This document shows positions 1 through 64,000 of a stretch of DNA of 64,000 nucleotides, in pieces. The translations under genes were made by a program, and so were the position numbers. This stretch comes from a virus (taxonomy: Duplodnaviria; Caudoviricetes). The DNA lies in IMG/VR virus record IMGVR_UViG_3300048436_000037, positions 1,619 to 65,618 of that record. One strand, 5' to 3'. The notes under the pieces are model-generated. The model saw nothing but the letters and a program-made list of their open reading frames with translations. It did no database searches and was not told the DNA's origin. Each line of letters starts with the position of its first letter. The first letter of the stretch is position 1.

Positions 1-501
1 ACTAGAAAAAATTTTGGTGTGTCTATGTTTCCTTTCATTTATTAAATGTTTTTGTTTCCCTGAATCAGAGAAGATTATATCATAATTATTTGGTAATGAA
101 GCTTTTAGGATCATATCTACCATGTTGGTGTAACTGTAAAACCTAACGTTAGGATTGCTTTTAGCAATGTCGATCCACTTTTTTAGATATGCACGAGAAT
201 AATAATCTCCGCTATCATGGACTCTGACGTAATCAGGTTTCTTCTTACGTATTTCAGCGTTCATAGCTTCAACAAATTTGTCAGTCTTGCTGAGTTGATA
301 ACGCTTTTCGAACGCAGGTTTTACGTTACTCCATATATAGGCTCCTTTCTTGGCATAACAGAATTTAACACAACTGTCAGCCATGGGGCACGTCAGTTTC
401 CCGCTAGCAGATTTGTAGGCAGGAATACCGAAGTTAAAGACCCGGAGCCCAAGTTCTTTTGATGTTTTTTTAAGTTTAGTATTTTGTGTTAATAAGTTCA
501 T
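1..501 (-). CDS. GP88-like Fe-S/radical-SAM-related phage protein (3' end runs off window; absent from ORF track)
   Basis: Manual translation from ATG at 501: MNLLTQNTKLKKTSKELGLRVFNFGIPAYKSASGKLTCPMADSCVKFCYAKKG...YVRVHDSGDYY; CPxxxxCxxxCYA and RVHDSGD motifs typical of the phage gene-88 family. Confidence 0.75.
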   Translation of the reverse strand, partial: MNLLTQNTKLKKTSKELGLRVFNFGIPAYKSASGKLTCPMADSCVKFCYAKKGAYIWSNVKPAFEKRYQLSKTDKFVEAMNAEIRKKKPDYVRVHDSGDYYSRAYLKKWIDIAKSNPNVRFYSYTNMVDMILKASLPNNYDIIFSDSGKQKHLINERKHRHTKIFSS

Positions 502-508
502 AATCTAT

Positions 509-778
509 TTAATCTAATAATACCATATAAGCTTCAACGTTATTTTTACGAAACCAGTTCAAAGCTTTTTGAAATTCGTCAACTTTTTTAGGTGTTACAG
601 TTTTAGGAGCACGTTCGAAAACCCACTGACAACCCATTATAAAGTCGTATATAGACAACTCTAAACCATTCAGTGTATAGCATTGACCGCTAAAAGGATT
701 TTGAACTTCTTCACCTTTATCGTATATCATACCTTTAAACCATTTAGGTATATCTTGTTTTTTAATCTTGTTCTTCAT
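509..778 (-). CDS. hypothetical early protein
   Basis: ORF track 509..787; second Met (778) taken as start; tightly packed in the minus-strand operon. Confidence 0.7.
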   Translation of the reverse strand: MKNKIKKQDIPKWFKGMIYDKGEEVQNPFSGQCYTLNGLELSIYDFIMGCQWVFERAPKTVTPKKVDEFQKALNWFRKNNVEAYMVLLD

Positions 779-1220
779 AACCTTCATCTATTAATTCGTC
801 AATAATTTGTTCTTCTAATCTTTCTGCTTGATACACAAACACTTGCTCGATAGCATAATCTATAAAGTCTGCTGCATCGTCGTCTACATATACATACTCA
901 GGATAATCTTCATCACCATTACTGCATTGTATAAACTCAGCAAGTCTGTCCGCTATATCAGTATCGTAATAGTATACATCTTCGCATATACTAATATTTC
1001 TAGGGTCATGAGCAGCAATCCATACACTGTAACCATCTGCTGTACTTTCTTCATAAATACTGAAGTCAGCGTCGTTATTAAAACCAGTAGTAAACTTAAC
1101 ACCGAAGTGGTTAAGTACTGATTCTTTTGCTAGCTCTTCGTTTTCACTTTGTTTTTCACCGAAACCTTTAGCTTCTAAACGTTCGTTGATTAATTCGTCT
1201 GTAATTTTTTTATTGCTCAT
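762..1220 (-). CDS. highly acidic hypothetical protein (possible DNA mimic)
   Basis: 152-aa ORF, very D/E-rich; function is inference only. Confidence 0.7.
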   Translation of the reverse strand: MSNKKITDELINERLEAKGFGEKQSENEELAKESVLNHFGVKFTTGFNNDADFSIYEESTADGYSVWIAAHDPRNISICEDVYYYDTDIADRLAEFIQCSNGDEDYPEYVYVDDDAADFIDYAIEQVFVYQAERLEEQIIDELIDEGYEEQD

Positions 1221-1461
1221 GTTTTTCTGGTATTAAAATGTTATCACCGTGTTTAAAATCCCAAGTAGATACTCTGTAAAAATCAATGTCAGCCCATACA
1301 TATAACGAGCTAACGTCACATATTTTTAGATCACTGTAAAACGTAGTACTATTTAGAGTTGCTATAATTGACTTAACAGACGAGCTGTAACGTTTTTCTT
1401 GTGAAGCCAATGCTTCTTTGATTTCAGGCTTTAGCCTTTCATAAATTGTTAATCTTGCCAT
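1210..1461 (-). CDS. hypothetical protein
   Basis: 83-aa ORF overlapping the downstream start, operon packing. Confidence 0.7.
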   Translation of the reverse strand: MARLTIYERLKPEIKEALASQEKRYSSSVKSIIATLNSTTFYSDLKICDVSSLYVWADIDFYRVSTWDFKHGDNILIPEKHEQ

Positions 1462-1466
1462 TTTAT

Positions 1467-1805
1467 TTAGTTTTTAATTGGTTTATATTCAGTAGTTGCA
1501 TAGTACTCACTTTCAACTTCATTTTCAAATTCCATTAGTAATTTCGCAAATGCACCATCACCATATAGTTTAACATATAGTTCTTCGAAGCCATCTGTTT
1601 TTACTCCTTTACCGTTTATTACAAATCTTTCAGAAATCTCTGTAATATCGTGGTCATACGCAGGTTTACCATCTTCACCTTCATTGATAATTTCTGATAC
1701 AACACTCCAACAGTCGGCATGTATAGAAAAGAATCCCATGTCTTTGCTAAATTCTGTGTAGACACTACGATCTACATTTACTTGATTTTTAATTACTTTA
1801 CTCAT
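1467..1805 (-). CDS. hypothetical acidic protein
   Basis: 112-aa ORF with AT-rich leader. Confidence 0.7.
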   Translation of the reverse strand: MSKVIKNQVNVDRSVYTEFSKDMGFFSIHADCWSVVSEIINEGEDGKPAYDHDITEISERFVINGKGVKTDGFEELYVKLYGDGAFAKLLMEFENEVESEYYATTEYKPIKN

Positions 1806-1825
1806 AATATTTAATTTTAAATTAG

Positions 1826-1899
1826 GTGCGCAGGGAGGATTCGAACCTCCGACCTCGAGTTTATGAGACTCGCGAGCTAACCAGCTGCTCTACCGCGCA
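1826..1899 (-). tRNA. tRNA with CAT anticodon (Met; Ile2 not excluded)
   Basis: Minus strand TGCGCGG TA GAGC AGCTGGTTA GCTC G CGAGT CTCATAA ACTCG AGGTC GGAGG TTCGAAT CCTCC CTGCGCA C; full cloverleaf; A11:U24 initiator-like but no GGG/CCC anticodon stem; no encoded CCA. Confidence 0.9.
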
Positions 1900-1901
1900 A
1901 T

Positions 1902-1929
1902 AGTGGACGTGGCGGGAATCGAACCCGCG
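1902..1929 (-). pseudogene. orphan tRNA/tmRNA 3' end (T-arm plus acceptor strand), truncated at the cassette array
   Basis: Minus strand C GCGGG TTCGATT CCCGC CACGTCC A CT; no matching 5' acceptor strand found upstream. Confidence 0.6.
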
Positions 1930-1964
1930 ATAAATTGCATTAAAACGCATTTTATCTTAGTGTT
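1922..1964. repeat. attC-like site 0 (compact)
   Basis: AAC ccg CGATAAATTGCATT aa AACGCATTTTATCT tagt GTT; its AAC is the complement of the GTT of the orphan T-arm. Confidence 0.6.
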
Positions 1965-1972
1965 GTAGTGCA

Positions 1973-2233
1973 TTACCTTTTTTCTTTAAGCCATCTTTTG
2001 TATGCGTTTTCTATCTTGGTTCGTTCCATTCCAGAGTACCATTCTATAAAATCAAAAGGTAACGTTCCCTCACTTTCGTTCGGCACAACAACACTATGTA
2101 TAAGTAATTGCTTTCTAACCTTATCTAAATTGGCTCGTGCTTCTGTTACATCAGTACCTTCTTGTCCGTGAAAGTAATCTTCCCAATGTGCTAAAGTATC
2201 ATCTACTTTTTCTAAATAATCTAATGTTGTCAT
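1973..2233 (-). CDS. cassette 1 hypothetical protein
   Basis: 86 aa; LLIHSVVVP is encoded by the arm of attC-like site A. Confidence 0.7.
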   Translation of the reverse strand: MTTLDYLEKVDDTLAHWEDYFHGQEGTDVTEARANLDKVRKQLLIHSVVVPNESEGTLPFDFIEWYSGMERTKIENAYKRWLKEKR

Positions 2234-2286
2234 AATCTATTTTGTTTAATTCTTAATCCCCGCAACTACTCATACATTTTAACGTT
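2090..2286. repeat. attC-like site A
   Basis: AAC act ATGTAT AAGTAATTGC (2090-2111) ... GCAACTACTC ATACAT tttaac GTT (2262-2286). Confidence 0.8.
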
Positions 2287-2294
2287 AGGTGCAA

Positions 2295-2585
2295 TTAGTA
2301 CGCACCATTACTAAACCAATATTTCGTTTCACAATCTTCGCAACAATGAACTTCTTCCCAATCCCAATAGCTACCATCCATAGTAGAACCTTTGCTTTCA
2401 TTGAAACATTTAGGGTATTGCTCGTTGTTCACTTCATATTGTTCGTCATTATCATTATGCCATTTACCGCAATTCGGGCATTTGTAATCTTTAACCTTAA
2501 CTGCACCTAACAATGTATATAAATCATTGCATTTAGGCATTGGTGTAGTTCCGTTCATTTTGTGTTCTAAATCTGTTAAATCCAT
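2295..2585 (-). CDS. cassette 2 zinc-ribbon protein
   Basis: 96 aa with CPNCG...CEDC; CNDLYTLLGA is encoded by the arm of site B. Confidence 0.7.
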   Translation of the reverse strand: MDLTDLEHKMNGTTPMPKCNDLYTLLGAVKVKDYKCPNCGKWHNDNDEQYEVNNEQYPKCFNESKGSTMDGSYWDWEEVHCCEDCETKYWFSNGAY

Positions 2586-2634
2586 AGTTCGTGTTTATTT
2601 ATTGGTAATGCAACGCTTCATATACTCGTCCGTT
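2509..2634. repeat. attC-like site B
   Basis: AAC aat GTATAT AAATCATTGCATT (2509-2533) ... AATGCAACGCTTC ATATAC tcgtcc GTT (2607-2634). Confidence 0.8.
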
Positions 2635-2658
2635 GGCACACATTAAAACGATGATGCC

Positions 2659-2947
2659 AACAACGTGTATAAAAAATAAATTTATTCAAGTTCTTTATCC
2701 GTTATTGCTTTGTACACGCTCTTTAAGTCTGCCATATCTTTAAGGGTTTTAATATAATACAAACCACCATCAACTTCACAGAAATGGCATAAATCCCATC
2801 TACCTTTAAATCTATTGCTTTTTATTATACTAAATTCCAATCTATCGCAATAACTACCATCGGTTTCTTTTCCGAATGTTTGCAGTTTATCTAAGTCTTT
2901 CTCTGTTATCATATCCATAAATTTACATTTTCATACACTTTTAAGTT
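2659..2947. repeat. attC-like site C (entire ORF inside the loop)
   Basis: AAC aac GTGTAT AAAAAATAAATTTA (2659-2684) ... TAAATTTACATTTTC ATACAC ttttaa GTT (2918-2947). Confidence 0.8.
2682..2918 (-). CDS. cassette 3 hypothetical protein
   Basis: 78-aa ORF exactly filling the loop of site C. Confidence 0.7.
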   Translation of the reverse strand: MDMITEKDLDKLQTFGKETDGSYCDRLEFSIIKSNRFKGRWDLCHFCEVDGGLYYIKTLKDMADLKSVYKAITDKELE

Positions 2948-3200
2948 AGCCACAATTATTAGCTAAAAAATCATTTACATCGCTTTCGTCTAATATATCT
3001 TGGCTATCTACCATACATTGGTTTACTTCTTCATTGTAAGCTAATAACAGTTCACGTTGTTGGCTAACATTGTGTATATTTAATGCCTTACTTATCATTT
3101 CCATTGCCATAGTCTGTGATATGGTGGTGTTTAACCAATTATGTTTGTACTTATCACAAACGTCATTGTATATTTGTTTTTGTTGTTCAGTATATTCCAT
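2946..3200 (-). CDS. cassette 4 hypothetical protein
   Basis: 84 aa; ALNIHNVSQQ is encoded by the arm of site D; stop TAA lies in the GTTAGCC core. Confidence 0.7.
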   Translation of the reverse strand: MEYTEQQKQIYNDVCDKYKHNWLNTTISQTMAMEMISKALNIHNVSQQRELLLAYNEEVNQCMVDSQDILDESDVNDFLANNCG

Positions 3201-3252
3201 TTTTATTAATTTTAGTTATTATTCATCGGCACTAATCATACACTTTTAAGTT
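3066..3252. repeat. attC-like site D
   Basis: AAC att GTGTAT ATTTAATGCC (3066-3087) ... GGCACTAATC ATACAC ttttaa GTT (3228-3252). Confidence 0.8.
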
Positions 3253-3421
3253 ATAAGCCATTAAAAGTGATGGTTGCACAATTAAATAGCAAGTGGTAAA
3301 ACGCCCAGCACATTGAAGCTGCAAGAAGTATACTACCCACACTGTAATTCTCTTTTTTTGTAAGCGGTGTAAGAGTTCTTATCACAGCCAATGCAAATAC
3401 AATAATCATTAATTCGTTCAT
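3251..3421 (-). CDS. cassette 5 small membrane protein (56 aa, absent from ORF track)
   Basis: MNELMIIVFALAVIRTLTPLTKKENYSVGSILLAASMCWAFYHLLFNCATITFNGL*; two hydrophobic stretches; stop in the GTTATAA core. Confidence 0.65.
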   Translation of the reverse strand: MNELMIIVFALAVIRTLTPLTKKENYSVGSILLAASMCWAFYHLLFNCATITFNGL

Positions 3422-3444
3422 TTTTCTAATATTAAACGGCTTAT

Positions 3445-3531
3445 AACAAGGGCTAAAATTAATAGCTCTGTCAAGCCAATTACTTAATTGATTAGTTCAT
3501 TACTTAGGCTACTAATCTTAGCCAAACCGTT
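3445..3531. repeat. attC-like site E
   Basis: AAC aag GGCTAA AATTAATAGC (3445-3466) ... GCTACTAATC TTAGCC aaacc GTT (3508-3531). Confidence 0.8.
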
Positions 3532-3573
3532 AAAAATAACCACCTTCTTGCAATCTAATCCAAGCCGGGTTTA

Positions 3574-3674
3574 GTAACTAGTGAGGATTCGAACCTCATA
3601 CCCGTCGGTAGCCATAGTCATTATAGGCTCGTGAAAACGTTTACCTACTTCAGTACTAAACCTGACCTAGTTGC
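3574..3674 (-). ncRNA. tRNA-like element (canonical T-arm and acceptor, aberrant body)
   Basis: Minus strand GCAACTAG...TGAGG TTCGAAT CCTCA CTAGTTAC; internal TCAG/CTGA and GTAGGT/GCCTAT stems; about 100 nt. Confidence 0.5.
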
Positions 3675-3689
3675 CGGCTATTGTGTGAT

Positions 3690-3920
3690 CACTAATCGTA
3701 TCTTTCGCCATCGGTTTTCGTATTTTCTTGAGAGCTATATACCGTAAAACTCTAGTTAGCTATTCGCTTATGTTGTAACTGCACGTCATTTACCGGTGTG
3801 TACCCTGACTTATGTTACACTAATTAAGCTACTCGTCTAGCAATAAACACATTAGAGGATCTTCGTTAGCTTAACTACTTAAAATACCGTAGCCGTACTA
3901 AGCCCTCCACCGTGTTTAAT
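3690..3920 (-). ncRNA. putative structured non-coding RNA region
   Basis: No ORF in track; minus-strand stems AAACAC/GTGTTT, TGGAGG/CCTCTA, GCTTAG/TTAAGC, TAGCT/AGCTA, TGTAAC/GTTACA, GTCA/TGAC. Confidence 0.35.
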
Positions 3921-3922
3921 TT

Positions 3923-4408
3923 TTATACTTTTTTATACTCTATACCGTTGATTACTATGTAATCTTCGTTTACTTTTGTAACATACTCCCAAGTTGGTCT
4001 TGGTTCTATGTCTGTATTTTTTAATAAATACTCTTTTAGAAATACAAGTCTAGTTAACTCGTTGGTAATCAATACTCTTTTGACACCTGCATCATACTTA
4101 TTTACTTTTGTTTTACCATTTTCGTCGATAGTTACCCAATATACTGGAGCTTTTCGCTGTGGATTTAGTTGATAGCAAGACATCTCACCGAACCTAGTGC
4201 GTATTATTCTACGCACCATACCTGATTTATAAGAAGCAAACTTAGATACATCACCATTGCTTGCTGTTACCTCGAACATAGTTGTACCGTTTTTTAATTG
4301 GGTAGGTGTTGTTACTTCTTTAACTGCTGGATATTCTCTTAAGAATATTGCTTTGTAATCGTCTACTAATCTTTGTTGCTGTTGTTGATATTGTTCTGCG
4401 TAAGTCAT
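3923..4408 (-). CDS. hypothetical protein
   Basis: ORF track 3923..4438; MTYAEQ start at 4408 abuts the upstream stop. Confidence 0.7.
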   Translation of the reverse strand: MTYAEQYQQQQQRLVDDYKAIFLREYPAVKEVTTPTQLKNGTTMFEVTASNGDVSKFASYKSGMVRRIIRTRFGEMSCYQLNPQRKAPVYWVTIDENGKTKVNKYDAGVKRVLITNELTRLVFLKEYLLKNTDIEPRPTWEYVTKVNEDYIVINGIEYKKV

Positions 4409-4409
4409 A

Positions 4410-4598
4410 TTATCTTCGTCTTTGTGATTTATGTACAAGCGCGCTTAGCTCTTGGCTTACTATTTGAATTGTGTTACCTGTTTTGTGGTAAGTAATTGGA
4501 ACATAAGAATGTTTTTTTACTTCAGAACAAGGAGGACATGTTTTATATCCTAAGTTTAATCGATAAGGGTGGACTTCGTCGCCGCATTTACAGTACAT
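4410..4598 (-). CDS. DksA/TraR-like C4 zinc-finger protein
   Basis: MYCKCGDEVHPYRLNLGYKTCPPC resembles the CxxCG..I...RL......C..C pattern. Confidence 0.55.
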   Translation of the reverse strand: MYCKCGDEVHPYRLNLGYKTCPPCSEVKKHSYVPITYHKTGNTIQIVSQELSALVHKSQRRR

Positions 4599-4626
4599 AG
4601 TTTATTATTTTTATTTGTTACATATA

Positions 4627-4659
4627 TATTATCCAGTAGTAATTTTATTTTGTTTGTAA
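4627..4659 (-). promoter_or_regulatory. early promoter-like motif copy 1
   Basis: Minus strand TTACAAACA-N16-GGATAATA, intergenic upstream of 4598. Confidence 0.75.
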
Positions 4660-4863
4660 TTAATCACACTCGTAATACTTTCTTTTAATAGACATATACA
4701 TTTTTTCAACAGCTAAGAACATAACCATATCGTGTAGCTCTTTATAGTCGTCTCCACTTACAGGTTGATCCGCTATTTGCCAATCAATGCTGTCTTCCAT
4801 TAATTCTTTAGTGACGTCAGCAACACCTTGTGCTATTTCGTCTATTTCTTTTATTTTACTCAT
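4660..4863 (-). CDS. hypothetical protein
   Basis: 67-aa ORF in operon. Confidence 0.65.
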   Translation of the reverse strand: MSKIKEIDEIAQGVADVTKELMEDSIDWQIADQPVSGDDYKELHDMVMFLAVEKMYMSIKRKYYECD

Positions 4864-4987
4864 CTCTTCTGGTTTATTAGTTCTTCAACTTCACAGAATA
4901 ACATTTCATCTATATCTGCTCTAGTGTAATACTCTTTGCATAGCTCGTATGCTAAATCCCATGGATTTTTAACTGGTTGATTGTTCA

Positions 4988-5200
4988 TTATAAATATTTT
5001 TTAACTCTTTCTTTTATTAATAGTATATCTCTGTCTGTTATATACATAGCTTGCTCGTATTCTAAAGTGTTACTTATAATACTGCTAAAATTTTCCCACA
5101 TCTTTAAATCCATTTGCATAGCAATAGAATCTATATGTTCTTCTGATAAGGTCTGCTTATCTTCTTGTATTTCGTGCCATTTTTTTACTGAATCACTCAT
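4988..5200 (-). CDS. hypothetical protein
   Basis: 70-aa ORF in operon. Confidence 0.65.
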   Translation of the reverse strand: MSDSVKKWHEIQEDKQTLSEEHIDSIAMQMDLKMWENFSSIISNTLEYEQAMYITDRDILLIKERVKKYL

Positions 5201-5312
5201 ATTATATTATTTTATTAATTCTTCTAATTTTTCAATGAAGCCAGGATATTCTGATCTCATATCCTCGCCGTATAGTTCATACCATGTATTATCTATTATA
5301 CTTATATCTTCT

Positions 5313-5519
5313 TTATGCATCTTGGTATTTTTTAAGTGTCATGTCATTTACTTTATCAATGATCTCATTACCTACCATAGTGAAGTAACCTTGTGCAAAA
5401 ATAGATCTTTTCCCGTCAGCCTCAGCTGCTTTAACATCTTCTTCTGCTTGTTCGATAGCGGATTTTAACGCTGTTTGGATGAAATACTTTTCAAATCCAT
5501 TAAATTTAGTTTTACTCAT
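5313..5519 (-). CDS. hypothetical protein
   Basis: 68-aa ORF, TAATG coupling with upstream gene. Confidence 0.7.
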   Translation of the reverse strand: MSKTKFNGFEKYFIQTALKSAIEQAEEDVKAAEADGKRSIFAQGYFTMVGNEIIDKVNDMTLKKYQDA

Positions 5520-5785
5520 TACAGTGTCTTTTTTATTATTAATAGTTGTTTTGTGTCAAACTTCTTGTGAGTTTCTTGCCACATACGGTTGTGGGTGAAC
5601 TTTCTAGCTTTTGCGAAGTTAGATTTCTGACGAGTTGTAATACTATTGTATTCTTTGTCAGTTAGTCCACCACATACACCGTCTGCTCGAACAGCACGTC
5701 TATGCCCGTCTGCTCGTATTTGTTTTTGTAGTTCCGAGTAAGCTAGTAGCTCTTTCATAGTTCTCGGATTAGATATTACGCCCAT
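5519..5785 (-). CDS. hypothetical basic protein
   Basis: 88-aa ORF overlapping neighbours. Confidence 0.65.
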   Translation of the reverse strand: MGVISNPRTMKELLAYSELQKQIRADGHRRAVRADGVCGGLTDKEYNSITTRQKSNFAKARKFTHNRMWQETHKKFDTKQLLIIKKTL

Positions 5786-5970
5786 GGATTAGTAGATTTT
5801 TCAACATAAGTTAAACCTTTGTAGTTGAACCATTGAATAATACCTTCTTGATCTTTATTCTCATCATAGATGAAGGCAAATCTTTTTGGTAGATTACCTA
5901 CAGTATAGCCTTTGTAGGTTATACCATTAAGTTTTATTGTACTTGAATTTTGAAATTTAATTGTCTGCAT
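5776..5970 (-). CDS. hypothetical protein
   Basis: 64-aa ORF directly downstream of promoter motif. Confidence 0.7.
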   Translation of the reverse strand: MQTIKFQNSSTIKLNGITYKGYTVGNLPKRFAFIYDENKDQEGIIQWFNYKGLTYVEKSTNPWA

Positions 5971-5996
5971 AGTTTATTATTTATTATTTACATTTA

Positions 5997-6029
5997 TATT
6001 ATCCAATAGTAATATTATTTTGTTTGTAA
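5997..6029 (-). promoter_or_regulatory. early promoter-like motif copy 2
   Basis: TTACAAACA-N16-GGATAATA. Confidence 0.75.
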
Positions 6030-6032
6030 CTT

Positions 6033-6275
6033 TTATTGATTTATAGTTACTTCAACCCAACCTTTTTCGCTATGACCTGAGTACACACTTAGACCATCAT
6101 TTGTTAGTATTTCCTCTAGTTTCTGTGCTGCTCGCCAAAGACTTGGTTCAGGCATCTCGTCATGCTCGTCGTCATACATTACTTCACCACGACACTGATA
6201 AAACACATCGTTCCAATCATTTTCCACTAGTTCGAAATCCCATCCATTTACTGTAATTCTTTCTGCTAAATCCAT
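6033..6275 (-). CDS. hypothetical acidic protein
   Basis: 80-aa ORF, TAATG coupling. Confidence 0.7.
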   Translation of the reverse strand: MDLAERITVNGWDFELVENDWNDVFYQCRGEVMYDDEHDEMPEPSLWRAAQKLEEILTNDGLSVYSGHSEKGWVEVTINQ

Positions 6276-6460
6276 TAATTTTTAAATATTATATTAGTTA
6301 AATCCTTTATTAAATCTTCTTCTGAATCGTCACCTTCTGGTATACAATCCATTTCTACAAACAACTCGATCTTTTGAATAGTTTTCTCTTTGCTTAAATA
6401 GCAACTTATAAATTTAAAGTAATTTATAGTTTCCTCGTCCCACTTTATTGTATTTTCCAT
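6275..6460 (-). CDS. hypothetical protein
   Basis: 61-aa ORF. Confidence 0.65.
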   Translation of the reverse strand: MENTIKWDEETINYFKFISCYLSKEKTIQKIELFVEMDCIPEGDDSEEDLIKDLTNIIFKN

Positions 6461-6576
6461 ATTATCTTCTTATTGCATAAGATGCAGCGGCACCTAACTC
6501 TGTTAATACTTTGTTGACTCTTTTTAGTACTAATAGTACTTTGTGTGAAAATTTTATCATTGTTATTAGTTTATTA

Positions 6577-6609
6577 TATTATCCAATAGTTATTATTATT
6601 TGTTTGTAA
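6577..6609 (-). promoter_or_regulatory. early promoter-like motif copy 3
   Basis: TTACAAACA-N16-GGATAATA. Confidence 0.75.
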
Positions 6610-6612
6610 TTC

Positions 6613-6885
6613 TTAATCGCCTGTATACTCGCCTGAGTATGTATTAGAATACCAATCTCTTCGCGCTTCGTGCACTAGATCTTGTATTTGTAATAGATCT
6701 TGTCTTTGATCGATCAAGTAATCTATTTCATCTTGCATATCTTGCTCACTTAGTTTAGTAAACATACTTGTTTCTAAACCATCTAGTAAGTTTCTGTCGT
6801 TGCAGTGATAATTATCGTACTTGATACCATTCCAAGTCTCGCTTAGTATATAAGTATACTCTATATTTCTGTAAGTTTTAGTCAT
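6613..6885 (-). CDS. hypothetical protein
   Basis: 90-aa ORF. Confidence 0.7.
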   Translation of the reverse strand: MTKTYRNIEYTYILSETWNGIKYDNYHCNDRNLLDGLETSMFTKLSEQDMQDEIDYLIDQRQDLLQIQDLVHEARRDWYSNTYSGEYTGD

Positions 6886-7178
6886 TATTAGTAGATTTAT
6901 AAAAGTTAATTCTTGTAAGTACTTCGCATTGAGAGATCTTACCTTCCATTTGTAATAGTATATCGCTTGACATATCTATTTTTTTACCATTAGGGCAAGT
7001 TAGTATAAATTGCATATTATTTAGTTTAGTAGAAGTCATAGTATATATCTATTACTTGAGATCTTTGATTGCTAGTTAGTTCGTTAAAGTCTTTCTTGAA
7101 GATTCTTCTTGATATTTTTAGTAAGGTATATGATTTTGTACACATAGTTTTATTATTTATTAGTTATTAATTTATTAG

Positions 7179-7254
7179 TAGTCGTTGGTGGAATCGAACC
7201 ACCTCACAAAGTAGAGCTCACGTAGTCAAAATGCAGAGTGAAACCGTTACGACT
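7179..7254 (-). ncRNA. tRNA-like element / degenerate tRNA
   Basis: Minus strand AGTCGTA...GGTGG TTCGATT CCACC AACGACT A; tRNA-sized with acceptor and T-arm but no recognisable D/anticodon arms. Confidence 0.5.
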
Positions 7255-7270
7255 TGTTACTCGGATAGTA

Positions 7271-7498
7271 CTATTTTTCTAGTACTTCTCGAGCGATCAC
7301 TGGTACACTAGTTGAAGAAGTGTAAGACTTGTACTTGATGAAGCAAGCCATATTTTCTAGTTTAGACTTCATTACTTCATACACTTTATCGTGATTATAA
7401 GTAACTGTTTTACCATTTTTGAAGTTGACAGTGATTAGTTGGTTTTTACCAATTAGTGATTTTCTGATTACAAATCTTTTTGAAATTAAAGTTGACAT
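7271..7498 (-). CDS. early protein, paralogue A
   Basis: 75 aa, highly similar to 7821..8051 (SKRFV.RKSLIGKNQ...KYKSYTSSTS.PVI). Confidence 0.8.
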   Translation of the reverse strand: MSTLISKRFVIRKSLIGKNQLITVNFKNGKTVTYNHDKVYEVMKSKLENMACFIKYKSYTSSTSVPVIAREVLEK

Positions 7499-7546
7499 AG
7501 TTAAAATTATTTAGTTATTATTATTATTATTAGTTTGTTACATTTA

Positions 7547-7579
7547 TATTATCCAAATGGAATATTATTTTGTTTGTAA
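7547..7579 (-). promoter_or_regulatory. early promoter-like motif copy 4
   Basis: TTACAAACA-N16-GGATAATA. Confidence 0.75.
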
Positions 7580-7763
7580 AAGGTGTATTATTATTTATTA
7601 GTAAAAATAGTTAGAGAAGTTTTATGCACTATCTCTTATAGTATAACACACTATTATAAGTAAAACTTATAGTTAAATATGGTGTAGAGTGGAGTCTAGT
7701 CTTCCGATCTTATTTCAGGATCAGGCCTGCAATGGAACACACTAAATGTAGTGTTACAAAAAG

Positions 7764-7810
7764 TGTGACATTAGCTTGTTAGATTAATAGAGTAACAGGC
7801 TATTGTCACA
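7764..7810. promoter_or_regulatory. palindromic operator/origin-like site copy 1
   Basis: TGTGACATTAGCTTGTTA...TAACAGGCTATTGTCACA. Confidence 0.65.
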
Positions 7811-7820
7811 GTTTAGTATA

Positions 7821-8051
7821 TTACTCAGTGATTATTAATTCACGAGTAATAACTGGCATCGATGTGCTACTTGTATATGATTTATACTTCGCCCAACAGT
7901 TCATTGTTTCTAACTTTGGTTTCATTACTTCATACACATCATCGTGATTATACTTAGCGACTTTACCATTTTTGAATGTTACTTCAATGATTTGATTCTT
8001 TCCGATTAATGATTTGCGAACAACAAATCTTTTTGATTTTAATACTGACAT
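7821..8051 (-). CDS. early protein, paralogue B
   Basis: 76 aa, paralogue of 7271..7498. Confidence 0.8.
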   Translation of the reverse strand: MSVLKSKRFVVRKSLIGKNQIIEVTFKNGKVAKYNHDDVYEVMKPKLETMNCWAKYKSYTSSTSMPVITRELIITE

Positions 8052-8098
8052 AGTTTTAATTTATTTAAGTTATTATTATTATTTATTAGTTACATTAT

Positions 8099-8131
8099 TA
8101 TTATCCAAAATGTAATGTGGTTTGTTTGTAA
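8099..8131 (-). promoter_or_regulatory. early promoter-like motif copy 5
   Basis: TTACAAACA-N16-GGATAATA. Confidence 0.75.
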
Positions 8132-8326
8132 TAATATGTGAAATTAGCTGTTGAAATTGTAATGTAATATGTGAATGCATGGATGAAAACAACATGATCA
8201 CGCGTATATATGCAAACGTAAACGTAAAAACATGGGGGACCCGGTAAAATGAAAATGATTTTGAAATTATGTAACATAAGTGGAAAATAGTGGGTAACCC
8301 CATACTCCTATATATCTAACGAAAAC

Positions 8327-8372
8327 TATGACATTAGCCTTATAGAGTATATAGTAAGGGGCTATTGTCACA
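8327..8372. promoter_or_regulatory. palindromic operator/origin-like site copy 2
   Basis: TATGACATTAGCC...GGCTATTGTCACA at the strand switch. Confidence 0.65.
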
Positions 8373-8377
8373 CTATT

Positions 8378-8409
8378 GTAAAAAACAGTGGTTTTGTGTG
8401 AGTATATAC
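8378..8409 (+). promoter_or_regulatory. late/middle promoter-like motif
   Basis: GTAA-N16-GTGAGTATATA; same spacing as copies at 11788, 23018, 32605, 37825 and 61586(-). Confidence 0.55.
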
Positions 8410-8427
8410 ACTATAATAAAAGCAATT

Positions 8428-8745
8428 ATGGCAAAACCAAAAAAGAAGGGAGGACCTAAGCAGCAGTTATCGCCTACAGGGCGTGCTAGAAAGGCTGCTA
8501 GAGATGTGTGTTATGCTAGAGGATGGGTTTGGAACAAAGAATCTGGTACATGCTCTGAATCTGGTAAAGGAATATCGACAAGTTCTTTACAAAGAAAGGA
8601 GAAAAAGGCAGAGAATCAAAGAATAGGGCAAAATAGTAGCACAGATCTGCACCATGTTGGTGGTGAATTAGGTAAAACCAAAAGAGTACCAGTTGGTAGC
8701 AACAGAGGAGACAGTGGAGATGGTACTAAAAACGACAGAAAATAA
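8428..8745 (+). CDS. basic protein, possible HNH-like nuclease remnant
   Basis: Start MAKPKK at 8428; DLHH...G...RV...NRG pattern. Confidence 0.5.
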   Translation: MAKPKKKGGPKQQLSPTGRARKAARDVCYARGWVWNKESGTCSESGKGISTSSLQRKEKKAENQRIGQNSSTDLHHVGGELGKTKRVPVGSNRGDSGDGTKNDRK

Positions 8746-8760
8746 AGATAAAAGACAAGT

Positions 8761-11394
8761 ATGGCAATAATATATACATATCCTGAGATAAATCAAGTAG
8801 AAGGTGAAGACTTATTGCTTATAAGTGATACTAACTTATATAAAAGGCCTACTAGGAGCGTAACAGTAGATGATTTAGCTGCTTACATAGGTACTGTGGT
8901 TGGTGTTGTGCAGAATTTACAGTCTGTGCTTACAGTTGGTAACACTTACGTAAGCCCTGATGGATATGGTACATTTACATTAAACGATATTACAAATAAT
9001 GATGGGCAAATAAAGTATGTAAATACAGATGAAGGATGGGGATATCTAATTAGCGCAGAGGAGGGTTTTAATATTACTAATGGTTCTGGAACTAATTTAA
9101 TGTCAATTTATTCTTCTGGATTATCAATAAGAAATGGTGCTCATGTAATGAACATTGGCACTAATGCGTTAACTGCAACTAGGAATGTATACTTTCCAGA
9201 CGCAAGTGGGACTATTGCATTGACAAGTGATATACCTTCACCGGGCCCAAGTGGATCTGGTACTACTAATTATACGGCTAGATGGACAAGCGCTAGTGCT
9301 TTAGGTATTGGTACTTTATATGATAACGGAACTAATGTAGGTATTGGGACTACAACTCCAACACAAAAACTCGAAGTTAACGGTACTATGCTACTTAGCA
9401 CTTTACCGAACAACAACGGAAGGCTATGTCTAGGTAGTGTCAGTACTAACCTTTTTAGTAATGCCGCGAGTGGTCATTTGTATATTTCAACTAACGGTTC
9501 TACAAGAATGACTATTCTTAATAATGGTAATGTAGGAATCGGTAACACTAGCCCTAGTGAGAAGCTAGACGTTGAAGGTAACGTAAGAGTAGGTGTAAAT
9601 AATGGTTTCTATATAAACAACCAGAACGTAGGAATAAAAAGAACGTCTAACGATTTAGTGTTAGGAGGTTTTGGGAACGTTATAATTAGGTCATCAAGTA
9701 CCACAGTAGTTAATCAAGCTGAACGTATGAGAATCACTTCAGCAGGAAACATTGGTATCGGGACATCTAGTCCAGCATATATATTAGATGTGGTTTCACC
9801 TGGTACAGCAACAGCTAGATTAAAATCCGCAGGAACAGGAGCTATATCTTTAAGATACGAAAACGGAGGTGGTTTTAAGAGCGCAGCTGTAGTAGATAAT
9901 AATGGATTATATAGACTAGATGCTACTAATATATCTTTAAATCCAACTAACAACGTAGGTATCGGAACGACTAGTCCGAGTGAGAAATTACACATAGCAG
10001 GTAACATTAAGTTACTAGATAAGTTATCATTTACAGAACACAGCACTAATGATTATTTATCAGCAGAATCCTATGCATTAGTAGTTTCAGGTGACGATTC
10101 TATAAACTTTAGAGTTGGTGGTACTAGTTCATTTAATGTTTACACCACTCAAATCCGTCCTCAATCAACTAATACTGTTGATTTAGGGCACACTTCTTTT
10201 GGTTGGAAAACTGTAAGGTCAGTTGGTAACATTACGACTTCTGCTGGAGCTGTTGGTATTGGTACTCAATATCCAACTTCTGCATTAGATGTTATAAGTA
10301 ACAGTAGCGGCAACGGTATTGACCTAAGGTCTAACTCTGCAAATGCTTATTCTCAGATTAGGTTTTACAATAACGACCATACAAGTAATACAGGTTCTAT
10401 AATTAACTACCACAATAGTGGTTCACCTGACTTTGCTTTTAGACTTTTATCTGGCGCAGGTACGGTTGAAAGAATGCGTATTACATCAGTCGGTAACGTA
10501 GGTATCGGGACTACTAGTCCTAGCCAGAAATTACACATAGAAGCTTCAGACCCGCGGATAAGAATAGTGGATACTGATGGGACTAATTGGGAAAGTGAAG
10601 TATTTACTCAAGGAGGTGCACTAAAGCTTCAAGCTAGAAATGGAACAAATTTTGGTAATATTTCTTTCCAAGGAGATAACGGCACGACTGAGTCCGAGTA
10701 CGCTAGGTTTAATTCAGTTGGTAATTTTGGTATCGGAACTAATAGTCCTAGTGCTAAGTTAGAAGTTGCTGGCGGCGGGCGTTTTGAAGTGATGACTGTA
10801 AAAGGATCGAACTCTTCTTATTGGCTTTACGATAGAGATTTAAATAACAGAGGGCAAGAATCTTTTAGAATATCAAGAAATGTAGGGAATCTTTCGTTTT
10901 ATGATAGAACTTATAACGGAGGTTACGAAGAATTAGAATTTTTGAAATTTAGCCATGGCACGAGTGGGTCTTCTGTTTTAAGTTTAAAATCCAAAAGTAC
11001 AATAGATTTTTTAATAAATCAGTCTAATGTAGCTCGTATTAACTCATCTGGTAACGTAGGTATTGGAACGACTAACCCTTTATCAAAGTTAAACGTTAAC
11101 GGTAGTATAAAAATAGAGGGTGAAAACCAGCTTTACTTTGGAAGCTCTGGTTCTGTTCCTTTATGGGAGATAAAAGCGTCGGGTAGTGATTTAGTTATAA
11201 ACGACACAGGTAGTAACGTAGGATCTGTACTATTTAACAACGACGAAGGTATTGTTCTACCTAGATTAACAACTACAGAGATAAACGCTATATCATTACC
11301 TAACACAGGTTTAACAGTATATAACACAACTTTAAATACTTTATGCTTCTACAATGGAAGTAGCTGGCAGAAGGTTAGTCACACAAGCATGTAA
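8761..11394 (+). CDS. tail fibre / receptor-binding protein with GNVGIGTTSP repeats
   Basis: 877 aa with about 8 (G)NVGIGTxxP..KL.V repeats typical of trimeric beta-fibres in Bacteroidota and marine phages. Confidence 0.8.
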   Translation: MAIIYTYPEINQVEGEDLLLISDTNLYKRPTRSVTVDDLAAYIGTVVGVVQNLQSVLTVGNTYVSPDGYGTFTLNDITNNDGQIKYVNTDEGWGYLISAEEGFNITNGSGTNLMSIYSSGLSIRNGAHVMNIGTNALTATRNVYFPDASGTIALTSDIPSPGPSGSGTTNYTARWTSASALGIGTLYDNGTNVGIGTTTPTQKLEVNGTMLLSTLPNNNGRLCLGSVSTNLFSNAASGHLYISTNGSTRMTILNNGNVGIGNTSPSEKLDVEGNVRVGVNNGFYINNQNVGIKRTSNDLVLGGFGNVIIRSSSTTVVNQAERMRITSAGNIGIGTSSPAYILDVVSPGTATARLKSAGTGAISLRYENGGGFKSAAVVDNNGLYRLDATNISLNPTNNVGIGTTSPSEKLHIAGNIKLLDKLSFTEHSTNDYLSAESYALVVSGDDSINFRVGGTSSFNVYTTQIRPQSTNTVDLGHTSFGWKTVRSVGNITTSAGAVGIGTQYPTSALDVISNSSGNGIDLRSNSANAYSQIRFYNNDHTSNTGSIINYHNSGSPDFAFRLLSGAGTVERMRITSVGNVGIGTTSPSQKLHIEASDPRIRIVDTDGTNWESEVFTQGGALKLQARNGTNFGNISFQGDNGTTESEYARFNSVGNFGIGTNSPSAKLEVAGGGRFEVMTVKGSNSSYWLYDRDLNNRGQESFRISRNVGNLSFYDRTYNGGYEELEFLKFSHGTSGSSVLSLKSKSTIDFLINQSNVARINSSGNVGIGTTNPLSKLNVNGSIKIEGENQLYFGSSGSVPLWEIKASGSDLVINDTGSNVGSVLFNNDEGIVLPRLTTTEINAISLPNTGLTVYNTTLNTLCFYNGSSWQKVSHTSM

Positions 11395-11420
11395 TAAATA
11401 AATAAATAAATAAATAAATT

Positions 11421-11783
11421 ATGGTAACTTACGATTGGAATTGTAAAACAGTGGATTGCTATCCAGAACAAAATAGCGAAGCAGATGTAGTGTACAATGT
11501 GCACTGGATTGTAACAGGTGCATCAGATCAATTAGATCCAGAAGGTAACCCTTACTCAGCTACTAATATTGGTACTCAAGTATTAGACACGAGTAGTATA
11601 ACAAACTTTATACCGTTTGACCAGTTAACTAACGATGAGGTAGTTGCTTGGACAAAAGGAGCTATGGGAAGCGAGCAAGTGGCAGAGATTGAATCAAACA
11701 TCGAAAAACAAATTCAAGATTTAATAACACCTACTAGTATTACATTAGTGATTGGAGAGCCTGTACCACCTGTTGAAGAATAA
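11421..11783 (+). CDS. putative tail-fibre-associated/chaperone protein
   Basis: 120 aa directly after the fibre; VVYNVHW...FIPFDQLT...V..W pattern common next to fibres in marine phages. Confidence 0.6.
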   Translation: MVTYDWNCKTVDCYPEQNSEADVVYNVHWIVTGASDQLDPEGNPYSATNIGTQVLDTSSITNFIPFDQLTNDEVVAWTKGAMGSEQVAEIESNIEKQIQDLITPTSITLVIGEPVPPVEE

Positions 11784-11787
11784 ATAG

Positions 11788-11819
11788 GTAAAAAAAACGC
11801 ATAACAGGTAATGATATAG
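11788..11819 (+). promoter_or_regulatory. late/middle promoter-like motif
   Basis: GTAA-N16-GTAATGATATA upstream of groEL. Confidence 0.6.
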
Positions 11820-11866
11820 TTATTAGTTATGTAAACAAAATATAATCAAATTTAATTAAATAAACT

Positions 11867-13420
11867 ATGGATGCAATAGTTAAGAATCTAAACTTCGGAG
11901 AGAAGGCTAGAAAAAATGTCTATGAAGGTATAGACAAGTTGACTAAAGCCGTTAGTTCTACACTAGGAGCTAGCGGTAAATGTGTGATGCTAGAAGATCA
12001 TACAGGTAGACCCATTATAACAAAGGATGGTGTTACTGTAGCAGAGTCAGTTATATTAAGAGATCCAGTTGAAAATATGGGAGCTACACTTTTAAAGGAG
12101 GCAGCTCGTAAAACCGTAAAAGAAGCTGGAGATGGAACTACAACTGCCACTGTGCTAGCTCACGCTATATTAACAGAAGCTTACAAAGTATTAGACAAGA
12201 CAAATACAAGAAGCTTAAAAGAAGGTATTGATAAATCTGTAGAATCTGTTGTAGAGTATTTAAAAGAAAACTCTGTACAAGTTACAGATGACATGTTAGA
12301 TCAAGTAGCTACAATATCTACCAATAACGACCCTGAACTTGGTAAAATAATTGGTGATGCTTTCAGGCTTGTTGATTTGACGGGTGTAGTAGTAATGGAA
12401 CCTACCGAGGATAATGAAACTTCTGTAGAACTAGTTGAAGGTGTTGAGTACGACAAAGGACTTGTTAACTCTCATTTTGTCACTAGTAAAACTAAAAGAG
12501 CAGCAGAGCTTGAAAACGCATTGGTATTAATAGTAGAATCACCAGTTGAGTCTATAAGAAAAATACAAAGTGTTTTAGAGTATGTTATAAAGAATAATAA
12601 ATCTTTATTGATAATAGCTGATTGTGAGCAGAGTGTTATTTCTGCTTTAGCTATGAATAAAGTTAAAGGTAATATAAAAGTAAATGTTATCAACGCGCCT
12701 ACATATGGTGTTAGTAAAAAAGATACTTTAAACGACCTAGCCCTTCTTACAGGCGCTACGGTGATAAATGAGGATCTTGGAGATGATATGGACCTTATAC
12801 AACCAGAATATCTAGGAAGTTGCTTAAAAAGCATTACAACAGATCTAGAGACTATAATACAGGTTGAGGACAATAATCCTAATGTAGAAAAGTTAATTCA
12901 AGATCTTAGAGATCAAATAGAAAATACAAAGAATCCTAACGAGGTAATAAGATTAGAAAGACGACTTGGTCGTATATCTGCAAAAGTTGCTATTGTTAAA
13001 GTTGGGGCAAATTCTGAAATAGAATTAAAAGAAAAACAAGATAGAGTTGAAGACGCTATCTGTGCTACTAAAGCCGCAATCAAGGAAGGTATTGTTTCAG
13101 GTGGTGGTATTGCACTTCTAAATGCCTCGAGTAAAATAAAGGCAAAAACAACTGGGGAAAAAGTTTTATTAAAAGCTATTAGAGCACCTTTTAAAACAAT
13201 ACTTAGTAATGCTGGTATAGAGAAGTACGATACTCCTAGCGTTGAAGGTGAAGGATTAAATGTGGTTACAGGAAATATGGTAAATATGATAGACTCAGGT
13301 ATTATCGATCCTTTACTAGTAACTAAAAGCGCTTTAAGAAACGCGGCTTCTGTAGCATCAACAATAATATCTACTGATTGTGTAATTAATAACTTGAGGA
13401 TTGATGATAGCAATAGGTAG
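11867..13420 (+). CDS. groEL: phage-encoded chaperonin GroEL
   Basis: [34 protein letters not shown] motifs; no GGM tail. Confidence 0.97.
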
Positions 13421-13664
13421 GAATTTAATAATAAATAAACATAAAGTAGGTAGCACCAAAACAAAAGGTGGTTTGTTACTTGCTGAATCTCAAAGAGAGG
13501 ATATACGATATATACAGGCTGACGTTGTAAGTGTTGGTAATGAGGTTGAAGGTATTAAAGCTGGAGATCAAATATACTATGATAAACACGCTGGTCACGG
13601 TATAGAGCATAAGGGTGAGAAATATCACATTATAAGATTTCAAGATGTAGTTGTTGTTTTATGA
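13404..13664 (+). CDS. groES: co-chaperonin GroES
   Basis: TKGGLLL mobile loop, VVSVG, IKAGDQIYY; overlaps groEL end. Confidence 0.9.
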   Translation: MIAIGRNLIINKHKVGSTKTKGGLLLAESQREDIRYIQADVVSVGNEVEGIKAGDQIYYDKHAGHGIEHKGEKYHIIRFQDVVVVL

Positions 13665-14104
13665 AAAGGCTAGAAGCAAGAGACATAAAAAATATGAACT
13701 TGTTGAAACACTATCGAGTAATAAGACGGTGGGCTTGCAGAAACAACAACATTAATGACGCTGATTTAGAGCTATTAATATATCTTGATTGTATGGACCT
13801 GTTTTCAAAGTATGACTTTAAAATGGGTGTATACTCTTATAGTTGGGATAATAGGCGTTGGAACAGGCTTTTGAAAGAAGGTTGGATAACAGTTTGGCGT
13901 CATAGAAACAGAAAAGATATAAAGTACAGTATATATAAAGTATCTCTTAAATGTAAACAGCTTATAAACCGAATATATAAAATTATGCTTGGTCAAGAAG
14001 ATATACCTATGAGTAGATCTAATAGTATAGTAACAGGCGAGACGTATACAGACAAGGTTTTAAGAACATCAATAAGAAATATTAATAAAGATAAAAGTAG
14101 ATAA
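13661..14104 (+). CDS. putative winged-helix DNA-binding protein
   Basis: DLELLIYL...RLLKEGWI...YKVSLK MarR-like pattern. Confidence 0.5.
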   Translation: MKRLEARDIKNMNLLKHYRVIRRWACRNNNINDADLELLIYLDCMDLFSKYDFKMGVYSYSWDNRRWNRLLKEGWITVWRHRNRKDIKYSIYKVSLKCKQLINRIYKIMLGQEDIPMSRSNSIVTGETYTDKVLRTSIRNINKDKSR

Positions 14105-14105
14105 T

Positions 14106-14621
14106 ATGGACACACCATTAGACAAAAAACTCATTGGAGATCAAGACAAACTCCCTGAAGCTTTAAAAGCAAAGATTGAAGCAGCTCCAGAAAGCCCAGC
14201 TAAATTTCTAGGCGGATTATCAGCAGCAGTTGGTAGTTTAGGTGGAAGTTCTGGTGGTGGATCTGGTAGTGGTAATATTTTAGGTGCCTCAGGTGGTTTT
14301 GCAGGTCTTGCAGATATTGCTAGAAGGTTATCTGCAAGAAACAAGCAAAGAAATTTACCAAACGGAGTTGAAAACGGTAGATTAGGTCAAATTGCACCTG
14401 GCGGTTTGGAAAGTGATTTAAACCCATTGGAGGGACAAAAATTTGAATTAACTCCAGTACAAATGAAAAACGAGGGTTATATTCCAGGTAATGAGCGAGG
14501 TAGTGCTAAACCATTATTCACAGATAAAACAAAAAAAGTTGCTGACAGTATTTTCGGTAAGCAAGTACCTGGAACTTTTGATAGTGCATTAGCAAAGAAA
14601 AACTGTAACAAAAAATATTAA
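14106..14621 (+). CDS. hypothetical Gly-rich (internal virion?) protein
   Basis: 171 aa with ESPAK motif. Confidence 0.65.
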   Translation: MDTPLDKKLIGDQDKLPEALKAKIEAAPESPAKFLGGLSAAVGSLGGSSGGGSGSGNILGASGGFAGLADIARRLSARNKQRNLPNGVENGRLGQIAPGGLESDLNPLEGQKFELTPVQMKNEGYIPGNERGSAKPLFTDKTKKVADSIFGKQVPGTFDSALAKKNCNKKY

Positions 14622-14622
14622 T

Positions 14623-14823
14623 ATGAAAAACATTAAAAAACTAAAAGTAGATTTAGCTGGTCAAGTAGGTGAAAACGCTATATGGGATGGGCCTCTAAGT
14701 AAAGAAGGTTTTCCAATGGGTAAAGGATCTAGCTCAGGCTGTAAAGGTATGGAAGTTAGTAAAGCTGACTGTGGATGCGACTCTGTGAAAGGACCTATCA
14801 CTTCAAGAGCTAGAGCATATTAA
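14623..14823 (+). CDS. hypothetical protein
   Basis: 66-aa ORF in operon. Confidence 0.65.
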   Translation: MKNIKKLKVDLAGQVGENAIWDGPLSKEGFPMGKGSSSGCKGMEVSKADCGCDSVKGPITSRARAY

Positions 14824-14826
14824 TAA

Positions 14827-15186
14827 ATGAAGTTTAAATACTTTACATATGACGAATTTGATTGCCCAAGCCTAAAAGGTAGTGGTAAAAAAGTGAGTGA
14901 TGAACTCATAAGCATGCTAGATATTGCTCGTAAAAAATACAGTAAATCAATGACTATAAACTCAGGTTATAGAACACCTGAGCATAATGAAAAAGTAGGT
15001 GGTAAACCTGCTTCATCTCATCTGAAAGGTTTAGCTGTTGATATTGCGTGTAGTAACTCTGTCGATAGATTTAAACTGTATGACATACTGAGAGAAGTAG
15101 GATTTAAAAGAATAGGTGTTGGTAAAACATTTATTCATGTAGATATTGATAAAGATAAATCACCCGAGGTATTTTGGGTATACTAA
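14827..15186 (+). CDS. peptidase M15 family endolysin
   Basis: SGYR...N..VGG...SSH..GLAVD...FIHVD Zn-peptidase motifs. Confidence 0.9.
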   Translation: MKFKYFTYDEFDCPSLKGSGKKVSDELISMLDIARKKYSKSMTINSGYRTPEHNEKVGGKPASSHLKGLAVDIACSNSVDRFKLYDILREVGFKRIGVGKTFIHVDIDKDKSPEVFWVY

Positions 15187-15187
15187 T

Positions 15188-15469
15188 ATGAAATCACCTT
15201 TAAACATAAAAGAAAAAGCTTACGAGAAGCAGAATAGAAAGATGCGCTCAGAATATAAATCTGAAACTGGTAAGACACTAGGTAAAAGACTAACAAAAGG
15301 TACAAGCTCTAGAAGAGTATCATTTGCTTGTAGATTCGCTGGAATGGCTGGAGCTATGAAAAATGCTAAAGGTGAGCCAACTAAAAAAGCTATGGCTCTT
15401 AAAAAATGGGGATTTGGTAGTGTTGAAGCTGCTAGAAACTTTTGTCAAAAAAATAAATCTAAAAAATAA
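15188..15469 (+). CDS. small basic protein (RRxSFxxRF motif)
   Basis: Start MKSPLN at 15188; RRVSFACRFAGM. Confidence 0.65.
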   Translation: MKSPLNIKEKAYEKQNRKMRSEYKSETGKTLGKRLTKGTSSRRVSFACRFAGMAGAMKNAKGEPTKKAMALKKWGFGSVEAARNFCQKNKSKK

Positions 15470-15474
15470 CAACA

Positions 15475-16017
15475 ATGAAAAAAGGTGTAAAATTCGACTA
15501 CAAACAAGCGTATAACAAAAACCTAAAACCTAGCGCTAGATTACATTATTTAGAAAATGCTAGACACGATCAAGACAGTCCAGCTAAGAAATATGATTCT
15601 CCAGCTAAAAAAAGCTGTTCTCCAATGAACAAGTACGGATCTCCAATGAAAATGGGTGGTCACGCTATTCACAAGCATATGGGCGGTAGTGCTTTTCATA
15701 TGAATGCTAAACCAAGTGATAGCAAAGAAAAAGCGTCTACAGAAAAGAGAGACTTAATGAAATACAATCCAGTTGATGATAAGGCTGCTAGTATTAAGCC
15801 TGTAGAAGTTTCATCTCCTAAAGTCAAAGTGTCTTCAGCTAAACCTACTAAAAAACAAGCACCTAAATCTAAAAGCGTGCAAAGAAAAGCAGATAGAGTT
15901 GAAAAAACAAGAGAAAAAGGAGCAAAAGCACTAGAGTCCGGTAATAAATCAAAAGCCATGAGGCTTAAGCGTAGAGAACAAAGACTTAAAAAAAGAATAG
16001 CTAAAAGATCTAAATAA
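15475..16017 (+). CDS. Lys-rich protein with SPxK repeats
   Basis: DSPAKKYDSPAKKSCSPMNKYGSPMKM. Confidence 0.7.
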   Translation: MKKGVKFDYKQAYNKNLKPSARLHYLENARHDQDSPAKKYDSPAKKSCSPMNKYGSPMKMGGHAIHKHMGGSAFHMNAKPSDSKEKASTEKRDLMKYNPVDDKAASIKPVEVSSPKVKVSSAKPTKKQAPKSKSVQRKADRVEKTREKGAKALESGNKSKAMRLKRREQRLKKRIAKRSK

Positions 16018-16056
16018 ACAATAAACAACAGTAGAGATCTGTAATAAAACTCAGCC

Positions 16057-16088
16057 AAACATTAACATTTAACATTTAACATTTAACA
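16057..16088 (+). repeat. short tandem repeat (AACATTT)n in leader of 16099
   Basis: aacatt aacattt aacattt aacattt aac. Confidence 0.6.
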
Positions 16089-16098
16089 AAAAAACATT

Positions 16099-16392
16099 AT
16101 GGCAAATTACATTAAAATTAAAGCTGCAGACGTAAATGTAGCTAACTTAACTTCTGATTTATTATTAGGAGAGATTGTATCAGTAGCACAAGGTTTAGCT
16201 AATGGTACTGGAGATGCAAACAAATTTACAGTTTACAACAGTATTGGAAAAAGTTTCTTATTTACTGTAACTGGAAAAGCTAAAGAATGGGCAGAAGCTG
16301 TTCAAAAAGCAATTACCGCTAATCCAGGTGGTATCATGTCAATTGTACAAAACAGTACAGGCGTTAAGATAACTGCATTAACTATAGCATAA
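16099..16392 (+). CDS. hypothetical structural (decoration-like) protein
   Basis: 97 aa, A/T/G-rich, followed by terminator. Confidence 0.65.
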   Translation: MANYIKIKAADVNVANLTSDLLLGEIVSVAQGLANGTGDANKFTVYNSIGKSFLFTVTGKAKEWAEAVQKAITANPGGIMSIVQNSTGVKITALTIA

Positions 16393-16406
16393 TTACTAAA
16401 CAATAT

Positions 16407-16436
16407 ATAGCAGGGAGTTTAAAAGCTCCTTGCTAT
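16407..16436 (+). terminator. intrinsic terminator-like hairpin
   Basis: ATAGCAGGGAGT ttaaa AGCTCCTTGCTAT followed by an AT-rich tail. Confidence 0.6.
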
Positions 16437-16457
16437 TATATTATAAACTAAAAATTT

Positions 16458-16769
16458 ATGGCATTTAAACTGGACAATCCACCTTATTCAAGTAATAATA
16501 CACCTATATATAGAGTAGATATGGAGGATGGTGTCTTAGGTAAAGCCAATAATAACGGTACTATAATACTTAACAAGAATTTAAGTGCTGACAAAGAACA
16601 AAGTGTTATAAATCACGAAATGGTTCACATCGACCAAATGAAACGTGGTGATTTAGATTATGACAGTAATAATGTTTACTGGAAGGGTAAGAAATACTCA
16701 AGAGCTCAAATGAAAGAAGGAGCTAAGAATTTACCTTGGGAAAAAGAAGCGTATAAAAAAGCAAAATAA
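16458..16769 (+). CDS. zincin-like metallopeptidase
   Basis: INHEMVHIDQ (HExxH) and PWEKEAY. Confidence 0.75.
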   Translation: MAFKLDNPPYSSNNTPIYRVDMEDGVLGKANNNGTIILNKNLSADKEQSVINHEMVHIDQMKRGDLDYDSNNVYWKGKKYSRAQMKEGAKNLPWEKEAYKKAK

Positions 16770-16771
16770 TT

Positions 16772-16993
16772 ATGGCATTTAAAATAAAAAGATTTATATC
16801 ACCTATAAATAAAACTGATGAACCAAAACCAAAAGCAGCTAAAGATGTAAAGAGTTTTGATGAGCAGTTTGAAACAGTTAAAGCTAAGTTTCCAAAATCA
16901 ATGGTAACAAAAGTAAAAAACAAATTAGGTTCGTACACCGTAAGAAAAGGATCTGGGCAGTTTACTTATACCCCAGGAAAACCAGCTGATTAA
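16772..16993 (+). CDS. hypothetical basic protein
   Basis: MAFKIKRFISPINK start. Confidence 0.65.
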   Translation: MAFKIKRFISPINKTDEPKPKAAKDVKSFDEQFETVKAKFPKSMVTKVKNKLGSYTVRKGSGQFTYTPGKPAD

Positions 16994-17400
16994 TGAAAAA
17001 GATATTAGAATTTTTCAGTACTAAAGTTTTTAAACAGGTTGGTGATGTAGTTGATGACTTATTCACTAGCGAAGAAGAAAGACTTGCTGCTAGAAATAAA
17101 ATATTTAAAGTACTACAAGATGCTCAACTAGAGCTTCAAAAAATGCAGACTGAAATAATTATAGCCGAAGCTCAAGGTAATTGGCTACAGAGAAGCTGGA
17201 GACCGATACTAATGCTATCATTTGGTTTTATAATTATATATACAAAATTTATATCACAACTATCAACTCAATTAATAACACCTACATTAGAACCTCAATT
17301 TTGGCAATTGCTAGAGATAGGTATTGGTGGTTATGTTATAGGTAGAAGTGGTGAAAAAATCGTGGACAAACTAGGGCCACTATTCAATAAAAACAAATAA
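16993..17400 (+). CDS. holin (GTA 3TM family)
   Basis: WLQRSWRP, hydrophobic segments, GYVIGRSGEK. Confidence 0.8.
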   Translation: MKKILEFFSTKVFKQVGDVVDDLFTSEEERLAARNKIFKVLQDAQLELQKMQTEIIIAEAQGNWLQRSWRPILMLSFGFIIIYTKFISQLSTQLITPTLEPQFWQLLEIGIGGYVIGRSGEKIVDKLGPLFNKNK

Positions 17401-17409
17401 AAATAAATA

Positions 17410-17700
17410 ATGGGACAATTTGCTAATCAACCAGACTTTGGTACGTTTGCAGCTAGTGCAACGAAAAGCGATACAATAAGTATATCAACTAACTTAAAAA
17501 GTTCTTGTCTATACATAGGAACAGGTGGTGATGTAAAAGTAATACTTGCTGGTGTAACAGGGGCTTCTGGATCAGGGCTTCCAACAGCTAATGAAGCTGT
17601 TACTTTTAAGAATGTTCCAGACGGATCATTTTTACCAGTCATTGTAGACTATGTTTTATCTACAGGTACAACTGCATCTGATATAGTAGCTGTAAAATAA
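17410..17700 (+). CDS. putative virion spike-base-like protein
   Basis: LYIGTGGDVKV...VTFKNVPDGSFLPV.V..V.STGTTASDIVA. Confidence 0.6.
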   Translation: MGQFANQPDFGTFAASATKSDTISISTNLKSSCLYIGTGGDVKVILAGVTGASGSGLPTANEAVTFKNVPDGSFLPVIVDYVLSTGTTASDIVAVK

Positions 17701-17701
17701 T

Positions 17702-17857
17702 ATGGGCGGCCAATCTATAGGGATAGGTATATGGTGGCCTACCCAAACTTCACTTATACCAGGCTTAATAAAAACTTTATGCGCAAGATCCACATATTGT
17801 GAAAATAAGACCTGCACCACAGCTATACTTCAAAAACTAGAAAACTGTAAATCATAA
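17702..17857 (+). CDS. small hypothetical protein (51 aa, absent from ORF track)
   Basis: MGGQSIGIGIWWP...LENCKS*; TAATG-coupled to 17857. Confidence 0.55.
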   Translation: MGGQSIGIGIWWPTQTSLIPGLIKTLCARSTYCENKTCTTAILQKLENCKS

Positions 17858-20800
17858 TGAGTAACTTACTGAAAGACGCCTCAATACTTTTAACTCCTAC
17901 CGCCTATGACAATGGGCGTATGAATGCTATTAAGCCCTACAAAGATTTAGAAGGACCAGAGCTTGTGACTAACGGTGATTTTTCACAAGGTACTCAAGAT
18001 TGGACTTTTAATACCAACGGAAACAATCAATGGAGTGTTCCAGTTAGTGAAAAAGCTTCTTACGCAGGAACTGCAACTGATTTTATCATAACCAACAATA
18101 TACTTACTGTTGGTAAAAAGTATCGGGTTTCATTTAATATATTAGATACTAATGGCTCAACAATAAGATTATCTGTAAATTCAGAAGCTGGAGGTTCTTT
18201 TGAAGACTACAATGGTGGGGATGGTTTATATACAACATATTTAACTGCTGGTACTAACTATTTAAGAATTGGTGGTAGTTCATCTGGGGCAGCGTTTTCA
18301 ATAGACAATGTTTCAGTAGTAGAAGATTTAAGTGGTGATTTCCAATTCGAAAGAAATTCTGCAGCGACCCGAGTTAATGCACAAGGTTTAGTAGAGAATG
18401 TACAGATACTCAGTCCAGAGTTAGTTTCAAATGGTAACTTTTCACAGATAGGTACAGAAGAAGTTTTAAACGGTAACTTTTCACAAGAAGGTTCAGAGCT
18501 TGTAACAAATGGAGATTTTGCTACTGATAGTGATTGGATAAAAGGCAGTGGAACAACTATAAGTGGAGGTCAAGCTAATTTAGATGGAAGTTTATCTGGT
18601 AGTTTTCAAGACCCATTAAGGCAATCTTCTGTTTTTACAGTAGGTAAAACTTATAAAGTAGAATATACAATTTCTAACTATGTAAGTGGTGCAGTTACGG
18701 TTTTTGGAAATGGTGCAACAGAGGTTTCTGCAAATGGTACTTACACTCAATACATAACTGCAACTATAACAACTTTAAGTTTTCAAAATAGAGCAGTTCC
18801 TATAACTTGCTCAATAGACAACGTTTCAGTTAAAGAAGTCGGACAAAATTGGAGTTTAGATACTGGATGGAGTATTGGAGAGGATAAAATTATTGCAACA
18901 AACGTTAATAGCACTTTTTTAGACCAATTAAACATATTAACTACTGGTAAATCATATAAAATAACATACACAATATTAGATTATGTTAGTGGTAGTGTTA
19001 GATTTAGAGCAAATTTAGTTAATGGTGCTAACAATTTTGCTAATGGTACATATACAGATTATATTGTATCTGCTGGTACAAAATTTGCACTACAAGGATT
19101 AAATAACTTCAATGGCTCTATAACAAACATCTCAGTTAAAGAAGTAGGGCAAGATTGGAGTATAGGTACTGGTTGGAGTGTAGACCAAGCTAATAGTAAG
19201 GCAGTAAGTGATACAACTACATCAAATTTAACATCATCAACAACACTAATATCGGGTAGAAAATATAAATTTAAATTAGATTCAGAAGCAATATCTAGTG
19301 GTAGTTATAGTTTTTTAATAAGGTTTAATTCTACGAATACTGACATAGGTGTTATAAATTCAGATGGTTCTCACGAGTTTACAGTTGTAGCAGATTCAAC
19401 AAGTTTTAGATTACAAACATTAAGTGGAGGTTCAACATCTTTTTCTATCACAAACATCTCAGTTAAAGAAATAACAGACGATACAAACATACCTAGAATA
19501 AACTACGAAGGGTTTAGTTATCAAGATACTTTAGGAAGTGAGGAAATTGTAAATGGTGATTTTAGTAATGGAAATGCTAATTGGACAATAGAAAACACTT
19601 GGACTATTGGAGATGGTGTAGCAAATGGTAATGGGGCAAATGGTAATACTGAAGAATTAGTACAATCATTAAGTTTTGACTCTAGCAAAAAATACAAAAT
19701 TTCTTATCAAATTTTAAACTACGTTAGTGGAAGTGTTAGGTATTCACTTTCTGGTGGAGGTGGATATAACGGTCAAAATAAGTCTGCAAACGGAACGTAT
19801 GTTGATATTATAAATACTGGGTCAAGTCATAATCAAATAAAATTCTTTGGTCTTAATTTTAACGGCTCTATAACAAATGTATCTGTAAAAGAATATTTTG
19901 GTCAAGAAGTAGTGCCAGGTAGTGGTTGTGGGAGTTGGTTATTAGAGCCGCAGAGTACGAATTTGATAACTTATAGTGAGGATTTTAGTGATAGTAGTTG
20001 GTATAAAGCACAGACAACAACTGAAGCTGTAAATATAGCAATGCCAAATGGTGTAATTAATGGGTATAAATTATTTGCAAATACCTCAAACTCTAGTCAT
20101 TACCTAGAAGTAACACCTTTTCCAACAGCAACTGCTGGTCAAAATTTTACGTTAAGTTTGTTTATAAAAAGTGCTGGAAGTGGTTTTATACAAGTTGCTT
20201 CTTCAACTGGTTTTAATTCAAGATATCAAAACTTTAATATTTCAACGGGAACAAAAGCAAGTGGAGATATTTCAGATAGTAGTATTACAGATTTTGGTAA
20301 TGGATGGTATAGAATTTCAGTAACAGAAACAACAACTGGAACAAATGCAAGATATTTAATTATGCCAATACTTTCAGATGGCATAAGAAATCCTCAATTT
20401 ACTGGAAATGCTGATGAAGATGGTGTTTATATTTGGGGCGCACAGCTAGAACAACAATCCTACGCAACCTCGTACATTCCCACTTCGGGAGCTGCAAACA
20501 CTAGGCTACAAGATATTGCAACCAATAGTGGGAACTCAAGTTTAATAAATAGTACAGAGGGTGTGTCGTATTTTGAAACAAGCGCTTTTGACGATATTAG
20601 TTCTTTAAGACTAATAACACTTAAATCTGCTGATAATAATAATAGAGTTTCAATAGGTTATTCAAATGCTACAGACAATATTAGGGTTATAGTTAGAGCT
20701 AATGGCTCTAATGTAGTTAATCAAAATTTTACTGCTAGTAATTTAACTGATATTAATAAATTTGCTTTTAAATATAAAAGTGGAGCAAGTTCTATTTACT

Positions 20801-22518
20801 TGAATGGTTCAGAAGTTTTAGACTTATCTGCTGGTAATTTTACATTTTCACAAGAATTATCTAAACTTAATTTTGACGGGGGTAATGGAACTAATCCTTT
20901 CTACGGAAAAGCAAAAGCACTAGCAGTTTACAAAGAAGCATTAACAGATGCAAATCTAAGATGTCTTACATATCCAAATCCAGTTGCAACAACATTTGAT
21001 TTAGACTTTGATACTATTGCAGAGCAGTTTACTTTTACTAGAGGATCTGAAGCTACGTTCGTAAATGAACAAGGGTTAATTGAAAGTACAAACACTTTAA
21101 CTTCAAATTTAGTAATAGATGAAGAGTCTCTTCCATTAACAGGGTGGAGTAGAGATGGAGATGTTTATGCAGCTGTAAATGCTACAAGTAATGTTGTTTT
21201 AAACTACACGTCAGGTTTCAACTTTTCTATAGGTGATTTAGTTGAAGTTTCGTATGAAGTTTTTGATTACGTTTCAGGACAACCCAGATTACAATTATCT
21301 GGCGGTGGTCAAGCAATATACACTACACCAGTTAGCTCAAACGGTGTTTTTACCGAAACATTGTTACTAATAGGTAATAATACAGCAGGCGCTATTATAC
21401 ATAATAATACTAACCCTACTTTAAAAATAAGGAATCTTTCAATTAAGAAAATAATAACTGCAACTAACACACCAAGAATAGATTACTCAACTGGTGAAAA
21501 AGCATTTTTACTAGAACCTCAGAGTACAAACTTGATACCTTATAGTGAGGACTTTAGTGACGCTTCCTACTCTAAAGCAAGTGGAGGTTTAGGTTCTGTA
21601 CCTATTGTAACGTCCAACTACTCAACAAGTCCAAGTGGAGAACAAAATGCAGATAGAATACAATTTGATTTAAACGGAGGCACAAGTGGAAGTGATTCTT
21701 CTTGGATATTTACCTTTCCAGCATCAGATGTTGATGGAGTAGTTTCTATTTACCTAAAAACAAACGATAATTCAACTAAAGTTGTTTATTTTAGAAATAC
21801 ATTTGGAACAATAGACAACGTTACTGTCAATGGTAATTGGCAAAGGTATTCTATCACAAACCCTACTACCAGGGGGTTTTATCTCGGTTTGAGAGGTAGT
21901 CAAGGCAATAGTGATAGTGCTGACTTATCCGTTTGGGGTGCTCAAATAGAAGCTCTCCCTTACGCAACTTCGTATATCCCAACATCTGGAGCATCAGCAA
22001 CTAGAAATCAAGAATTATGTGTAGATGCAACACCGGTTATTAATAGCGAGGAAGGAACATTGTATGCTGAGATAAGTGCTTTGGCTAATGACGGTACGAA
22101 TCGCATTATAAGTTTAAACAATGGAACTACTAGTAACTTAGTTAGGTTTTTTTATGGTGTAGAAAGTAACAAGATTATAGCTAGTGTAAAATCAAATGGT
22201 GGAACTACTTTTAGTTATACTTATACTTTAACTGACCCAACTGATTTTATAAAAATAGCTTTAAAATACAAAGAAAATGATTTTGCTCTGTGGGTAAATG
22301 GTACTGAGGTTGCAACAGACACAAGCGGTGCAACACCTGCGAGTGGGGTTTTGGATAGATTAGATTTTTCAAATGCTGGAAATACATCAATATTCTTCGG
22401 TAACACAAAAGGTTTAAAAGTTTATCCAAAAGCATTAGCAGACGTACAATTAGAAGATTTAACAACAATAACACTAGACACTATTTTTGGTTCAACATTT
22501 GACATAACATTTAATTAA
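17857..22518 (+). CDS. large head/tail spike adhesin with LamG-like and carbohydrate-binding-like modules
   Basis: 1553 aa; two scaffold copies (F.R.S.AT.VN.QGL...PRI.Y...LLEPQSTNL...WGAQ.E...YATSYIPTSG...INS.EG) plus repeated ELVTNGDF...SVKE modules. Confidence 0.75.
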   Translation: MSNLLKDASILLTPTAYDNGRMNAIKPYKDLEGPELVTNGDFSQGTQDWTFNTNGNNQWSVPVSEKASYAGTATDFIITNNILTVGKKYRVSFNILDTNGSTIRLSVNSEAGGSFEDYNGGDGLYTTYLTAGTNYLRIGGSSSGAAFSIDNVSVVEDLSGDFQFERNSAATRVNAQGLVENVQILSPELVSNGNFSQIGTEEVLNGNFSQEGSELVTNGDFATDSDWIKGSGTTISGGQANLDGSLSGSFQDPLRQSSVFTVGKTYKVEYTISNYVSGAVTVFGNGATEVSANGTYTQYITATITTLSFQNRAVPITCSIDNVSVKEVGQNWSLDTGWSIGEDKIIATNVNSTFLDQLNILTTGKSYKITYTILDYVSGSVRFRANLVNGANNFANGTYTDYIVSAGTKFALQGLNNFNGSITNISVKEVGQDWSIGTGWSVDQANSKAVSDTTTSNLTSSTTLISGRKYKFKLDSEAISSGSYSFLIRFNSTNTDIGVINSDGSHEFTVVADSTSFRLQTLSGGSTSFSITNISVKEITDDTNIPRINYEGFSYQDTLGSEEIVNGDFSNGNANWTIENTWTIGDGVANGNGANGNTEELVQSLSFDSSKKYKISYQILNYVSGSVRYSLSGGGGYNGQNKSANGTYVDIINTGSSHNQIKFFGLNFNGSITNVSVKEYFGQEVVPGSGCGSWLLEPQSTNLITYSEDFSDSSWYKAQTTTEAVNIAMPNGVINGYKLFANTSNSSHYLEVTPFPTATAGQNFTLSLFIKSAGSGFIQVASSTGFNSRYQNFNISTGTKASGDISDSSITDFGNGWYRISVTETTTGTNARYLIMPILSDGIRNPQFTGNADEDGVYIWGAQLEQQSYATSYIPTSGAANTRLQDIATNSGNSSLINSTEGVSYFETSAFDDISSLRLITLKSADNNNRVSIGYSNATDNIRVIVRANGSNVVNQNFTASNLTDINKFAFKYKSGASSIYLNGSEVLDLSAGNFTFSQELSKLNFDGGNGTNPFYGKAKALAVYKEALTDANLRCLTYPNPVATTFDLDFDTIAEQFTFTRGSEATFVNEQGLIESTNTLTSNLVIDEESLPLTGWSRDGDVYAAVNATSNVVLNYTSGFNFSIGDLVEVSYEVFDYVSGQPRLQLSGGGQAIYTTPVSSNGVFTETLLLIGNNTAGAIIHNNTNPTLKIRNLSIKKIITATNTPRIDYSTGEKAFLLEPQSTNLIPYSEDFSDASYSKASGGLGSVPIVTSNYSTSPSGEQNADRIQFDLNGGTSGSDSSWIFTFPASDVDGVVSIYLKTNDNSTKVVYFRNTFGTIDNVTVNGNWQRYSITNPTTRGFYLGLRGSQGNSDSADLSVWGAQIEALPYATSYIPTSGASATRNQELCVDATPVINSEEGTLYAEISALANDGTNRIISLNNGTTSNLVRFFYGVESNKIIASVKSNGGTTFSYTYTLTDPTDFIKIALKYKENDFALWVNGTEVATDTSGATPASGVLDRLDFSNAGNTSIFFGNTKGLKVYPKALADVQLEDLTTITLDTIFGSTFDITFN

Positions 22519-22524
22519 AAAACT

Positions 22525-22962
22525 ATGAGTATAAAAAGCGATGCAATAATTATAAGAGACGAAACAACTAAAGGAGCAAACACTGCTACTAGAGTTGGAG
22601 GAAACCTTGTATCTATTGCAGATGATTTAATAGCAAAACAGTCTGAGATAGATTTAAATACTGCAAAGGTAGGTATTACAACTCAACAGTCTACAGACAT
22701 TACTACGAACAACGCAAAAGTTGGTATAACTACGCAACAAGCAACTAACATTACTACAAACACCGCTAAAGTTTCTTTTGATAGTGCTTCAAGTACAAAG
22801 CTAGGAGGAATTGAAGCTGGTGCAGAAGTTAATACTATTAACTCAACAACTACATCAGAGCCAACTGGAAGCGATTTAGTTTACAATGTTGTTAGTTTGA
22901 CGCAAGCAGAATATGACGCAGGAAGTCCAGTAGCAACAACGTTTTACTTAATAGTAGGATAA
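22525..22962 (+). CDS. fibre-like protein with NTAKVGIT repeats
   Basis: Three N.AKV repeats, C-terminal SLTQAEYDA. Confidence 0.65.
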   Translation: MSIKSDAIIIRDETTKGANTATRVGGNLVSIADDLIAKQSEIDLNTAKVGITTQQSTDITTNNAKVGITTQQATNITTNTAKVSFDSASSTKLGGIEAGAEVNTINSTTTSEPTGSDLVYNVVSLTQAEYDAGSPVATTFYLIVG

Positions 22963-23017
22963 TATGGCTATAAAGTTTGGAAATGCAGAAGTTCCACCAC
23001 CACCTGTAGAAGAAGAA

Positions 23018-23049
23018 GTAATTTCAGAATAAATAGTGTAACTATATAC
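23018..23049 (+). promoter_or_regulatory. late/middle promoter-like motif
   Basis: GTAA-N16-GTAACTATATA upstream of the packaging operon. Confidence 0.6.
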
Positions 23050-23076
23050 AAAAATAGTAATTAAATTTAATCAAAA

Positions 23077-23310
23077 ATGGGAAAAATTAAAGAAGATCAG
23101 TTAAAGAAAGTAGTAAAGCAGCAGAACGAACTAGCTAGTGTGCTAGGTCAAATAGGTGCGTTAGAATCTCAAAAGCACAGCTTACTTCATGCTATAGCTG
23201 ATATGAATATCAAAATAGAAGAGTATAAAGCTGAGCTAGAAGAAGAATACGGTAAAATATCTATAGATTTATCAACTGGTGAGTATACTGAAATAGAAGA
23301 AGATGAGTAA
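23077..23310 (+). CDS. coiled-coil hypothetical protein
   Basis: 77 aa ending LEEEYGKISIDLSTGEY. Confidence 0.7.
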   Translation: MGKIKEDQLKKVVKQQNELASVLGQIGALESQKHSLLHAIADMNIKIEEYKAELEEEYGKISIDLSTGEYTEIEEDE

Positions 23311-23530
23311 CATTATAAGAAAGATTAGTATAGGCTCTGATTATAAAAATGATGCAATGCATTACTCTATAGGTCAAGAGGTTTATGGTGGTCACAAGAT
23401 AGCTTATATATTACTAGATGAAGAAGATAATTCTTATAACATACATATAAAAAAGAATAATGAGGTATTGCCATGGAAGAAGTTTAATTCTAATATGGCT
23501 ATATCTATTGAGTATGATCTTCAGTATTGA
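23303..23530 (+). CDS. hypothetical protein
   Basis: 75 aa, IRKISIG.DYK start. Confidence 0.7.
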   Translation: MSNIIRKISIGSDYKNDAMHYSIGQEVYGGHKIAYILLDEEDNSYNIHIKKNNEVLPWKKFNSNMAISIEYDLQY

Positions 23531-24135
23531 TGAGAAGTGTATATGACTTTATTGTAGAACCAGTAGGAGAAAGATACGACAACGAGTTAAAAATAGGTGA
23601 TAAGAAATTAGTTTTAAATTCTAAGATAGAAAGTCACAAATTTATAAATAATAAAGCTAAAGTAATATCTGTGCCAATAGCCTTTAAAACTCCTATAAAA
23701 GTGGGTGACCAGGTTATTATTCATCACAATGTATTTAGAAGATACTACAACCAAAAAGGTAAAGAGGTAAATAGCAGTAAGTACTTTAAAGAAAATAAAT
23801 ATTTTTGTCAATTAGATCAAATATATTTATATGGTAGAAATAACTCGTGGAAACCTTTTAACAATAGATGCTTTGTAGCACCTATAATTAATAAGGATCA
23901 GTTAGAGCTAAAGAAAGAGAAAAACCATATTGGAATACTAAAATATGGTAATAGTTCCTTAGAAGCTCTTAAAATAAAAAAAGGAGATGTTATAGGCTTT
24001 ACACCTAACAGCGAATTTGAATTTGTCGTTAACGATGAATTATTATATTGTATGAAATCAAAAGACATTGTAATTAAATATGAGCACGAAGAAGACCAAG
24101 CTCAGTATAATCCAAGCTGGGCAAAGAGCAGTTGA
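23530..24135 (+). CDS. tandem GroES-like fold protein
   Basis: Two GroES-like halves (IVEP...AKVISVP...IKVGDQVI; FVAP...GILKYG...IKKGDVIGF...LYCMKSKDI). Confidence 0.55.
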   Translation: MRSVYDFIVEPVGERYDNELKIGDKKLVLNSKIESHKFINNKAKVISVPIAFKTPIKVGDQVIIHHNVFRRYYNQKGKEVNSSKYFKENKYFCQLDQIYLYGRNNSWKPFNNRCFVAPIINKDQLELKKEKNHIGILKYGNSSLEALKIKKGDVIGFTPNSEFEFVVNDELLYCMKSKDIVIKYEHEEDQAQYNPSWAKSS

Positions 24136-24349
24136 GGAATTAATAAAAGTAGCTAAAGAGCCTATAGTAGATTCAGGTGATGATATAACTGCTGATAGAT
24201 TAAAGAATGCTGCAGCTACAAAAAAACTAGCTATATTTGACGCTTTCGAAATACTAACACGTATCGAAGAAGAAAAAGGTATGTTAAATGAAAGCGAGAA
24301 TACTAAAGAAAAATCTTTTAAAGGTTTTGCAGAAGGGAGGTCTAAATGA
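24080..24349 (+). CDS. putative terminase small subunit
   Basis: Small helical protein coupled to terL; positional inference. Confidence 0.45.
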   Translation: MSTKKTKLSIIQAGQRAVEELIKVAKEPIVDSGDDITADRLKNAAATKKLAIFDAFEILTRIEEEKGMLNESENTKEKSFKGFAEGRSK

Positions 24350-26574
24350 TGTACGAGCAAACATTAGTAAAAACACTTAATGATTACATTAAACCTGGTA
24401 TTATAAAGAAAAATAACAGGTATAAAAAATGGGATTATGGTTATGATGCTGAGCATGATATAGTTATAATAAGTAAAGATGGTACGTTAGGTGAAATAAT
24501 ACAGATACAAAATCTAGTCATAGGTCTACCTTTAGAACCTGAGAATATATACAAGCGTTCAAGAAAAAAAGAAGAGCAAAAATGGGAGAAGTTAGAGTAC
24601 CCTAAAGAGCTTTCAAAAATAAAAAGTGTATTTGATTGGGAGAAATACCCTAGCGCATTTAAAGAAAAATGGTATGATTATATTGATGAAGAGTTTAAGA
24701 GAAGGGAGCAGGGTTTTTGGTTCAAAAACAATGGTAATGGTAATTATATTACTGGTACTCACTATATGTTCTTGCAGTGGTCCAAGATTGATGTTGGGGC
24801 AGCAGACTATAGGGAGTCAAACAGATTATTCTTTATCTTCTGGGAAGCTTGTAAAGCGGATGTACGGTGTTACGGAATGTGTTATCTTAAGAACAGACGA
24901 TCAGGTTTCTCTTTCATGGCATCAAGTGAGACGGTTAACCTTGCAACAATATCCACAGATTCAAGATTTGGCATTTTATCAAAGTCCGGGCAAGACGCCA
25001 AAAAGATGTTTACTGATAAGGTCGTACCCATCTCAGTTAATTATCCCTTCTTCTTCAAGCCGATCCAGGACGGTATGGATAGGCCGAAGACAGAACTTGC
25101 GTACAGAGTACCCGCGTCCAAACTTACAAGAAAGAAACTTGATGAGGGTATCGCCTCAGAGGAGAAACAGGGTCTCGACACAACGATCGACTGGAAGAAC
25201 ACCGGGGACAACTCGTACGATGGTGAAAAACTAAAGATATTAGTACACGACGAGAGTGGTAAATGGGAGAGGCCAGACAATATATTAAATAACTGGAGAG
25301 TTACAAAAACTTGTTTACGTTTAGGTAAAAGAATTGTAGGTAAGTGTATGATGGGTAGTACATCAAACGCTTTAGATAAAGGTGGTGCTAATTTTAAAAA
25401 ATTATATTATGCTTCAGACGTCAGGGAGAGAAACCGCAACGGGCAGACTAGCTCAGGATTATATAGTCTGTTCATACCTATGGAATGGAACTACGAAGGA
25501 TTCATCGACGCTTATGGCTTACCTGTATTCGATACACCGAAAGGAAAAATATTAGATCCAACTGGTGATATAATCACAACAGGAGTAATAGAGCATTGGG
25601 AAAATGAAGTTGATGGTTTAAAAAGCGATCAAGACGGTTTAAACGAATATTATCGACAGTTTCCAAGAACAGAGAAACATGCATTTAGAGACGAGGCTAA
25701 ATTATCTCTATATAACCTTACTAAGATATATGAGCAAATAGATTTTAACGAAGAGGTTAGAAATAAAAGCTTAGTAACAAGAGGTAGTTTTCAATGGAGA
25801 GGTGATGTTAAAGATACTGTGGTTGAATTTAAACCAAACAACAACGGTAGATTTTATATATCTTGGATTCCATCGATGAACTTACAAAATAACGTTATTG
25901 TAAAAAATGGTCTTAAATATCCTGGTAACGAGCACATAGGTGCTTTTGGATGTGATAGCTACGATATATCAGGTACAGTTGATAAAAGAGGATCTAATGG
26001 ATCTCTACACGGTTTAACTAAGTTTAATATGGACAACGCTCCATCTAACATGTTCTTTTTAGAATATATAGCTAGACCACAAACAGCGGAGATATTCTTT
26101 GAAGATGTTTTAATGGCATTACATTTTTATGGTATGCCAATACTAGCAGAGAATAATAAACCTAGATTACTATATTATTTAAGAAGAAGAGGTTATAGAA
26201 ACTTCTCTATAAATAGACCTGATAAAGCATATAACAAGTTATCTGTAACAGAAAAAGAAATTGGTGGAATACCAAACTCTAGTGAAGATATTAAACAAGC
26301 TCACGCAGCTTCTATTGAAACATACATAGAAGATCATGTTGGTTATACTGGAGAAGGTTATGGACAAATGTATTTTCAAAGAACATTAGAGGACTGGGCA
26401 AGATTCAATATAAATAATAGAACAAAGCACGATGCAACTATAAGTTCTGGACTTGCAGCTATGGCTTGTAATAAAAATAAGTATTCACCAGTATACAAAA
26501 CACAAAGGAGAAAAGTGCAACTATCTTTTAACCGATATGACAACAACGGAAGTATTTCAAAAATAATAAAATAA
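24346..26574 (+). CDS. terL: terminase large subunit
   Basis: KNRRSGFS Walker A-like, ILVHDESGK Walker B, GSTSN coupling motif, GCDSY/LAENN/HDATIS RNase H-like nuclease. Confidence 0.9.
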   Translation: MMYEQTLVKTLNDYIKPGIIKKNNRYKKWDYGYDAEHDIVIISKDGTLGEIIQIQNLVIGLPLEPENIYKRSRKKEEQKWEKLEYPKELSKIKSVFDWEKYPSAFKEKWYDYIDEEFKRREQGFWFKNNGNGNYITGTHYMFLQWSKIDVGAADYRESNRLFFIFWEACKADVRCYGMCYLKNRRSGFSFMASSETVNLATISTDSRFGILSKSGQDAKKMFTDKVVPISVNYPFFFKPIQDGMDRPKTELAYRVPASKLTRKKLDEGIASEEKQGLDTTIDWKNTGDNSYDGEKLKILVHDESGKWERPDNILNNWRVTKTCLRLGKRIVGKCMMGSTSNALDKGGANFKKLYYASDVRERNRNGQTSSGLYSLFIPMEWNYEGFIDAYGLPVFDTPKGKILDPTGDIITTGVIEHWENEVDGLKSDQDGLNEYYRQFPRTEKHAFRDEAKLSLYNLTKIYEQIDFNEEVRNKSLVTRGSFQWRGDVKDTVVEFKPNNNGRFYISWIPSMNLQNNVIVKNGLKYPGNEHIGAFGCDSYDISGTVDKRGSNGSLHGLTKFNMDNAPSNMFFLEYIARPQTAEIFFEDVLMALHFYGMPILAENNKPRLLYYLRRRGYRNFSINRPDKAYNKLSVTEKEIGGIPNSSEDIKQAHAASIETYIEDHVGYTGEGYGQMYFQRTLEDWARFNINNRTKHDATISSGLAAMACNKNKYSPVYKTQRRKVQLSFNRYDNNGSISKIIK

Positions 26575-28995
26575 ATGATTTATACTAACACAAACAGTTC
26601 TTTCCCTAGTCAGGTAGTACCAGACGCAGAAAAGCAAACCTTAGAATATGGTTATGCTGTAGGTAGAGCTATTGAGAATGAATGGTTCAAGGGTGATAGA
26701 GGTACTAATCTTGGTGGTAGGTTTGCAAGTAATTGGCAATACTTTCACAAGTTAAGATTATACGCTAGAGGAGAGCAAGCTGTACAGAAGTATAAAGATG
26801 AATTATCTATAAACGGTGACTTAAGCTACTTAAACCTAGACTGGAAACCTGTAGCTGTGCTATCTAAGTTTGTTGATATTGTTGTAAACGGTATGACAGA
26901 TAAAGGATATGAAATAAAATCATTTGCTTCAGATCCATTTGCTGTAAAAGAAAGAACACAACACGCCTCTGATTTAGCTGAAGATGCTTTTTCACAAGGT
27001 CTTATACAGGAAGCACAACAAAACTTCGGTATTGATTTAAGTAGAACTAATGTACCTGCTGATCAATTACCTAAAAGTAAAGAAGAGTTAGAGCTACATA
27101 TGCAGCTTAGTTACAAGCAAGCTATTGAAATAGCAGAAGAAGAGCTTATAAACAATGTATTAGATTATAACAAATACGAAGAAGTTAAGAAAAGAGTTGC
27201 TTACGATTTAGTTGTGTTAGGTGTTGGAGCAAGTAAAACTGACTTCAACTTAGCTAATGGAGTTACTGTTGATTATGTAGATCCAGTAAACTTAGTTTAT
27301 TCATATACTGAAGACCCTAATTTTGAAGATATATATTACGTAGGTGAAGTTAAAAGCGTACCGTTAGAAGAAGTTAAAAAGCAATTTCCAGACTTAACAG
27401 ACGAAGATCTTATAGAGATTCAAAGATATCCTGGTGATTCTAGTTATAACAGAAACTTCAACGGTCAAGATAGTAATTACGATAATGTACAAGTACTATA
27501 CTTTGAATACAAAACATACAGCAATCAAGTATTTAAAATAAAACAAACGGATCAAGGTTTAGAAAAAGCTTTAGAAAAAGACGATACTTTTGATCCACCG
27601 GAAAGCGATAACTTTAACAAGGTAAGTAGATCTATAGAAGTATTATACAGTGGTGCTAAGATATTAGGTTACGAAAAAATGCTTAGATGGGAGTTGTCAG
27701 AAAATATGACAAGACCTTTTAGTGATCAAACTAAAGTTAATATGAATTATACTATATCTGCTCCTAGAATGTACAAGGGTAGAGTTGAAAGTATAGTTAG
27801 TAAAACTATAGGTTTCGCTGATATGATACAGTTGACTCACTTAAAAATACAACAAGTATTAGCGCGTATGGTGCCGGATGGTGTTTTCGTAGACGTTGAT
27901 GGATTAGCTGAAGTTGATTTAGGTAATGGAACAAACTACAATCCGCAAGAAGCTCTTAACATGTACTTCCAAACTGGTAGTATTGTTGGTAGATCATTAA
28001 CACAGGACGGTGATCCTAACAGAGCTAAAGTACCTATACAAGAATTACAAACATCGTCAGGTATGAGCAAGATACAAGCGCTTATACAAACTTATCAATA
28101 TTATTTGCAGATGATAAGAGATGTCACGGGACTTAACGAAGCTAGAGACGGTAGTCAACCAGCAAAAGATTCTTTAGTTGGTTTACAGAAGTTAGCGGCT
28201 GCTGCATCAAACACGGCAACTAAACATATACTTCAATCGTTAATGTATATCACCGTTAGAATATGTGAGAATATAAGTCTACGAGCGGCTGATATGTTGA
28301 ACTTCCCTTTAACTAAAAATGCTTTGATGAATTCTATAAGTAGCTTCAATGTAGATACATTGGAACAAATAGAAAAGCTAAATATGCATGAGTTTGGAAT
28401 ATTCTTAGACCTAGAGCCTGATGAAGAAGAAAAACAAATGCTAGAAAGAAATATACAAATAGCATTACAGTCTGGAGGTATAGATCTTGAGGATGTTATA
28501 GATTTAAGAGAGATATCAAATATCAAGTTAGCAAATCAAATGCTTAAGATAAAACGTAAGCAAAAAATGGAAGCTGACAGAAAAGCTCAAATGGAGAACA
28601 TACAGGCTCAAGCTCAAGCAAACGCTGAAGGTGCTGAAAAAGCTGCTATGGCTGAGGTTCAAAAGCAACAAGCATTAGCTCAAACAACTCTTCAAATAGA
28701 ACAAGGTAAGTCTCAGTTTGAGATGCAACGTATGCAGACTGAAGCTCAGATTAAGAAAGAGCTTATGGCTGAGGAGTTTAACTACAACATACAATTAGCT
28801 AAAGCTAGAGCTGATGCTGAAAAAGCAAAAGAAAAAGATATAGAAGATCGTAAAGACGAAAGAACTAGAATACAAGCTACACAACAGTCAGAGCTTATAG
28901 CACAACGTCAAAACGATGAACTACCTAAGAACTTTGAGTCATCAGGTTTTGACTCACTAGGCGGATTTGGATTAGAACAGTTCGAACCTAGATAA
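26575..28995 (+). CDS. portal protein
   Basis: 806 aa directly after terL; IRDVTGLNEARDG, Q-rich C-terminal helical barrel (P22/crAss-type portal). Confidence 0.85.
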   Translation: MIYTNTNSSFPSQVVPDAEKQTLEYGYAVGRAIENEWFKGDRGTNLGGRFASNWQYFHKLRLYARGEQAVQKYKDELSINGDLSYLNLDWKPVAVLSKFVDIVVNGMTDKGYEIKSFASDPFAVKERTQHASDLAEDAFSQGLIQEAQQNFGIDLSRTNVPADQLPKSKEELELHMQLSYKQAIEIAEEELINNVLDYNKYEEVKKRVAYDLVVLGVGASKTDFNLANGVTVDYVDPVNLVYSYTEDPNFEDIYYVGEVKSVPLEEVKKQFPDLTDEDLIEIQRYPGDSSYNRNFNGQDSNYDNVQVLYFEYKTYSNQVFKIKQTDQGLEKALEKDDTFDPPESDNFNKVSRSIEVLYSGAKILGYEKMLRWELSENMTRPFSDQTKVNMNYTISAPRMYKGRVESIVSKTIGFADMIQLTHLKIQQVLARMVPDGVFVDVDGLAEVDLGNGTNYNPQEALNMYFQTGSIVGRSLTQDGDPNRAKVPIQELQTSSGMSKIQALIQTYQYYLQMIRDVTGLNEARDGSQPAKDSLVGLQKLAAAASNTATKHILQSLMYITVRICENISLRAADMLNFPLTKNALMNSISSFNVDTLEQIEKLNMHEFGIFLDLEPDEEEKQMLERNIQIALQSGGIDLEDVIDLREISNIKLANQMLKIKRKQKMEADRKAQMENIQAQAQANAEGAEKAAMAEVQKQQALAQTTLQIEQGKSQFEMQRMQTEAQIKKELMAEEFNYNIQLAKARADAEKAKEKDIEDRKDERTRIQATQQSELIAQRQNDELPKNFESSGFDSLGGFGLEQFEPR

Positions 28996-29027
28996 ATAAA
29001 ACTTTATTAATTTTATATTATTATATT

Positions 29028-30227
29028 ATGTCAGAACAAACAGTAAAACAAGAGGGTGAGTTTAAATTAAAAAAGAAAACCACTCCAAAGAAACTAGCTT
29101 CAACAGAGAACAATGTTACAAAGGTTAGTATTAAAGAACCTTTAGTTGACACAGAACCTGATGTTACAAAGGTTGTAATCAAAAAAGAAGACGATGCCAT
29201 TCAAACACAAGCGACAGATGATAGCAATGCTGTTATCAAAAAACCCGAAGACAGTGCAAACGGCGAAGCAGTGGTTAAAGAAGTACGGGAGTCCGAAGAA
29301 GAAATAAACTCACCAATACAGCTAGTAAATGATGATGATGATGATGAAGCTAAAAAAATAACTACCGAATACAAAGAAGCTGTAAGAGATGAGAAGGTGT
29401 TAGGTAAACCTTTACCTGAAAACGTTGAGAAACTAGTTGCTTTTATGGAAGAAACTGGTGGAGATATAAATGACTATGTTAGATTAAATGCTGACTATTC
29501 AAATATAGATAACGATACCTTATTAAAGGAATATTATAAACAAACAAAACCTTATTTAGAAGGTGATGATATAAATCTATTGCTAGAAGATTTTTCATAT
29601 GATGAAGATATCGATGAGCAAAGAGATATACGCAAGAAGAAACTTGCATTTAAAGAAGAAGTTGCAAAAGCTAGGAACTTTTTGGAGGAAACCAAGAGTA
29701 AGTATTACGATGAGATCAAGTTGAGACCAGGCGTAACTCAGGAACAACAAAAAGCAACTGACTTTTTTAACAGATATAACGAAGAGCAGAAAGCTGGTAA
29801 AGCAAAACACTCGGAATTTTTAAAACGTACTAATGAATTACTAACCGACGATTTCAAAGGTTTTGATTTTAATGTTGGTGAAAGTAAATTTAGGTACAGC
29901 GTAAAAAATCCACAAAAGGTAGCAGAAGCACAATCTGATATTTCTAACTTCATTGGGACGTTCCTAAATGATAAAGGAGAGGTTAAAGATACTAAAGGTT
30001 ACCACAAAGCTTTATATGCTGCTAGAAACGCTGATACTATAGCACAACATTTTTACGAGCAAGGCAAGGCCGATGCTGTTAGGGATGTTATGGTTAAATC
30101 AAAAAACATTTCAACAGAACCTAGAAAAACTAGTAGTGGTGATGTGTTTATAAATGGTTTAAAAGTTAAAGCTATTTCTGGTGCTGATTCTTCAAAATTA
30201 AAGATAAAAACTAGAAAATTTAACTAA
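29028..30227 (+). CDS. putative scaffolding protein
   Basis: Acidic disordered N-terminus, helical; between portal and capsid. Confidence 0.6.
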   Translation: MSEQTVKQEGEFKLKKKTTPKKLASTENNVTKVSIKEPLVDTEPDVTKVVIKKEDDAIQTQATDDSNAVIKKPEDSANGEAVVKEVRESEEEINSPIQLVNDDDDDEAKKITTEYKEAVRDEKVLGKPLPENVEKLVAFMEETGGDINDYVRLNADYSNIDNDTLLKEYYKQTKPYLEGDDINLLLEDFSYDEDIDEQRDIRKKKLAFKEEVAKARNFLEETKSKYYDEIKLRPGVTQEQQKATDFFNRYNEEQKAGKAKHSEFLKRTNELLTDDFKGFDFNVGESKFRYSVKNPQKVAEAQSDISNFIGTFLNDKGEVKDTKGYHKALYAARNADTIAQHFYEQGKADAVRDVMVKSKNISTEPRKTSSGDVFINGLKVKAISGADSSKLKIKTRKFN

Positions 30228-30242
30228 CAAAATTAAACAAAA

Positions 30243-31706
30243 ATGAGTTTAAGCCCACAATTTGGTTCATTGAAACCATCTCAAAAACAAGAAATTTTAG
30301 ATAGCAATTATCTAAAGTTTAACGACGGTGCTAACGGAACAGACACTTTCGCACAACAATATTTACCAGAGATCTACGAACAAGAAGTAGAGCGTTACGG
30401 AAACAGAACTTTATCTGGATTCTTAAGAATGGTAGGAGCAGAAATGCCAATGACTTCTGATCAAGTAATTTGGTCTGAGCAAAATAGATTACATATCTCT
30501 TATGAAGGATGTACTAGTGGTGTATCAGGAACAACAAGTACAATTACTATTCCTGTTGATTTAACACCAGCTGATCCTAAGGATTATGTTGCTAACGTTG
30601 TATCTCCTGGAGCTACTATCGTTGCTATGGATTCAACAGGTTTTGAAATTAAAGCTGTTGTAATTTCATCTAACCTAACTACTGGAGCTTTAGTTGTAAG
30701 TCCTTATACTGCTGCTACTATCGCTGGTTTAGCTACTTCAGGTGTTAAGATATTTGTATTTGGATCTGAATATGGAAAAGGTTCATCTACACCTAACTCT
30801 ACTGTAACTGCTGGAGCTGCTGATGGATATGTATCTGTAGATCCTTCTTTCACTCAATTCTCTAACTCACCAATCATCATCAGAAATAAATACGTTGTAA
30901 ACGGATCTGATATGGCTCAAATCGGTTGGGTAGAAGTTGCTACTGAAGACGGAACATCTGGATATTTATGGTACTTAAAAGCTGAGTCTGAAACTAGATT
31001 ACGTTTTGAAGATTACCTAGAAATGTCTGTAGTAGAAGGTGAAAAAGCATCAGGAACTGGAGCTGGATCAGCTGCTAACGCTGGATATAAAGGTACTCAA
31101 GGTTTATTTGCTGCTATCGAAGATAGAGGTAATGTAAACGTAGGATTCACTGCTTCTGCAGGTCTTGATACTTTTGATGATATCTTGAAAAACTTAGATA
31201 CTCAAGGAGCTATTGAAGAAAACATGTTATTCTTACAAAGACAAACGTCTTTAGATTTTGACGATATGTTAGCTGCAATCTCTGGAGGTGCTCAAGGTGG
31301 TACTGCTTATGGATTATTCGAAAACTCTGAAGAAATGGCATTGAACTTAGGTTTCTCTGGATTCAGAAGAGGTTCTTATGACTTCTATAAAACTGACTGG
31401 AAATACTTAAACGATGCTTCTACTCGTGGAGCTATGACTGGAACTTCTTCTATCGAAGGTGTATTAGTACCAGCTGGAACTTCTACGGTTTATGATCAAG
31501 TATTAGGTACAAACATCAGACGTCCTTTCTTACACGTAAGATATAGAGCTTCTCAAGCAAATGACAGAAGAATGAAGCAATGGGTAACTGGTTCTGCCGG
31601 TGGAGCTGCTACATCTGATCTAGATGCTATGGAAGTAAACTTCTTATCTGAAAGATGTTTATGTGTACAAGGTGCTAACAACTTTGTATTATTCAAAGGA
31701 ATCTAA
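30243..31706 (+). CDS. major capsid protein
   Basis: 487 aa, position, strong codon bias, followed by terminator. Confidence 0.8.
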   Translation: MSLSPQFGSLKPSQKQEILDSNYLKFNDGANGTDTFAQQYLPEIYEQEVERYGNRTLSGFLRMVGAEMPMTSDQVIWSEQNRLHISYEGCTSGVSGTTSTITIPVDLTPADPKDYVANVVSPGATIVAMDSTGFEIKAVVISSNLTTGALVVSPYTAATIAGLATSGVKIFVFGSEYGKGSSTPNSTVTAGAADGYVSVDPSFTQFSNSPIIIRNKYVVNGSDMAQIGWVEVATEDGTSGYLWYLKAESETRLRFEDYLEMSVVEGEKASGTGAGSAANAGYKGTQGLFAAIEDRGNVNVGFTASAGLDTFDDILKNLDTQGAIEENMLFLQRQTSLDFDDMLAAISGGAQGGTAYGLFENSEEMALNLGFSGFRRGSYDFYKTDWKYLNDASTRGAMTGTSSIEGVLVPAGTSTVYDQVLGTNIRRPFLHVRYRASQANDRRMKQWVTGSAGGAATSDLDAMEVNFLSERCLCVQGANNFVLFKGI

Positions 31707-31720
31707 TTGATTCAACATAT

Positions 31721-31764
31721 GTAATTCTTACCCTCGTTGAACTGACGGGGGTAATTATTACTTT
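31721..31764 (+). terminator. intrinsic terminator after capsid gene
   Basis: GTAATtcTTACCCTCGTT gaac TGACGGGGGTAA ttATTAC TTTT. Confidence 0.75.
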
Positions 31765-31790
31765 TAAAAACTATTTAATTATATTATATT

Positions 31791-32621
31791 ATGGCTGCAA
31801 AAAAAGCACCAGCAAAGAAAGTTGAGGTTGCTCCTCAGCAAGAAGTAGTAGTAAAAACTGCTACAAGAGTACAACCAGCTAAACCAAGCTGGGAAATAAA
31901 AGATAGAACATACATATTAAATTCTAATAAATCTCCATTAACATTTACAATACCTAGTAAGCATACTTCTAAACATGCTTTACTATACTTTGATAAAGAA
32001 AGTGGTGAGCAAAAAGAAATAAGATATGCAACAAACCAACCTTCTCCTTTTGTAAAAGAACAACAAGGTGAAGCTACTTTAGGTCACATTATATTTAAAG
32101 ATGGTGCGTTGTTTGTTCCAAAAGAAAAACAAAACCTTCAAAAAGTATTATCTTTATATCACCCTTTAAAAAACAAGTTGTACAAAGAACTTGATCAGGT
32201 TGAAATAGCAGAAGATGAATTAGATATACTAGAGCTACAGATTGATGCTTTAAATGCTGCTAGAGGTATGGATATAGATCATGCTGAAGCAATATTGAGA
32301 GTTGAGTTGGGATCTAAGGTATCTACGATGAGTTCTAAGGAGCTAAAAAGAGATTTACTATTATTTGCTAAGATGAGTCCAGGTTTGTTCCTAGATTTAG
32401 CTAATGATGAAAATGTACAATTAAGGAATTTTGCAATACAAGCTGCTGAAGCTAACATCATAAGATTATCAGATGATCAAAGATATTTCACTTGGGCTAG
32501 TAACGGAAGAAAACTAATGGAAGTTCCTTTTGATGAAAATCCTTATTCAGCATTTGCATACTTCTTAAAAACAGATGAAGGTGTTGAAATTTATAAATCT
32601 ATAGATAAAAAGATTAATTAA
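31791..32621 (+). CDS. conserved hypothetical protein following capsid
   Basis: 276-aa ORF. Confidence 0.75.
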   Translation: MAAKKAPAKKVEVAPQQEVVVKTATRVQPAKPSWEIKDRTYILNSNKSPLTFTIPSKHTSKHALLYFDKESGEQKEIRYATNQPSPFVKEQQGEATLGHIIFKDGALFVPKEKQNLQKVLSLYHPLKNKLYKELDQVEIAEDELDILELQIDALNAARGMDIDHAEAILRVELGSKVSTMSSKELKRDLLLFAKMSPGLFLDLANDENVQLRNFAIQAAEANIIRLSDDQRYFTWASNGRKLMEVPFDENPYSAFAYFLKTDEGVEIYKSIDKKIN

Positions 32622-32636
32622 CAGGTAATAATATAT
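32605..32636 (+). promoter_or_regulatory. late/middle promoter-like motif
   Basis: ATAA-N16-GTAATAATATA upstream of the tail operon. Confidence 0.55.
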
Positions 32637-32677
32637 TGGGGCGGGTAAAACCGCTCCATATATTTAAATATAAAATA

Positions 32678-33445
32678 ATGGCAATAAACGTAAATACTGT
32701 ATATCAAACCGTTTTGTTAATACTAAATAAAGAACAGCGTGGATATATGACACCTGTAGAGTATAACAGAATAGCTACACAATCACAACTCGATATATTC
32801 GAGCAATACTTTGATGATTTAAATCAGCAATTACGAGTGCCACAAGTCGATCTAGATTACTCAGATAGACAACTAAACATAGACGAGAAAATATCTCCGT
32901 TTAAAACATTTGGTAATTGTACATATAGTTCTGGAACTTGGCAATTACCCGCAACAGATACCTACTCTAATACTGTACTTTATAACGGTCAAGAACCTGG
33001 TGCTAACCAAGTTTCATTTTATAAATTAGGTACTGTAACATATAATCCTGCACTTGGATTTCCAGTAGAACTACAAAGATTACCTCGTAGTGAATTTTAC
33101 AATATTGAAAAATCACCACTTACAGCATCAACAAAAGAGTTTCCAACATATCTTTATGAAAACAAAAAACTATACGTTAGACCAACTAGTATAAATCAAG
33201 CTGGTGATGTAACAGTAGATTTTTTAAGAAAACCTAAAAATATAGTTTGGGCATTTACAGTGGGTGCTCAAGGTCAATATATTTTTAATTCTGCAAACTC
33301 TCAAAACTTCGAACTTCAAGAGTCAGAACAAACTAGACTTATACTTAAGATATTATTGTATGCTGGTATAATAATAAGAGATCCTCAGATAGTTCAAGCA
33401 GCTGCTAGCGAAGTTCAACAAAACGAAATAAATCAAAAAAGCTAA
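32678..33445 (+). CDS. head-tail adaptor / tail ring protein
   Basis: Start MAINVN at 32678; LNKEQRGY.TP.E.N, FLRKP motifs; position. Confidence 0.6.
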   Translation: MAINVNTVYQTVLLILNKEQRGYMTPVEYNRIATQSQLDIFEQYFDDLNQQLRVPQVDLDYSDRQLNIDEKISPFKTFGNCTYSSGTWQLPATDTYSNTVLYNGQEPGANQVSFYKLGTVTYNPALGFPVELQRLPRSEFYNIEKSPLTASTKEFPTYLYENKKLYVRPTSINQAGDVTVDFLRKPKNIVWAFTVGAQGQYIFNSANSQNFELQESEQTRLILKILLYAGIIIRDPQIVQAAASEVQQNEINQKS

Positions 33446-33451
33446 TAAAAT

Positions 33452-34678
33452 ATGCCTCTACCAAACGGCGGTTTAATAACCGAAAACAACAGACAATATT
33501 ACGAAGGCGCACAGAGTTTTTCAGGTAACGTAGGTGGTACAGCGGGGCAAAGCTTTACTACTACTTTTGATACTGATTTAGTATTTTACTCTACTGTAAC
33601 GACCGATCCGCAGTACGCTTTAAACAATTTTAAAGTTTATGTCAGCCCAACTGGTGTTGGTGGTAGTTTTACAGAGGTTACAGCTTATACCGTAGTAAAT
33701 AACACTGTAACCATAACTGGAGCTATACCAACAAATGCTGTTGTTATTATTCAGTTAAAGAGATTGGATGGTGGTGTTTACGGTAATACACCGTCTGAAA
33801 AAGCTTATGGTAATACTACTGAAGATAATTATGGATCTTATGGTTATATTAAACTTAACGACGTAATAAATAATTTTATTGTTGCATACGTTGGTAATGG
33901 CAAATTAATACCAAGCTGCAAAAGAACAGATATTATATTTCACGCTAAAAGAGCTATGCAGGAGTTTAGCTACGATACATTAAGAAGTATAAATTCTCAA
34001 GAATTAACAATACCAAATAACCTTAGTGTTATAATGCCTCAAGATTATGTTAATTATGTTAGCATGTCTTGGTATGACAGTCAAGGTATTGCTCACAAAA
34101 TATACCCAACAAAACTAACTACAAATCCATATCAAACACCAGTACAGGATAGCGAAGGTCAACCTACTCAAGATGCTAATAGTAATAACATCGAAAGTAC
34201 TTCAGTTGTAGAGGAAAGATGGAAAACTAACTTCTATAAAAATGATCAATCAATTGATGTTGATAACGCTTTAGCTAACGGTCTTTATGGGAATGGTGTT
34301 GGTTATGGTTACGGAGGAATGTACGGATTAGACCCACAATATGCTAACACAAACGGTTGGTTCACTATAAATGATAGAGAAGGTAAGTTTTCTTTTTCAT
34401 CTAACTTAGTTGATAAGTTAATAGTACTAGAATATATATCTGATGGTTTATCTTCTAGCTTAGATACTAGATTACCTAAGATGGCTGAAGAAGCTATGTA
34501 TGCTTATATATCGCACGCTATAATATCTACTAGAATAAATCAACCAGAGTACATAGTACAAAGACTTAAAAAAGAAAAGTCTGCGAAACTTAGAAATGCA
34601 AAGATAAGATTATCTAACATAAAGCTTGATGAAATAGTTCAAACAATGAGAGGTAAATCTAAATGGTTAAAACACTAG
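33452..34678 (+). CDS. tail ring / structural protein
   Basis: MPQDYVNYV, VLEYISDG motifs of podoviral ring proteins. Confidence 0.6.
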   Translation: MPLPNGGLITENNRQYYEGAQSFSGNVGGTAGQSFTTTFDTDLVFYSTVTTDPQYALNNFKVYVSPTGVGGSFTEVTAYTVVNNTVTITGAIPTNAVVIIQLKRLDGGVYGNTPSEKAYGNTTEDNYGSYGYIKLNDVINNFIVAYVGNGKLIPSCKRTDIIFHAKRAMQEFSYDTLRSINSQELTIPNNLSVIMPQDYVNYVSMSWYDSQGIAHKIYPTKLTTNPYQTPVQDSEGQPTQDANSNNIESTSVVEERWKTNFYKNDQSIDVDNALANGLYGNGVGYGYGGMYGLDPQYANTNGWFTINDREGKFSFSSNLVDKLIVLEYISDGLSSSLDTRLPKMAEEAMYAYISHAIISTRINQPEYIVQRLKKEKSAKLRNAKIRLSNIKLDEIVQTMRGKSKWLKH

Positions 34679-34684
34679 AATTAA

Positions 34685-37600
34685 ATGGCTGAAGTTAAAA
34701 ATGCTTTCATAAAATCCAAGATGAATAAAGACTTGGATTCTAGACTTATACCTAATGGCGAGTATAGAGATGCTAAGAATATACAAGTTAGTCGATCTCA
34801 AGGTGATGATGTTGGAGCTTTAGAAAACATACTTGGTAATGCTGTTACCGTAAACGGTGACTTTGCTACAGATGCTTCAGCTCCAAACATTGAGTGTATA
34901 GGTTATGTTGTAGACGAGTCAACTAGTTTTGTTTATTTATTTTTCACAGATTATACTGATCCTTATGCCGGCGATGTATCTAATTACAGTACAACGGCTA
35001 AAAACTTTATATACGCCTACAATACATTAAGCAATCAAAGAGTTAAATTACTTGAGGGTGCTTTTTTAAACTTCTCTACAAATAGACCTATAATAGGGGT
35101 TAACCTGTTAGAAAACCTACTATTTTGGACTGACAATAGAAACCAACCTAGGAAAATAAATGTTGACTTAGCTATTAGTAATGGTGTCACTTATTACGAT
35201 ACTGAGGACAAGATATCTGTAGCTAAGTATAATCCATACCAATCACCTGAGCTTATAAGAGAAGTAAGTTCTGGAGTTTATGAAACTACAATGTATGATG
35301 TTGCTAATCAATTTCTTCCAGCAACCGGTACCGCTATGGTAGATGGAGCTGTTGTAAATAGTCCTAATATAACTATAGATGCTAAAACAGGTTTTATAAA
35401 CGTTGGAAATACTGTAACAGGTGAAAACATAACAACAGGTACAACTGTATCTAGTTTCAATGTTCAAACCGGTGCACTAGTTGTTAGCTCAAATCAAACA
35501 TTAGCTGACAATACTGAGTTATTTTTCGAACAATCAAATCCCTACTATGATGTTAATTTCTCTGGAGATCCACAATATCTAGAAGATAAGTTTGTTAGAT
35601 TTAGTTATAGATTTAAGTTTGTAGATGGTGAATACTCTATAATGGCTCCTTTTACGCAGGAGGCTTTTATACCTAAGCAAGATGGTTATTTTATGGTGGG
35701 TGACGAAAAACAAACCACATTGAGTACTGTTGTTGATTTTATGGAAAATAAAGTTAATAAAATAGATATACAAATACCATTACCAGACAATACAACTTCA
35801 AACAATCTACAAAGTAAATACCTGATAACTGATATAGATATTTTATATAAAGAATCTGACTCGACGGTTGTTCAAGTTGTTGAAACTATACCTGTATCAA
35901 GTATAACTGGTAATGTTGACACGTATGTTTATTCTTACTTCTCTCAAAAACCGTATAAAACACTACCTAGCGATGAGATAATTAGAGTTTACGACAAAGT
36001 ACCTGTTAAAGCGTTAGGGCAAGAAGTAGCTGGCAATAGAGTTATTTATAGTAACTTCCAAAACAAGCATACTCCACCTAACTTTATAGATTACCAAGTT
36101 GGAGTAAGTGATAAACTACCAGTGTTAACAACAGGTTCTTCTAAATCTATAGTTGAATATCCAAATCATAACGTAAAAGAAAATAGAAATTATCAAATTG
36201 GAGTAGTATTATCAGATAAATTTGGTAGACAATCTACAGTTATACTTTCTAATAATACCGATTTCGACACGTCTACAGATGTGGGTGCAGATACCATATA
36301 TCTACCTTACAATTCTGTCAATAATTCTATAAGCTTTGCAGGAAATTCTATAAAAACTCAATTTAATACTATAATTAGTGGTGTTGGAATAGATAAAGAT
36401 GAAAAAACCGGTACTCCTGGCTTGTATAATAATGACCCAACAAGTGAGAATTATAATCCTCTTGGATGGTATTCCTATAAAATAGTCGTGAAGCAAATCG
36501 AGCAAGAATACTACAATGTGTACACGGCTGGTGTTATGAAAGGTATACCTTATTACAGCACTACCACAAATCCACAGGTTCCTCTAGTTGATACCAATGC
36601 TTCTTTTGTTACATTATTAAATGACAACATAAATAAAATACCTAGAGACTTAACAGAAGTTGGTCCTCAAGATAAGCAGTTTAGAAGTTCTGTTAGGTTG
36701 TTTGGTAGAGTAGAAAATACAGCAACTTCATTTAGTGATTTTGGTAATAAACAGTACTTACCAGGAAGAAGATCTTTCACTGTGAATCAAATAGAAGATT
36801 TATTTGATAGCTTTGATGTATTGCAGTTTGAAGGTAGCACAGGATCTGTAATTCCAGTTACTGACGCACATAGTCCTTATTATGCTTTTTTTAGATCTGA
36901 ATCAAATCCATTTATAGCTGAATTTGTAACATCTCAAACAACTACTGATCAATTTGGTGTTATCAATACGGAATACAATAATAATGGAAGTACATTATAT
37001 AATAGGTTTGAAAATCTAAATATTTTTGAAACAAAACCAACAGTGTCTAGGTTAGATATATACTGGGAAACATCAACATCTGGTTTAGTATCAGATTTAA
37101 ACTCAGCTATAGGTGGTAACGCTCAAGCAAGTCAAATAGTAGACTGGAGTTATAATCATGCTGAAAATAGTAGCCCTGGTGATAATATAACTGGTAATTT
37201 TAAATTCCAAAGTGCTTTAGGAAATGATTTAACTAATATACATAACGTTACAATGACCGTAACAGATAATTCTGGCTCAGACGTAACTTCTAATTTTGTT
37301 TTAGTAAGTAACACATCTCCAGTTAATACTTACAAAGTTGTTACTGCTCCAGGTAAATATTTTTATTATGAGCAAAATTCGAATTTAAATATTTTTAATT
37401 TCGTTTTTGGTATTCAATTAACTCCGTCTAGTATAATAAATTATGTGTCAAAAACAAATCAACCATTAACAAATATAGCACCATCAATAACTAATACAGC
37501 AAACAACACTATAATGCTGTTTGAGGGAATTAGAAATATACCATTAGAAAATGGAACGCCAACCGGCAAAGCAACAGGTGTTAATGGATCTTCAGATGCT

Positions 37601-37813
37601 AATAAAAACAAATTAGGTTTAGTGTTCTCTATATCTTCACAATCAGGTGTTGGTAATTTTGAGATAGATACTACAGACGGAATATCTGTAATAAACACAG
37701 ATGGTGCAGCTGTAGGTGATGGTAGTTTTATATTAAAACTAGAAGATGGTGGTAGTCCAATAAACCTAATAGACACATTGTCAGTTAACGTGAACTTTAA
37801 TGCGGCTAATTAA
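34685..37813 (+). CDS. tail nozzle/stabilisation protein, N-terminal part
   Basis: MNKDLDSRLIPNGEYRDAKNI, LFWTDNRNQPRKIN (P22 gp10/crAss muzzle-like). Confidence 0.7.
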   Translation: MAEVKNAFIKSKMNKDLDSRLIPNGEYRDAKNIQVSRSQGDDVGALENILGNAVTVNGDFATDASAPNIECIGYVVDESTSFVYLFFTDYTDPYAGDVSNYSTTAKNFIYAYNTLSNQRVKLLEGAFLNFSTNRPIIGVNLLENLLFWTDNRNQPRKINVDLAISNGVTYYDTEDKISVAKYNPYQSPELIREVSSGVYETTMYDVANQFLPATGTAMVDGAVVNSPNITIDAKTGFINVGNTVTGENITTGTTVSSFNVQTGALVVSSNQTLADNTELFFEQSNPYYDVNFSGDPQYLEDKFVRFSYRFKFVDGEYSIMAPFTQEAFIPKQDGYFMVGDEKQTTLSTVVDFMENKVNKIDIQIPLPDNTTSNNLQSKYLITDIDILYKESDSTVVQVVETIPVSSITGNVDTYVYSYFSQKPYKTLPSDEIIRVYDKVPVKALGQEVAGNRVIYSNFQNKHTPPNFIDYQVGVSDKLPVLTTGSSKSIVEYPNHNVKENRNYQIGVVLSDKFGRQSTVILSNNTDFDTSTDVGADTIYLPYNSVNNSISFAGNSIKTQFNTIISGVGIDKDEKTGTPGLYNNDPTSENYNPLGWYSYKIVVKQIEQEYYNVYTAGVMKGIPYYSTTTNPQVPLVDTNASFVTLLNDNINKIPRDLTEVGPQDKQFRSSVRLFGRVENTATSFSDFGNKQYLPGRRSFTVNQIEDLFDSFDVLQFEGSTGSVIPVTDAHSPYYAFFRSESNPFIAEFVTSQTTTDQFGVINTEYNNNGSTLYNRFENLNIFETKPTVSRLDIYWETSTSGLVSDLNSAIGGNAQASQIVDWSYNHAENSSPGDNITGNFKFQSALGNDLTNIHNVTMTVTDNSGSDVTSNFVLVSNTSPVNTYKVVTAPGKYFYYEQNSNLNIFNFVFGIQLTPSSIINYVSKTNQPLTNIAPSITNTANNTIMLFEGIRNIPLENGTPTGKATGVNGSSDANKNKLGLVFSISSQSGVGNFEIDTTDGISVINTDGAAVGDGSFILKLEDGGSPINLIDTLSVNVNFNAAN

Positions 37814-37824
37814 ACAATATGATG

Positions 37825-37855
37825 GTAATTTATTTAATCAACAAGTAATAATAAC
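37825..37855 (+). promoter_or_regulatory. late/middle promoter-like motif
   Basis: GTAA-N16-GTAATAATAAC. Confidence 0.45.
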
Positions 37856-37858
37856 ATA

Positions 37859-39226
37859 ATGGCAGCAACAGTAGAGGTAAAATTCTTTAATTCTTTTCTT
37901 CTGAAAAAGACTATAAGTCAGGGTAACGATCCTTTATGGAATGGATCCACGGGTATTCCTAGTGGTACTGCTGGTAGTTTTCCTGTTGTTGCTTCAGGCA
38001 CAGATCAAGATAAAAGTTACTATATTGAAGAGGCTAGAATTAGAGGTGGTTACAACAATACAAACGTTTCCTACGGTGTTAGAGCTTACTTAGTTGAAGA
38101 CGAACCTAAATCATCTATAAGATTTAACTCATTAATATATTCAGGTATATTCAACTCTAGAACAGGTGTTAACGATACAAATGTGTTTAGTGTTGGTCAA
38201 GACATAACTAAATCTGTAGATCCTGCTAATGGTAGTATACAAAAACTATACGCTGAAGATACTAACTTAATCTTATTTCAAGAAAATAAAGTTAGTAGAG
38301 CTTTGATAGATAAAGACGCTATATACTCAGCTGAAGGCGGTGGTAGCGTTACTTCATCAAATCTAGTGATAGGACAAATAATTCCTTACGCTGGAAACTT
38401 TGGTATTAGTAAAAACCCAGAAAGTTTCGCTGTATACGGTTATAGAAAATACTTTACAGATAGAAAAAGAAATACTGTATTAAGACTATCTATGGACGGT
38501 ATAACTGAAATATCTAACTACGGTATGGTAGATTATTTTAGAGATGAACTATCTACTTTAGATACAGTTTCTACACCAGGAAAAGCTATTGGTGCTTGGG
38601 ATATGTACAATAAACAGTATGTTTTAAGTTTACAAAAACAAAATAGCTACAACACTTTGTCTTTTGATGAAGCTGTACTTGGTTGGACTAGCTTATTTGA
38701 TTATGATCCAGAACAAGCTTTTAGTATAAGTGGTAATTATTACTCTATTAAAAACGGTAAAATTTGGCAACACTACTCTCAAACTGCTCTTAGAAATAAC
38801 TTATATGGAACTCAATACAACTCATCTATAGAGTTTGTGTTTAACCCAAACCCTAGTACTTCAAAAGTATTTAAAACTGTTAATTATGAGGGTTCTAATG
38901 GTTGGGAAGTACCAAGTTTTAACGCTGCTAGAAGTTTTGAGCTTAACGATACATCAAACCCTGTATTGAGTTATGAAGATGGAGCTTATACAGATCCAAC
39001 TTACGGAGTTACATTACGTGCTGGATTTGATAAAAAAGAAGGTAAGTACTACGCTAACTTAGTTAACTCAAGTCCAGCTACAACTGGAGAAGTTGTTTTT
39101 GGCTCAAGTATGACTGGTGTTAAAGGTTATTATTCAACAGTTACAATAAAATCAGATAGTGATAACAGAAGTTTACCACTAGAATTATTTGCGGTATCGT
39201 CAGACTATGTGACATCTGCTTATTAA
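37859..39226 (+). CDS. tail nozzle/stabilisation protein, C-terminal part
   Basis: GSIQKL...YAGNFGISKNPESFA...YFTD, GWTS..DY.P beta-propeller motifs. Confidence 0.7.
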   Translation: MAATVEVKFFNSFLLKKTISQGNDPLWNGSTGIPSGTAGSFPVVASGTDQDKSYYIEEARIRGGYNNTNVSYGVRAYLVEDEPKSSIRFNSLIYSGIFNSRTGVNDTNVFSVGQDITKSVDPANGSIQKLYAEDTNLILFQENKVSRALIDKDAIYSAEGGGSVTSSNLVIGQIIPYAGNFGISKNPESFAVYGYRKYFTDRKRNTVLRLSMDGITEISNYGMVDYFRDELSTLDTVSTPGKAIGAWDMYNKQYVLSLQKQNSYNTLSFDEAVLGWTSLFDYDPEQAFSISGNYYSIKNGKIWQHYSQTALRNNLYGTQYNSSIEFVFNPNPSTSKVFKTVNYEGSNGWEVPSFNAARSFELNDTSNPVLSYEDGAYTDPTYGVTLRAGFDKKEGKYYANLVNSSPATTGEVVFGSSMTGVKGYYSTVTIKSDSDNRSLPLELFAVSSDYVTSAY

Positions 39227-39236
39227 ATAAAATTAA

Positions 39237-39641
39237 ATGCAATTAAATATTAGAAAATTAAAAGAGAGCGACTGGGAAACCTTATGTTCTTGGTGGGATC
39301 AATGGCCTGAATGGCAAAATCCACCTAGAGATTTTTTACCTGACAATGGTAAAGGAGGTTTGATGGTTGAAAAAGACGTGCCTATTGTGGCAGGTTTCAT
39401 ATATTACACTAACTCTAAAGGAGCTTTATTAGAATGGGTTGTATCTAATCCAGATTATAAAGAAGCTGACAGAAAACAAGCTATAGCGCTTTTAATAAAC
39501 GCAGCTGAAGAAGTTTGTAAAAGTAATGGTGTAAAGTACATGTTCTCTATAGGTAGAAATAAATCATTAATAAATATACATGAAGAGCTTGGCTGGCATG
39601 TAGACAACAAGTCTTCTAAAGAATTAGTAAAAAAAATATAA
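39237..39641 (+). CDS. GNAT-fold protein
   Basis: IRKL...D, LEWVVSNPDYK...LLINAAEEVCK..G; typical position before podoviral ejection genes. Confidence 0.65.
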   Translation: MQLNIRKLKESDWETLCSWWDQWPEWQNPPRDFLPDNGKGGLMVEKDVPIVAGFIYYTNSKGALLEWVVSNPDYKEADRKQAIALLINAAEEVCKSNGVKYMFSIGRNKSLINIHEELGWHVDNKSSKELVKKI

Positions 39642-39644
39642 ATT

Positions 39645-40619
39645 ATGGGTGTAGTAACAGCTTTAGCCGTTGGAGCGGCGGCAAATTTAGCGGGTGGAGC
39701 GATAGCCGGTGGAGCCGCTGGTAGAGCGGCCAGAAGAGCTAGAGGAGATAAAAAAAGAGCGGAAGCTGAATTAGAGTCTATTAAAAACTCTAGACAACAA
39801 ATAACAAATCCATATGCTTCTACAGAAAATCTTAGTGGATTAGCTACTGATCTTAGTAGTCAGTTGTCTAATCCTTTTGAAAACCTAGGTGTTGCAACTA
39901 AAGCCGCTGAAATACAAATTGAACAAGCTGATATATCTCTAGCTAATACATTAGATACGTTGAGAGCTACAGGTGCTTCCGCTGGTGGAGCTACAGCACT
40001 AGCTCAAGCTGCATTACAAAGTAAACAAGGAGTTGCGGCTAGCATAGAACAACAAGAGGCTCAAAACGAAAAGTTAAAAGCTCAAGGAGAACAAAACCTT
40101 ATGAACGCTAAAATGGCTGAGCAACAGAGACTGCAAAGCATCGCCATATCTGAGGGCCAAAGAGTGCAAGCAACTGAAGCTGCAGGAAAACAGTTTATGT
40201 TTCAAGCTCAAGAAAGTAGAACTGAAGCTGATCTTGACAGAGCTGCAGGTCAAATATCACAAGCACAAGCTGCTGAAGCTTCTGCTAATCAAGCTAAAGC
40301 ATCAGCTTGGGGTAGCGCTATAGGTGGTGTTGGTAGTATAGTTAGCGCTGGTATTGGAGCTGGTGCTTTTGGTGGCGGAGGTGGTGCTACCACTACCACT
40401 TCTGATCGTAGGTTAAAGGAGAACATAAAATTAATAGGTAAATCAATAAGTGGTTTAAATATATATAGTTTTGAATATATTGACAAGTCTTTCAGCAAAG
40501 AAACATGGCAGGGTGTTATGTCTGATGAGGTTCCACAAAATGCTGTTGTTAAAAACTTTTCAGGTATATATGACGGTGTAGACTACTCTAAAATTGATGT
40601 AGAATTTAAACAAGTATAA
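39645..40619 (+). CDS. ejection/pilot protein with C-terminal S74-type intramolecular chaperone
   Basis: A/G/Q-rich helical body; SDRRLKENI...Y.F.Y...GVM..EV...VDYSKI. Confidence 0.7.
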   Translation: MGVVTALAVGAAANLAGGAIAGGAAGRAARRARGDKKRAEAELESIKNSRQQITNPYASTENLSGLATDLSSQLSNPFENLGVATKAAEIQIEQADISLANTLDTLRATGASAGGATALAQAALQSKQGVAASIEQQEAQNEKLKAQGEQNLMNAKMAEQQRLQSIAISEGQRVQATEAAGKQFMFQAQESRTEADLDRAAGQISQAQAAEASANQAKASAWGSAIGGVGSIVSAGIGAGAFGGGGGATTTTSDRRLKENIKLIGKSISGLNIYSFEYIDKSFSKETWQGVMSDEVPQNAVVKNFSGIYDGVDYSKIDVEFKQV

Positions 40620-40620
40620 C

Positions 40621-42198
40621 ATGAGTTATAGAAATCCACAAATAATAGTAGATAGATCAGCTGAGATATGGGCTCAAAGCGTTGGTAAAATAGGTGATAT
40701 TGTTAGCGCTGGCATAACTAAATATAGTGAAGCTAAAAGAATAGCCGCAGAAAAGCAGAAAAAAATAGACGAAGCTAAGAATAGGTTTTTAGTAAATACA
40801 GAGCTACAGCAAGATAAAGATATATTAAAAATAGTTTCAGATGTAAAAGATACTAGAGTAAGAGATAAGCTCACTAAAATATTTCAAGAAAAAGGTGCCG
40901 CCGCTATGAATGCTTCAGCTGAATTAGGTATGAATACTAATTTATCTAAACAACAAAGACAACAATATAGAAAAGCCATAAATGATTTTCAATCTTACAT
41001 GGTTAACAGTAAAGACCAAATAAATAACATCTCTACTGGCGCGCAGGAGTTTAACGATTTAACTATAGATCAAGTTGTTTCTGGTCACGCACCTAGTTCT
41101 GGTGATGAATTATCCAACTTAGTAGGTGTCATGGCTGTTAATGGTAAAAAAACTCCAGGTGTTGAAAGCACTGTAAATATCGCTGCTGATGGTAATAATT
41201 CAAATATACTTAAAATAAACTCACGTATAAAAGTTGGGAGTGATGTATACAATAAATTCAAGGAAGCTGACTTATTAGGTGATTATGAAGAATCTGATGG
41301 GTATATTAATGTAAAGTTTGAAAGAGACTTATCAAAATGGAACGGATCTTTTTTCGAACCTATACCAGCCGAAAGTGATAGAAATAAAACACTTCAAGAG
41401 TCTAATATATTTGACAAAAAAAACCAGTTAACAAAAGAATTTGTTTACCCAAATATAACAACTAGAACTGTAGGTGGTTTTCAGTATAAAGAGCAAGTTG
41501 TAAACAACGCTGCTATTGAAGACAACGTAGCGTATATGGATTTAATAAAATCTCATGCTAAAGGAATAATGTCTTACCCAATGAAGCAGCAAAAACAGTT
41601 TATTACAGGTAGATTAAAGTGGGATAAAGAAACTGCAGTAACGTATGAGTTAATGCCAGAGGCTCTTAGAGAAACTTTTTTAGTAGGTCAAATGGTACAT
41701 AAAAATTTAGAATCACTAGGTACTAAGAGGTTAGCAACATCAGACGATGTAAAAAACTTAGGTATACCTAATCTTAAAGTAGGTGACCCAATATACACTA
41801 AAAACATGGGAAAACCTACAGCTGTAGAAACGCCGGATAAAGAAGGAGAAGAAGAGGATTCAAACTTTAAGATGGATGCTGCTGAGAGAGCTGTTAATGA
41901 TCTTTTAGAAGATCCTATATCTTATTTAACAAATATAGGTGGTCCAGACGCTAGTGGAGTTGCTGATAGAAGTTACGATGAAGAAACTAAAATTCTTGAG
42001 TTTTCTATGACAGAAAAAGGTACTGGAAATAAAAAAATGAAAAAGTTTGATTTATCAGATAAATCTCAAGTTAAAAATTTAGCTAGAACACTATTTAATT
42101 TTAGAGGCAATAAGAGTTTAGAGGTTTCTGAAAACATAGACAGTGTAGTTGATAAAATATTTGACTTTAGCGAAACTGGCGATTTACCAATTTTTTAA
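40621..42198 (+). CDS. putative internal virion (cargo) protein
   Basis: 525 aa, position between pilot and giant protein. Confidence 0.6.
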   Translation: MSYRNPQIIVDRSAEIWAQSVGKIGDIVSAGITKYSEAKRIAAEKQKKIDEAKNRFLVNTELQQDKDILKIVSDVKDTRVRDKLTKIFQEKGAAAMNASAELGMNTNLSKQQRQQYRKAINDFQSYMVNSKDQINNISTGAQEFNDLTIDQVVSGHAPSSGDELSNLVGVMAVNGKKTPGVESTVNIAADGNNSNILKINSRIKVGSDVYNKFKEADLLGDYEESDGYINVKFERDLSKWNGSFFEPIPAESDRNKTLQESNIFDKKNQLTKEFVYPNITTRTVGGFQYKEQVVNNAAIEDNVAYMDLIKSHAKGIMSYPMKQQKQFITGRLKWDKETAVTYELMPEALRETFLVGQMVHKNLESLGTKRLATSDDVKNLGIPNLKVGDPIYTKNMGKPTAVETPDKEGEEEDSNFKMDAAERAVNDLLEDPISYLTNIGGPDASGVADRSYDEETKILEFSMTEKGTGNKKMKKFDLSDKSQVKNLARTLFNFRGNKSLEVSENIDSVVDKIFDFSETGDLPIF

Positions 42199-42218
42199 CA
42201 ATTAAAATAAAATAAAAT

Positions 42219-45200
42219 ATGTATACTTACGAAGGTGTTTCATATACTATAAATCAAATACAAGAAGCTGCAAAAAAGTCTAACATGTCTGTTGATGATT
42301 ATGTTAAAAAAATAAAAGCAGATACTAAAACAGAACCTACAAAAGAGGTAGAAAGTGCAGGCTTACTTGATTCAACAACTTTTCAAACGGACGCTGCAAC
42401 GGGTGCAGGTGTGGTGTCTCAACCAATGACAGCATCACAAGCGGGATATGTAGAAGTAGGAGATACGGGATCACCTTTGGAAGATACTTCCTCGGAATTA
42501 CAAGATCCTGATCCAGACAAACCTTTATCTGCTAGCGAGAAAAGAATAGCAACTAGAAAAAAAAGAGAACAAGAAAAGCAGGATAGATTAAAAGCTGAAG
42601 CAATTTCAGCTGAAAATGTAATAAACGATAGAATAAAAAATATACCAAAAGAAGATATAATAGCTATTCAAGCTAGTGATTATTTTGGACCTATAAAAGG
42701 TAGAAATGATAGAACAACTGTAAGTAGAACGATGATTGGTCAAATGGGTCCAACCGTGTCATTTGAACCTACTTTTAAGTCAGATGAAGGTTATACTAAA
42801 TATTTAAAGCAAACTCTAGGTAACAAATATAATCAATATTTAGATTATAAAGAAACAAACGAAATAATACCTCTTAACGCTAACAATGAATCTCAGTTAA
42901 AAAATATATACAACGAAGCTGAAACAAAAGCTAAAGATAAGGTATACAACAATAGTTTATTTAATGTTCCAGAGAATGTTCAGGAGTACATGGTGGCTAG
43001 TCCAAAATTTGCTAGTGGAGCAGAAAGCATAGAGGCTCAAAAGTTTTTAGTTAAAGGTCAAGAAGAAACTTTAAGAAAAAACATTGAAAGCTACGAAAAA
43101 GCTAAAAAAGAATGGGAGTCTCAAGCTTTACCACTTAATCAAGAGGTTAAAAATCTTAAGACTCAAATAGATAGATTTAAGTTTTATACCGCTGGTGCAA
43201 GTCAAGAACAAGCAGACCAATACAATGAGTTGATACAGACCTATAACGCTAAAATACAGCAGTGGGAAGAAAAAGGCTTCAATGAATTACCTGCTTTTTT
43301 GAACTCACAATACAAACTAGTAAATTCACAGCAAAAGGATTATTCTAAAATGCGTGAAGACTCTAGGAGAGCTTTAATAGACTATGATTTATTTGAAAAA
43401 AATCTAAAACAAGATTATAGTGCAAGCGCTAGAGTTGGTAGGGTTTTTGATGAGTTTTTTGTACAGTCTGGTAGAAACTTTATAGACTTATATGCTGAGT
43501 TATACTTGAAAGGAGCTAGAAAAATAGGTGAATTTTATAAACCTCTCTCCTTCTTAACAAGTCCAGAAAACTCTGCAAAAGTAGATTCTTTAATAGAGAC
43601 AATACAGAAAAATAATAAAAACTACAATTTAGGTATGGCTTCTAAAAGAGAAAACATACCTACATCTCCATCTATAGATGATATAGGTAAAGATGGTTTG
43701 TCTATATGGGACTGGACATCTATAGCTCTTCAAGATAATTCAGCAACAATAGCCACCACATTTATACCTACAGGCGCTGCAATTAAGGGGGCGGCTGGTA
43801 TATCTAAGGCTGTTAAAGCTAGTAAGGGAATGAAAGAAGCTTTACAAAAACAAAAAGCTTTGTGGTTAGCTGGTAAAAGAACTGTTCAAGGAACTTTCTT
43901 TGTAGCTGAAACAGGTGGTAAATATGGAGAACTGCAAACAGACGAAGCGTCTAGAGAACAAGAAATAAAGTTTTTATACTCAAAACTGAATAATACTGAG
44001 GACATAAATGAAAAAACTGAAATATACAATAAGATTAATGAGCTTGAAGAGGTAGAAAACTATAGTTTACTTCAAAAAGCCTTTACATCTTATAGTGCTG
44101 GAGCTACAGCTACATTTCTCGAGAGTATAAGTACTTTGAAAATGCTAGAACCGGCTAAAGGTTTATCTAAACAAATAGGTATCAATGCAGCTAAAAAAGA
44201 ATTATACAAACAACCTGTTAGATTTAGTGCTAACTTACTAGGTAAGACTGCAGCAGGTTTAAAATCTTTACCAAAAAACCTTACTGGAGAAGTACTGGAA
44301 GAGGTAACTACAGAAGTATCTCATAATGCTTTAGATATATTAGTGTTAGGTGAAAACAAATCTATGTTTGAAGGAATTAATAAAGACTTTCTAGCAAGTA
44401 CAGCTATGAGTAGTTTTGGTATAATGGCACCTAGATCAGCTGGAAATATATTTAACATCGTAAAAAGTGAATTTAGAACTAAAAACGAAATATTCAAAAA
44501 CCAAGAGCTATCTAGAGAGCTTATAGATCTTAATGAGTCAACAACACCAGAAAACTCAAAACAACTTAGAGTTAGAAAAAAAGAAATATTAAAAGAGCTG
44601 GCCCTTAGCGATGCTATTAGTTTGCATAAGTTAAGATACATGACATCAGACCAAATAGAAGAGGTTGCTGATATTAACAGGCAAATTAGGCAAGTTAATA
44701 GTAAATTTACACAACTAGGTGGTTTAGGTGATTTAGGTGAAGCTGAAAACAAACGTGTTAAGAAACAACTAGAAAAAGAGTACTTTAACTTAACTACTGC
44801 TAGGCAAGAAATTCTAGATGCCAAACAAAGATCTAACACTAAGAAAGCTGCAAATATAAACAAAGCTTTAGGTAATGCTGCTAGAAACTCTGAAGCAGCT
44901 TTTTATTATGGTGTAAATAACTTTTACAATGATTTAACTATGACTCAAATGGGTGATGGTGAATTTGTTTCTATAAAAGGTGAAATTCAAGATGATGGTA
45001 AAATAAAATATGATGACTTAGATAATCAACTAGCCAAGTATAAAAATAAAAACATTAAAAATGAAGAAGGTGAAAGTGTTGATGCTTTTGAGTATTTAAA
45101 AACAAAAATAGAGCAAGGGGATTTTAACGCTACTACTATTGGAAAAGATATAATAGTAAACCAACCCATAATAGATAGAAATATAGCTATAGCACCTACT

Positions 45201-48200
45201 GATACAAGCGCTCAATACGCTGCTGTTGCACCGCTAGAGGAATTATTTCACTTGAGTATAAGTGAAAAAGGTATAAAGTTTGACTCTACTGCTAAAAACG
45301 CTGTCTTAGAGGCTGAAAAAGTATTAAAAGAAAAAAGAGATCTTGGAGTTATATCTGAGAAAGATTATAACGGTTTAAAAGAAAGATTTGATCTTTATAG
45401 AGATGGTAAGGATTTTGACGCTGAAGAATTTATAGCTCAAATGAATAATGCCATATCTCTAGGTGCTATAAACAGATCAGATCTAGAATCAACACCTTCT
45501 TTTAAAAAGTTTTTAAATAACGCTATTAGATCTACATTTGGTGATATGTCTTGGATGCTTAGCTTAGAAACATCTGACGATGTTTTTAATCTTGTTAAAA
45601 ATTTTCAGACAGACGTATCTAAAGGTGTTACTTTTCAAGCGCCTGAGACGGATGAGTTAAAAGAGTCTAGAGTTTTGTCGCCAAAAGCTGAATTTCTAAG
45701 AGATGAATTAACTAATGAAGAGCTAGTTGCATCTATTAAATCAAAAGCCACCGAGGATACCTTCTCTGTAGCTCAAGCTATTGTAGAAAAAAACTTTGGG
45801 CTTATAAGAGACTCTAATGTTTTAACTTTTGATAAAAGTAATCCAGCTCAAATAAATGCTGTTAAAGAAATACTAGAAGAGCAGATCTTAGGTGTTTTTG
45901 AGGGATCTGGTAGAGGAAAGTATTCAGCTAGAAGAACAGGGTTATTTAACGCTTATGAATCAACGAAGGAGGATGGCGCTAGTCCAAGTACGTACTTGCT
46001 TGGCGTTATAAAGACAAGAAAACCAGAAATAGATATAGCTTTAAAAGAGAGAACTATAAAATCAGAAGGCGATAGTATAGATTCCGATCAAGCAAAACAA
46101 GTTGTAGATAAATCCACTAAGACTAGTGCTACTGTAGACAAGTTAGCTAAAAAACCTACAGAAACAACTAAATTTAAATCTAACTATATATCTCCAGAGT
46201 TTAAAGAATCTTTAGATACTAGCAAAAGTGAAAAAGAAGCTATTGAAGACAAGATATCTAGCACTGTAAAAGAATCTTTCAAGGATAGAAAGGTTAGTAG
46301 GTTTAAAGAGACGGGTAAGATACCTCAAAAATTAGCTCAACTTTATGCTGATATGTTTGGTATAAAAACAACTTCTGCTCTTATAGAGAAACAAAGAAAC
46401 CTTCAGAAGCTAGATCAAGAAGGAGCTGTTAGAGCTAGACAGTTTTTAATAGATAATGCAGCTTCAGATTTTGCTAGATTACCTAGAAGTAAAGATGACA
46501 CTGGTAAAGCTACTGGAATATTACAGACCAAAATAGGTAAAGTTTTATATAATAAAGCAGGTGAATTAATCGGTAGCTTAAAAACATATACAGATATAAT
46601 TAAAGGTAAAAATATTACACTAGAAGGTTATGATGGTAAGCAGTATGAGTTTAATCAACTTGACAGTGAAGGCAATAAAAAACCAATATATAGAGATGCG
46701 CAACATATAAAAGCAGCTTTAGATTTTCATATAAGAAATAGAGCCTTAGAGACTTTAATACCTGAACAGGGTAAAAGAATACAAGCTGGTGCTAAATTTA
46801 GTAAAGCACAGTTATTAAATGTTACGCAGTCTAGAAATATCAACCAAGTTTTAAAATTGTTAGGTATAGACAGTGCTAGTGTACCGGACAATATGAGGGC
46901 TGAAATACAAGCATCTTTCGAAAACGCAATAAGAGAATATAAACTTACTGAAAATGTTTTTTTAGCAGGAGCATTTGCTTTTAGTGGGGCAAAATATAAA
47001 AGAAAGGCTAACGGTAATGTTTACTACGAATTAACTAATGGAGAAGAGATGATGGGAATACCTAGGACTGACTCCGAAGGTAATGTTAAGGTTAATAAAA
47101 ATAATAAAAAACTTTTCAATCAACCAACAGCGGAGCAAGTTGAAGCTAAATTTGGAAAAGGAGTTAAGCTTTTAGCTGGAAGAGGTAGGTTGTACTACGG
47201 AGTTACTGATCCAGCATATAAAAAAGCTTTATCTGAGGCTAGAAAAAACTCAGAAGGCAAACAGGAGAATAAGGCTAAAAGAGTAAACGTTAACGCTGTT
47301 AATACTGATAAAGGTGTAGCTCAAGCCAAAATAAATATGGAAGTGCTTGATGATGTTGTAAGACAACTAGATAAAGCCGTAAAAAGCGGTATGCCAAAAG
47401 AATTAGCAGCAATGGTAATAGCTCAAGGGTATCAAGCGACTACTGGTCTTATTAAAATAGCAGCGCCATTTAGATATTTTTCTAAAAACCAACAATACGG
47501 TACTTCAGCAAAACAAAAAACAGGCGATAAGTTTAGAGAAGAGCATAATCCTCCAGCATCAGTAGTTGGTGCTTCAATTATCTATGGTTTAGTAACTAAC
47601 AATACTAATAAGATAATGGCTGATGTTAAGAAAAACTACTATCAAACAAAACTTTCTAAACTCGATGATCAAAAGCTAGATGAAGCTAAGTTAGACGCAA
47701 CCTTGCCGGTGGGTACAACTATAGCAGATAATCCAGCTATTAGATTTATTGAGGCTGGTATAGATCTTAATAGTATTGTTAACTATGAGACCGGTGAGAC
47801 AATGGCTGAAGAGCTTGGTGTGTCTTTAAGTTCTAGTGATATAAATTTAGATAATATAGCTGAGCAGAATAAAGTACTAAAAGACTTGATATTGGATAAA
47901 GGAGAGTATAAAAACCCTCAGAATTATTTAAATAACTTTGTTAAACTATCTTCTAAAACAAGAGCCTCTAAGATAAATAATAATAAAACACCATTAAATG
48001 TAAAGTTTTCTAAAAATGTAACAAACCAAGAAGCTTTAGATAATTTAGGTAATATAGATAAAGCATTGTCTATAGCTAGAAATGCTGATGCTCCAGTTAA
48101 AAAGATTAGGGTATTTGACTTTGATGATACACTTGCTACAACCAAAAGTAATGTATTATACACAATGCCTGATGGCAAAACTGGATCTCTAACCGCTACT

Positions 48201-50636
48201 GAGTTTGCTAAAAGAGCTGGTGAAATGGAGGCACAAGGTGCTGAGTGGGATTTTTCAGAGTTTAGTAAAGTTATGAAAGGTGCTAAAGGACCTTTACTTG
48301 ATGTTGCTAAATTTATAAATGATGCGAAAGGCGAGAGAGATGTATTTGTTTTAACAGCTAGACCAGCTGATGCCGCTGGCCCTATAAAAGAGTTTTTAGA
48401 CAGCATGGGTTTAAATATTCCATTAGAGAACATAACAGGTCTAGGTGATGGTACAGCTCAAGCAAAAGCTAGGTGGATGGTAGATAAAGCTGCTGAGGGT
48501 TATAATGATTTTTACTTTGCTGATGATGCTAGTAAAAATGTTAAAGCCGTTAAAGACGCTCTAAGTGTCTTAGATGTTAAATCTAAAGTGCAACAAGCTT
48601 ACGTTAAATTTAGTAAAGCTAGTAAACTAAGTAAAGACTTCAATGATATAATAGAAAGTGCTACTGGTATTGCTTCTGAAAAAATATATGGTAGTGCTAA
48701 AGCTCAAGTGGCTGGAGCTAGCAGAGGTAAAGTATTTAGAGGTATAGCTTATTCTGCTCAAGACTTTGTAGGTTTACTATATGAAACGTTAGGTAAAGGT
48801 AAAGTTGGTGATTCTCAAATGGCTTGGTATAAACAGAATTTACTAGATCCTTATGCTAGAGCTATGAACGATTTATCTTCAGCAAGACTTGCTATGATGA
48901 ACGATTATAGAGCATTGAAAAAGCAATTAGGTATTGTGCCTAAAAATCTACGTAAAAAAATACCTGGAGAACCTTGGACTAGAGAGCAAGCTGTTAGAGT
49001 TTATGTTTGGAATAAACAAGGAACTGAAGTACCTGGTATAAGTAAAAACGATTTAAGAGATTTAACTAAATATGTAGCCAAAGACGCTGAGCTACAGGTA
49101 TTTGCAGATCAATTAATAGCTATACAAAAAGGTGATATGTATGCAGAACCTGGAAAAAGCTGGGTATCTGGTAGTATATCCACTGATATGTTAAGAGGTT
49201 TAAACACTATAAAAAGAGCTAAATACCTAGAGCAATGGCAAGCAAATGTCGATGCTATATTCAGTAAAGAAAATAAAAATAAACTAGAGGCTGCTTATGG
49301 TATAAAGTATGTTAAAGCTTTAGAAAACAGTTTAGAGCGTATGAAGACCGGTAGAAATAGATCTTTCTCTGACGATAGTTTAACAGGTAGATTCACTGAT
49401 TGGCTACAAGGTAGTGTCGGTGCTATAATGTTCTTTAACACTAGATCTGCTGTACTTCAAACTTTATCTGCTGTCAACTTTGTTAACTTTACCGATAATA
49501 ATCCTTACGCTGCAGCTAAAGCTTTTGCTAATCAAAAACAGTATTGGAAAGACTTTACAACATTAATGAACTCAGACTTCTTAAAAGAGCGTAGATCTGG
49601 TTTACGTATGAATGTGAATGAAGCTGATATAGCAGATATGGCTAAACAAGAAGGACCAAGAGGTGTTATAAACAAACTATTACAATTAGGTTTTGCACCT
49701 ACTCAAATAGCAGATAGTTTTGCTATAGCATCTGGAGGAGCTACCTTTTATAGAAATAGAATAAAGACCTATACTAAACAAGGTTTAGATCAGGCTCAAG
49801 CAGAGGAGAAAGCTTTTCAAGATTTTAGAGAGAATGCTGAAGAGTCTCAACAGTCTTCTAGACCAGATAAGATATCAGCGCAACAAGCTGGACCATTAGG
49901 TAGATTAATATTAGCGTTTGCTAATACACCTGCTCAGTATGCTAGACTTACTGATAAAGCAATACGTGATCTTAAAAATGGTAGAGGTGATGCTAAGACT
50001 AATATAAGTAAAATAATATACTACACTACAGTTCAAAATATTATATTTAATGCTGTTCAACAGGCTTTATTTGCTATGGCATTTGGTGATGAAGAACCTG
50101 AAGACGAAAAGAAACAAAAAAAGTATATTGGTATTGCCAATGGTATGGCTGACTCATTACTAAGAGGCACAGGTATTGCGGGATCTGTTATATCTGTAGG
50201 TAAAAATGCTGTTATAAGAATAATCAACGAGTCTGAAAAGAAAAGGCCTAAGTATGAAAAAGTTGGATATGAGCTAACTAAAATATCTCCACCTGTATCA
50301 GCTAAGTTATCTCGTATAAATCAAGCTGCTAGAGCTTACGAGTGGAATAAAGAAGAGATGATTACAAAAGGTTTTAGCTTAGATAATCCAGCATTTTTAG
50401 CTGGTGGTAATGTAGTATCTGCTCTTACAAATATACCTTTAGATAGGGTTGTGAAAAAAGTAAACAACGTAACTAAAGCAACAGAAAGTGATATGGAGCT
50501 GTGGGAAAGAGTAGCATTGTTTGCTGGTTGGCAAGACTGGGAATTAGGTATAAAAGATGAAAGTAAAAGCATAAAAAAGAAAAAAACTAAAAGTAAGAAA
50601 AAACGATCCGGAGGAATAACATTTGATGAATTTTAA
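42219..50636 (+). CDS. giant internal virion/polyvalent protein with HAD-like domain
   Basis: 2805 aa; VFDFDDTL...VLTAR...K...YFADD HAD motifs at about 48100-48560. Confidence 0.75.
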   Translation: MYTYEGVSYTINQIQEAAKKSNMSVDDYVKKIKADTKTEPTKEVESAGLLDSTTFQTDAATGAGVVSQPMTASQAGYVEVGDTGSPLEDTSSELQDPDPDKPLSASEKRIATRKKREQEKQDRLKAEAISAENVINDRIKNIPKEDIIAIQASDYFGPIKGRNDRTTVSRTMIGQMGPTVSFEPTFKSDEGYTKYLKQTLGNKYNQYLDYKETNEIIPLNANNESQLKNIYNEAETKAKDKVYNNSLFNVPENVQEYMVASPKFASGAESIEAQKFLVKGQEETLRKNIESYEKAKKEWESQALPLNQEVKNLKTQIDRFKFYTAGASQEQADQYNELIQTYNAKIQQWEEKGFNELPAFLNSQYKLVNSQQKDYSKMREDSRRALIDYDLFEKNLKQDYSASARVGRVFDEFFVQSGRNFIDLYAELYLKGARKIGEFYKPLSFLTSPENSAKVDSLIETIQKNNKNYNLGMASKRENIPTSPSIDDIGKDGLSIWDWTSIALQDNSATIATTFIPTGAAIKGAAGISKAVKASKGMKEALQKQKALWLAGKRTVQGTFFVAETGGKYGELQTDEASREQEIKFLYSKLNNTEDINEKTEIYNKINELEEVENYSLLQKAFTSYSAGATATFLESISTLKMLEPAKGLSKQIGINAAKKELYKQPVRFSANLLGKTAAGLKSLPKNLTGEVLEEVTTEVSHNALDILVLGENKSMFEGINKDFLASTAMSSFGIMAPRSAGNIFNIVKSEFRTKNEIFKNQELSRELIDLNESTTPENSKQLRVRKKEILKELALSDAISLHKLRYMTSDQIEEVADINRQIRQVNSKFTQLGGLGDLGEAENKRVKKQLEKEYFNLTTARQEILDAKQRSNTKKAANINKALGNAARNSEAAFYYGVNNFYNDLTMTQMGDGEFVSIKGEIQDDGKIKYDDLDNQLAKYKNKNIKNEEGESVDAFEYLKTKIEQGDFNATTIGKDIIVNQPIIDRNIAIAPTDTSAQYAAVAPLEELFHLSISEKGIKFDSTAKNAVLEAEKVLKEKRDLGVISEKDYNGLKERFDLYRDGKDFDAEEFIAQMNNAISLGAINRSDLESTPSFKKFLNNAIRSTFGDMSWMLSLETSDDVFNLVKNFQTDVSKGVTFQAPETDELKESRVLSPKAEFLRDELTNEELVASIKSKATEDTFSVAQAIVEKNFGLIRDSNVLTFDKSNPAQINAVKEILEEQILGVFEGSGRGKYSARRTGLFNAYESTKEDGASPSTYLLGVIKTRKPEIDIALKERTIKSEGDSIDSDQAKQVVDKSTKTSATVDKLAKKPTETTKFKSNYISPEFKESLDTSKSEKEAIEDKISSTVKESFKDRKVSRFKETGKIPQKLAQLYADMFGIKTTSALIEKQRNLQKLDQEGAVRARQFLIDNAASDFARLPRSKDDTGKATGILQTKIGKVLYNKAGELIGSLKTYTDIIKGKNITLEGYDGKQYEFNQLDSEGNKKPIYRDAQHIKAALDFHIRNRALETLIPEQGKRIQAGAKFSKAQLLNVTQSRNINQVLKLLGIDSASVPDNMRAEIQASFENAIREYKLTENVFLAGAFAFSGAKYKRKANGNVYYELTNGEEMMGIPRTDSEGNVKVNKNNKKLFNQPTAEQVEAKFGKGVKLLAGRGRLYYGVTDPAYKKALSEARKNSEGKQENKAKRVNVNAVNTDKGVAQAKINMEVLDDVVRQLDKAVKSGMPKELAAMVIAQGYQATTGLIKIAAPFRYFSKNQQYGTSAKQKTGDKFREEHNPPASVVGASIIYGLVTNNTNKIMADVKKNYYQTKLSKLDDQKLDEAKLDATLPVGTTIADNPAIRFIEAGIDLNSIVNYETGETMAEELGVSLSSSDINLDNIAEQNKVLKDLILDKGEYKNPQNYLNNFVKLSSKTRASKINNNKTPLNVKFSKNVTNQEALDNLGNIDKALSIARNADAPVKKIRVFDFDDTLATTKSNVLYTMPDGKTGSLTATEFAKRAGEMEAQGAEWDFSEFSKVMKGAKGPLLDVAKFINDAKGERDVFVLTARPADAAGPIKEFLDSMGLNIPLENITGLGDGTAQAKARWMVDKAAEGYNDFYFADDASKNVKAVKDALSVLDVKSKVQQAYVKFSKASKLSKDFNDIIESATGIASEKIYGSAKAQVAGASRGKVFRGIAYSAQDFVGLLYETLGKGKVGDSQMAWYKQNLLDPYARAMNDLSSARLAMMNDYRALKKQLGIVPKNLRKKIPGEPWTREQAVRVYVWNKQGTEVPGISKNDLRDLTKYVAKDAELQVFADQLIAIQKGDMYAEPGKSWVSGSISTDMLRGLNTIKRAKYLEQWQANVDAIFSKENKNKLEAAYGIKYVKALENSLERMKTGRNRSFSDDSLTGRFTDWLQGSVGAIMFFNTRSAVLQTLSAVNFVNFTDNNPYAAAKAFANQKQYWKDFTTLMNSDFLKERRSGLRMNVNEADIADMAKQEGPRGVINKLLQLGFAPTQIADSFAIASGGATFYRNRIKTYTKQGLDQAQAEEKAFQDFRENAEESQQSSRPDKISAQQAGPLGRLILAFANTPAQYARLTDKAIRDLKNGRGDAKTNISKIIYYTTVQNIIFNAVQQALFAMAFGDEEPEDEKKQKKYIGIANGMADSLLRGTGIAGSVISVGKNAVIRIINESEKKRPKYEKVGYELTKISPPVSAKLSRINQAARAYEWNKEEMITKGFSLDNPAFLAGGNVVSALTNIPLDRVVKKVNNVTKATESDMELWERVALFAGWQDWELGIKDESKSIKKKKTKSKKKRSGGITFDEF

Positions 50637-50645
50637 AAATATATT

Positions 50646-50804
50646 ATGAAACAAGAATCACCATTATTAGGAAAAATAAGTGCAGCTTGTAAATCTGCAG
50701 CAAAAAGAAAATTTAAAGTATGGCCATCAGCATATGCTTCAGGTTGGGGAGTAAGATGTACTAAAGCTGGAGGACCAGGTAAAATTGGTAAAAAGAAAAA
50801 GTAA
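50646..50804 (+). CDS. small basic protein with WPSAYASG motif (52 aa, absent from ORF track)
   Basis: MKQESPLLGKISAACKSAAKRKFKVWPSAYASGWGVRCTKAGG...; TAATG-coupled to 50804. Confidence 0.7.
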   Translation: MKQESPLLGKISAACKSAAKRKFKVWPSAYASGWGVRCTKAGGPGKIGKKKK

Positions 50805-51079
50805 TGTATACACAAAACTCTCCATTTAGCAAGAAAGGAAAAGTAAAAGGTGGTGGTACTAAAAAAGTATGTCTACCAGCTGCCAAAGTAAGATCAATGA
50901 GTAAGGCAGAAAAAGATAAAGTTGTAGCTGCTAAAAGATCTGCTGCATCTAAAGGTAAGTATAAAAGATCAAGTAAGTCAAACGTAAAAGGAGCTAGAAA
51001 AAAGGGAGCTACTCTACGTGATTGGTTTGAAAAAGAAAATTGGATAAACGTACAAACAGGAGAAGCATGCGGAAAATAA
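50804..51079 (+). CDS. small basic Cys-containing protein
   Basis: CLPAAK..MS...LRDWFEKENWINVQTGEACG. Confidence 0.7.
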   Translation: MYTQNSPFSKKGKVKGGGTKKVCLPAAKVRSMSKAEKDKVVAAKRSAASKGKYKRSSKSNVKGARKKGATLRDWFEKENWINVQTGEACGK

Positions 51080-51148
51080 TTGACAAAATACAATCAGCTT
51101 GGAATAAGTTGCTTTATAAACTAATGTTCAAAAAGTATAAATAAAACT

Positions 51149-51427
51149 ATGACTAATATATCAGAAAACACTAAAGTTACTTTAGACTTAAAAACTATAA
51201 GTATAATACTGGTTGGAGCAGTGTCTTTGGCTTCAGTGTATTTTACCCTTCAATCAGATATACAAATTGCAAAAGAATTACCTAAACCAACTATAGACAG
51301 GACAGAGTATGATTTAAAGGATCAATTAATTCGTGAGACTATAATGAACATGAACGAGAAGGTTGATAAAAACAGTAAAAAATTAGATAAAATAGATGAA
51401 AAACTATTCGAAATAATAAATAAATAA
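51149..51427 (+). CDS. single-TM coiled-coil protein (lysis accessory?)
   Basis: IILVGAVSLASVYF TM then coiled coil. Confidence 0.6.
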   Translation: MTNISENTKVTLDLKTISIILVGAVSLASVYFTLQSDIQIAKELPKPTIDRTEYDLKDQLIRETIMNMNEKVDKNSKKLDKIDEKLFEIINK

Positions 51428-51429
51428 CC

Positions 51430-51750
51430 ATGAAAAATATTTTAATTTTAATTATACTTTTATTTTCTTTAAACTCGTTTTCGCAAGAACCAACATTGCT
51501 TTACATGAACTCAAGCTGGAACGACAAAAACGATTACAAGTATTTAAGCTCAATAAAAAATGTTAAAATCTTGAGAGTTGATTATGACTCGCAACCTAAG
51601 AAGTTTAAAGATAAAATAAAATCTGTACCAGCAATAATACTGTTTGATAAAAATAAAAAATTAAAAAAAATATGGCAAGCTGGAATATCAATGAAGTTAA
51701 TTGTTGATCCAAAAGAAGTTCAGCTAGTGGTAAACAGTTTAATTAAATAG
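51430..51750 (+). CDS. secreted thioredoxin-like fold protein lacking CxxC
   Basis: Signal peptide MKNILILIILLFSLNSFS-Q; NSSWN and IKSVPAIILF. Confidence 0.55.
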   Translation: MKNILILIILLFSLNSFSQEPTLLYMNSSWNDKNDYKYLSSIKNVKILRVDYDSQPKKFKDKIKSVPAIILFDKNKKLKKIWQAGISMKLIVDPKEVQLVVNSLIK

Positions 51751-51793
51751 GAACAAATATAATGGGCGTACCATACCCAACGTTCCTGTAACC

Positions 51794-51826
51794 AAGAAAG
51801 GGCCCTCATATCGAGAGCCCTTTTTT
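51794..51826. terminator. bidirectional terminator between convergent blocks
   Basis: AAGAAAGGGCCCTC atatc GAGAGCCCTTTTTT. Confidence 0.75.
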
Positions 51827-51845
51827 AATTACGTGTATAGCATAA

Positions 51846-53564
51846 TTATCCGTCACATGCTAGACAATCTTCACTCATAGCTTGCTGAGCTATATCACCA
51901 CGTAAAACAGATTCTGTTCTAGTGTAGTATAAAGTTTTAACACCTTTTTTCCAAGCATCAAAATGAACTTTGTTTAACCACTTAGGTGTAGCTTCAGATG
52001 GAAAAGCCAAGTTTAAACTAACTGACTGATCTATATACTGTTGCCTTATACCAGCTTGATTAACTAGCTCTAGTTGATTAATCTCTTTAAAAGTTTTAAA
52101 AACTTCTTTAACTGGAACGTCATGGCCCATAGTGATATTATCCAAAGCATCGATATCCTGTATGCTACCTCCGTCAGCCAATATTTTATCCCACGTTTCA
52201 TTTGTATTTAGTTTGTGTTTCTTTAATAGTTTAACTAACGTTGGGTTTTTCCTAATGAAAGTCCCTTTCGCACTTTGCTCCGTAAAAACATTCGCAGCCC
52301 ACGGCTCAATACCTGGAGAAACATTGCCACTGAGCTTGCTATTAGAAACAGTAGGAGCAATAGCACGGAGATGAGTATTACGCATACCGGTACCAACACA
52401 CCATAAAGGCTCTCCGTAAATTTCAGCCAAATCTCTCGAGGCTCTTTCACTTTCGATTTTAATTTGAGAAAATATTTTCCTAGTCTCAAACTGAGCAAGT
52501 AAACCTTCAAAAGGAATACCTTTTTCTTGGAGATACGTGTGCCATCCAAGGACACCCAACCCAAGCGCTCTTCCTTTTTGAGCAGAACGAACGGCATTTT
52601 CAAAACCTCTAAGTCCTTTTGCTCTTTGAATAAATTCCTCCATAACCCCATCAAGAAACCACGTGGCGTGGTATATAAGGTTAGTGTCTTTCCACTCTTC
52701 ATATTTAGCTAAATTTAATGATGACAAACAGCAAACAAAGCTGTGATTCTCATCTGTTGTTAATGTTATTTCAGAACATATATTAGTCATATGTACTTTT
52801 AATCCGTTGTCTTTATATGCTGCTGGATTTGCTTTGTTAACATTTCCTTTAAACATAATATACGGTTCTCCAGTTGCTTTTCGTTTTCTAAGTAATTTAC
52901 TCCATCTAGATCTTGCATCCTTATCTCCTTGTTCAAGCTTACGCATAAACTTGTCACCAACAACTGCGCACTGATGTAGATTAAGCGATTGTCTATTAAC
53001 ATCTCCTTTAGGTTCCCTGATCTCAAGCCACTCCTCGAAGTCATCATGTTCAATGTTGATATTAACTGAGGCAGCTCCACGACGGACACTCCCTTGATTA
53101 GTTGCAAGAATTGTTGAGTCATATATCTTGCAGAAAGGTACGACTCCGTCTGATGTTCCATTACCTGTTATTCTAGCGCCAGCGGGTCTAATTTGATTTA
53201 CACCAATGCCAACTCCACCGCCGTGCTTAGCGAGTAGCATCATCTCTAAATTTTTCTGTCCTATGTCTTGGATGCTGTCAGCAACGTCGATACCAAAGCA
53301 ACTAATAGGAAGGCCCCTATCTGTACCAGTATTGGAAAGCACTGGAGAAGCAAGGCAAAGCCAACCATTCCAAATATAATTAAAAAACGTTTCAGCCATC
53401 TCCGGTTTATATAACCTACGAGCAACTGTTTTAGCGACTCTTTGGTATGCTTCTCTAGGCGTTTCTCCGTCAAGTAAATATCCCCCGGATATTGTCTTCT
53501 TGTATACGTCCGTATTACCCCACGCAGGATAGTCCTCTCCTTTTTTCCATTCATTATTCCACAT
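51846..53564 (-). CDS. nrdA: ribonucleotide reductase class I alpha subunit (no ATP cone)
   Basis: Start MWNNEW at 53564; PISCF, GGGVG, TNICSEI, AIAPT, DQSVSLN, KTLYY, CLACDG. Confidence 0.95.
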   Translation of the reverse strand: MWNNEWKKGEDYPAWGNTDVYKKTISGGYLLDGETPREAYQRVAKTVARRLYKPEMAETFFNYIWNGWLCLASPVLSNTGTDRGLPISCFGIDVADSIQDIGQKNLEMMLLAKHGGGVGIGVNQIRPAGARITGNGTSDGVVPFCKIYDSTILATNQGSVRRGAASVNINIEHDDFEEWLEIREPKGDVNRQSLNLHQCAVVGDKFMRKLEQGDKDARSRWSKLLRKRKATGEPYIMFKGNVNKANPAAYKDNGLKVHMTNICSEITLTTDENHSFVCCLSSLNLAKYEEWKDTNLIYHATWFLDGVMEEFIQRAKGLRGFENAVRSAQKGRALGLGVLGWHTYLQEKGIPFEGLLAQFETRKIFSQIKIESERASRDLAEIYGEPLWCVGTGMRNTHLRAIAPTVSNSKLSGNVSPGIEPWAANVFTEQSAKGTFIRKNPTLVKLLKKHKLNTNETWDKILADGGSIQDIDALDNITMGHDVPVKEVFKTFKEINQLELVNQAGIRQQYIDQSVSLNLAFPSEATPKWLNKVHFDAWKKGVKTLYYTRTESVLRGDIAQQAMSEDCLACDG

Positions 53565-53830
53565 TATGTTATTAAATGTATTAACCAGGCAATAAGCCCA
53601 TTTATATTTAAAGCTACTAGATTCCATTGTTTTCTAGAGCTTGTTTGTATTACTACTAATATAAAACCTATTATATAAAGTTTAGGTTCTATAGTCCATT
53701 GGGCAGCGATCAAAAAACCACTGCCCATATAGCCTGCCCTAGTTGCTAGTCTCTTCCAAGGAGTTAGTCGCTTCTGCCTCACTAACTTGCTTAGCAGCTT
53801 GTTCCTTAACTCTTTCGATTGCTTTATCAT
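53564..53830 (-). CDS. small membrane protein
   Basis: 2-3 hydrophobic segments; start uncertain. Confidence 0.5.
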   Translation of the reverse strand: MIKQSKELRNKLLSKLVRQKRLTPWKRLATRAGYMGSGFLIAAQWTIEPKLYIIGFILVVIQTSSRKQWNLVALNINGLIAWLIHLIT

Positions 53831-53969
53831 ATCCAGGCATGTGTTTAATTGTTTCTAATACACCCAAAGCTATTGTAGCTGTTTGGTTTATTTCTCCTAT
53901 CATTTTTTGATTGATCAAACCTAAGGTTTCAATCTTGTTTTTCATTTCAATCAGTATCTGTTCTTTCAT
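53739..53969 (-). CDS. hypothetical protein
   Basis: 76-aa ORF. Confidence 0.65.
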   Translation of the reverse strand: MKEQILIEMKNKIETLGLINQKMIGEINQTATIALGVLETIKHMPGYDKAIERVKEQAAKQVSEAEATNSLEETSN

Positions 53970-54007
53970 ATAATTGTTCTATAATTTCATTGTTATTTAT
54001 TATTTCT

Positions 54008-54976
54008 TTACCACATATCGTCGAAGTCTTCTCCTTCGTTAGCTTTTGAATAATCTGTCGGCCTAATAGCAAAGAAATCAGTATGAGTGACGCCCCCGGT
54101 AAGATGGTAAAACCAATTAAGATTACTCGCTGCTTTGGTGTCATACGCAAAATAGTTACCCAAGTCGACGTAGCCAAGTTCCACAAGTTTTTCATTTGCT
54201 CTCTTTTTTATAAAGTGTTTAAGATCATTAGATGATATACCTTCTATATCACCCATTTCAAACATCTTGTCTATATATTTAACTTCAAGATTAACCATTG
54301 TTTCAGCAGCTTTAATTATGTCTTCTCGACATAAACTAAGTAGTTGATTATCCTCTTCACACATGTGGCGGAATAATTGACAACCCATTTTACTGTGCAA
54401 TGATTCATCTCTTACTGACCATTTCATTTGTTGTCCAATACCTTTTAGTAAATTCCTTAATTGAAAAGAATATAGTACAGCAAAAGCAGAATAAAGGCTA
54501 ACCCCTTCAGCGAAAGCAGAAAAAACAGCAAGAGACTTACCAATATTAACTGAACTTTTTCCTTCATAAGCAATAAGATTATCGAATCTTTCAGCTGTAG
54601 CAGGTTCGTGTAAAAACGCTTCATAATCTTCTAGTTTTAATGTTTCATTTAGATAGCTATAAGCAACTGCGTGTACAGTTTCTTGTGATCCAAACATCAT
54701 TGCCATTTGCTGGATTTCGTGTTTAGGAAACCATTTAACAACTTTTTGAGTCCAATAGTCGGACACGGCGCATTCTGTCTGAGCAAACCCAAGTAAAATG
54801 TTTCCGACGAGGTTTTTTTCTTTTTCATTTAGTTTTTCTTTCCAATCTTTAATATCACTTTGCATTGAGATTTCAGTGTGTAACCAAAATGCTTGTGCTT
54901 GCTTTAACCAACCCTCAGTGTAGTACTCAGGATATTCAAATGGCTTATACGCTACGCGCTCATCAAACAATCCCAC
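54008..54976 (-). CDS. nrdB: ribonucleotide reductase class I beta subunit
   Basis: KPFEYP, ETVHAVAYS, EGVSLYSAF, RDESLH, DFFA. Confidence 0.95.
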   Translation of the reverse strand: MGLFDERVAYKPFEYPEYYTEGWLKQAQAFWLHTEISMQSDIKDWKEKLNEKEKNLVGNILLGFAQTECAVSDYWTQKVVKWFPKHEIQQMAMMFGSQETVHAVAYSYLNETLKLEDYEAFLHEPATAERFDNLIAYEGKSSVNIGKSLAVFSAFAEGVSLYSAFAVLYSFQLRNLLKGIGQQMKWSVRDESLHSKMGCQLFRHMCEEDNQLLSLCREDIIKAAETMVNLEVKYIDKMFEMGDIEGISSNDLKHFIKKRANEKLVELGYVDLGNYFAYDTKAASNLNWFYHLTGGVTHTDFFAIRPTDYSKANEGEDFDDMW

Positions 54977-55329
54977 TATAATGTTACTTCATTTATTTTT
55001 TTAACAACTATAGAATCAAATAAATCTACAGGTATGTCAAACTGTTTAGCGGCTATTAGATTAATTGATTGATCACCATTAACTTCAATCCATCCTTCCT
55101 TGTAAAACTTAGATGATATTATTTCGTTTTTTTCGTTTCTTTTTACAGTAAATACTACTATCTTATGTTGTCTGTTCATTGTTGGTTTTGTTAAATTTAT
55201 TAATTGTTCGTTGCTTAACTCTTTGTTTATATATGAATAATCTATCCAAGGAGAAGTTGATTCTCTTGTGTATGTAAAATCACCTTCTGTTTTAATGTAA
55301 TTAGTTTGGTGTGGTGTGTAAAAATCCAT
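54976..55329 (-). CDS. hypothetical protein
   Basis: 117-aa ORF coupled to nrdB. Confidence 0.6.
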   Translation of the reverse strand: MDFYTPHQTNYIKTEGDFTYTRESTSPWIDYSYINKELSNEQLINLTKPTMNRQHKIVVFTVKRNEKNEIISSKFYKEGWIEVNGDQSINLIAAKQFDIPVDLFDSIVVKKINEVTL

Positions 55330-55607
55330 ATTATTTATATACTGTTAATGCTAAGTCTATAAATGGTAGATAAAGTACGTGTATATCTCTATCTATATCT
55401 TTATATGATCTAAACCCTATTAATATTCCAGTGTAAAAACCTATCTCTAAAGACCAGGCTGATTCGTTTTCATTTTCTTTCATGTGCAGATTATGTTATA
55501 TCTTTTGTGTAATTGTTCTATATCTATTGATCTTACTTTGCCTTTAGTTTCCCAACTCCATTTAACAAACTTATCAATTTTTCTTTCAGCATACTTTTGT
55601 CTAGCTA

Positions 55608-56063
55608 TTATTTTCTTTTGGAAAGGATTAGCTGTATTGTTCTGTCGCATTCTTTTTGATTTTGAGGTTTGTACAGTGTAACTGTAGGAAACTGATTCAT
55701 CACTAATCTTTTAAATAACTTCCAACGCATTGGAAACGATTCATTAGCTCTACCTTTGGTTTCAATTATAAAATCATCACCTATGAAATCTGGTGTATAT
55801 TTTATAGGTAAGATACGTTTGCATCCTCTATTTTTATACTCACCTTTTCCATTAGATTGTCTTTCATATACTTCGTTTTCAAAATGAAAACCACTTAATA
55901 GTACAAAAGTCTCTCCTTCGTACTTGGCTTTTATTTTTGCTTTTTTTAACGCCATATACATATAACGTTCTAAGCCCGAAGCAAAGTTGATCCCATCATA
56001 AGTAACTTTTTTACTTACGACAGGACCTCTTTTCTTTTTAAAAGGTCTTTTCCTTTTTATCAT
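55608..56063 (-). CDS. T7 endonuclease I-like / DUF1064 PD-(D/E)xK nuclease
   Basis: FASGLE...YE...YTPDF...IIETKG. Confidence 0.8.
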   Translation of the reverse strand: MIKRKRPFKKKRGPVVSKKVTYDGINFASGLERYMYMALKKAKIKAKYEGETFVLLSGFHFENEVYERQSNGKGEYKNRGCKRILPIKYTPDFIGDDFIIETKGRANESFPMRWKLFKRLVMNQFPTVTLYKPQNQKECDRTIQLILSKRK

Positions 56064-56416
56064 TTCTTACCTGTAACTAATTCATAGTTAACATCAAGGT
56101 CACTTAAACTGTCGTAATGTAAGCCATCATTTCCGTTTTGACCTATAATGTTCATTCTTTTTTCATCTTCATAAGCATAATGCTTCAACATAAGATCTTC
56201 CACTTCATCTGACAAACAGCGTTTAGCTGATTCTATATATAATAAAGCATCCATCAATTCTTCTTGAACATCAACTAAAAATCTGTTTAGATCTTTTTTC
56301 TGACCCTCTATCTCTTGCATCATTGTAGCTCCGTACTTTTTTTGACCTACCAAACTACGTTCGTCCATCTTTTTAAGTACCTTTAATACTATCTCGTCCT
56401 TTGTTTTTATTTCCAT
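56060..56416 (-). CDS. MazG-superfamily-like small protein
   Basis: RS.VG.KKYG.TM...QEELMDALLY; start 56416. Confidence 0.55.
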   Translation of the reverse strand: MEIKTKDEIVLKVLKKMDERSLVGQKKYGATMMQEIEGQKKDLNRFLVDVQEELMDALLYIESAKRCLSDEVEDLMLKHYAYEDEKRMNIIGQNGNDGLHYDSLSDLDVNYELVTGKK

Positions 56417-56417
56417 A

Positions 56418-57194
56418 TTATAAGCTTTCTTTTTTAACAAACGTTCCATTAACCATTTTACCTTGCCTAGACTTTATAACATCATAAGCACTACATATAC
56501 AGTCTTCTATGTTGTGACCTCTTAGTTTAGCTAAGTTTGTTAATACAACAACCATATCGCCAATAGCATCAATTACTTCAGGTTCATCATTTTTCAATAT
56601 AGCTTGAGCTAATTCACCAGCTTCTTCCATAAGTTTAATGTATTGAGTTCTAGAATCACCTGATTTGTATATTCCTTTGTTAGTGGCCCAAGCTCTAATT
56701 AAATCATACACATTTTCTTCGTTACTTTTGTAAAAGGATTTTTCATTTGATGTTTGTTCTATAAACTCATTAGCATATGCCTTGTTGTATATGTAACACC
56801 TGTTTACATTAAACATTGATGTTTTAGCGTTTTTAACAATCCAGTCAATTGTTTGATCATTTAATTTAAATCGGCCATTATTAGTAAGCCATTTTAAACC
56901 TATATTGTCCATTAATTGCCCTTTAAGTTTATTTAAAGGTACTGGAAAAGTTGTTGTTTGTTCTGTTACATTTATATTCATTTGATTAAATAGTGTTTTA
57001 TATAGTTTTATATCTACTTTATAGCCATAAGACTTTTGAAGTTCTATTTCCTTGTCAGATATATAATCTATATCATCGCTAGTAAGTAGAACTTCGTATT
57101 CGTCTGGTTTATAACCCTGTTGAAGAGTTACCCGACTATTAAGATCACGTGTTACACCGATCTTTTTACCTGGTATGTGGTATAAATAATACAT
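56418..57194 (-). CDS. mazG: MazG-like NTP pyrophosphohydrolase with GIY-YIG-like N-terminal domain
   Basis: C-terminal KLMEEAGELA...DAIGDMVVVL; N-terminal YLYHIPGKKIGVT...R; start 57194. Confidence 0.75.
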   Translation of the reverse strand: MYYLYHIPGKKIGVTRDLNSRVTLQQGYKPDEYEVLLTSDDIDYISDKEIELQKSYGYKVDIKLYKTLFNQMNINVTEQTTTFPVPLNKLKGQLMDNIGLKWLTNNGRFKLNDQTIDWIVKNAKTSMFNVNRCYIYNKAYANEFIEQTSNEKSFYKSNEENVYDLIRAWATNKGIYKSGDSRTQYIKLMEEAGELAQAILKNDEPEVIDAIGDMVVVLTNLAKLRGHNIEDCICSAYDVIKSRQGKMVNGTFVKKESL

Positions 57195-57198
57195 ATTT

Positions 57199-57840
57199 TT
57201 ATAGTTTATTTTTATACAAGTGCATGTTGTGTGCGTGGTGGTAATACCAACCTGTCTCAATAGACAGCCCGTCTGCAACCATCTCTTGCAATGATGCAAA
57301 TTGATACTGATCATTACAGAAACCGTACCAGATGTCATTAGAACGCATATAGACAGACATACAAAGCTTTTCGTCTATGATCGAAAACTGTATAGCATAA
57401 GTACACGGTGTGTCTTTGCCATATCTATTATGTTCTTTCGCATCGTATATACTTATAGCAGCATGTCTAGTATCTGGATTATCTCTTAGTTTATTGACCA
57501 CATAACCTAACTGGTTATTTCTTTGCCATTGATAACCATAATTAGAATTAACTTGACCATACTCGTCTGCCATACGTTCCCATATCGGCGGTACTTTACC
57601 ATACAGTTCAGCTAGTTTGTCAACACTAGGATCACCAGATAGATACCAAGACCACTCAGCTGCAGCGTATTTTTTACTCCACTTACGCTCAGCGTTTGTT
57701 ATCGCTTTGTCTGAAGGATTATCTATGTAAAAACCACAGTTGAATATAGCTTTTGTATCACCAAAGTCTATACCTTCTTGTAGTATTTTGTCTAGCACAG
57801 CTTCATAAGCTTCATTAGCATTTTTAAATCTTATCTTCAT
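57199..57840 (-). CDS. thymidylate synthase family enzyme, dCMP hydroxymethylase/methylase type
   Basis: NSNYG, DTR, DTPCT, MRSNDIWYGFCND, NMHLY; start 57840. Confidence 0.85.
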   Translation of the reverse strand: MKIRFKNANEAYEAVLDKILQEGIDFGDTKAIFNCGFYIDNPSDKAITNAERKWSKKYAAAEWSWYLSGDPSVDKLAELYGKVPPIWERMADEYGQVNSNYGYQWQRNNQLGYVVNKLRDNPDTRHAAISIYDAKEHNRYGKDTPCTYAIQFSIIDEKLCMSVYMRSNDIWYGFCNDQYQFASLQEMVADGLSIETGWYYHHAHNMHLYKNKL

Positions 57841-58078
57841 ATTTATTTTTATAGTATTTATAGTACTCATACATCTTAATCCATATCTCTAGTTTTTTGT
57901 AGTCTTTTGGATCTGTGTTTGACTTACCATTATTTAATATCTCTATAGTCCATCTAGCCTCTTTTATAGCTATTGGTGAAATGTATATTTTGTTTCTTAT
58001 ACACCATCTCATAGCCTCAGCCTCTTCTTTACTAGGAGTATAGTCACCCATATCCCATTGAGACTTTCTTTTAGCCAT
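57824..58078 (-). CDS. hypothetical protein
   Basis: 84-aa ORF. Confidence 0.65.
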   Translation of the reverse strand: MAKRKSQWDMGDYTPSKEEAEAMRWCIRNKIYISPIAIKEARWTIEILNNGKSNTDPKDYKKLEIWIKMYEYYKYYKNKYEDKI

Positions 58079-59800
58079 TTATTCCCAAGGCATTTTATCC
58101 GCAGAGACGTCTAAAGGTTCATGAGGTAGAAAACAACCTGATCTTGGCTCCCATTTAAAATGTGCTTCAGCTCCGTTTTCACCGAGGTTTTGAAACTTTA
58201 TTTTAAGTACTTTAGCTTTAACAGTTTTGTTTTCATAATCTCTATGAACTAGTAAACCGTGATAAGAAGCATCGTACCATTCACCACCACCTTTAATATT
58301 ATACATTGTAGGTTCTTCAATCTTACCATCTTTGTCTTTATACATTTTAGTAGGGTGAGCTACTATAAATACAAGTACATCAAACTTCTTAGCAAATGTT
58401 TCTATCTTAGTTAGATATTCCATTGTATAGCGATTAACATCTTCTGTCTTACAGTCTACATCTCTAACTTTATTAAATGGATCTATAACTAGGCATTTAA
58501 TACCCTTACGTTTAACTAGCTCAGCTGCTTTTTTAAGTACTGACTCTAAAGTATAACGTTCCATATCAATGTGAAAGTAGTTACTATTACAATGATCTGC
58601 TATTTGATTCCATTTATCTCCTCCAATATCTTCTTTCGTTGGCATACCTTGCCAAGTCTTACGCATTAATTTATGAGCGTGTAGATATGTCGGTACATTC
58701 TCTGGAGACGCGAAAGCTGTTTTCCAACCGTAGTTTGCGTTATAGCCAACAACCATTTGATCCACGAAATCTGACTTCCCAGAAGAAGGTATTCCAGTGA
58801 CAGTAATAAACTGACCAGTATACGTTGAAAATATATCATCAAAGTTCTGTAAACCAATTTGAAAGCCAGGTTTAAAACCATTCCTAACAAAGTCAGTGAC
58901 TTCATCTTCGATATCTCTGAACGTAGTAACGTTTTCAAGAGGTACGGGCCTCGCGCCAGTGATTCTTTCTGTAAGTTTTTCTTTACCATATTTTTGTAAG
59001 TATTCATTTGCATCTTTGCAGTCTTCGAAAGTTGATATAAAACAAACCTCAGATCCTAGCCTTCTAATTAATTCTGTTTGTAAAGCTTGTCCAGCTTCGT
59101 CAGAATCTACAGCTAATATAATCTTTTCTTTGTCTTCAAAGTAATCAATACAACTATCTAAATAATCTAAGTTATTAGTGTTAAGTGTAGCTCCGTTAGG
59201 AACAGATATAGCATTAGTAATGCCAGCTTCATGTAAAGCTAGTACATCCATTTCACCCTCAACTATGACACAATACTCATAACCTACAATACTATCTATA
59301 TTATAAAAGACTTTCTCAGCCCCTTTATACAATTTAAAGTTCTTTCTTCCATCTCGGTATTTAACATTTGTTAATTCACCGCCCATAAAATAATTGAACT
59401 TTATAACATTCTCGGTCTTACCGGTCTGTGGCATCCACTCAGGACCCTCACTGATTTGTAAATCAATAAGAGTCTGAGCTGATATACCTCTTGTTCCAAA
59501 CCATTCTACAACCTTGTCACTTACAAACTCAGGTTTATCTGGATCTGTTTTGACTTCAGGTTTAACATATACTTTTTCAGCTTTACCTTTACGCTGATAA
59601 GTATGTAATTGAAATGATTTGTTACAGTTGTGACAAGTACCGAGACCCCGTTCCCAATCATAAGAAGCACATTTTGCTTTTTGATTCTTGGGTTTCCTAT
59701 TGTGAGAGCATAAAGGGCATATACCCTGTTTTTTACCCTCTTCTAGGCCATGCTGATTGAAATTGTCAATCGCAAATCCATTGATCTCTGTTGTCTGCAT
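58079..59800 (-). CDS. T7 gp4/Twinkle-like primase-helicase
   Basis: CPLC...CHNC Zn finger, IVEGEMD and DSDEAG TOPRIM, GIPSSGKS Walker A, VIDPF, VAHP. Confidence 0.93.
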   Translation of the reverse strand: MQTTEINGFAIDNFNQHGLEEGKKQGICPLCSHNRKPKNQKAKCASYDWERGLGTCHNCNKSFQLHTYQRKGKAEKVYVKPEVKTDPDKPEFVSDKVVEWFGTRGISAQTLIDLQISEGPEWMPQTGKTENVIKFNYFMGGELTNVKYRDGRKNFKLYKGAEKVFYNIDSIVGYEYCVIVEGEMDVLALHEAGITNAISVPNGATLNTNNLDYLDSCIDYFEDKEKIILAVDSDEAGQALQTELIRRLGSEVCFISTFEDCKDANEYLQKYGKEKLTERITGARPVPLENVTTFRDIEDEVTDFVRNGFKPGFQIGLQNFDDIFSTYTGQFITVTGIPSSGKSDFVDQMVVGYNANYGWKTAFASPENVPTYLHAHKLMRKTWQGMPTKEDIGGDKWNQIADHCNSNYFHIDMERYTLESVLKKAAELVKRKGIKCLVIDPFNKVRDVDCKTEDVNRYTMEYLTKIETFAKKFDVLVFIVAHPTKMYKDKDGKIEEPTMYNIKGGGEWYDASYHGLLVHRDYENKTVKAKVLKIKFQNLGENGAEAHFKWEPRSGCFLPHEPLDVSADKMPWE

Positions 59801-59817
59801 TTAATTTAATTTAATTG

Positions 59818-59904
59818 TTAATCCCCATCCCTACAATCAGGGCATATATCACAAAAATCGTACTCTTCTTCGGACATGTCTCTCTCGCAAAATTCGCAAT
59901 TCAT
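59818..59904 (-). CDS. 28-aa zinc-finger microprotein (absent from ORF track)
   Basis: MNCEFCERDMSEEEYDFCDICPDCRDGD*; TAATG-coupled to the upstream gene. Confidence 0.55.
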   Translation of the reverse strand: MNCEFCERDMSEEEYDFCDICPDCRDGD

Positions 59905-60221
59905 TAAAACGGTAAATCATCGTCTTGAGGAGCAAATGAAGGTTGTGGTGCAGCTTGTTGAAGTTGACCATCTCTTGGAGCAGCGGCAACATTGTCACCA
60001 TTTGTCCATACAACTTTTACATTACCTAAATAAACTTTTGGAGCTTTAGCCTCACGTTCTTCTTTAGATTGTTCTACTACTACAGGGCCTTGATTACCAT
60101 AATTATCAACCTCATCGTTTATTGTGATTGTAATTGGTAAATAAGATCCTTTTTTTCCCTTGTAGATTTTATCCTTTGGGATCTCATTTAAATTAATGTT
60201 TGCTTTAATAATACTAGCCAT
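59904..60221 (-). CDS. putative single-stranded DNA-binding protein
   Basis: C-terminal DDDLPF tail, between helicase and recombination genes. Confidence 0.7.
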   Translation of the reverse strand: MASIIKANINLNEIPKDKIYKGKKGSYLPITITINDEVDNYGNQGPVVVEQSKEEREAKAPKVYLGNVKVVWTNGDNVAAAPRDGQLQQAAPQPSFAPQDDDLPF

Positions 60222-60238
60222 TTTAATAGTTTTTAAGA

Positions 60239-60979
60239 CTATAAAGTCTTGTTAATAAAAAATTGTTGTGGATCGAAATCCGGTGTTTCGTAGAACAGTT
60301 TGTATTGTTCTACAGCTCTTTGTACTTTATCTAGACCACTTTCATAAAAAGCATCAGAACAATCAAATATACCTATCTGATGTGTGTTCTTGTCTATAGC
60401 TATAAACACTAGGTCATAGCCAAATAGTCTTCGATAAATGTACGCTTGACTGTCGTAGTTGTAGCGGAAAGCTGAGCTTCTAAATTTTGATATATCACTT
60501 GTTGTTTTTAGATCAATAACTAATCTCTCATCGTGATTTACTATATCTGCTTTACCTTTCCACCACATCCCTTCAATCTCTTTAATTCCAGGTTGCTCGT
60601 ATTCAACATTGATACCATTGATAAGATCCATACATACTTTATTCTGCTTCATCGTATCGACTAGTAACTCTGTTTTATCTACTTCGTGTTGTAATAAACA
60701 CATTTCACCGCCTGAAATCTCCTTATAAGCCTTTGTATTCCTTGTCGTAGATTCTATTATTTTAAAATTCTTTAGTTTATCTGGCTCTAATATAGCCGTG
60801 TGAAAATAACCACCAACTAAAAAATTAATATTAGTACCTTGACTTTTGTTAAGGGCTAAAGGGTTTTTTAACAATGTAGATATATCAGAATTGCTTCTAA
60901 ACTGCTGGCCAAACTCTCCATAGTAATGCTCGTCAATTTTAAGCTTTTCTAATATATCTTTTTTTGTTAAATCATTCAT
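60239..60979 (-). CDS. RecE/Exonuclease VIII-like PD-(D/E)xK nuclease
   Basis: G..FHTAILEP, KGKAD, IDLKTT, Y..QAYIY. Confidence 0.85.
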   Translation of the reverse strand: MNDLTKKDILEKLKIDEHYYGEFGQQFRSNSDISTLLKNPLALNKSQGTNINFLVGGYFHTAILEPDKLKNFKIIESTTRNTKAYKEISGGEMCLLQHEVDKTELLVDTMKQNKVCMDLINGINVEYEQPGIKEIEGMWWKGKADIVNHDERLVIDLKTTSDISKFRSSAFRYNYDSQAYIYRRLFGYDLVFIAIDKNTHQIGIFDCSDAFYESGLDKVQRAVEQYKLFYETPDFDPQQFFINKTL

Positions 60980-60980
60980 A

Positions 60981-61541
60981 TTATAAGGTTGTTAATTTAG
61001 TTTCTATCTCTTTGGAGATATTGTATTTAGCTTTTATAGCTGATAACTTACCTCCTTTTTTAATAAACTCCACTGCTTTTGAATAAGCTGGATCTTTTTC
61101 TGAGGTTAATGTGTTTTTAACTACTTGAGCTACCGGTGCTTTACCGTGTGTGTTAGTAGCATCGCTGTCTGCTGTATCATCAATTAGAAATAAATTTCCA
61201 AGAGCATACTTTTTTGCATACGAAGATGCACTACCAAATTGCTGAGGTACATTCATACCTTTTTGGTTTAAGTCTATACCAACAACAGATGTTGCGTGTA
61301 TAGCATTATCGCCATCACTAATGATAGCTGTTGATTTCAACAAAGGTAACATATCAGTATGGATATATTCCTCATTAATTCTTACACTAACTCCTAACTC
61401 TAATAGAAAGGGTTTTATTGCTTCTAGAATGTCTTCGGCTGATCTGAAGTTGTATTTGCCGAATGAATTAAATCTACTTTTTTTCGATTTAAATCTTGTC
61501 TGGACAGACGCCAGTTTGTCGTTTAAGGTATTTAATTTCAT
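60981..61541 (-). CDS. ERF-family single-strand annealing protein
   Basis: NSFGKYNFRSAEDI, Q.FGSASSYAKKYAL..LF.I.D..D.D. Confidence 0.9.
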   Translation of the reverse strand: MKLNTLNDKLASVQTRFKSKKSRFNSFGKYNFRSAEDILEAIKPFLLELGVSVRINEEYIHTDMLPLLKSTAIISDGDNAIHATSVVGIDLNQKGMNVPQQFGSASSYAKKYALGNLFLIDDTADSDATNTHGKAPVAQVVKNTLTSEKDPAYSKAVEFIKKGGKLSAIKAKYNISKEIETKLTTL

Positions 61542-61554
61542 ATTAATCTATTAA

Positions 61555-61586
61555 GTATATAATTACATATTAATTTTAGTTTTTAC
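61555..61586 (-). promoter_or_regulatory. late/middle promoter-like motif
   Basis: Minus strand GTAA-N16-GTAATTATATA upstream of the ERF gene. Confidence 0.6.
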
Positions 61587-61605
61587 ATTATTTTTTGCAC
61601 TTAAC

Positions 61606-62391
61606 TTACAGAAAGTCAATCACTTGCGAGCTATCTACGTTAGCTATTAATTTATCTATAGCAGCCTTTTTTAGCTCAGATATTCTCACATAATTACTAA
61701 CTCCAGTTATGTTTAGCTTAACAGCTATTTCTTTAGCTGAATGTTTTTCACAGTCCATACCGTAACTCAATCTTATAACTTCGTATTCTGTATTGCTTAA
61801 GTACTGTTTCATTATACCCATCAAATAAGCATTCATAAGATCTATATTATAAGGAGTTGAGTTGTCTTCTATAGACTGAGCAAAACTCATTGTATTATCG
61901 TCATTTTTGTAAGTATTACTTTTACTTACTTGCTCATTATCTAAAGAAGTAAACATACTTGTTATAAAGATTTTACTTAAATCTTCATTGTCTGGATTTT
62001 TACGTATTTCATTTAGCTTATGCTCTGGTATTCTCATACCTCCTTTGTTTATATCTATACGTCTACGTATTGCACCTTTAATTCGTTTACTTAAAAATGA
62101 CTTTAAAGTTTTTTCAACATCAGGAGATTGATCTATAACTAACCAGTCTATTTTGTTTACAGCTTTAACCAAAGCTTCATTACCTATTTGTATTAAATCA
62201 TTAATACTAAGTATTCCAGATGCTTGATCACTAGTTGAAAACTTTCTAGCTAGATTTTCTACCAAAGGCATAAACTTAATTATAAGTTCATCTTTAGTGT
62301 ACTCATCGTAAAACTTACCTTCAAGGTTAGCTATAGATGTTTTAACATCTGTCTTATATCTTACGTAATTTTGTACGTTATATTTCTTCAT
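61606..62391 (-). CDS. phage RNA polymerase sigma factor (sigma70 family)
   Basis: LV..LARKF, DLIQIGN..L.KAV, RIKGAI, MRIP, region 4 VIRL.YG...EIA..L. Confidence 0.88.
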   Translation of the reverse strand: MKKYNVQNYVRYKTDVKTSIANLEGKFYDEYTKDELIIKFMPLVENLARKFSTSDQASGILSINDLIQIGNEALVKAVNKIDWLVIDQSPDVEKTLKSFLSKRIKGAIRRRIDINKGGMRIPEHKLNEIRKNPDNEDLSKIFITSMFTSLDNEQVSKSNTYKNDDNTMSFAQSIEDNSTPYNIDLMNAYLMGIMKQYLSNTEYEVIRLSYGMDCEKHSAKEIAVKLNITGVSNYVRISELKKAAIDKLIANVDSSQVIDFL

Positions 62392-62484
62392 ATTGATCTA
62401 TTTTTTCAAAAGCTTTTGCCATTAAATTATCATTTGCATAGTATATATTACCTATGCTTGCCATCCATTCATTAAAATTTTTTC

Positions 62485-63105
62485 TCATAATTGTTGGTTT
62501 AATAATTCTTTTTCTTTCTTTAAAGTATTGTTCATGTTTCTATATATAGTTCTAGTTGAGCAATCAAGTAAACCAGCTAGTCTACCTATAGTTATTTTCT
62601 TACCAAATTCGTTTATATCTAACATGCATTGGTAAATAGCCTCTGCATCTACATTACTAGATTTACCTATCAGCTTACCAACTATACTTAGTTTTTCACT
62701 GACAGTTAGCATGTTATGATCTTTAAATATTACTTTACGTAATTTATTTTTAGGTGGCTCATCAAGATCACTCATCAGTACATCATAAACAATCTTTTCA
62801 TAATGCCATGAGCTAATGTCAAAGGTAACAAATCCATTTTTTTTGTCACATATTACTGTAGCCATGCTATCAAACTTCTCTTGATTCATATCAGTATTCA
62901 AATACCACAATACATACAAATGCCACTTGAGACTTTTGTAAGATGTAATCTTAGCATTAGTATTAAACAGTGTGTAACATTCGTAAGTACCATTTTCAAA
63001 GAACATATACTTTTCTGTATTAATAGTAGGTACATCGTTAATAGGATCTTGTCTATATACGATGCTCCTATCTACTAAATATTTTATGTTTCTTTTATAT
63101 GACAT
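62485..63105 (-). CDS. C-terminal HTH DNA-binding protein
   Basis: ITIGRLAGLLDCSTRTIYRNM. Confidence 0.75.
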   Translation of the reverse strand: MSYKRNIKYLVDRSIVYRQDPINDVPTINTEKYMFFENGTYECYTLFNTNAKITSYKSLKWHLYVLWYLNTDMNQEKFDSMATVICDKKNGFVTFDISSWHYEKIVYDVLMSDLDEPPKNKLRKVIFKDHNMLTVSEKLSIVGKLIGKSSNVDAEAIYQCMLDINEFGKKITIGRLAGLLDCSTRTIYRNMNNTLKKEKELLNQQL

Positions 63106-63143
63106 TAGCCCCTTACTATATAATCTTATGGGCTGTTGTCACA
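63098..63143. promoter_or_regulatory. palindromic operator/origin-like site copy 3
   Basis: TATGACATTAGCC...GGCTGTTGTCACA; overlaps the ATG of the HTH gene. Confidence 0.65.
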
Positions 63144-63200
63144 GTACCCTTTTTCTTAGTTTTATTTTTTTTAAGATTTTCAATCTTATTTTTTATACCT

Positions 63201-63698
63201 CTAAAATTGGTTGTCAAGTTGTGTACGTATAATTTTCTGCTCATCTTTATTCTTTATTTTGTATTTTTCATTTTCATAATAATTCCAGTATGCCGATATA
63301 CTATCGTCTTGCACCTTGTATTCGTCTGGCATACATTGAGGAGGTTCTGTAAAAGTACCCACCGGCATTCCTAGAGGTAATTGTTTTAAAACTTCTTTGC
63401 ATTTTTTAATTGTTAAATGTGTTTTGTTATATCTTTTAGTATATTCTTCTCCTAGCGCTAACATATGTTTATATAGCCACATGTATTGATGTGAGTTTTG
63501 CCTACACCATATAGTTGACGGATGATTGTAATGCGCTTTCTTATACGGAACCTCTACCATAGGGTAATTTAGTTCTGCATAATGATGATGTGCCGTACAA
63601 AGCATCTGGGCTGATTCTAAGATCATTTTAACTACATGCTTATTGTATTGTATCTTAGCAGCTTTAACTGGATCTCTGTGTAAATAAAATATATTCAT
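63201..63698 (-). CDS. DenV-related pyrimidine-dimer DNA glycosylase family protein
   Basis: MNIFYL...KHVVKMILESAQML...H.NHP...W...EY.KRY.K.H...PPQCMP. Confidence 0.8.
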   Translation of the reverse strand: MNIFYLHRDPVKAAKIQYNKHVVKMILESAQMLCTAHHHYAELNYPMVEVPYKKAHYNHPSTIWCRQNSHQYMWLYKHMLALGEEYTKRYNKTHLTIKKCKEVLKQLPLGMPVGTFTEPPQCMPDEYKVQDDSISAYWNYYENEKYKIKNKDEQKIIRTQLDNQF

Positions 63699-63779
63699 AG
63701 TTATTCGTAATGTTTATCTAATAATATCATCGCAACCTCATGGCTTATCATATTTTCGCTGTATAATTTCCAAATTAAC

Positions 63780-64000
63780 TTACTCATAATTTCTAATTGC
63801 TTTGAATAATGGATGCCTGTAACTGTTAGCTTTTGTTCGTTCGAAATAAGTAAACGTAGCACGTTGACCTATATAGTTATCAACATTAAGTAACATATCT
63901 GCTAAATCCTTGTAGGTATAACCTTTACCCGGTGGACAACCAAACTCTATACCTTGATCATCTCGCATAAGAAACTTACCTATTGTGCCTTGTCTTTTGC
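63780..64000 (-). CDS. ATP-dependent DNA ligase, C-terminal OB domain (5' end outside window)
   Basis: KRQGTIGKFLMRD...G.GYT...IGQRATFTYFERT...RHPLFKAIR. Confidence 0.75.
   Translation of the reverse strand, partial: KRQGTIGKFLMRDDQGIEFGCPPGKGYTYKDLADMLLNVDNYIGQRATFTYFERTKANSYRHPLFKAIRNYE

Follow-up and report, generated by a model that had tools for sequence, protein, structure and literature searches.

A probable integron-type gene-cassette array without an integrase of its own in a phage, probably of marine Flavobacteriaceae

The textbook system by which bacteria capture genes is the integron. Here we describe the cassette logic of integrons in a phage: positions 1922-3531 of the 64,000-nt stretch of viral DNA analysed (the window) hold a real cassette array, likely one of integron type that lacks its own integrase (CALIN-like) and is recombined in trans by an enzyme of the host. 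The phage is probably virulent, and its host probably a marine member of the Flavobacteriaceae. Clusters of attC sites in phages are themselves already known, as the parts of PMC9892861 covered here report. Each of the five units would consist of one small early gene and one folded site, running X'-AAC-N6-stem...stem-N3-GTT-X on the minus strand, with outer X boxes that would pair only after the unit closes into a circle. The exchange is probably a site-specific reaction of the folded minus strand in which the Xer-like tyrosine recombinase found at the head of such arrays in Flavobacteriaceae chromosomes acts in trans, and its purpose may be the turnover of early accessory genes. The array and its surroundings contain the following features.

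1825-1899, minus strand: tRNA-Met (CAT), flanking the array
1901-1935, minus strand: partial tRNA-like RNA, 3' end only (T-arm and 3' strand of the acceptor), abutting the array; weak match to the tmRNA model (19.5 bits; gathering score 47)
1922-1964, minus strand: site 1, a terminal compact hairpin, AAC-N3-CGATAA..TTATCT-N4-GTT, the minimum-energy fold of that strand, at the array end where host arrays have the recombinase gene
2090-2286, minus strand: site 2, a hairpin with a 16-bp stem and two G.T pairs on that strand (gapless architecture scan, pairing count)
2509-2634, minus strand: site 3 (inverted repeat, architecture scan, pairing count, fold)
2659-2947, minus strand: site 4, its stem with one indel (inverted repeat)
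3066-3252, minus strand: site 5 (architecture scan, pairing count)
3445-3531, minus strand: site 6, of the GGCTAA/TTAGCC core subclass (architecture scan, pairing count, fold)
1963-2284, minus strand: cassette 1, ORF 1973-2233 (86 aa, without family); a contig piece of its own, 1962-2286, in 4/4 runs, and skipped by the joint 1961 to 2284
2285-2632, minus strand: cassette 2, ORF 2295-2585 (96 aa, zinc-ribbon-like CxxC pairs; weak Pfam hints only)
2633-2945, minus strand: cassette 3, ORF 2682-2918 (78 aa) in the loop of site 4; contig piece 2658-2948
2946-3250, minus strand: cassette 4, ORF 2946-3200 (84 aa; phrog_30067, no assigned function, E 3.4e-5)
3251-3529, minus strand: cassette 5, ORF 3251-3421 (56 aa; hydrophobic by eye)
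2632-2661, no strand assigned: empty GTT..AAC mini hairpin of 30 nt at the start of cassette 3, identical in six viral contigs with differing neighbours
3575-3925, minus strand: structured, ORF-free region with a terminal tRNA-like T-arm, the other flank of the array; no Rfam match at E<=1

The first-pass annotation had described six inverted repeats and read them as integron cassette sites, an interpretation that our analysis supports. All six are present at the coordinates given, each with inverted AAC/GTT cores. Sites 2 to 5 share the form AAC-N3-(R)GTATA..stem / stem..TAYAC-N6-GTT; site 6 has the different core GGCTAA/TTAGCC with N3/N5 spacers, a subclass also found in viral record G001 and in Tamlana, and site 1 has CGATAA/TTATCT with N3/N4. 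Terminal hairpins homologous to site 1, with compensatory changes in the stem, close the arrays of viral records L021 and G003. When the architecture was scanned for without gaps, seven matches came up in the whole window, five of them within 1922-3531 (the remaining site there has a stem indel). The same scan of 20 mononucleotide shuffles of the window gave 0-7 matches per shuffle (mean 2.65), an expectation of about 0.07 for a 1.6-kb stretch, and the architecture at 1922-3531 is far above chance.

Classical attC sites are about 57-141 nt long, and extrahelical (bulged) bases in their L box mark the strand. The window sites measure 43, 197, 126, 289, 187 and 87 nt, two of them inside that range and four outside. 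Unlike in classical attC, the stems pair without gaps and bulged bases are absent; what makes the sites asymmetric is the N6/N3 pair of spacers together with two G.T positions. Of the six R' ends, one (GTTAGGT) fits the whole of GTTRRRY, the R' consensus given in the part of PMC9892861 used here, the other five being GTTGTAG, GTTGGCA, GTTAGCC, GTTATAA and GTTAAAA.

The bases after each GTT had been said to be complementary to those before the next AAC, and this holds at all five junctions of the window. Complementarity is exact over 10 bases at 2284/2511, 7 at 2632/2661, 8 at 2945/3068 and 10 at 3250/3447, and reaches 13/14 at 1958-1971/2083-2096. It is seen again in every other array examined, and the X boxes covary within units; our regular-expression pairing of junctions mis-paired many sites and is used qualitatively only. 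The folding strand is the minus strand of the window, with 39 G.T against 2 A.C pairs when sites are detected in a strand-neutral way (a detector permitting every transition gave too much noise and was abandoned). Pairing includes two conserved G.T positions, with A/G changes opposite a constant T. The site hairpin is the minimum-energy fold on the minus strand in 3/3 window sites folded and on the plus strand in 0/3, and the folding energies of sites are no better than those of shuffles (z +0.5 to -1.5).

Cutting at each G^TT yields five units with one intact ORF apiece, as had been proposed, and all five ORFs lie on the minus, folding strand. The stop codons of the ORFs at 2946-3200 and 3251-3421 are the opening three bases of their respective units, and the ORF of cassette 3 sits wholly within the hairpin loop of 2659-2947, both in agreement with the first-pass annotation. 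Its further statement that the 5' parts of the ORFs lie in the loop is true of four of the five genes, which begin within their own site's loop, and fails for cassette 5, whose ORF is placed between GTT and the next AAC, outside the loop. Start codons stand 5-50 nt behind the 5' arm, and a phage gene often begins in the hairpin loop and reads out through the stem. Two or more translated frames run through the conserved arms, which places the constraints on them at the nucleotide level. Pfam and PHROGs gave no function for any of the five cassette proteins. Around the empty mini hairpin, a 49-bp identity with G001 starts at the G of GTT.

Variation with breakpoints at the GTT/AAC cores was the test set for the cassette reading, and seawater metagenome contigs display it: units are lost, gained and given new neighbours at the conserved G^TT. 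One joint runs from 1961 to 2284, skipping 322 nt (cassette 1), and another from 1961 to 2632, skipping 670 nt (cassettes 1 and 2); in both, only GTT or GTTG is held in common, and the arms upstream of the GTTs are otherwise unlike. Each of these two joints is a single contig from one run, with 26 letters on the shorter side (our caution limit is 30), and they may come from another phage backbone rather than from deletion in this phage. Cassettes 1-3 also have alternative neighbours that start exactly at GTT, with four such breakpoints, before 1962 and behind 2286, 2634 and 2948, the last two seen in runs X3 and X5. Depths in run X5 are 17.1, 28.8, 29.5, 9.98 and 2.8 for cassettes 1-5 and 0 for the flank at 1487-1747. 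Exchange other than at G^TT also occurs, with loose ends before 1928 and 2658 and behind 2295 and 2689. No circular junction is among the three joints listed, which come from contigs, a form of data that drops rare forms. As a whole, the seawater variants match integron-type crossover at G^TT.

At least 12 further viral records contain the site family, Cellulophaga phage phi13:2 and Polaribacter phage P12002L among them, and chains of at least three sites are found in six viral records, in 12/17 further loci, in phi13:2 and in P12002L. Across phage arrays, 72 of 75 units carry their gene on the folding strand. Here too a breakpoint lies away from G^TT: G001 and L021 share a unit (97.7% over 219 nt) whose likeness stops directly after AAC but starts only at the stem, the N6 spacer being unlike. 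DNA methyltransferases are recurrent cargo of the related arrays, which points to counter-defence; one such gene, common to G004 and G006 (86% over 669 nt), lies between wholly different X stems. No protein family is common to all array-bearing phages, and the most widespread, the methyltransferase, is in five of nine records. Among broader searches, a first 17-mer scan of viral contigs returned eight, with real sites only in L006 and L004 and chance-like matches in the others, and a two-arm pattern scan returned 18, mostly by chance.

Attachment-site clusters in virulent phages, Flavobacteriaceae phage P12002L among them, have been published (Qi 2023, PMC9892861), and the parts of that study covered here report phage CALINs and recombination of the bottom strand of one P12002L attC by IntI1 at G^TT. 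Like the window array, the P12002L clusters are integrase-less runs of attC-type hairpins beside small genes and genes for DNA methyltransferases, in a phage with a marine Flavobacteriaceae host. The study gives two attC sites for P12002L, said to be divergent in direction, whereas we find at least eight on one strand, the early-gene strand. In the passages covered, it describes neither genes on the folding strand, nor genes threaded through stems, nor an Xer-like host recombinase.

The first-pass annotation saw no tyrosine recombinase in the window and looked to a recombinase of a host or another element acting in trans. Consistent with the former, PF00589 has no match in any of six array-bearing phage records (0/6). 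The integrase gp038 of phi13:2 was considered as an array enzyme and set aside; it is remote from the Tamlana enzyme described below (24% over 186 residues) and was taken as the phage's own integrase. Action in trans is plausible on these grounds and on the presence of the same sites beside a tyrosine recombinase in hosts. In Flavobacteriaceae chromosomes the site family builds long arrays beside an Xer-like tyrosine recombinase, with dozens of site copies, 123-127 nt long, in genomes of Tamlana, two Winogradskyella and Psychroserpens. A 406-aa tyrosine recombinase (PF00589, 1.5e-39) lies at the end of the array in Tamlana, and orthologs of 55-57% identity adjoin sites in both Winogradskyella genomes. 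All 31 host units counted have their gene on the strand opposite the folding strand. In a survey of 151 sampled Flavobacteriaceae genomes that used the 3'-arm motif as a proxy for arrays, the motif is found in 89 and in at least five copies in 33; a homolog of the recombinase (E<=1e-50) is encoded by 30 of these 33 and also by 66 of the 118 others. The relative orientation of motif and recombinase is constant in 12/12 genomes with both coordinates listed on one contig. The link between recombinase and array is one of neighbourhood only. As an observation on the side, the 123-127-nt host sites are 88-98% alike between genera, a likeness that masks breakpoints.

A complete integron has an adjacent IntI with an IntI-specific additional domain. 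With archaeal XerA the host enzyme gives a single end-to-end alignment; with IntI4 it aligns in two pieces, having only 20 residues opposite IntI4 residues 181-243, and it scores 195 bits on the integron-integrase model TIGR02249, whose cut-off is 265. Judged by these alignments, it is Xer-like and not a canonical IntI. Surveys find integrons to be rare in Bacteroidota. The portion of the IntegronFinder 2.0 preprint covered here names one complete Bacteroidota integron, in Salinibacter, and the literature that we searched held no description of an integron-like system with an Xer-like recombinase in Flavobacteriaceae or other Bacteroidota.

How the family relates to known systems bears on what moves the units. 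With classical integrons it shares inverted AAC/GTT cores, imperfect hairpins that fold on one strand, an R' tail complementary to the next R'', exchange at G^TT and one gene per cassette, and the host arrays are likewise long, headed by a tyrosine recombinase and furnished with genes on the non-folding strand. It differs in that the phage has no integrase and the host enzyme is Xer-like, in site loops of up to 289 nt that hold coding sequence, and in phage genes that are antisense to the classical layout, where the gene is on the top strand upstream of attC. Xer/dif-type sites offer another likeness: X'-AAC, the 6-nt spacer and the conserved arm resemble a pair of inverted binding arms flanking a 6-bp centre, and the partner enzyme here is Xer-like. 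Sites of the dif type, including those of plasmid dif modules, are not known to have strand-specific folding, looped hairpins or the cassette flank signature.

We think it unlikely that the units are PeSL-like modules, with arms that serve as regulatory motifs (promoter, stem-loop or both) and take part in exchange only as short stretches of homology for a general recombination system that the phage itself encodes. T4-type phages do shuffle small accessory genes of variable regions in a modular way between repeated motifs, the PeSLs, which are promoter-terminator motifs used by homologous recombination according to the portions of PMC2839356 and PMC4122927 covered here. The phage of the window has genes for a single-strand annealing protein (ERF) and a PDDEXK exonuclease, phi13:2 encodes RecT, no phage integrase was found in the array-bearing records checked, and some breakpoints fall at the inner ends of arms, all of which would suit such homologous shuffling. 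Against it, the two skipping joints have just 3-4 bases in common, the sequences upstream of their GTTs being unlike, and four more breakpoints lie exactly at GTT; the unit-specific covariation of the X boxes is not required by homology-driven exchange, and the same sites adjoin a tyrosine recombinase gene in host chromosomes. These differences from PeSLs point to site-specific exchange. Slightly more improbable still is that the alternating hairpins act at the RNA level, folding in early mRNA (minus being the sense strand) for processing, stability or translation control, with cassette-like variation as a by-product. The coincidence of folding and coding strand in phages, the conserved G.T(U) positions with A/G changes opposite a constant T and the closeness of start codons to the 5' arm fit RNA pairing, but in hosts the genes lie on the other strand and the folded strand is not mRNA. 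Moreover, an RNA role would leave the G^TT breakpoints and the neighbouring recombinase unexplained, and arms translated in two or more frames again argue for constraint on the nucleotides. The RNA runs X19-X24 contain only 0.13-0.19 of the sampled words.

Returning to the integron-type array recombined in trans, phage and host seem to draw on a single system of gene capture. Points against that reading of the array are the breakpoints away from G^TT, the methyltransferase gene between different X stems, folding energies no better than those of shuffles, the departures from classical attC, a recombinase link by neighbourhood only and the lack of a circular junction among the three joints listed. 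More tentatively, and with somewhat more doubt than conviction, we propose that this is a distinct and apparently undescribed integron-like system of Flavobacteriaceae and their phages. Its recombinase would be of Xer type without the IntI domain, and in its phage pool the gene orientation would be inverted, the genes lying on the folding strand and threaded through the site. With genes so placed, transcription of the phage pool runs counter to that of the host pool. The host enzyme could then shuffle early (counter-defence) genes of phages, and even the two halves, front and back, of small proteins, while neither pool would be expressed in the arrays of the other. If the link holds, phages of a dominant marine bacterial family renew their early genes with the recombinase of the host, reassortment is already visible in natural seawater populations, and the inverted orientation of phage genes is a simple, testable rule that separates host and phage cassette pools in expression.

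The surroundings of the array are themselves structured. An Rfam search at E<=1 over positions 1-9000 returned only the tRNA-Met, the weak tmRNA-model match and two chance-level matches, leaving the array region without a match. Calls of tRNAs by ARAGORN in 3574-3680, made with introns allowed and a lowered threshold, were unconvincing. A megablast of window positions 1-12000 against the phage collection gave no match. At the protein level, three close relatives have 80-100% identity in the flanking genes; the array is absent from them, and just 338-632 nt separate those genes. The AAC of site 1 sits in the T-arm of the tRNA-like 3' fragment, of which the relative L012 carries a fuller version.

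The six inverted repeats claimed by the first-pass annotation were all found within 1900-3600, and one intact ORF remains in each unit after cutting at G|TT, as it had stated. The bases following each GTT are indeed the reverse complement of those preceding the next AAC, exactly over 10, 7, 8 and 10 bases and at 13 of 14 in the first junction. Written on the plus strand, four sites follow the pattern AAC-N3-(R)GTATA..stem / stem..TAYAC-N6-GTT, and two have other cores.

2090-2286, 2509-2634, 2659-2947 and 3066-3252: sites with the common core
3445-3531: site with a different core, spacers N3/N5
1922-1964: site with a third core type, spacers N3/N4
1973-2233, minus strand: small ORF
2295-2585, minus strand: small ORF
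2682-2918, minus strand: small ORF
2946-3200, minus strand: small ORF
3251-3421, minus strand: small ORF

A gapless scan for the architecture gave seven matches in 64 kb, five of them within the 1.6-kb array stretch, against a mean of 2.65 in 20 mononucleotide shuffles of the whole window.

The minus strand, on which the layout reads X'-AAC-N6-stem...stem-N3-GTT-X (X and X' being the complementary outer flanks of a unit), is the folded strand of the window sites, because G.T exceeds A.C in the stems and the minimum-energy hairpins occur on the minus strand only. Sites were detected strand-neutrally, with Watson-Crick pairs only and at most three mismatches of any type. Non-Watson-Crick stem positions were then G.T in 39 cases versus A.C in 2 (28 candidate rows from nine records), a count in which positions are non-independent (two recur) and a small number of rows are spurious. 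Where A replaces G in the 5' arm, the partner T stays constant. The site hairpin was the minimum-energy DNA fold in 3/3 window sites folded as minus strand and 0/3 as plus strand; folding energies were not better than those of shuffles (z +0.5 to -1.5). Folded and coding strand thus coincide in the window array.

Sites of this family also occur in other phages. Six viral records, the window's included, contain runs of three or more sites joined through X pairing over 7-18 bases, and pattern scans found such runs in 12 of 17 further loci, one with 16 sites; Cellulophaga phage phi13:2 and Polaribacter phage P12002L are cultured examples. The array-bearing viral records are unrelated outside the arms, we found no protein family common to all of them, and five further array-bearing records gave no PF00589 match (0/5). 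Gene-free loops consist of one 10-nt motif throughout. Six viral contigs, including L017, L018, L019, L020 and L021, share an identical empty GTT..AAC hairpin of 30 nt (window 2632-2661) next to differing genes; in seawater runs X2, X3 and X5, another mini hairpin takes its place in a variant of cassette 3. In phi13:2, a tyrosine recombinase gene (gp038; L076 12243-13529) lies about 300 nt past the array end in the same direction, and its product is only remotely like the Tamlana recombinase described below.

Arrays also reside in bacteria. A pattern scan of bacterial genomes returned nine contigs, eight from Flavobacteriaceae or Bacteroidetes and one from a Cloacimonetes MAG, and one 17-mer variant (two mismatches allowed) recurs 6-31 times in Tamlana, two Winogradskyella and Psychroserpens genomes, often on short contigs. 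One Tamlana array ends in a 406-aa tyrosine recombinase (PF00589, 1.5e-39). It lies on contig C12 (L074 9802-11022, plus strand) with the array upstream, and is Xer-like, with some 100 additional residues at its N-terminus; among the cassettes of this array are ParB_N with PRTase-CE, DUF7668 and a MORN-repeat protein. Against the XerA/integron-integrase model (cut-off 220) the recombinase scored 220.2 bits, and against the integron-integrase model (cut-off 265) it scored 195. Its alignment to archaeal XerA runs end to end, whereas that to IntI4 is split in two. Opposite IntI4 residues 181-243, the stretch that contains the IntI-specific domain, the recombinase has 20 residues. Orthologs of 55-57% identity adjoin sites in both Winogradskyella genomes.

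Across 151 sampled Flavobacteriaceae genomes, the 3'-arm motif was present in 89, with at least five copies in 33, and a reversed control pattern was almost absent. A recombinase homolog (E<=1e-50) was found in 96 genomes: 30 of the 33 with at least five motif copies and 66 of the remaining 118. The contig often ends 160-270 nt from the homolog gene, and gene-motif orientation is constant in the 12 genomes listing both on one contig.

Phage and host arrays differ in how genes are laid on the sites. The longest ORF of a unit follows the folding strand in phages (72 of 75 units from 12 records) (one further unit lacks an ORF of 40 aa; L057 was left out as overlapping L075), whereas it is on the non-folding strand in all 31 chromosomal units of Tamlana C17 and C12, Winogradskyella and Psychroserpens (three further units lack an ORF). 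The host layout is therefore that of classical integrons and the phage layout its inverse. Two short MAG contigs of ambiguous origin had folding-strand ORFs in 4/4 and 1/2 units.

Natural variants show the units reassorted. Among 24 public runs holding part of 1400-4000 (shares 0.97 down to 0.13), four seawater DNA runs were compared as contigs. Two joints, each in one X5 contig and with a shorter side of 26 letters, below the tool's caution limit of 30, run from 1961 to 2284 (322 skipped, GTT shared) and from 1961 to 2632 (670 skipped, GTTG shared). Segment 1962-2286 is a separate contig in 4/4 runs, the alternative sequence before 1962 in X3 is the arm of another site, ending in N6, and alternative neighbours follow 2286 (X2, X3), 2634 (X3, X5) and 2948 (X3, X5). 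Unit gain, loss or reordering exactly at G^TT, which the first-pass annotation had named as support, is thus seen in seawater contigs. Some cassettes reside on other backbones, since X5 depths were 17.1, 28.8, 29.5, 9.98 and 2.8 for cassettes 1-5 and 0 for flank 1487-1747; an L021-like backbone is among the carriers (loose end before 1928, two contigs).

Other breakpoints lie away from GTT, with loose ends before 1928 and 2658 and behind 2295 and 2689. That before 2658 is another mini hairpin preceding the same cassette body, and a unit common to contigs G001 and L021 ends exactly after AAC and begins only at the stem. Two phages, G004 (9657-10321, sense coordinates) and G006b (688-1351), have a DNA methyltransferase cargo in common (86% over 669 nt), flanked in each by completely different GTT..AAC stems, and just inside these the cargo has its own short inverted ends. 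Exchange therefore extends to stems and to what the loops contain; general recombination by the phage ERF system at conserved arms is a candidate route.

Architecture, folding strand, family spread, host arrays with a recombinase and natural reassortment at GTT are directly supported, and in its working the window array resembles the cassette array of an integron. Site-specific exchange would act on the folded minus strand, catalysed in trans by a host Xer-like enzyme, and the cargo may serve an accessory or counter-defence role; we found no families for the five cassette proteins. The array fits the category of CALINs, attC clusters without integrase, as reported earlier for virulent phages. 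It departs from classical attC and IntI in several defining features. Qi et al. 2023 (PMC9892861) report 17 CALINs in phages, integration of the bottom strand of one P12002L attC site by IntI1 at G|TT, and methyltransferases as cassette cargo. For Bacteroidetes, a passage of the IntegronFinder 2.0 preprint mentions In0 elements and a single Salinibacter integron, and nothing else. In the literature searched, we found no description of inverted gene orientation, of genes that run through the sites or of an Xer-like partner.

The window spans bases 1619-65618 of a 65,618-base virus record that is rated complete. The phage has genes for ribonucleotide reductase, thymidylate synthase, primase-helicase, an ERF annealing protein and a PDDEXK exonuclease, and no PF00589 match was found in it. 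The primase-helicase is nearest to those of Cellulophaga phage phi10:1 (44% identity) and Tenacibaculum phage JQ. In three related viral contigs, L011-L013, proteins flanking the array on both sides are 80-100% identical to the window's, and only 338-632 nt separate the flanking genes. Between them lies a structured RNA with a terminal T-arm, accompanied by a second tRNA-like RNA in L012 and by tRNA-Met in L013. The comparison makes ORF 1467-1805, the array and the truncated form of the second tRNA-like RNA specific to this phage lineage.

Window 1901-1935 (minus) has a T-arm and 3' acceptor strand without the 5' half and matches the tmRNA model weakly (19.5 bits; gathering score 47); in L012 the element extends further and includes a matching 5' strand, and the array occupies the expected place of the 5' part. 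Window 3575-3925 (minus), about 350 nt, is ORF-free and structured, with a tRNA-like T-arm and acceptor at its end and no Rfam family at E<=1. Both its ends are conserved in L011-L013, internal blocks being swapped or missing, and the 206 nt of 3614-3819 are absent from one X2 contig. Elsewhere, a 261-aa protein (61606-62391, minus) that weakly resembles sigma-70 regions 2 and 4, at scores under the Pfam cut-offs, may be a phage sigma factor, and the N-terminus of a 517-aa ORF (11867-13420, plus) resembles, by eye, a GroEL-type chaperonin.

What the first reader, a model, noticed from the sequence alone, without database searches (positions are those of the whole stretch)
2090..3531. Cassette sites conserve structure, not sequence: fixed G.T wobbles mark the minus strand as the folding strand
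The boxes covary: ATGTAT/ATACAT, GTATAT/ATATAC, GTGTAT/ATACAC (twice) and GGCTAA/TTAGCC. In sites A, B, D and E the stem has an A.C mismatch on the plus strand at positions +1 and +6 after the box. Site C keeps +1 and site 0 keeps +6. These become G.T wobbles on the minus strand. The spacers are asymmetric (3 nt versus 4-6 nt). Inference: a protein recognises a single-stranded hairpin of the minus strand, as IntI recognises the attC bottom strand, but the geometry differs from the extrahelical-base pattern of proteobacterial attC. This may be a distinct site class with its own recombinase. Because the minus strand is also the mRNA, an RNA-level role is an alternative.
Basis: partly seen in the sequence, partly recalled or inferred. 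Interest (0 to 1): 0.8.

Follow-up and report, generated by a model that had tools for sequence, protein, structure and literature searches.

The report
Folded junctions of phage gene cassettes
Five small early genes of this marine phage sit in roughly 300-base cassettes whose ends fold together through helices that keep their shape but not their sequence, and such cassettes are gained, lost and re-ordered between phages exactly at an AAC/GTT mark, much as in integrons but with a new kind of site.

Summary
Window 1958-3531 is a strict alternation of two kinds of long-range helix. T1 has 16 bp: a 6-bp box, G.U, 4 bp, G.U or a mismatch, then 4 bp. T2 is a GTTR.../...YAAC stem. Together they tile five one-gene cassettes read on the minus strand.

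Pairing covaries: 9.84 of 11 variable positions are complementary in cognate arms against 5.5 in non-cognate arms, with 0 of 10000 permutations as high. The +6 position is never Watson-Crick in 82 distinct sites.

T1 helices form only in the minus (sense) strand, with pair probability 0.90-1.00 against 0.00.

The same architecture occurs in at least four unrelated marine phage lineages and in four cultured Cellulophaga phages. Cassettes are present or absent, replaced and re-ordered exactly at the GTT/AAC triplet. One fixed flank is followed by 22 different cassettes.

No tyrosine recombinase, serine recombinase or Y1 transposase is encoded in this phage. In the Cellulophaga phages the arrays lie just upstream of an ordinary tyrosine recombinase.

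Best reading: a new class of structured, attC-like cassette junction in phages of Flavobacteriaceae. It remains open whether the helices act as single-stranded DNA (a recombination site), as mRNA (cistron insulation or processing), or both.

The parts
1928..1964 (-). Fixed flank ('anchor') ending in ...TTAGTGTT. It is a compact AAC..GTT-bounded hairpin with loop ATTAAAAC, and the array starts immediately after its GTT (1962-1964).
   Evidence: Its last 30 nt occur in 5 viral and 21 metagenome loci. They are followed right after GTT by 22 different sequences. Its hairpin is a full palindrome in L054. Contigs of runs X5 and X8 diverge at 1964.
1965..2286 (-). Cassette 1. It holds ORF 1973..2233 (86 aa), T2 stem 1962-1971/2083-2092, and T1 site A: YAAC 2089-2092, arms 2096-2111/2262-2277, spacer 2278-2283, GTT 2284-2286.
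   Evidence: The T1 helix is 16/16 pairs in the minus-strand MFE with probability 0.96, and 0/16 on the plus strand. It is absent from relative L017, with the junction at GTT. A contig of X3 ends at 2286.
2287..2634 (-). Cassette 2. It holds ORF 2295..2585 (96 aa, Cys-rich), T2 stem 2284-2297/2498-2511, and T1 site B: arms 2515-2530/2610-2625, GTT 2632-2634.
   Evidence: T1 is 15/16 in the minus MFE with probability 0.90, and 0/16 on the plus strand. A loose end of X3 lies at 2634.
2635..2947 (-). Cassette 3. It holds ORF 2682..2918 (78 aa) entirely inside the T1 loop, a small T2 hairpin 2632-2638/2655-2661 (loop ATTAAAAC), and T1 site C: arms 2665-2680/2923-2938 with a 1-nt irregularity, GTT 2945-2947.
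   Evidence: +1 is A.C and +6 is A.A. The helix is not recovered in the global fold on either strand. The junction region 2618-2680 is 92% identical to one in the unrelated phage G001. A loose end of X3 lies at 2948.
2948..3252 (-). Cassette 4. It holds ORF 2946..3200 (84 aa; its stop codon is completed by the AA of the next AAC), T2 stem 2945-2951/3062-3068, and T1 site D: arms 3072-3087/3228-3243, GTT 3250-3252.
   Evidence: The ORF hits phrog_30067 at E 3.4e-5. The cassette is shared with L017 (88% overall; the T1 part is identical in the printed alignment), with identity ending exactly at GTT on both sides. T1 is 15/16 in the minus MFE with probability 0.91, and 0/16 on the plus strand.
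3253..3531 (-). Cassette 5. It holds ORF 3251..3421 (56 aa, hydrophobic) entirely inside T2 (stems 3250-3265/3432-3447), and the compact T1 site E: YAAC 3444-3447, arms 3451-3466/3508-3523, 41-nt loop, GTT 3529-3531.
   Evidence: T1 is 16/16 in the minus MFE with probability 1.00, and 0/16 on the plus strand.

Best explanation
The region is an array of five mobile single-gene cassettes bounded by a new class of structured junction.

Anatomy, read in the sense (minus) strand:
- Each cassette begins with AAC, a 5-7 nt spacer (often TTAAAA) and a 16-nt 5' arm.
- An A-rich leader follows, with the start codon about 38-50 nt after the box.
- The matching 16-nt 3' arm follows, usually inside the coding sequence.
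- After 3 nt comes a GTTR... stem, whose partner ...YAAC lies at the end of the gene.
- The two helices (T1 and T2) therefore bring both ends of the cassette together at one junction, next to the invariant AAC/GTT triplets.

Shown:
- The helices covary.
- T1 carries a fixed wobble at +1 and a never-Watson-Crick position at +6, so only the sense strand can form it.
- Cassettes are units of gain, loss, replacement and re-ordering between phage genomes, with joints exactly at AAC/GTT and no flanking identity.

Inferred:
- Exchange is carried out by a site- or structure-specific reaction at the base of the helices on a folded single strand. This is the same logic as integron attC recombination.
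- The enzyme is supplied in trans. It is not encoded by this phage. Candidates are the tyrosine recombinase that adjoins the arrays in Cellulophaga phages, or a host enzyme.
- The same helices very probably also form in the polycistronic mRNA.
For: Structure:
- Left and right arms were found by flank motifs alone and then paired by adjacency. The 38 pairs are complementary at 9.84 of 11 variable positions, against 5.5 for non-cognate arms. None of 10000 permutations reached this.
- In 28 sites of one size class, 95.9% of cells pair against 71.0% when shuffled (0 of 500), and 12 of 16 pairs change on both sides.
- Among 82 distinct arm pairs there are 22 box types, and +6 is never Watson-Crick.

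Strand:
- T1 helices a, c, e and g have pair probability 0.90-1.00 in the minus strand and 0.00 in the plus strand.

Cassette logic:
- R'(n) matches R''(n+1) over 8.64 nt on average, against 5.21 for its own R'' and 4.89 for random pairs.

Exchange at GTT/AAC:
- Relative L017 lacks window 1965-2947, with the joint at GTT. The shared cassette 4 ends at GTT on both sides.
- Runs X4, X5 and X8 cover the flanks but have zero depth over 2001-3400. Their contigs and those of X3 break at 1964, 2286, 2634 and 2948.
- One 30-nt flank is followed by 22 different cassette starts.
- The same cassette lies behind three different neighbours, and lies first in L044 but about 1.27 kb into the array in L043.
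- In cultured Cellulophaga phages with 96-99% identical flanks, a whole cassette (99.2% identical) changes order relative to another block. Its left end is exactly |AAC. The conserved right flank starts at (T)AAC after four different sequences.

Spread:
- The sites occur in at least four phage lineages that share almost no proteins.

Candidate enzyme:
- The arrays lie directly upstream of a tyrosine recombinase in all four Cellulophaga phage loci examined: phi46:3, phi18:3 and the two other records L070 and L072.
Against: - PF00589, PF00239 and PF01797 are not found in G000 (100% complete), G003 (98%), G006 (88%), G001 or G004.
- The Cellulophaga recombinase is a generic Phage_integrase plus SAM_5 protein. 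The NCBIfam scan listed only three weak tyrosine-recombinase matches, all far below their cut-offs. It may simply be the lysogeny integrase.
- With DNA parameters at 37 C the elements fold weakly. Most z-scores are near 0 (-2.8 to +0.9 on the minus strand), and the closing stem is lost in site e. Loops of 100-170 nt are long for a single-stranded DNA site.
- The fixed distance to the start codon, a leader that looks similar between cassettes in the alignment and, by my reading of the junction, stop codons in all three frames all point to a role in expression.
- Modules smaller than a cassette also swap. T2 alone is shared by L047 and L053. T1 is identical but T2 about 80% identical between the window and L017. 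Class A arms are identical around unrelated loops. One crossover point at GTT does not explain these.
- No circular or excised form was observed. The only read-laying run used contigs, not raw reads.
Confidence: 0.5

Rival explanations
1. The helices act only in RNA. In the polycistronic early mRNA, T1 and T2 fold each cistron into a closed two-domain unit. The unit would insulate the A-rich start region, mark processing sites, or protect the transcript ends. Cassette exchange would then be a by-product of microhomology, template switching at stem bases, or the phage's own annealing proteins.
For: - T1 forms only in the sense strand, and with high probability as RNA.
- The RNA z-scores of the five T1 elements on the minus strand are -2.4 to -5.4. 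With DNA parameters they range from -2.2 to +0.5, and four of five are weaker than -2.
- The sites are always co-oriented with the ORFs.
- ATG lies 38-50 nt after the box in 23 of 34 sites.
- The 3' arm is read in frame 0 (11 sites), frame 1 (8), frame 2 (1) or lies after the stop (8). The constraint is therefore on the nucleic acid and tied to the transcript.
- No recombinase is encoded.
- The phage encodes Erf and a PDDEXK exonuclease.
Against: - Joints are nucleotide-exact at AAC/GTT with no flanking identity: 22 partners of one flank, plus re-ordering of a whole cassette between near-identical phages. This needs a DNA-level mechanism that RNA function alone does not supply.
- G.U at +6 is never replaced by G-C or A-U in 82 sites. 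That is more than helix stability would demand.
Confidence: 0.35
2. This is ordinary homologous recombination between repeated regulatory sequences, as with the PeSL promoter-terminator cassettes of T4-type phages. Under this reading the long-range pairing would have no role in the exchange.
For: - The setting is a hypervariable island of ORFans between conserved flanks.
- Arm classes are identical over 25-27 nt in different contigs with unrelated loops.
- Some breakpoints lie at arm ends.
- The phage encodes Erf or Sak4-type annealing proteins.
- The PeSL abstracts describe indels and replacements at such motifs, and mini-circles.
Against: - At the GTT joints the sequences on one side are unrelated. 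Examples are the fixed flank ...ATCTTAGTGTT against ...CACTTTTAAGTT, and three different left neighbours of one cassette. No stretch of identity is available for homologous exchange.
- This model does not explain the covariation of distant arms or the fixed wobbles.
Confidence: 0.08
3. The inverted repeats are DNA signals of another kind. They could be invertible segments (invertons), or hairpin-type promoters that expose the template strand for a single-strand-dependent virion RNA polymerase.
For: - Inverted repeats flank segments that hold gene starts.
- The non-template strand folds while the template strand cannot.
- A preprint reports that the crAss-like virion polymerase gp66 transcribes denatured DNA, and that its early transcripts share no upstream sequence motif (passages read).
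- The window has a 2805-aa ORF and a crAss muzzle-type domain.
Against: - No site was seen in the inverted state. All are in one orientation in every genome, and the 15 joints printed (14 more were not shown) include none that changes strand.
- No invertase is encoded.
- The giant ORF was not shown to be a polymerase.
- The sites also occur in 27-37 kb phages and in temperate Cellulophaga phages.
Confidence: 0.05

Closest known systems
Integron gene cassettes and their attC sites
   Same: - The order of elements is the same: ...AAC, spacer, paired box, variable loop, paired box, spacer, GTT...
- Only the AAC/GTT triplets and the shape are conserved.
- Strand-marking irregularities sit in the stem.
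- Cassettes are one small ORF each and lie in arrays.
- The cassette boundary is at GTT.
- The cassette start is complementary to the cassette's own distal box, as expected if a circular form rebuilds the site.
- The attC features come from passages of PMC3053210 and, for box order and size, from recall.
   Different: - No integron integrase is present, and no attI/Pc platform is recognised.
- There are two wobbles or mismatches 5 nt apart instead of two extrahelical bases (T-N6-G).
- The central spacers are unequal (3 nt against 5-7 nt).
- Loops reach 270 nt and contain the gene's leader and N-terminal codons.
- The folding strand is the coding strand.
- The elements are found in phage genomes, including apparently lytic ones.
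PeSL mobile regulatory cassettes of T4-type phages (Arbiol 2010; Comeau 2014; abstracts read)
   Same: - Small ORFan genes lie in hyperplastic early regions.
- They are flanked by repeated structured motifs at which indels, replacements and shuffling occur between related phages.
   Different: - A PeSL is a sigma-70-type promoter plus a local terminator hairpin, exchanged by homologous recombination.
- Here the helices are long-range and covarying, their sequences differ between cassettes, and the joints fall at a 3-nt mark without flanking identity.
RNase III processing sites between phage T7 early genes (recalled, not checked in a paper)
   Same: Irregular helices with an internal loop lie at cistron boundaries of a polycistronic early transcript.
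   Different: The T7 sites are local hairpins between genes. Here the helices enclose half or all of a gene. Nothing here shows cleavage.

Membership tests
Integron attC site / integron | Conserved AAC and GTT triplets at the two ends of an imperfect palindrome | tested here: met
   The motif-only search finds YAAC...GTTR flanks around covarying arms. AAC and GTT are the points where identity between genomes ends.
Integron attC site / integron | [quoted passage not shown] | tested here: not met
   There are no bulged bases. Instead there is a wobble at +1 (A.C on the plus strand in 63 of 82 sites) and a never-Watson-Crick pair at +6 (72 of 82 A.C), 5 nt apart.
Integron attC site / integron | An adjacent integron integrase (tyrosine recombinase) with an attI site | tested here: not met
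   PF00589 is absent from G000 at E<=1 and from five other records at E<=0.1. The tyrosine recombinase beside the Cellulophaga arrays gave only three weak NCBIfam matches, all far below their cut-offs. I did not check that an integron-integrase model is in that library.
Integron attC site / integron | The cassette start is complementary to the cassette's own inverse core; the boundary lies within GTT | tested here: met
   R'(n) against R''(n+1) matches 8.64 nt, against 5.21 for its own R'' and 4.89 for random pairs. Boundaries are shown. The exact bond within GTT cannot be resolved.
Integron attC site / integron | A match to the attC covariance model of IntegronFinder; site length about 57-141 nt (recalled) | not testable with these tools
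   I know of no attC family in Rfam (recalled). The Rfam search of 1700-4100 matched nothing at the sites. Site lengths here run from about 45 to about 290 nt from YAAC to GTT.
PeSL regulatory cassettes (T4-type phages) | Composite strong promoter plus local terminator stem-loop between ORFs | tested here: inconclusive
   There is no local hairpin plus T-run at most junctions, and the helices are long-range. No promoter test suited to Bacteroidota was available, and I did not run the sigma-70 scan.
PeSL regulatory cassettes (T4-type phages) | Exchange by homologous recombination within the repeated motif | tested here: not met
   Joints at GTT have unrelated sequence on one side. Some swaps of loops between identical arms would fit this model.
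IS200/IS605 or REP/RAYT hairpin elements | Y1 HUH transposase acting on subterminal single-strand hairpins | tested here: not met
   PF01797 is absent from five array-bearing records at E<=0.1. The helices are long-range, not subterminal hairpins.
Invertible DNA segments (invertons) | Both orientations present in populations; an invertase nearby | tested here: not met
   All sites have one orientation. None of the 15 joints printed changes strand; 14 more were not shown (contigs only). PF00239 and PF00589 are absent.

The most novel reading that the evidence does not exclude
Phages of marine Flavobacteriaceae, lytic and temperate alike, share an integron-like gene-cassette exchange network that runs on a previously undescribed class of folded single-strand site. 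The gene's own 5' leader and coding sequence form the site. Fixed G.T wobbles choose the strand. The recombinase is supplied in trans, by a prophage or host tyrosine recombinase or by an unknown structure-specific enzyme. This would be the first 'phage integron', and a route for rapid trading of early, probably host-takeover or anti-defence, genes.
Probability: 0.35. Interest if true: 0.9.

Novelty: new variant of a known kind. Interest (0 to 1): 0.8.

Why it matters
Hypervariable islands of tiny early genes are where phages keep host-takeover and counter-defence functions. How these genes move between unrelated phages is poorly understood.

This element gives a sequence-level handle: a recognisable, strand-specific junction at which whole genes are exchanged between at least four unrelated phage lineages in the sea.

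If the helices are a recombination substrate, this is a second, independent invention of attC-type single-strand recombination, or a distant branch of it, outside integrons and without an integron integrase.

If the helices act in RNA, this is an unusual architecture in which every cistron of a polycistronic mRNA is closed by pairing of its 5' leader and its 3' end with its own middle.

Either way the question is directly testable, because four cultured Cellulophaga phages carry the element.

Tried and rejected
- Near and distant BLAST of the region against cultured phage records found nothing.
- Rfam found only tRNA-Met at gathering thresholds. With E<=1 there was nothing at the sites.
- The five cassette proteins gave no Pfam hits and only weak PHROG hits. 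phrog_30067 for the 84-aa ORF was the only one below 1e-3.
- An exact 17-mer scan of viral contigs gave 8 loci. Two (L003, L005) had the site context and six looked like chance.
- A degenerate right-arm pattern in one genome per prokaryote species gave 8 scattered single hits and no arrays. That pattern covers only one arm class, so host genomes are not excluded.
- Flavobacterium phage elemoE (first 50 kb only) and Cellulophaga phage phi40:1 have no sites.
- I looked for a protein shared by all array-bearing lineages and found none at E 1e-5. A long tail-fibre-like protein is shared by three of them. Neighbours of the G003 array are an AAA_25 ATPase, a phosphoesterase and a weak sigma-like protein.
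- The far end of the array (about 3532-3574) could not be matched in the fetched loci.
- A first count of breakpoints was swamped by the shared flank. The cleaner count gave 10 of 26 internal block ends within 6 nt of a landmark, against 6.4% of positions. It is a lower bound, because some sites escape my pattern.
- Chance and protein paralogy were rejected as full explanations. The same arm is read in two frames or lies after the stop, and pairing covaries.
- The literature searches listed no description of attC-like sites or cassette arrays of this kind in phages. Much of the literature lies outside that library, and supplements were closed, so earlier description cannot be excluded. A search for transcriptome data on phi18:3 found nothing usable.
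Full report
WHERE THE WINDOW COMES FROM. The window is 64,000 of the 65,618 bases of one virus record that is rated complete.
- Its genes are those of a tailed phage. They include a P22-type portal, a crAss muzzle-type domain, GroEL, ribonucleotide reductase, thymidylate synthase, a primase-helicase, Erf, a PDDEXK exonuclease and a 2805-aa ORF.
- The portal is 42% identical to that of Flavobacterium phages (Elemovirus) and 29-34% identical to that of Cellulophaga phages.
- The runs that hold the sequence are marine.
- The host is therefore very probably a marine member of the Flavobacteriaceae (inference).
- The finding lies at the start of a long block of small minus-strand ORFs, next to tRNA-Met at 1825-1899.

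ANATOMY. Window 1958-3531 is a strict alternation of two kinds of long-range inverted repeat.

Type 1 (T1), five copies, has this layout on the plus strand:
- YAAC, 3 nt, a 6-bp box (NNNTAW), A, 4 nt, A, 4 nt.
- Then a loop of 41 to about 250 nt.
- Then 4 nt, C, 4 nt, C, the complementary box, 5-6 nt, and GTT.

Type 2 (T2), five copies, starts at that GTT (GTTR...). It pairs with the ...YAAC that precedes the next T1.

The minus-strand ORFs of 86, 96, 78, 84 and 56 aa fit this frame, one per T2+T1 unit. Read in the sense strand, each unit runs as follows:
- AAC, spacer and 5' arm.
- A-rich leader, then ATG.
- 3' arm, 3 nt, then GTTR stem.
- The rest of the ORF and the stop.
- The partner stem.

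Two stop codons (ORFs 84 and 56) are completed by the AA of the next AAC.

IS IT MORE THAN CHANCE?
- With any box allowed, the genome has 4 sites on one strand and none on the other, against 0.5 expected.
- I then detected left and right arms by their flank motifs alone, with no pairing condition, and paired each left arm with the next right arm. This gave 38 pairs in 9 sources. They are complementary at 9.84 of 11 variable positions, against 5.5 for non-cognate combinations. None of 10000 permutations reached this.
- In 82 distinct arm pairs from all sources, the helix is 16 bp long and there are 22 different boxes. Most positions show two to four Watson-Crick pair types. Position +1 is A.C on the plus strand in 63 sites and Watson-Crick in 14. 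Position +6 is A.C in 72, A.A in 7, A.G in 3 and never Watson-Crick.
- A formal count on 28 sites of the long size class gave 95.9% paired cells, against 71.0% when shuffled and 34-44% when slid. Changes on both sides occur in 12 of 16 pairs. Those 28 sites had been pre-selected for pairing, so one search is the unbiased test. One row shows A-U at +6 in that alignment, which I take to be a register slip around an insertion.

WHICH STRAND FOLDS? I folded 1940-3560 as one RNA.
- In the minus strand, T1 helices a, c, e and g appear in the minimum-energy structure with 15-16 of 16 pairs and mean pair probability 0.90-1.00.
- In the plus strand all five T1 helices have 0 pairs and probability 0.00.
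- Site d is not recovered on either strand, and the T2 helices are mixed.
- Element by element, the minus strand is more stable in four of five T1 sites. The minus-strand z-scores run from -2.4 to -5.4 as RNA.
- With DNA parameters at 37 C the energies are small. Most z-scores are near zero, and the closing stem of site e is lost.
Energetically an RNA helix is easier to believe than a single-stranded DNA one.

RELATION TO THE GENES.
- In 23 of the 34 sites examined, an ORF of at least 30 aa starts 38-50 nt after the box. In 6 sites no such ORF starts within 120 nt. The other 5 start at +4 (four sites), +29 or +102.
- The 3' arm lies inside the ORF in frame 0 (11 sites), frame 1 (8) or frame 2 (1), or after the stop (8).
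- The same nucleotide arm is thus translated as ...xxLxIxxV... in some genes and as ...EAINYTRCC... in others. The constraint is on the nucleic acid, not the protein.
- Arm classes do go with protein families, so coding constraints add to the conservation of the arms.
- Loop lengths cluster at about 98-101 nt and about 161-179 nt. I cannot explain this.

THE SAME ELEMENT ELSEWHERE.
- Pattern scans found arrays in other IMG/VR contigs.
- By all-against-all protein comparison these belong to at least four lineages that share almost nothing with the window's phage. G000 against G001 gives one hit, and G000 against G003 gives hits to two proteins.
- Even so, junction sequences reach 92% identity over 63 nt, and modules of 144-847 nt are 94-98% identical between lineages.
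- Four cultured Cellulophaga baltica phage records carry 2-5 sense-oriented sites with G.U at +6 in all 13 and at +1 in 12 of the 13. The records are phi46:3, phi18:3, and two records of 72,369 and 75,994 bp.
- These sites lie in a variable stretch of about 2 kb between flanks that are 96-99% identical, directly upstream of a tyrosine recombinase gene.

CASSETTES ARE UNITS OF EXCHANGE, AND THE JOINT IS AT GTT/AAC.
(a) The relative L017 goes from ...TTAGTGTT straight into AGCCACAATTA.... It therefore lacks window 1965-2947 (three cassettes). The two window joints share only GTT. Cassette 4 is shared, and its identity ends at GTT on both sides.
(b) In three other seawater runs, contigs cover 1-2000 and from about 3400 to 6000, but depth is zero over 2001-3400. 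Contigs break at 1964, 2286, 2634 and 2948, each the last base of a GTT or one base beyond it.
(c) The 30 nt that end at 1964 occur in 27 rows, which is 25 distinct contigs including the window because two contigs are held in both collections. They are followed at once by 22 different sequences, nearly all fitting GTT|R....AAT-type starts. The pattern I searched with ended in GTT, so joints further left could not be seen.
(d) One cassette start lies at the anchor in L044 but about 1.27 kb into the array in L043. Another cassette has three different left neighbours.
(e) In the cultured phages a complete cassette (99.2% identical) lies before another block in one phage and after it in the other. 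Its left end is exactly |AAC. The conserved right flank begins at (T)AAC after four unrelated sequences. Isolate genomes rule out assembly chimeras for this point.
(f) R'(n) pairs with R''(n+1) rather than with its own R'' (8.64 nt against 5.21, random 4.89). This is what is expected if a circular cassette rebuilds a continuous R-spacer-L hairpin. It is equally what an RNA T2 helix requires.

WHAT DOES NOT FIT A SIMPLE INTEGRON PICTURE.
- No tyrosine recombinase, serine recombinase or Y1 transposase is found in the window's genome or in four other array-bearing records, two of them 88-98% complete.
- The recombinase beside the Cellulophaga arrays is a generic phage integrase. It may be there for lysogeny.
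- Sub-cassette modules swap too:
  - T2 alone is shared by L047 and L053, with identity ending at YAAC+A.
  - The window and L017 share T1 identically, but T2 is only about 80% identical.
  - Five contigs share identical class A arms around unrelated loops.
- Breakpoints therefore occur at the ends of both helices. This suggests either a structure-guided process (template switching or cutting at stem bases) or a mix of site-specific and homologous events.

MOST LIKELY MECHANISM.
- Shown: a covarying, strand-specific, two-helix junction that brings the two ends of each gene cassette together, and exchange of cassettes at the AAC/GTT triplet without flanking identity.
- Inferred: the folded sense strand is the substrate of a site- or structure-specific exchange reaction, analogous to attC, carried out by an enzyme supplied in trans. 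The same helices also form in the early mRNA.
- I put 0.5 on the recombination-substrate reading and 0.35 on a purely RNA role with incidental exchange. The remainder goes to PeSL-type homologous exchange alone and to other DNA signals.

COMPARISON WITH KNOWN SYSTEMS.
- The element works like an integron cassette array, but it fails two defining tests of membership: it has no extrahelical bases and no integron integrase.
- It occupies the ecological place of the PeSL cassettes of T4-type phages (abstracts), but it lacks their promoter-terminator anatomy and their reliance on sequence identity.
- My literature searches listed no prior description. The library is partial and supplements were closed.

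VERDICT. This is a new variant of a known kind, mobile gene cassettes with structured junctions, and it is of high interest because cultured systems exist in which to test it.

Noticed in passing
window 1825-1899 and 1900-1934: tRNA-Met is precisely present or absent in relatives: a joint 1822->1901 is seen in runs X4 and X5. Directly beside it lies a fragment that reads like the T-arm and 3' acceptor half of a tRNA, with a weak sub-threshold tmRNA-like match over 1901-1995. It might be a relic of an attachment site.
   Followed up: partly
window 3540-3920: This is a 380-nt stretch without ORFs that is conserved in relatives; their coverage resumes at about 3574. On the minus strand it holds a GGTTCGAATCC T-loop-like motif and a D-arm-like stem. 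ARAGORN and Rfam call nothing there. It could be a degenerate or intron-bearing tRNA, or another RNA.
   Followed up: partly
window 2639-2654, 1938-1950; L017, L054 and other anchor loci: Small hairpins recur with the same loop, ATTAAAAC (GTTTTAAT in the sense strand). They occur in the T2 hairpin 'h', in the anchor, and in a second hairpin left of the anchor in most relatives. Their function is unknown.
   Followed up: partly
window 2656-2667 and 3053-3064: A perfect 12-nt complement (GCCAACAACGTG / CACGTTGTTGGC) spans 385 nt and competes with the T2 stems h and x. It may offer an alternative fold.
   Followed up: no
window 17857-22518: This 1553-aa ORF is 30-37% identical to proteins of the otherwise unrelated array-bearing phages G003 and G006. 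If it is a receptor-binding protein, these phages may share hosts, which would allow co-infection and cassette trading.
   Followed up: no
window 42219-50636: An ORF of 2805 aa lies in the structural block. The related Elemovirus has an annotated structural protein of about 3690 aa at the matching place. I did not test whether it is a virion RNA polymerase.
   Followed up: no
window 61609-62391; L024 13536-14078: Weak matches to sigma-70 regions 2 and 4 occur in a 261-aa protein of this phage and in a 181-aa protein beside the array of G003. All are below the Pfam cut-offs.
   Followed up: no
sites in all sources: T1 loop lengths fall into two narrow classes, about 98-101 nt and about 161-179 nt, although the loop sequences are unrelated. 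I have no explanation.
   Followed up: partly

Follow-up and report, generated by a model that had tools for sequence, protein, structure and literature searches.

Covarying hairpins bracket half-gene modules that appear to be exchanged in frame in the early region of a marine Flavobacteriaceae phage

The small early genes of a marine Flavobacteriaceae phage appear, from comparison of their sequences, to be composed of exchangeable half-gene modules that are bracketed by hairpins, with the hairpin stems translated as a linker between the halves. In the 64-kb stretch of DNA analysed here (the window) and among the relatives of its elements, the stems covaried, the core was invariant, modules recurred between unrelated flanks with boundaries between T and GTT and directly after AAC, and N- and C-terminal halves occurred in many combinations. 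The favoured explanation, to which a probability of about 0.55 is assigned, is module exchange by short-homology annealing or template switching in an early region divided by hairpins.

Five GTT...AAC inverted-repeat sites are located between positions 1958 and 3447 of the window on the coding (minus) strand, on which all features described below are found. At three of the five sites the 5' arm falls within an ORF and is read as QLLIHSVVVP (ORF A; context KQLLIHSVVVPNE), CNDLYTLLGAV (ORF B; context KCNDLYTLLGAVKV) or ALNIHNVSQQ (ORF D; context KALNIHNVSQQRE). These read-through peptides were present where the original prediction had placed them, and the core GTT is read as Val in a common frame in A and D, with B in another frame, as also proposed. 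The DNA beneath each of the three peptides has the form ATACAY-N2-3-GTTR. The pattern ATACAY-N1-4-GTTR occurs five times on the minus strand of the 64 kb, four of these occurrences being inside 1.2 kb of the cassette region, and once on the plus strand. In A, B and D the reverse-complement partner of the in-ORF arm is at or adjoins the stop codon of the same ORF. Equally good complements within 260 nt downstream were obtained in 2 of 5,000 dinucleotide shuffles for the A pair (2083-2096 with 1958-1971), in 1 of 5,000 for the B pair (2502-2511 with 2284-2293) and in 8 of 5,000 for the D pair (3061-3068 with 2945-2952). A fourth pair (3438-3447 with 3250-3259; 2 of 5,000 shuffles as good) encloses ORF E entirely, and the fifth (2655-2661 with 2632-2638) forms a local hairpin. 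Generic repeats of the GTT..AAC form, 7 bp or longer, did not exceed chance in the window (82 versus 62 ± 11 in shuffles); the five sites are taken as real because of their motif context and their relatives, not because of complementarity alone.

Read from 5' to 3' on the minus strand, the block opens with the 5' arm of site S1, GTTATAAGCC (3438-3447), upstream of ORF E (3251-3421; 56 aa, hydrophobic), a whole gene within the loop of the S1 hairpin. The 3' arm of S1, GGCTTATAAC (3250-3259), forms a module boundary directly after AAC, and contig pieces end there (3253/3254). The following box, GTGTATGA (3236-3243), is the 5' strand of a stem that brackets the leader and N-half of D, with ATACAC (3072-3077) as partner. 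ORF D (2946-3200; 84 aa) consists of an N-half, a translated segment of stem, spacer and stem (ALNIHNVSQQRELL) and a C-half. Its invariant core, T followed by GTTAGCCAACAACGTGAACTGTTA (3045-3069), comprises the 5' strand of helix 1 (3068-3061), the bulge ACAACGTGAA and the start of helix 2; the 3' strand of the hairpin (2945-2964) is formed by AGCTAATAATTG (helix 2) and then TGGCTAAC (helix 1), with the stop codon TAA (2946-2948) inside it. After this site, S2, a further GTGTATGA box (2931-2938) pairs with ATACAC (2665-2670), and the whole of ORF C (2682-2918; 78 aa) lies within the loop of this TGTAT/ATACA stem. Site S3 (2632-2661) is an 'empty' hairpin, GTTGGCA-TCAT-CGTTTTAATG-TG-TGCCAAC, with a DNA fold z of -3.33. 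ORF B (2295-2585; 96 aa), which has a zinc-ribbon-like C-half, contains the 5' arm of S4, GTTAGGTGCA (2502-2511), read as YTLLGAV; the 3' arm, TGCACCTAAC (2284-2293), is a module boundary directly 3' of the B stop codon. Downstream of S4, a TGTATGA box (2270-2276) and its partner TTATACA (2097-2103) bracket the leader and N-half of A. In ORF A (1973-2233; 86 aa), IHSVVVPNESEGTL is the translation of the 5' arm together with the bulge. The 5' half of this A-type element (2047-2096) is made up of the arm TAGTGTTGTTGTGC (2096-2083), a small hairpin and linker, CGAACGAAAGTGAGGGAAC (2082-2064), and the 5' strand of helix 2, which begins with GTTACCTTTT (2063-2047); its DNA fold z of -3.38 was matched by none of 200 shuffles. 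The 3' half (1958-1988) carries the 3' strand of helix 2, ending in AAAAGGTAA (1988-1973), and the arm GCACTACAACAC (1971-1960), and is followed by a hairpin with a CGTTTTAATG loop and then by a tRNA-like T-arm.

This arrangement suggests an alternating series of hairpins that would divide the hyperplastic early region into exchangeable modules of two classes. Modules of class 1 would be enclosed by a GTT...AAC stem and hold a C-terminal half, a whole tiny gene (ORF E) or the bare loop CGTTTTAATG (S3). Those of class 2 would be enclosed by a TGTAT.../...ATACA stem, starting 5-7 nt past AAC and ending 3 nt before the next GTT, and would contain either a leader joined to the N-terminal half of the following protein or an entire gene (ORF C). 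Translation of D, B and A would in each case run on from a loop to its neighbour, crossing the 3' strand of the first stem, 3 nt of spacer and then the 5' strand of the second stem. The LxIHxV-VSQQRELL peptide would be such a stem read-through, and its sequence would therefore be dictated by nucleic acid.

The exact 21-mer of the D core was present in 73 IMG/VR stretches, in four GTDB genome contigs (Flavobacteriales, Maribacter, Flavobacteriaceae and one 1-kb contig labelled Hyphomicrobiales) and in two cultured phages, phi13:2 of Cellulophaga baltica, where gp029 carries it, and Harreka_1 of Olleya. It is read as VSQQREL in 81 of 81 instances, with 73 distinct contexts and 68 complete ORFs among them. 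The 68 complete genes join 59 clusters of N-halves and 48 clusters of C-halves in 66 combinations, and 15 of the 16 C-half clusters with two or more members were linked to at least two different N-half clusters. For D of the window, the N-half was seen with two C-halves and the C-half with two N-halves. One relative (L012) has only residues 3-42 in common with ORF D and diverges at the motif, and others (L013-L018) have only the motif and C-half in common with it. In all 15 pairs with a common C-half and different N-halves the flanks were unrelated on both sides; loop identity in these pairs was 52-98% where loop lengths were equal. Between the window and a further relative (L068), identity was 100% across 196 nt, starting directly after the AAC of S1 and reaching to the core. 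Homology breakpoints were thus found at the motif of ORF D, where they had been expected, and they are abundant among its relatives. The earlier inference of half-gene exchange is supported; halves are reshuffled in frame at the peptide as foreseen, but exchange takes place at both ends of the module and not at the inner GTT alone.

For each of the arms of A and B, one unrelated carrier was found, an A-type arm with a shorter bulge (L070) and a B-type arm with matching 3' arm in an unrelated small ORF (L101). Three of three homologues of ORF B align over their full length, including one (L010) without the 3' arm. The seven matches to the B-type 18-mer comprise two B homologues, the unrelated small ORF and four matches that were judged chance-like (two capsid-like ORFs, L099 and L100). 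The exact A-type 20-mer was present in none of the IMG/VR stretches, and peptide patterns retrieved no IMG/VR relative of proteins F and A. A megablast search with 8 kb against 50,697 phage records returned no match, and in the syntenic relatives L002-L007 the motifs and the entire block are missing. Pfam and PHROGs searches with ORFs A-E gave no significant match except for D (phrog_30067, unknown function, E = 3.4e-05).

Across 862 kb, 91 core sites were canonical, none carried a synonymous variant, and the six sites with one mismatch were all non-synonymous. The 24 nt of GTTAGCCAACAACGTGAACTGTTA were identical in nine of ten instances recovered via degenerate peptide patterns. The C-halves evolve under selection at the protein level (pS 0.42, pN 0.12, dN/dS about 0.2), and pS of the C-halves adjoining the core ranges from 0.06 to 1.0. 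Because the core lacks synonymous change next to C-halves that are selected as protein, the constraint acts on nucleic acid; this agrees with the original prediction of a pseudo-motif dictated by DNA structure. It is very improbable that VSQQRELL and LxIHxV constitute an ordinary protein motif at a domain boundary, with DNA identity stemming from recent ancestry. The single reading frame in all instances and the purifying selection on C-halves with a loose common pattern (LLxAF...[FY]LxxNCG) would be in line with such a motif, but this reading is already contradicted by the lack of synonymous variants next to C-halves of such divergence, by the covariation of the stems and by the position of the 3' partner, which occurs in three registers relative to the stop codon (31 as NCG plus stop, 14 and 7 past the stop).

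Together with the 3' arm TAATTGTGGCTAAC at the stop codon, the core makes up a long hairpin whose strands covary strongly. In 28 sequences from different C clusters, 97.3% of the cells were paired, versus at most 48.5% when the partner was slid. In helix 2, compensatory change was seen in seven of ten pairs, and 63 cells were altered on both sides versus 18.0 ± 3.2 after shuffling (0 of 500 shuffles as high); the number of pairs was 11.7 with the own partner and 7.0 with a partner from another cluster. Covarying arm types include GTTAGCTAC/GTAGCTAAC, GTTAGCAAC/GTTGCTAAC and GTTAGGTGCA/TGCACCTAAC. The spacers are asymmetric (3 nt versus 5-7 nt), a 10-nt bulge is present, and the bulges contain C-GAA-G or C-GAAA-G mini-hairpins. 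In the variable part of helix 2 (320 positions), 299 Watson-Crick pairs, two G.T and two A.C were counted.

The hairpins might act as RNA elements of early transcripts, i.e., as terminator, processing or stabilising hairpins followed by a promoter-like TGTATGA box some 35 nt ahead of every start codon, in which case shuffling would be a by-product of homologous recombination. In support of this, the base of the hairpin coincides with the stop codon, the box is located 11-37 nt upstream of the next ATG, and there is a close analogy with the terminator/promoter cassettes known as promoter-early stem-loops (PeSLs), as far as their published description goes. Further, the A-type bulge resembles a GNRA-loop hairpin with tandem G.A and gives a weak match to GA-cis (20.8 bits versus a gathering threshold of 34.7), and the phage has a sigma-like gene of its own, which is a weak argument. 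This explanation is nevertheless considered unlikely: RNA helices usually tolerate G.U, yet such pairs were as rare as A.C in the variable helix; the C-GAA-G triloops of the bulges are typical of DNA, not RNA; the stems begin 115-230 nt upstream, in translated sequence, and are not followed by a T run; and they matched no Rfam family at threshold, which tRNA-Met alone reached in that search. The conserved box, ...AAC-TTAAAA-GTGTATGA, precedes the starts without a clear -35/-10 pair, judged by its letters.

A second stem, TGTAT.../...ATACA, encloses the leader and N-half and likewise covaries. Of 57 N-modules, 34 had a complement of 6 nt or more located 2-12 nt past AAC; when partners were permuted 300 times, this number averaged 13.7 and never exceeded 21. 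An outer stem around the C-hairpin, sought between the 16 nt preceding the core and the 28 nt following the 3' arm, was rejected, since permuted partners paired no worse (z = +1.6, opposite to the direction expected); the ATACA box pairs backwards over the N-module instead. 'Empty' hairpins carry on variable stems the loop CGTTTTAATG, which occurs 96 times in 932 kb versus 1.8 expected; their arm types and bulge are common to filled hairpins.

Evidence on module boundaries in nature came from assembled contigs, and stretches that were uncovered in the comparison were not counted as absence. Contig pieces with 100% identity from seawater metagenomes of four studies end at arms, and 11 of the 16 loose contig ends listed in 1900-3500 are within 4 nt of an arm edge. 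Pieces end at 2945/2948 (D 3' strand) in four runs; the gene C module is represented by pieces covering 2658/2659-2948 (X8 and X10) and 2665-2948 (X15); pieces and loose ends occur at 2282-2288 (S4 3' arm), and pieces start at 1961/1962 (A-type 3' arm). One contig of 127 nt corresponds to the D hairpin alone. Among internal ends of high-identity matches at all loci, 25 of 299 were at the edge of a strict GTT..AAC repeat (random 3.9 ± 2.0) and 116 of 299 at any junction after AAC or before GTT (random 78.8 ± 8.6). Module boundaries are thus enriched at arm sites, not exclusive to them. Contigs from RNA libraries (X15) cover parts of 2665-3076; DNA carry-over is possible in these.

Such boundaries could also be generated by site-specific recombination that recognises structure. 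A host or phage enzyme (tyrosine recombinase, HUH nuclease or junction resolvase) would cut the single-stranded DNA hairpin at the stem base (between T and GTT, and after AAC) or in the loop CGTTTTAATG, and modules would be inserted and excised like integron cassettes. This would explain why boundaries are razor-sharp at GTT/AAC though neighbouring arms have just 3-4 nt in common, why a covarying stem of its own surrounds each module, and why empty hairpins have an invariant 10-nt loop and the arm types and bulge of filled ones. The near absence of wobble pairs and the bulges, which are GNA-type mini-hairpins of the DNA kind, point in the same direction, as does, weakly, a single contig joint at which gene A is missing between two AACs; one side of this joint measures 29 letters, below the tool's own caution line. 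We regard this mechanism as rather doubtful, since the 65.6-kb record (CheckV 100% complete) has no match to PF00589 (integrase), PF00239 (resolvase) or PF01797 (Y1 transposase), while all control genomes matched in the PF00589 search, the C-module is not linked to the next N-module in any of the 15 pairs, and no empty and filled allele of one stem was found at one genomic place. In attC, moreover, GTT and AAC stand in the opposite order to that found around the covarying stems. Site-specific crossover of the integron kind is not supported by the defining integron features that were compared. In its boldest form, the enzymatic explanation is an 'intragenic integron' of lytic phages, with CGTTTTAATG-loop DNA hairpins as landing pads where a putative structure-specific enzyme would insert and excise coding modules, acting on the loop or at the base of the stem. 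This is a tentative idea which, if true, would imply genes built combinatorially from half-gene cassettes with the folded site translated as linker; the enzyme would represent a new recombination system and possibly a tool. An inversion switch was discarded, as 35 of 35 loop-to-loop matches had the same orientation and none was inverted, the inverted frame was open in 1 of 57 cases, and PF00239 was not matched.

In the favoured exchange by short-homology annealing or template switching, pairing would take place at the DNA level, and modules would be traded between co-infecting phages at the invariant arms. The agent is probably the phage's own Erf/exonuclease system. Its recombination genes (60239-61541) encode an ERF-family annealing protein (60981-61541) and a PDDEXK-like DUF3799 protein (60239-60979), which are candidate catalysts of short-homology exchange; the hairpins may mark or provoke the points of breakage or switching. 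In effect, modular shuffling of the PeSL type would be carried into reading frames. It must weigh against this explanation that homology leaves unexplained why the module-specific helix 2 and the N-module stems remain complementary; the hairpin must have some role of its own. In addition, several boundaries have in common just AAC and a loosely conserved leader box, a thin homology for annealing, and a 3' arm of 14 nt is short for Erf-type recombination.

Phage genes without known function reside mainly in hyperplastic regions, whose turnover is only partly understood. Here, the unit of exchange would be smaller than a gene, with at least 59 N-halves and at least 48 C-halves in the sample recombined in frame at invariant, structured DNA, which would amount to a natural domain-shuffling device. 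A highly conserved 'protein motif' can be imposed by nucleic-acid structure, which bears on annotation and on motif-based family building. Since cultured phage-host pairs carry the element, the mechanism is open to direct testing. Literature searches found no paper with 'SQQRELL', and 10-mers of the element matched unrelated primer lists only; the papers listed for Cellulophaga phages and hairpins were all unrelated, and no printed description was found.

Several known systems have individual traits in common with these modules. In polymorphic toxins, C-terminal parts are swapped at a short conserved peptide and its DNA (VENN in CdiA, PxxxxDPxGL in Rhs). Likewise, a peptide that is also conserved as DNA marks the C-terminal exchange point here, but the proteins are about 90 aa long, lack a toxin/immunity pair, have a covarying hairpin and show N-halves as variable as the C-halves. 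Rickettsia palindromic elements and in-frame MITE-like palindromes are translated within ORFs and their copies are alike along the full length. The present elements are likewise palindromic and translated inside ORFs; in contrast, only the ends and the bulge are shared, and the interior is a diverse coding segment under purifying selection. An element of the MITE or Rickettsia type was therefore rejected, given 48 C-half clusters between identical ends and interior pS of up to 1.0, as was an IS200/IS605-type element, since PF01797 was not matched and the two ends pair with each other instead of each folding alone. With regard to diversity-generating retroelements, no two of the window's three in-ORF arms are alike, and none of the C-halves was seen there a second time.

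In integrons, attC has the structure 5'-R''(RYYYAAC)...R'(GTTRRRY)-3', in which R'' pairs with R', and crossover occurs between G and TT. Similarities are tandem cassettes bounded by GTT/AAC, conservation of structure over sequence, complementary GTTRRRY...RYYYAAC flanks, and imperfect hairpins of 60-140 nt or more with unpaired spacers and bulges. In contrast to integrons, no integrase is encoded in the phage record, the covarying stems run 5'-GTT...AAC-3' and the AAC...GTT interval is bracketed by TGTAT/ATACA, half-gene cassettes are read through the site, and the carriers are lytic-type phages. Moreover, integron cassettes cross over at one site only, whereas both ends of each module are exchanged here, upstream and downstream flanks being unrelated in the 15 pairs.

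In effect, the modules resemble the PeSLs of T4-type phages (Arbiol et al. 2010, PMC2839356; Comeau et al. 2014, PMC4122927). In the PeSLs outlined in these papers, as in the present phage, short conserved stem-loop and promoter-like cassettes lie in hyperplastic regions where small ORFs without known function abound; in both systems the cassettes are places at which sequences that are unrelated otherwise are exchanged, with homologous recombination invoked as the process. In the present phage, the block is missing in relatives and exchange is seen among loci. The PeSLs described there are intergenic, with whole genes being swapped in enterobacterial or vibrio hosts, whereas in the Flavobacteriaceae elements a stem strand is translated and half-genes are swapped in frame. 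The latter also differ in having covarying stems that bracket coding modules of 100-250 nt, two classes of stem that alternate, and empty copies in which a 10-nt loop is invariant.

On the coding strand, five sites fit the pattern (T)ATACAY-N2-3-GTTRnnnn ... nnnnYAAC-N5-7-TGTATGA. As the original prediction had it, three of their 5' (GTT) arms lie inside ORFs, namely A (1973-2233), B (2295-2585) and D (2946-3200), where they are read as internal peptides; stop codons fall inside the 3' (AAC) arms or immediately ahead of them. In the window, the 5' motif occurs five times on the minus strand (four in this region) and once on the plus strand, and exact matches to the 3' box CATACAYTTTWA are found only at 2271, 2932 and 3237. 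Chance was rejected as the source of arm complementarity by shuffling: out of 5000 shuffles, an equally good complement arose in 8 for the D site, 1 for B, 2 for A and 2 for E (3251-3421). As inverted repeats by themselves are frequent, the case was built on site context and relatives. An 8-bp repeat (GTTATTGC...GCAATAAC) at 2701-2854 (minus strand) within ORF C lies outside the Val frame, ends 19 nt ahead of the stop codon and may be due to chance.

Relatives of protein D were sought by scanning IMG/VR with degenerate peptide patterns, which yielded eight loci. One of them (L011) encodes a full-length relative, another (L012) has only protein D residues 3-42 in common and diverges at the motif, and in the remaining six the N-termini are unrelated, only ...[LI]HNVSQQRELL... 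and, in part, the C-half (the protein part behind the translated arm) being shared. The DNA GTTAGCCAACAACGTGAACTGTTA was the same in nine of ten motif instances, all synonymous positions included; its 3' partner TAATTGTGGCTAAC is in frame (NCG-stop) in some instances and behind the stop codon in others. An exact search with a 21-mer of the D-type core (3045-3069) retrieved 73 IMG/VR stretches and four GTDB contigs (a Flavobacteriales MAG, a Maribacter sp., a Flavobacteriaceae MAG and a 1-kb contig labelled Hyphomicrobiales). By blastn, parts of it were located in two cultured phages, Olleya phage Harreka_1 and Cellulophaga phage phi13:2, the latter match underlying the annotated hypothetical gp029.

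The VSQQREL frame was used in all 81 core instances, and position -1 of the core was T in 68 of 68 complete genes. The retrieved loci (862 kb) contained 91 canonical sites without a single synonymous variant, and all six one-mismatch variants were non-synonymous; a plain protein motif was rejected on this ground. C-halves beside the core evolve as protein (pooled pS 0.42, pN 0.12, dN/dS about 0.20; pS about 1 in some pairs). Both observations bear out the proposal that the shared peptide is dictated by the nucleic acid. The 3' arm was present in 57 of 68 genes and decayed in about six others; with respect to the stop codon it takes one of three registers (31, 14 and 7 cases). Inversion of the module between the arms was rejected.

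Minimum-energy folds of most representatives contained a second helix within the first. In the D-type hairpin, helix 1 is formed by (T)GTTAGCCA and TGGCTAAC, followed on the 5' side by an invariant bulge, ACAACGTGAA; helix 2 consists of CTGTTA and variable bases opposite variable bases and TAATTG, with no interruption of the 3' strand. When 28 sequences, each from a different C cluster, were aligned, paired cells made up 97.3% compared to at most 48.5% with slid partners, and seven of ten helix-2 pairs showed compensatory changes. Cells altered on both sides numbered 63 versus 18.0 +- 3.2 in shuffles (none of 500 as high), and 11.7 pairs were formed with the own partner versus 7.0 with that of another cluster. 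Pairing was kept in other arm types (GTTAGCTAC/GTAGCTAAC, GTTAGCAAC/GTTGCTAAC), and the A element follows the plan of D with a 12-bp helix 1, a bulge with a small hairpin and helix 2 GTTACCTTTT/AAAAGGTAA. DNA folding z-scores were -3.38 (A), -1.86 (D) and -3.33 (S3, an 'empty' hairpin at 2632-2661). The hairpins may serve a role at the RNA level. The variable part of helix 2 comprised 299 Watson-Crick pairs, 2 G.T, 2 A.C and 17 further mismatches, i.e. no sense-strand wobble excess, and within the bulges there are C-GAA-G or C-GAAA-G units, which correspond to d(GCGAAGC)-type mini-hairpins of high stability in DNA; on this basis we lean towards stem pairing at the DNA level.

Clustering of the half-genes of 68 complete ORFs, out of 73 distinct contexts, gave 59 N-half and 48 C-half clusters in 66 combinations. 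C clusters with two or more members numbered 16, and 15 of these were partnered by at least two different N clusters; in D of the window, the N-half was seen with two C-halves and the C-half with two N-halves. Together with the N-half-only relative and the six motif/C-half-only relatives, these combinations place homology breakpoints of protein D at the IHxV peptide, as had been anticipated. Homologues of B (three of three) aligned over their full length, through the CNDLYTLLGAV peptide; L010, at 67% identity, has an altered 5' arm and lacks the 3' arm. The B-type 18-mer was also found in an unrelated small ORF (L101) with a matching 3' arm. The A-type arm likewise occurs in an unrelated protein (L070; ...LFSVVVPKGTL...).

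In 15 pairs with the same C-half cluster and different N-halves, flanks were unrelated on both sides (loop identity 52-98% where lengths were equal). Between the window and locus L068, identity is 100% along the 196 nt that run from AAC| to the core, whereas the sequences upstream of that AAC are unrelated; in further locus pairs, identity begins at an AAC or a few bases past one. As a global control, internal ends of between-locus matches (identity >=93%, n=299) were examined: 116 lay no more than 3 nt from an AAC|/|GTT junction versus 78.8 +- 8.6 at random (maximum 106), and 25 at the outer edge of a GTT..AAC repeat versus 3.9 +- 2.0. Match ends are thus enriched at junctions and are also found elsewhere.

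In natural populations, 14 DNA runs (one of them perhaps the source sample) from 13 seawater/viral metagenome studies contained 0.34-0.96 of the sampled 1900-3500 words. Contigs from four runs, one from each of four studies, included pieces of 100% identity ending at arms: 1961/1962 to 2286/2288; 2284 to 2634 (two runs); 2658/2659 to 2948 (two DNA runs; 2665-2948 in an RNA library); 2945 to 3070 (a 127-nt contig, the D hairpin only); and 2945 to 3254. Among the 16 loose ends listed within 1900-3500, 11 were at most 4 nt from an arm edge, three at the distal end of the TGTATGA box, and two at 1928. Weakly supported joins (side <30 letters) connected 1964 to 2283 in one contig, gene A missing between two AACs, and 1461 to 3574 in another, the entire block missing.

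A further sequence, CGTTTTAATG, was present in 96 copies in 932 kb (1.8 expected) as the loop of hairpins with differing, covarying stems. Part of these are 'empty' GTT..AAC hairpins, S3 among them; those of L052, L062, L056 and L080 additionally contain the bulge. Others read AAC-N5-TGTATnnn-loop-nnnATACA-NNT-GTT, where TGTAT after one AAC pairs with ATACA ahead of the following GTT. Modules of leader plus N-half are bracketed by this pairing as well: in 34 of 57, a complement 6 nt or longer was located 2-12 nt past an AAC and 100-330 nt upstream (permuted partners: mean 13.7, maximum 21; 300 permutations), with covariation (GTGTAT/ATACAC, GGTTAA/TTAACC, GGCTAT/ATAGCC, GTGTAACAAT/ATTGTTACAC). 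The region is therefore a string of alternating hairpins, and each module, half-gene or whole gene, occupies a hairpin loop. A test for the alternative pairing topology was negative. Blocks of three successive hairpins with loop CGTTTTAATG and unlike stems occur in L020 (5940-6020), L050, L062 and L068, and recur after D-type elements (...AAC-ACTAAGATAAAAnCA-loop-...).

The source record (65,618 bases, of which the window covers 1619-65618) is rated 100% complete by CheckV. Small ORFs, all on the minus strand, extend across bases 1-8000 of the window, with a tRNA-Met at 1825-1899. Protein G (3923-4438) is common to syntenic relatives (about 45% identity); the gap between G and H (1210-1461) is 340 nt in L002, and L004 has tRNA-Met between them. 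Because G and H are almost adjacent in these relatives, ORFs E, D, C, B, A and F represent extra DNA in a hyperplastic spot. Two small paralogous ORFs, 75 and 76 aa long (MS.L.SKRFV.RKSLIGKNQ...), are located at 7271-7498 and 7821-8051 (minus strand) with about 320 nt between them, and a 2805-aa ORF at 42219-50636 (plus strand).

A non-coding stretch of about 330 nt at 3570-3910 (minus strand) is conserved in all syntenic relatives (L002:6485-6770, L003:2835-3095, L004:6485-6745). Its end resembles the T-arm and acceptor strand of a tRNA (GAGGTTCGAATCCTCACTAGTTAC); ARAGORN and Rfam gave no match, and the middle of the stretch is modular among phages (124 nt in place of 141 at one joint). In an RNA-library run, depth was greatest at 3662-3871 (61-81). 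The stretch probably represents a structured RNA that is expressed. Another sequence resembling a tRNA 3' half, with T-arm GCGGGTTCGATTCCCGC and an acceptor strand, adjoins tRNA-Met at 1901-1995 (minus strand; L003:3095-3205); its 'anticodon arm' is a hairpin with the CGTTTTAATG loop, and it matched the tmRNA model weakly (19.5 bits; gathering score 47).

The stems are translated, the hairpins covary, the core is invariant and modules are exchanged at the stem bases. The phage encodes ribonucleotide reductase, thymidylate synthase, a primase-helicase, a Cpn60/GroEL-type chaperonin (11867-13420, plus strand), a sigma-like protein and an ERF-family annealing protein whose gene adjoins that of a PDDEXK-like protein; tyrosine recombinase, serine recombinase and Y1 transposase are all absent. 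Homology alone accounts neither for the kept complementarity of the variable stems nor for the invariant loop at empty sites, and a structure-specific enzyme acting on the hairpins is therefore a serious rival. Given the Erf/exonuclease pair and the absence of these recombinases and transposase, we favour short-homology annealing or template switching, by which modules would be exchanged at the invariant arms, as has been proposed for promoter-early stem-loops (PeSLs) of T4-type phages (PMC2839356, PMC4122927).

A literature search outside supplements gave no match for 'SQQRELL', 10-mers of the element retrieved only unrelated primer lists, and the papers listed for Cellulophaga phages and hairpins were unrelated. 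PeSLs are the nearest system so far described. Compared to them, exchange here is sub-genic and in frame, the exchange site itself is translated, and the hairpins follow a regular grammar.
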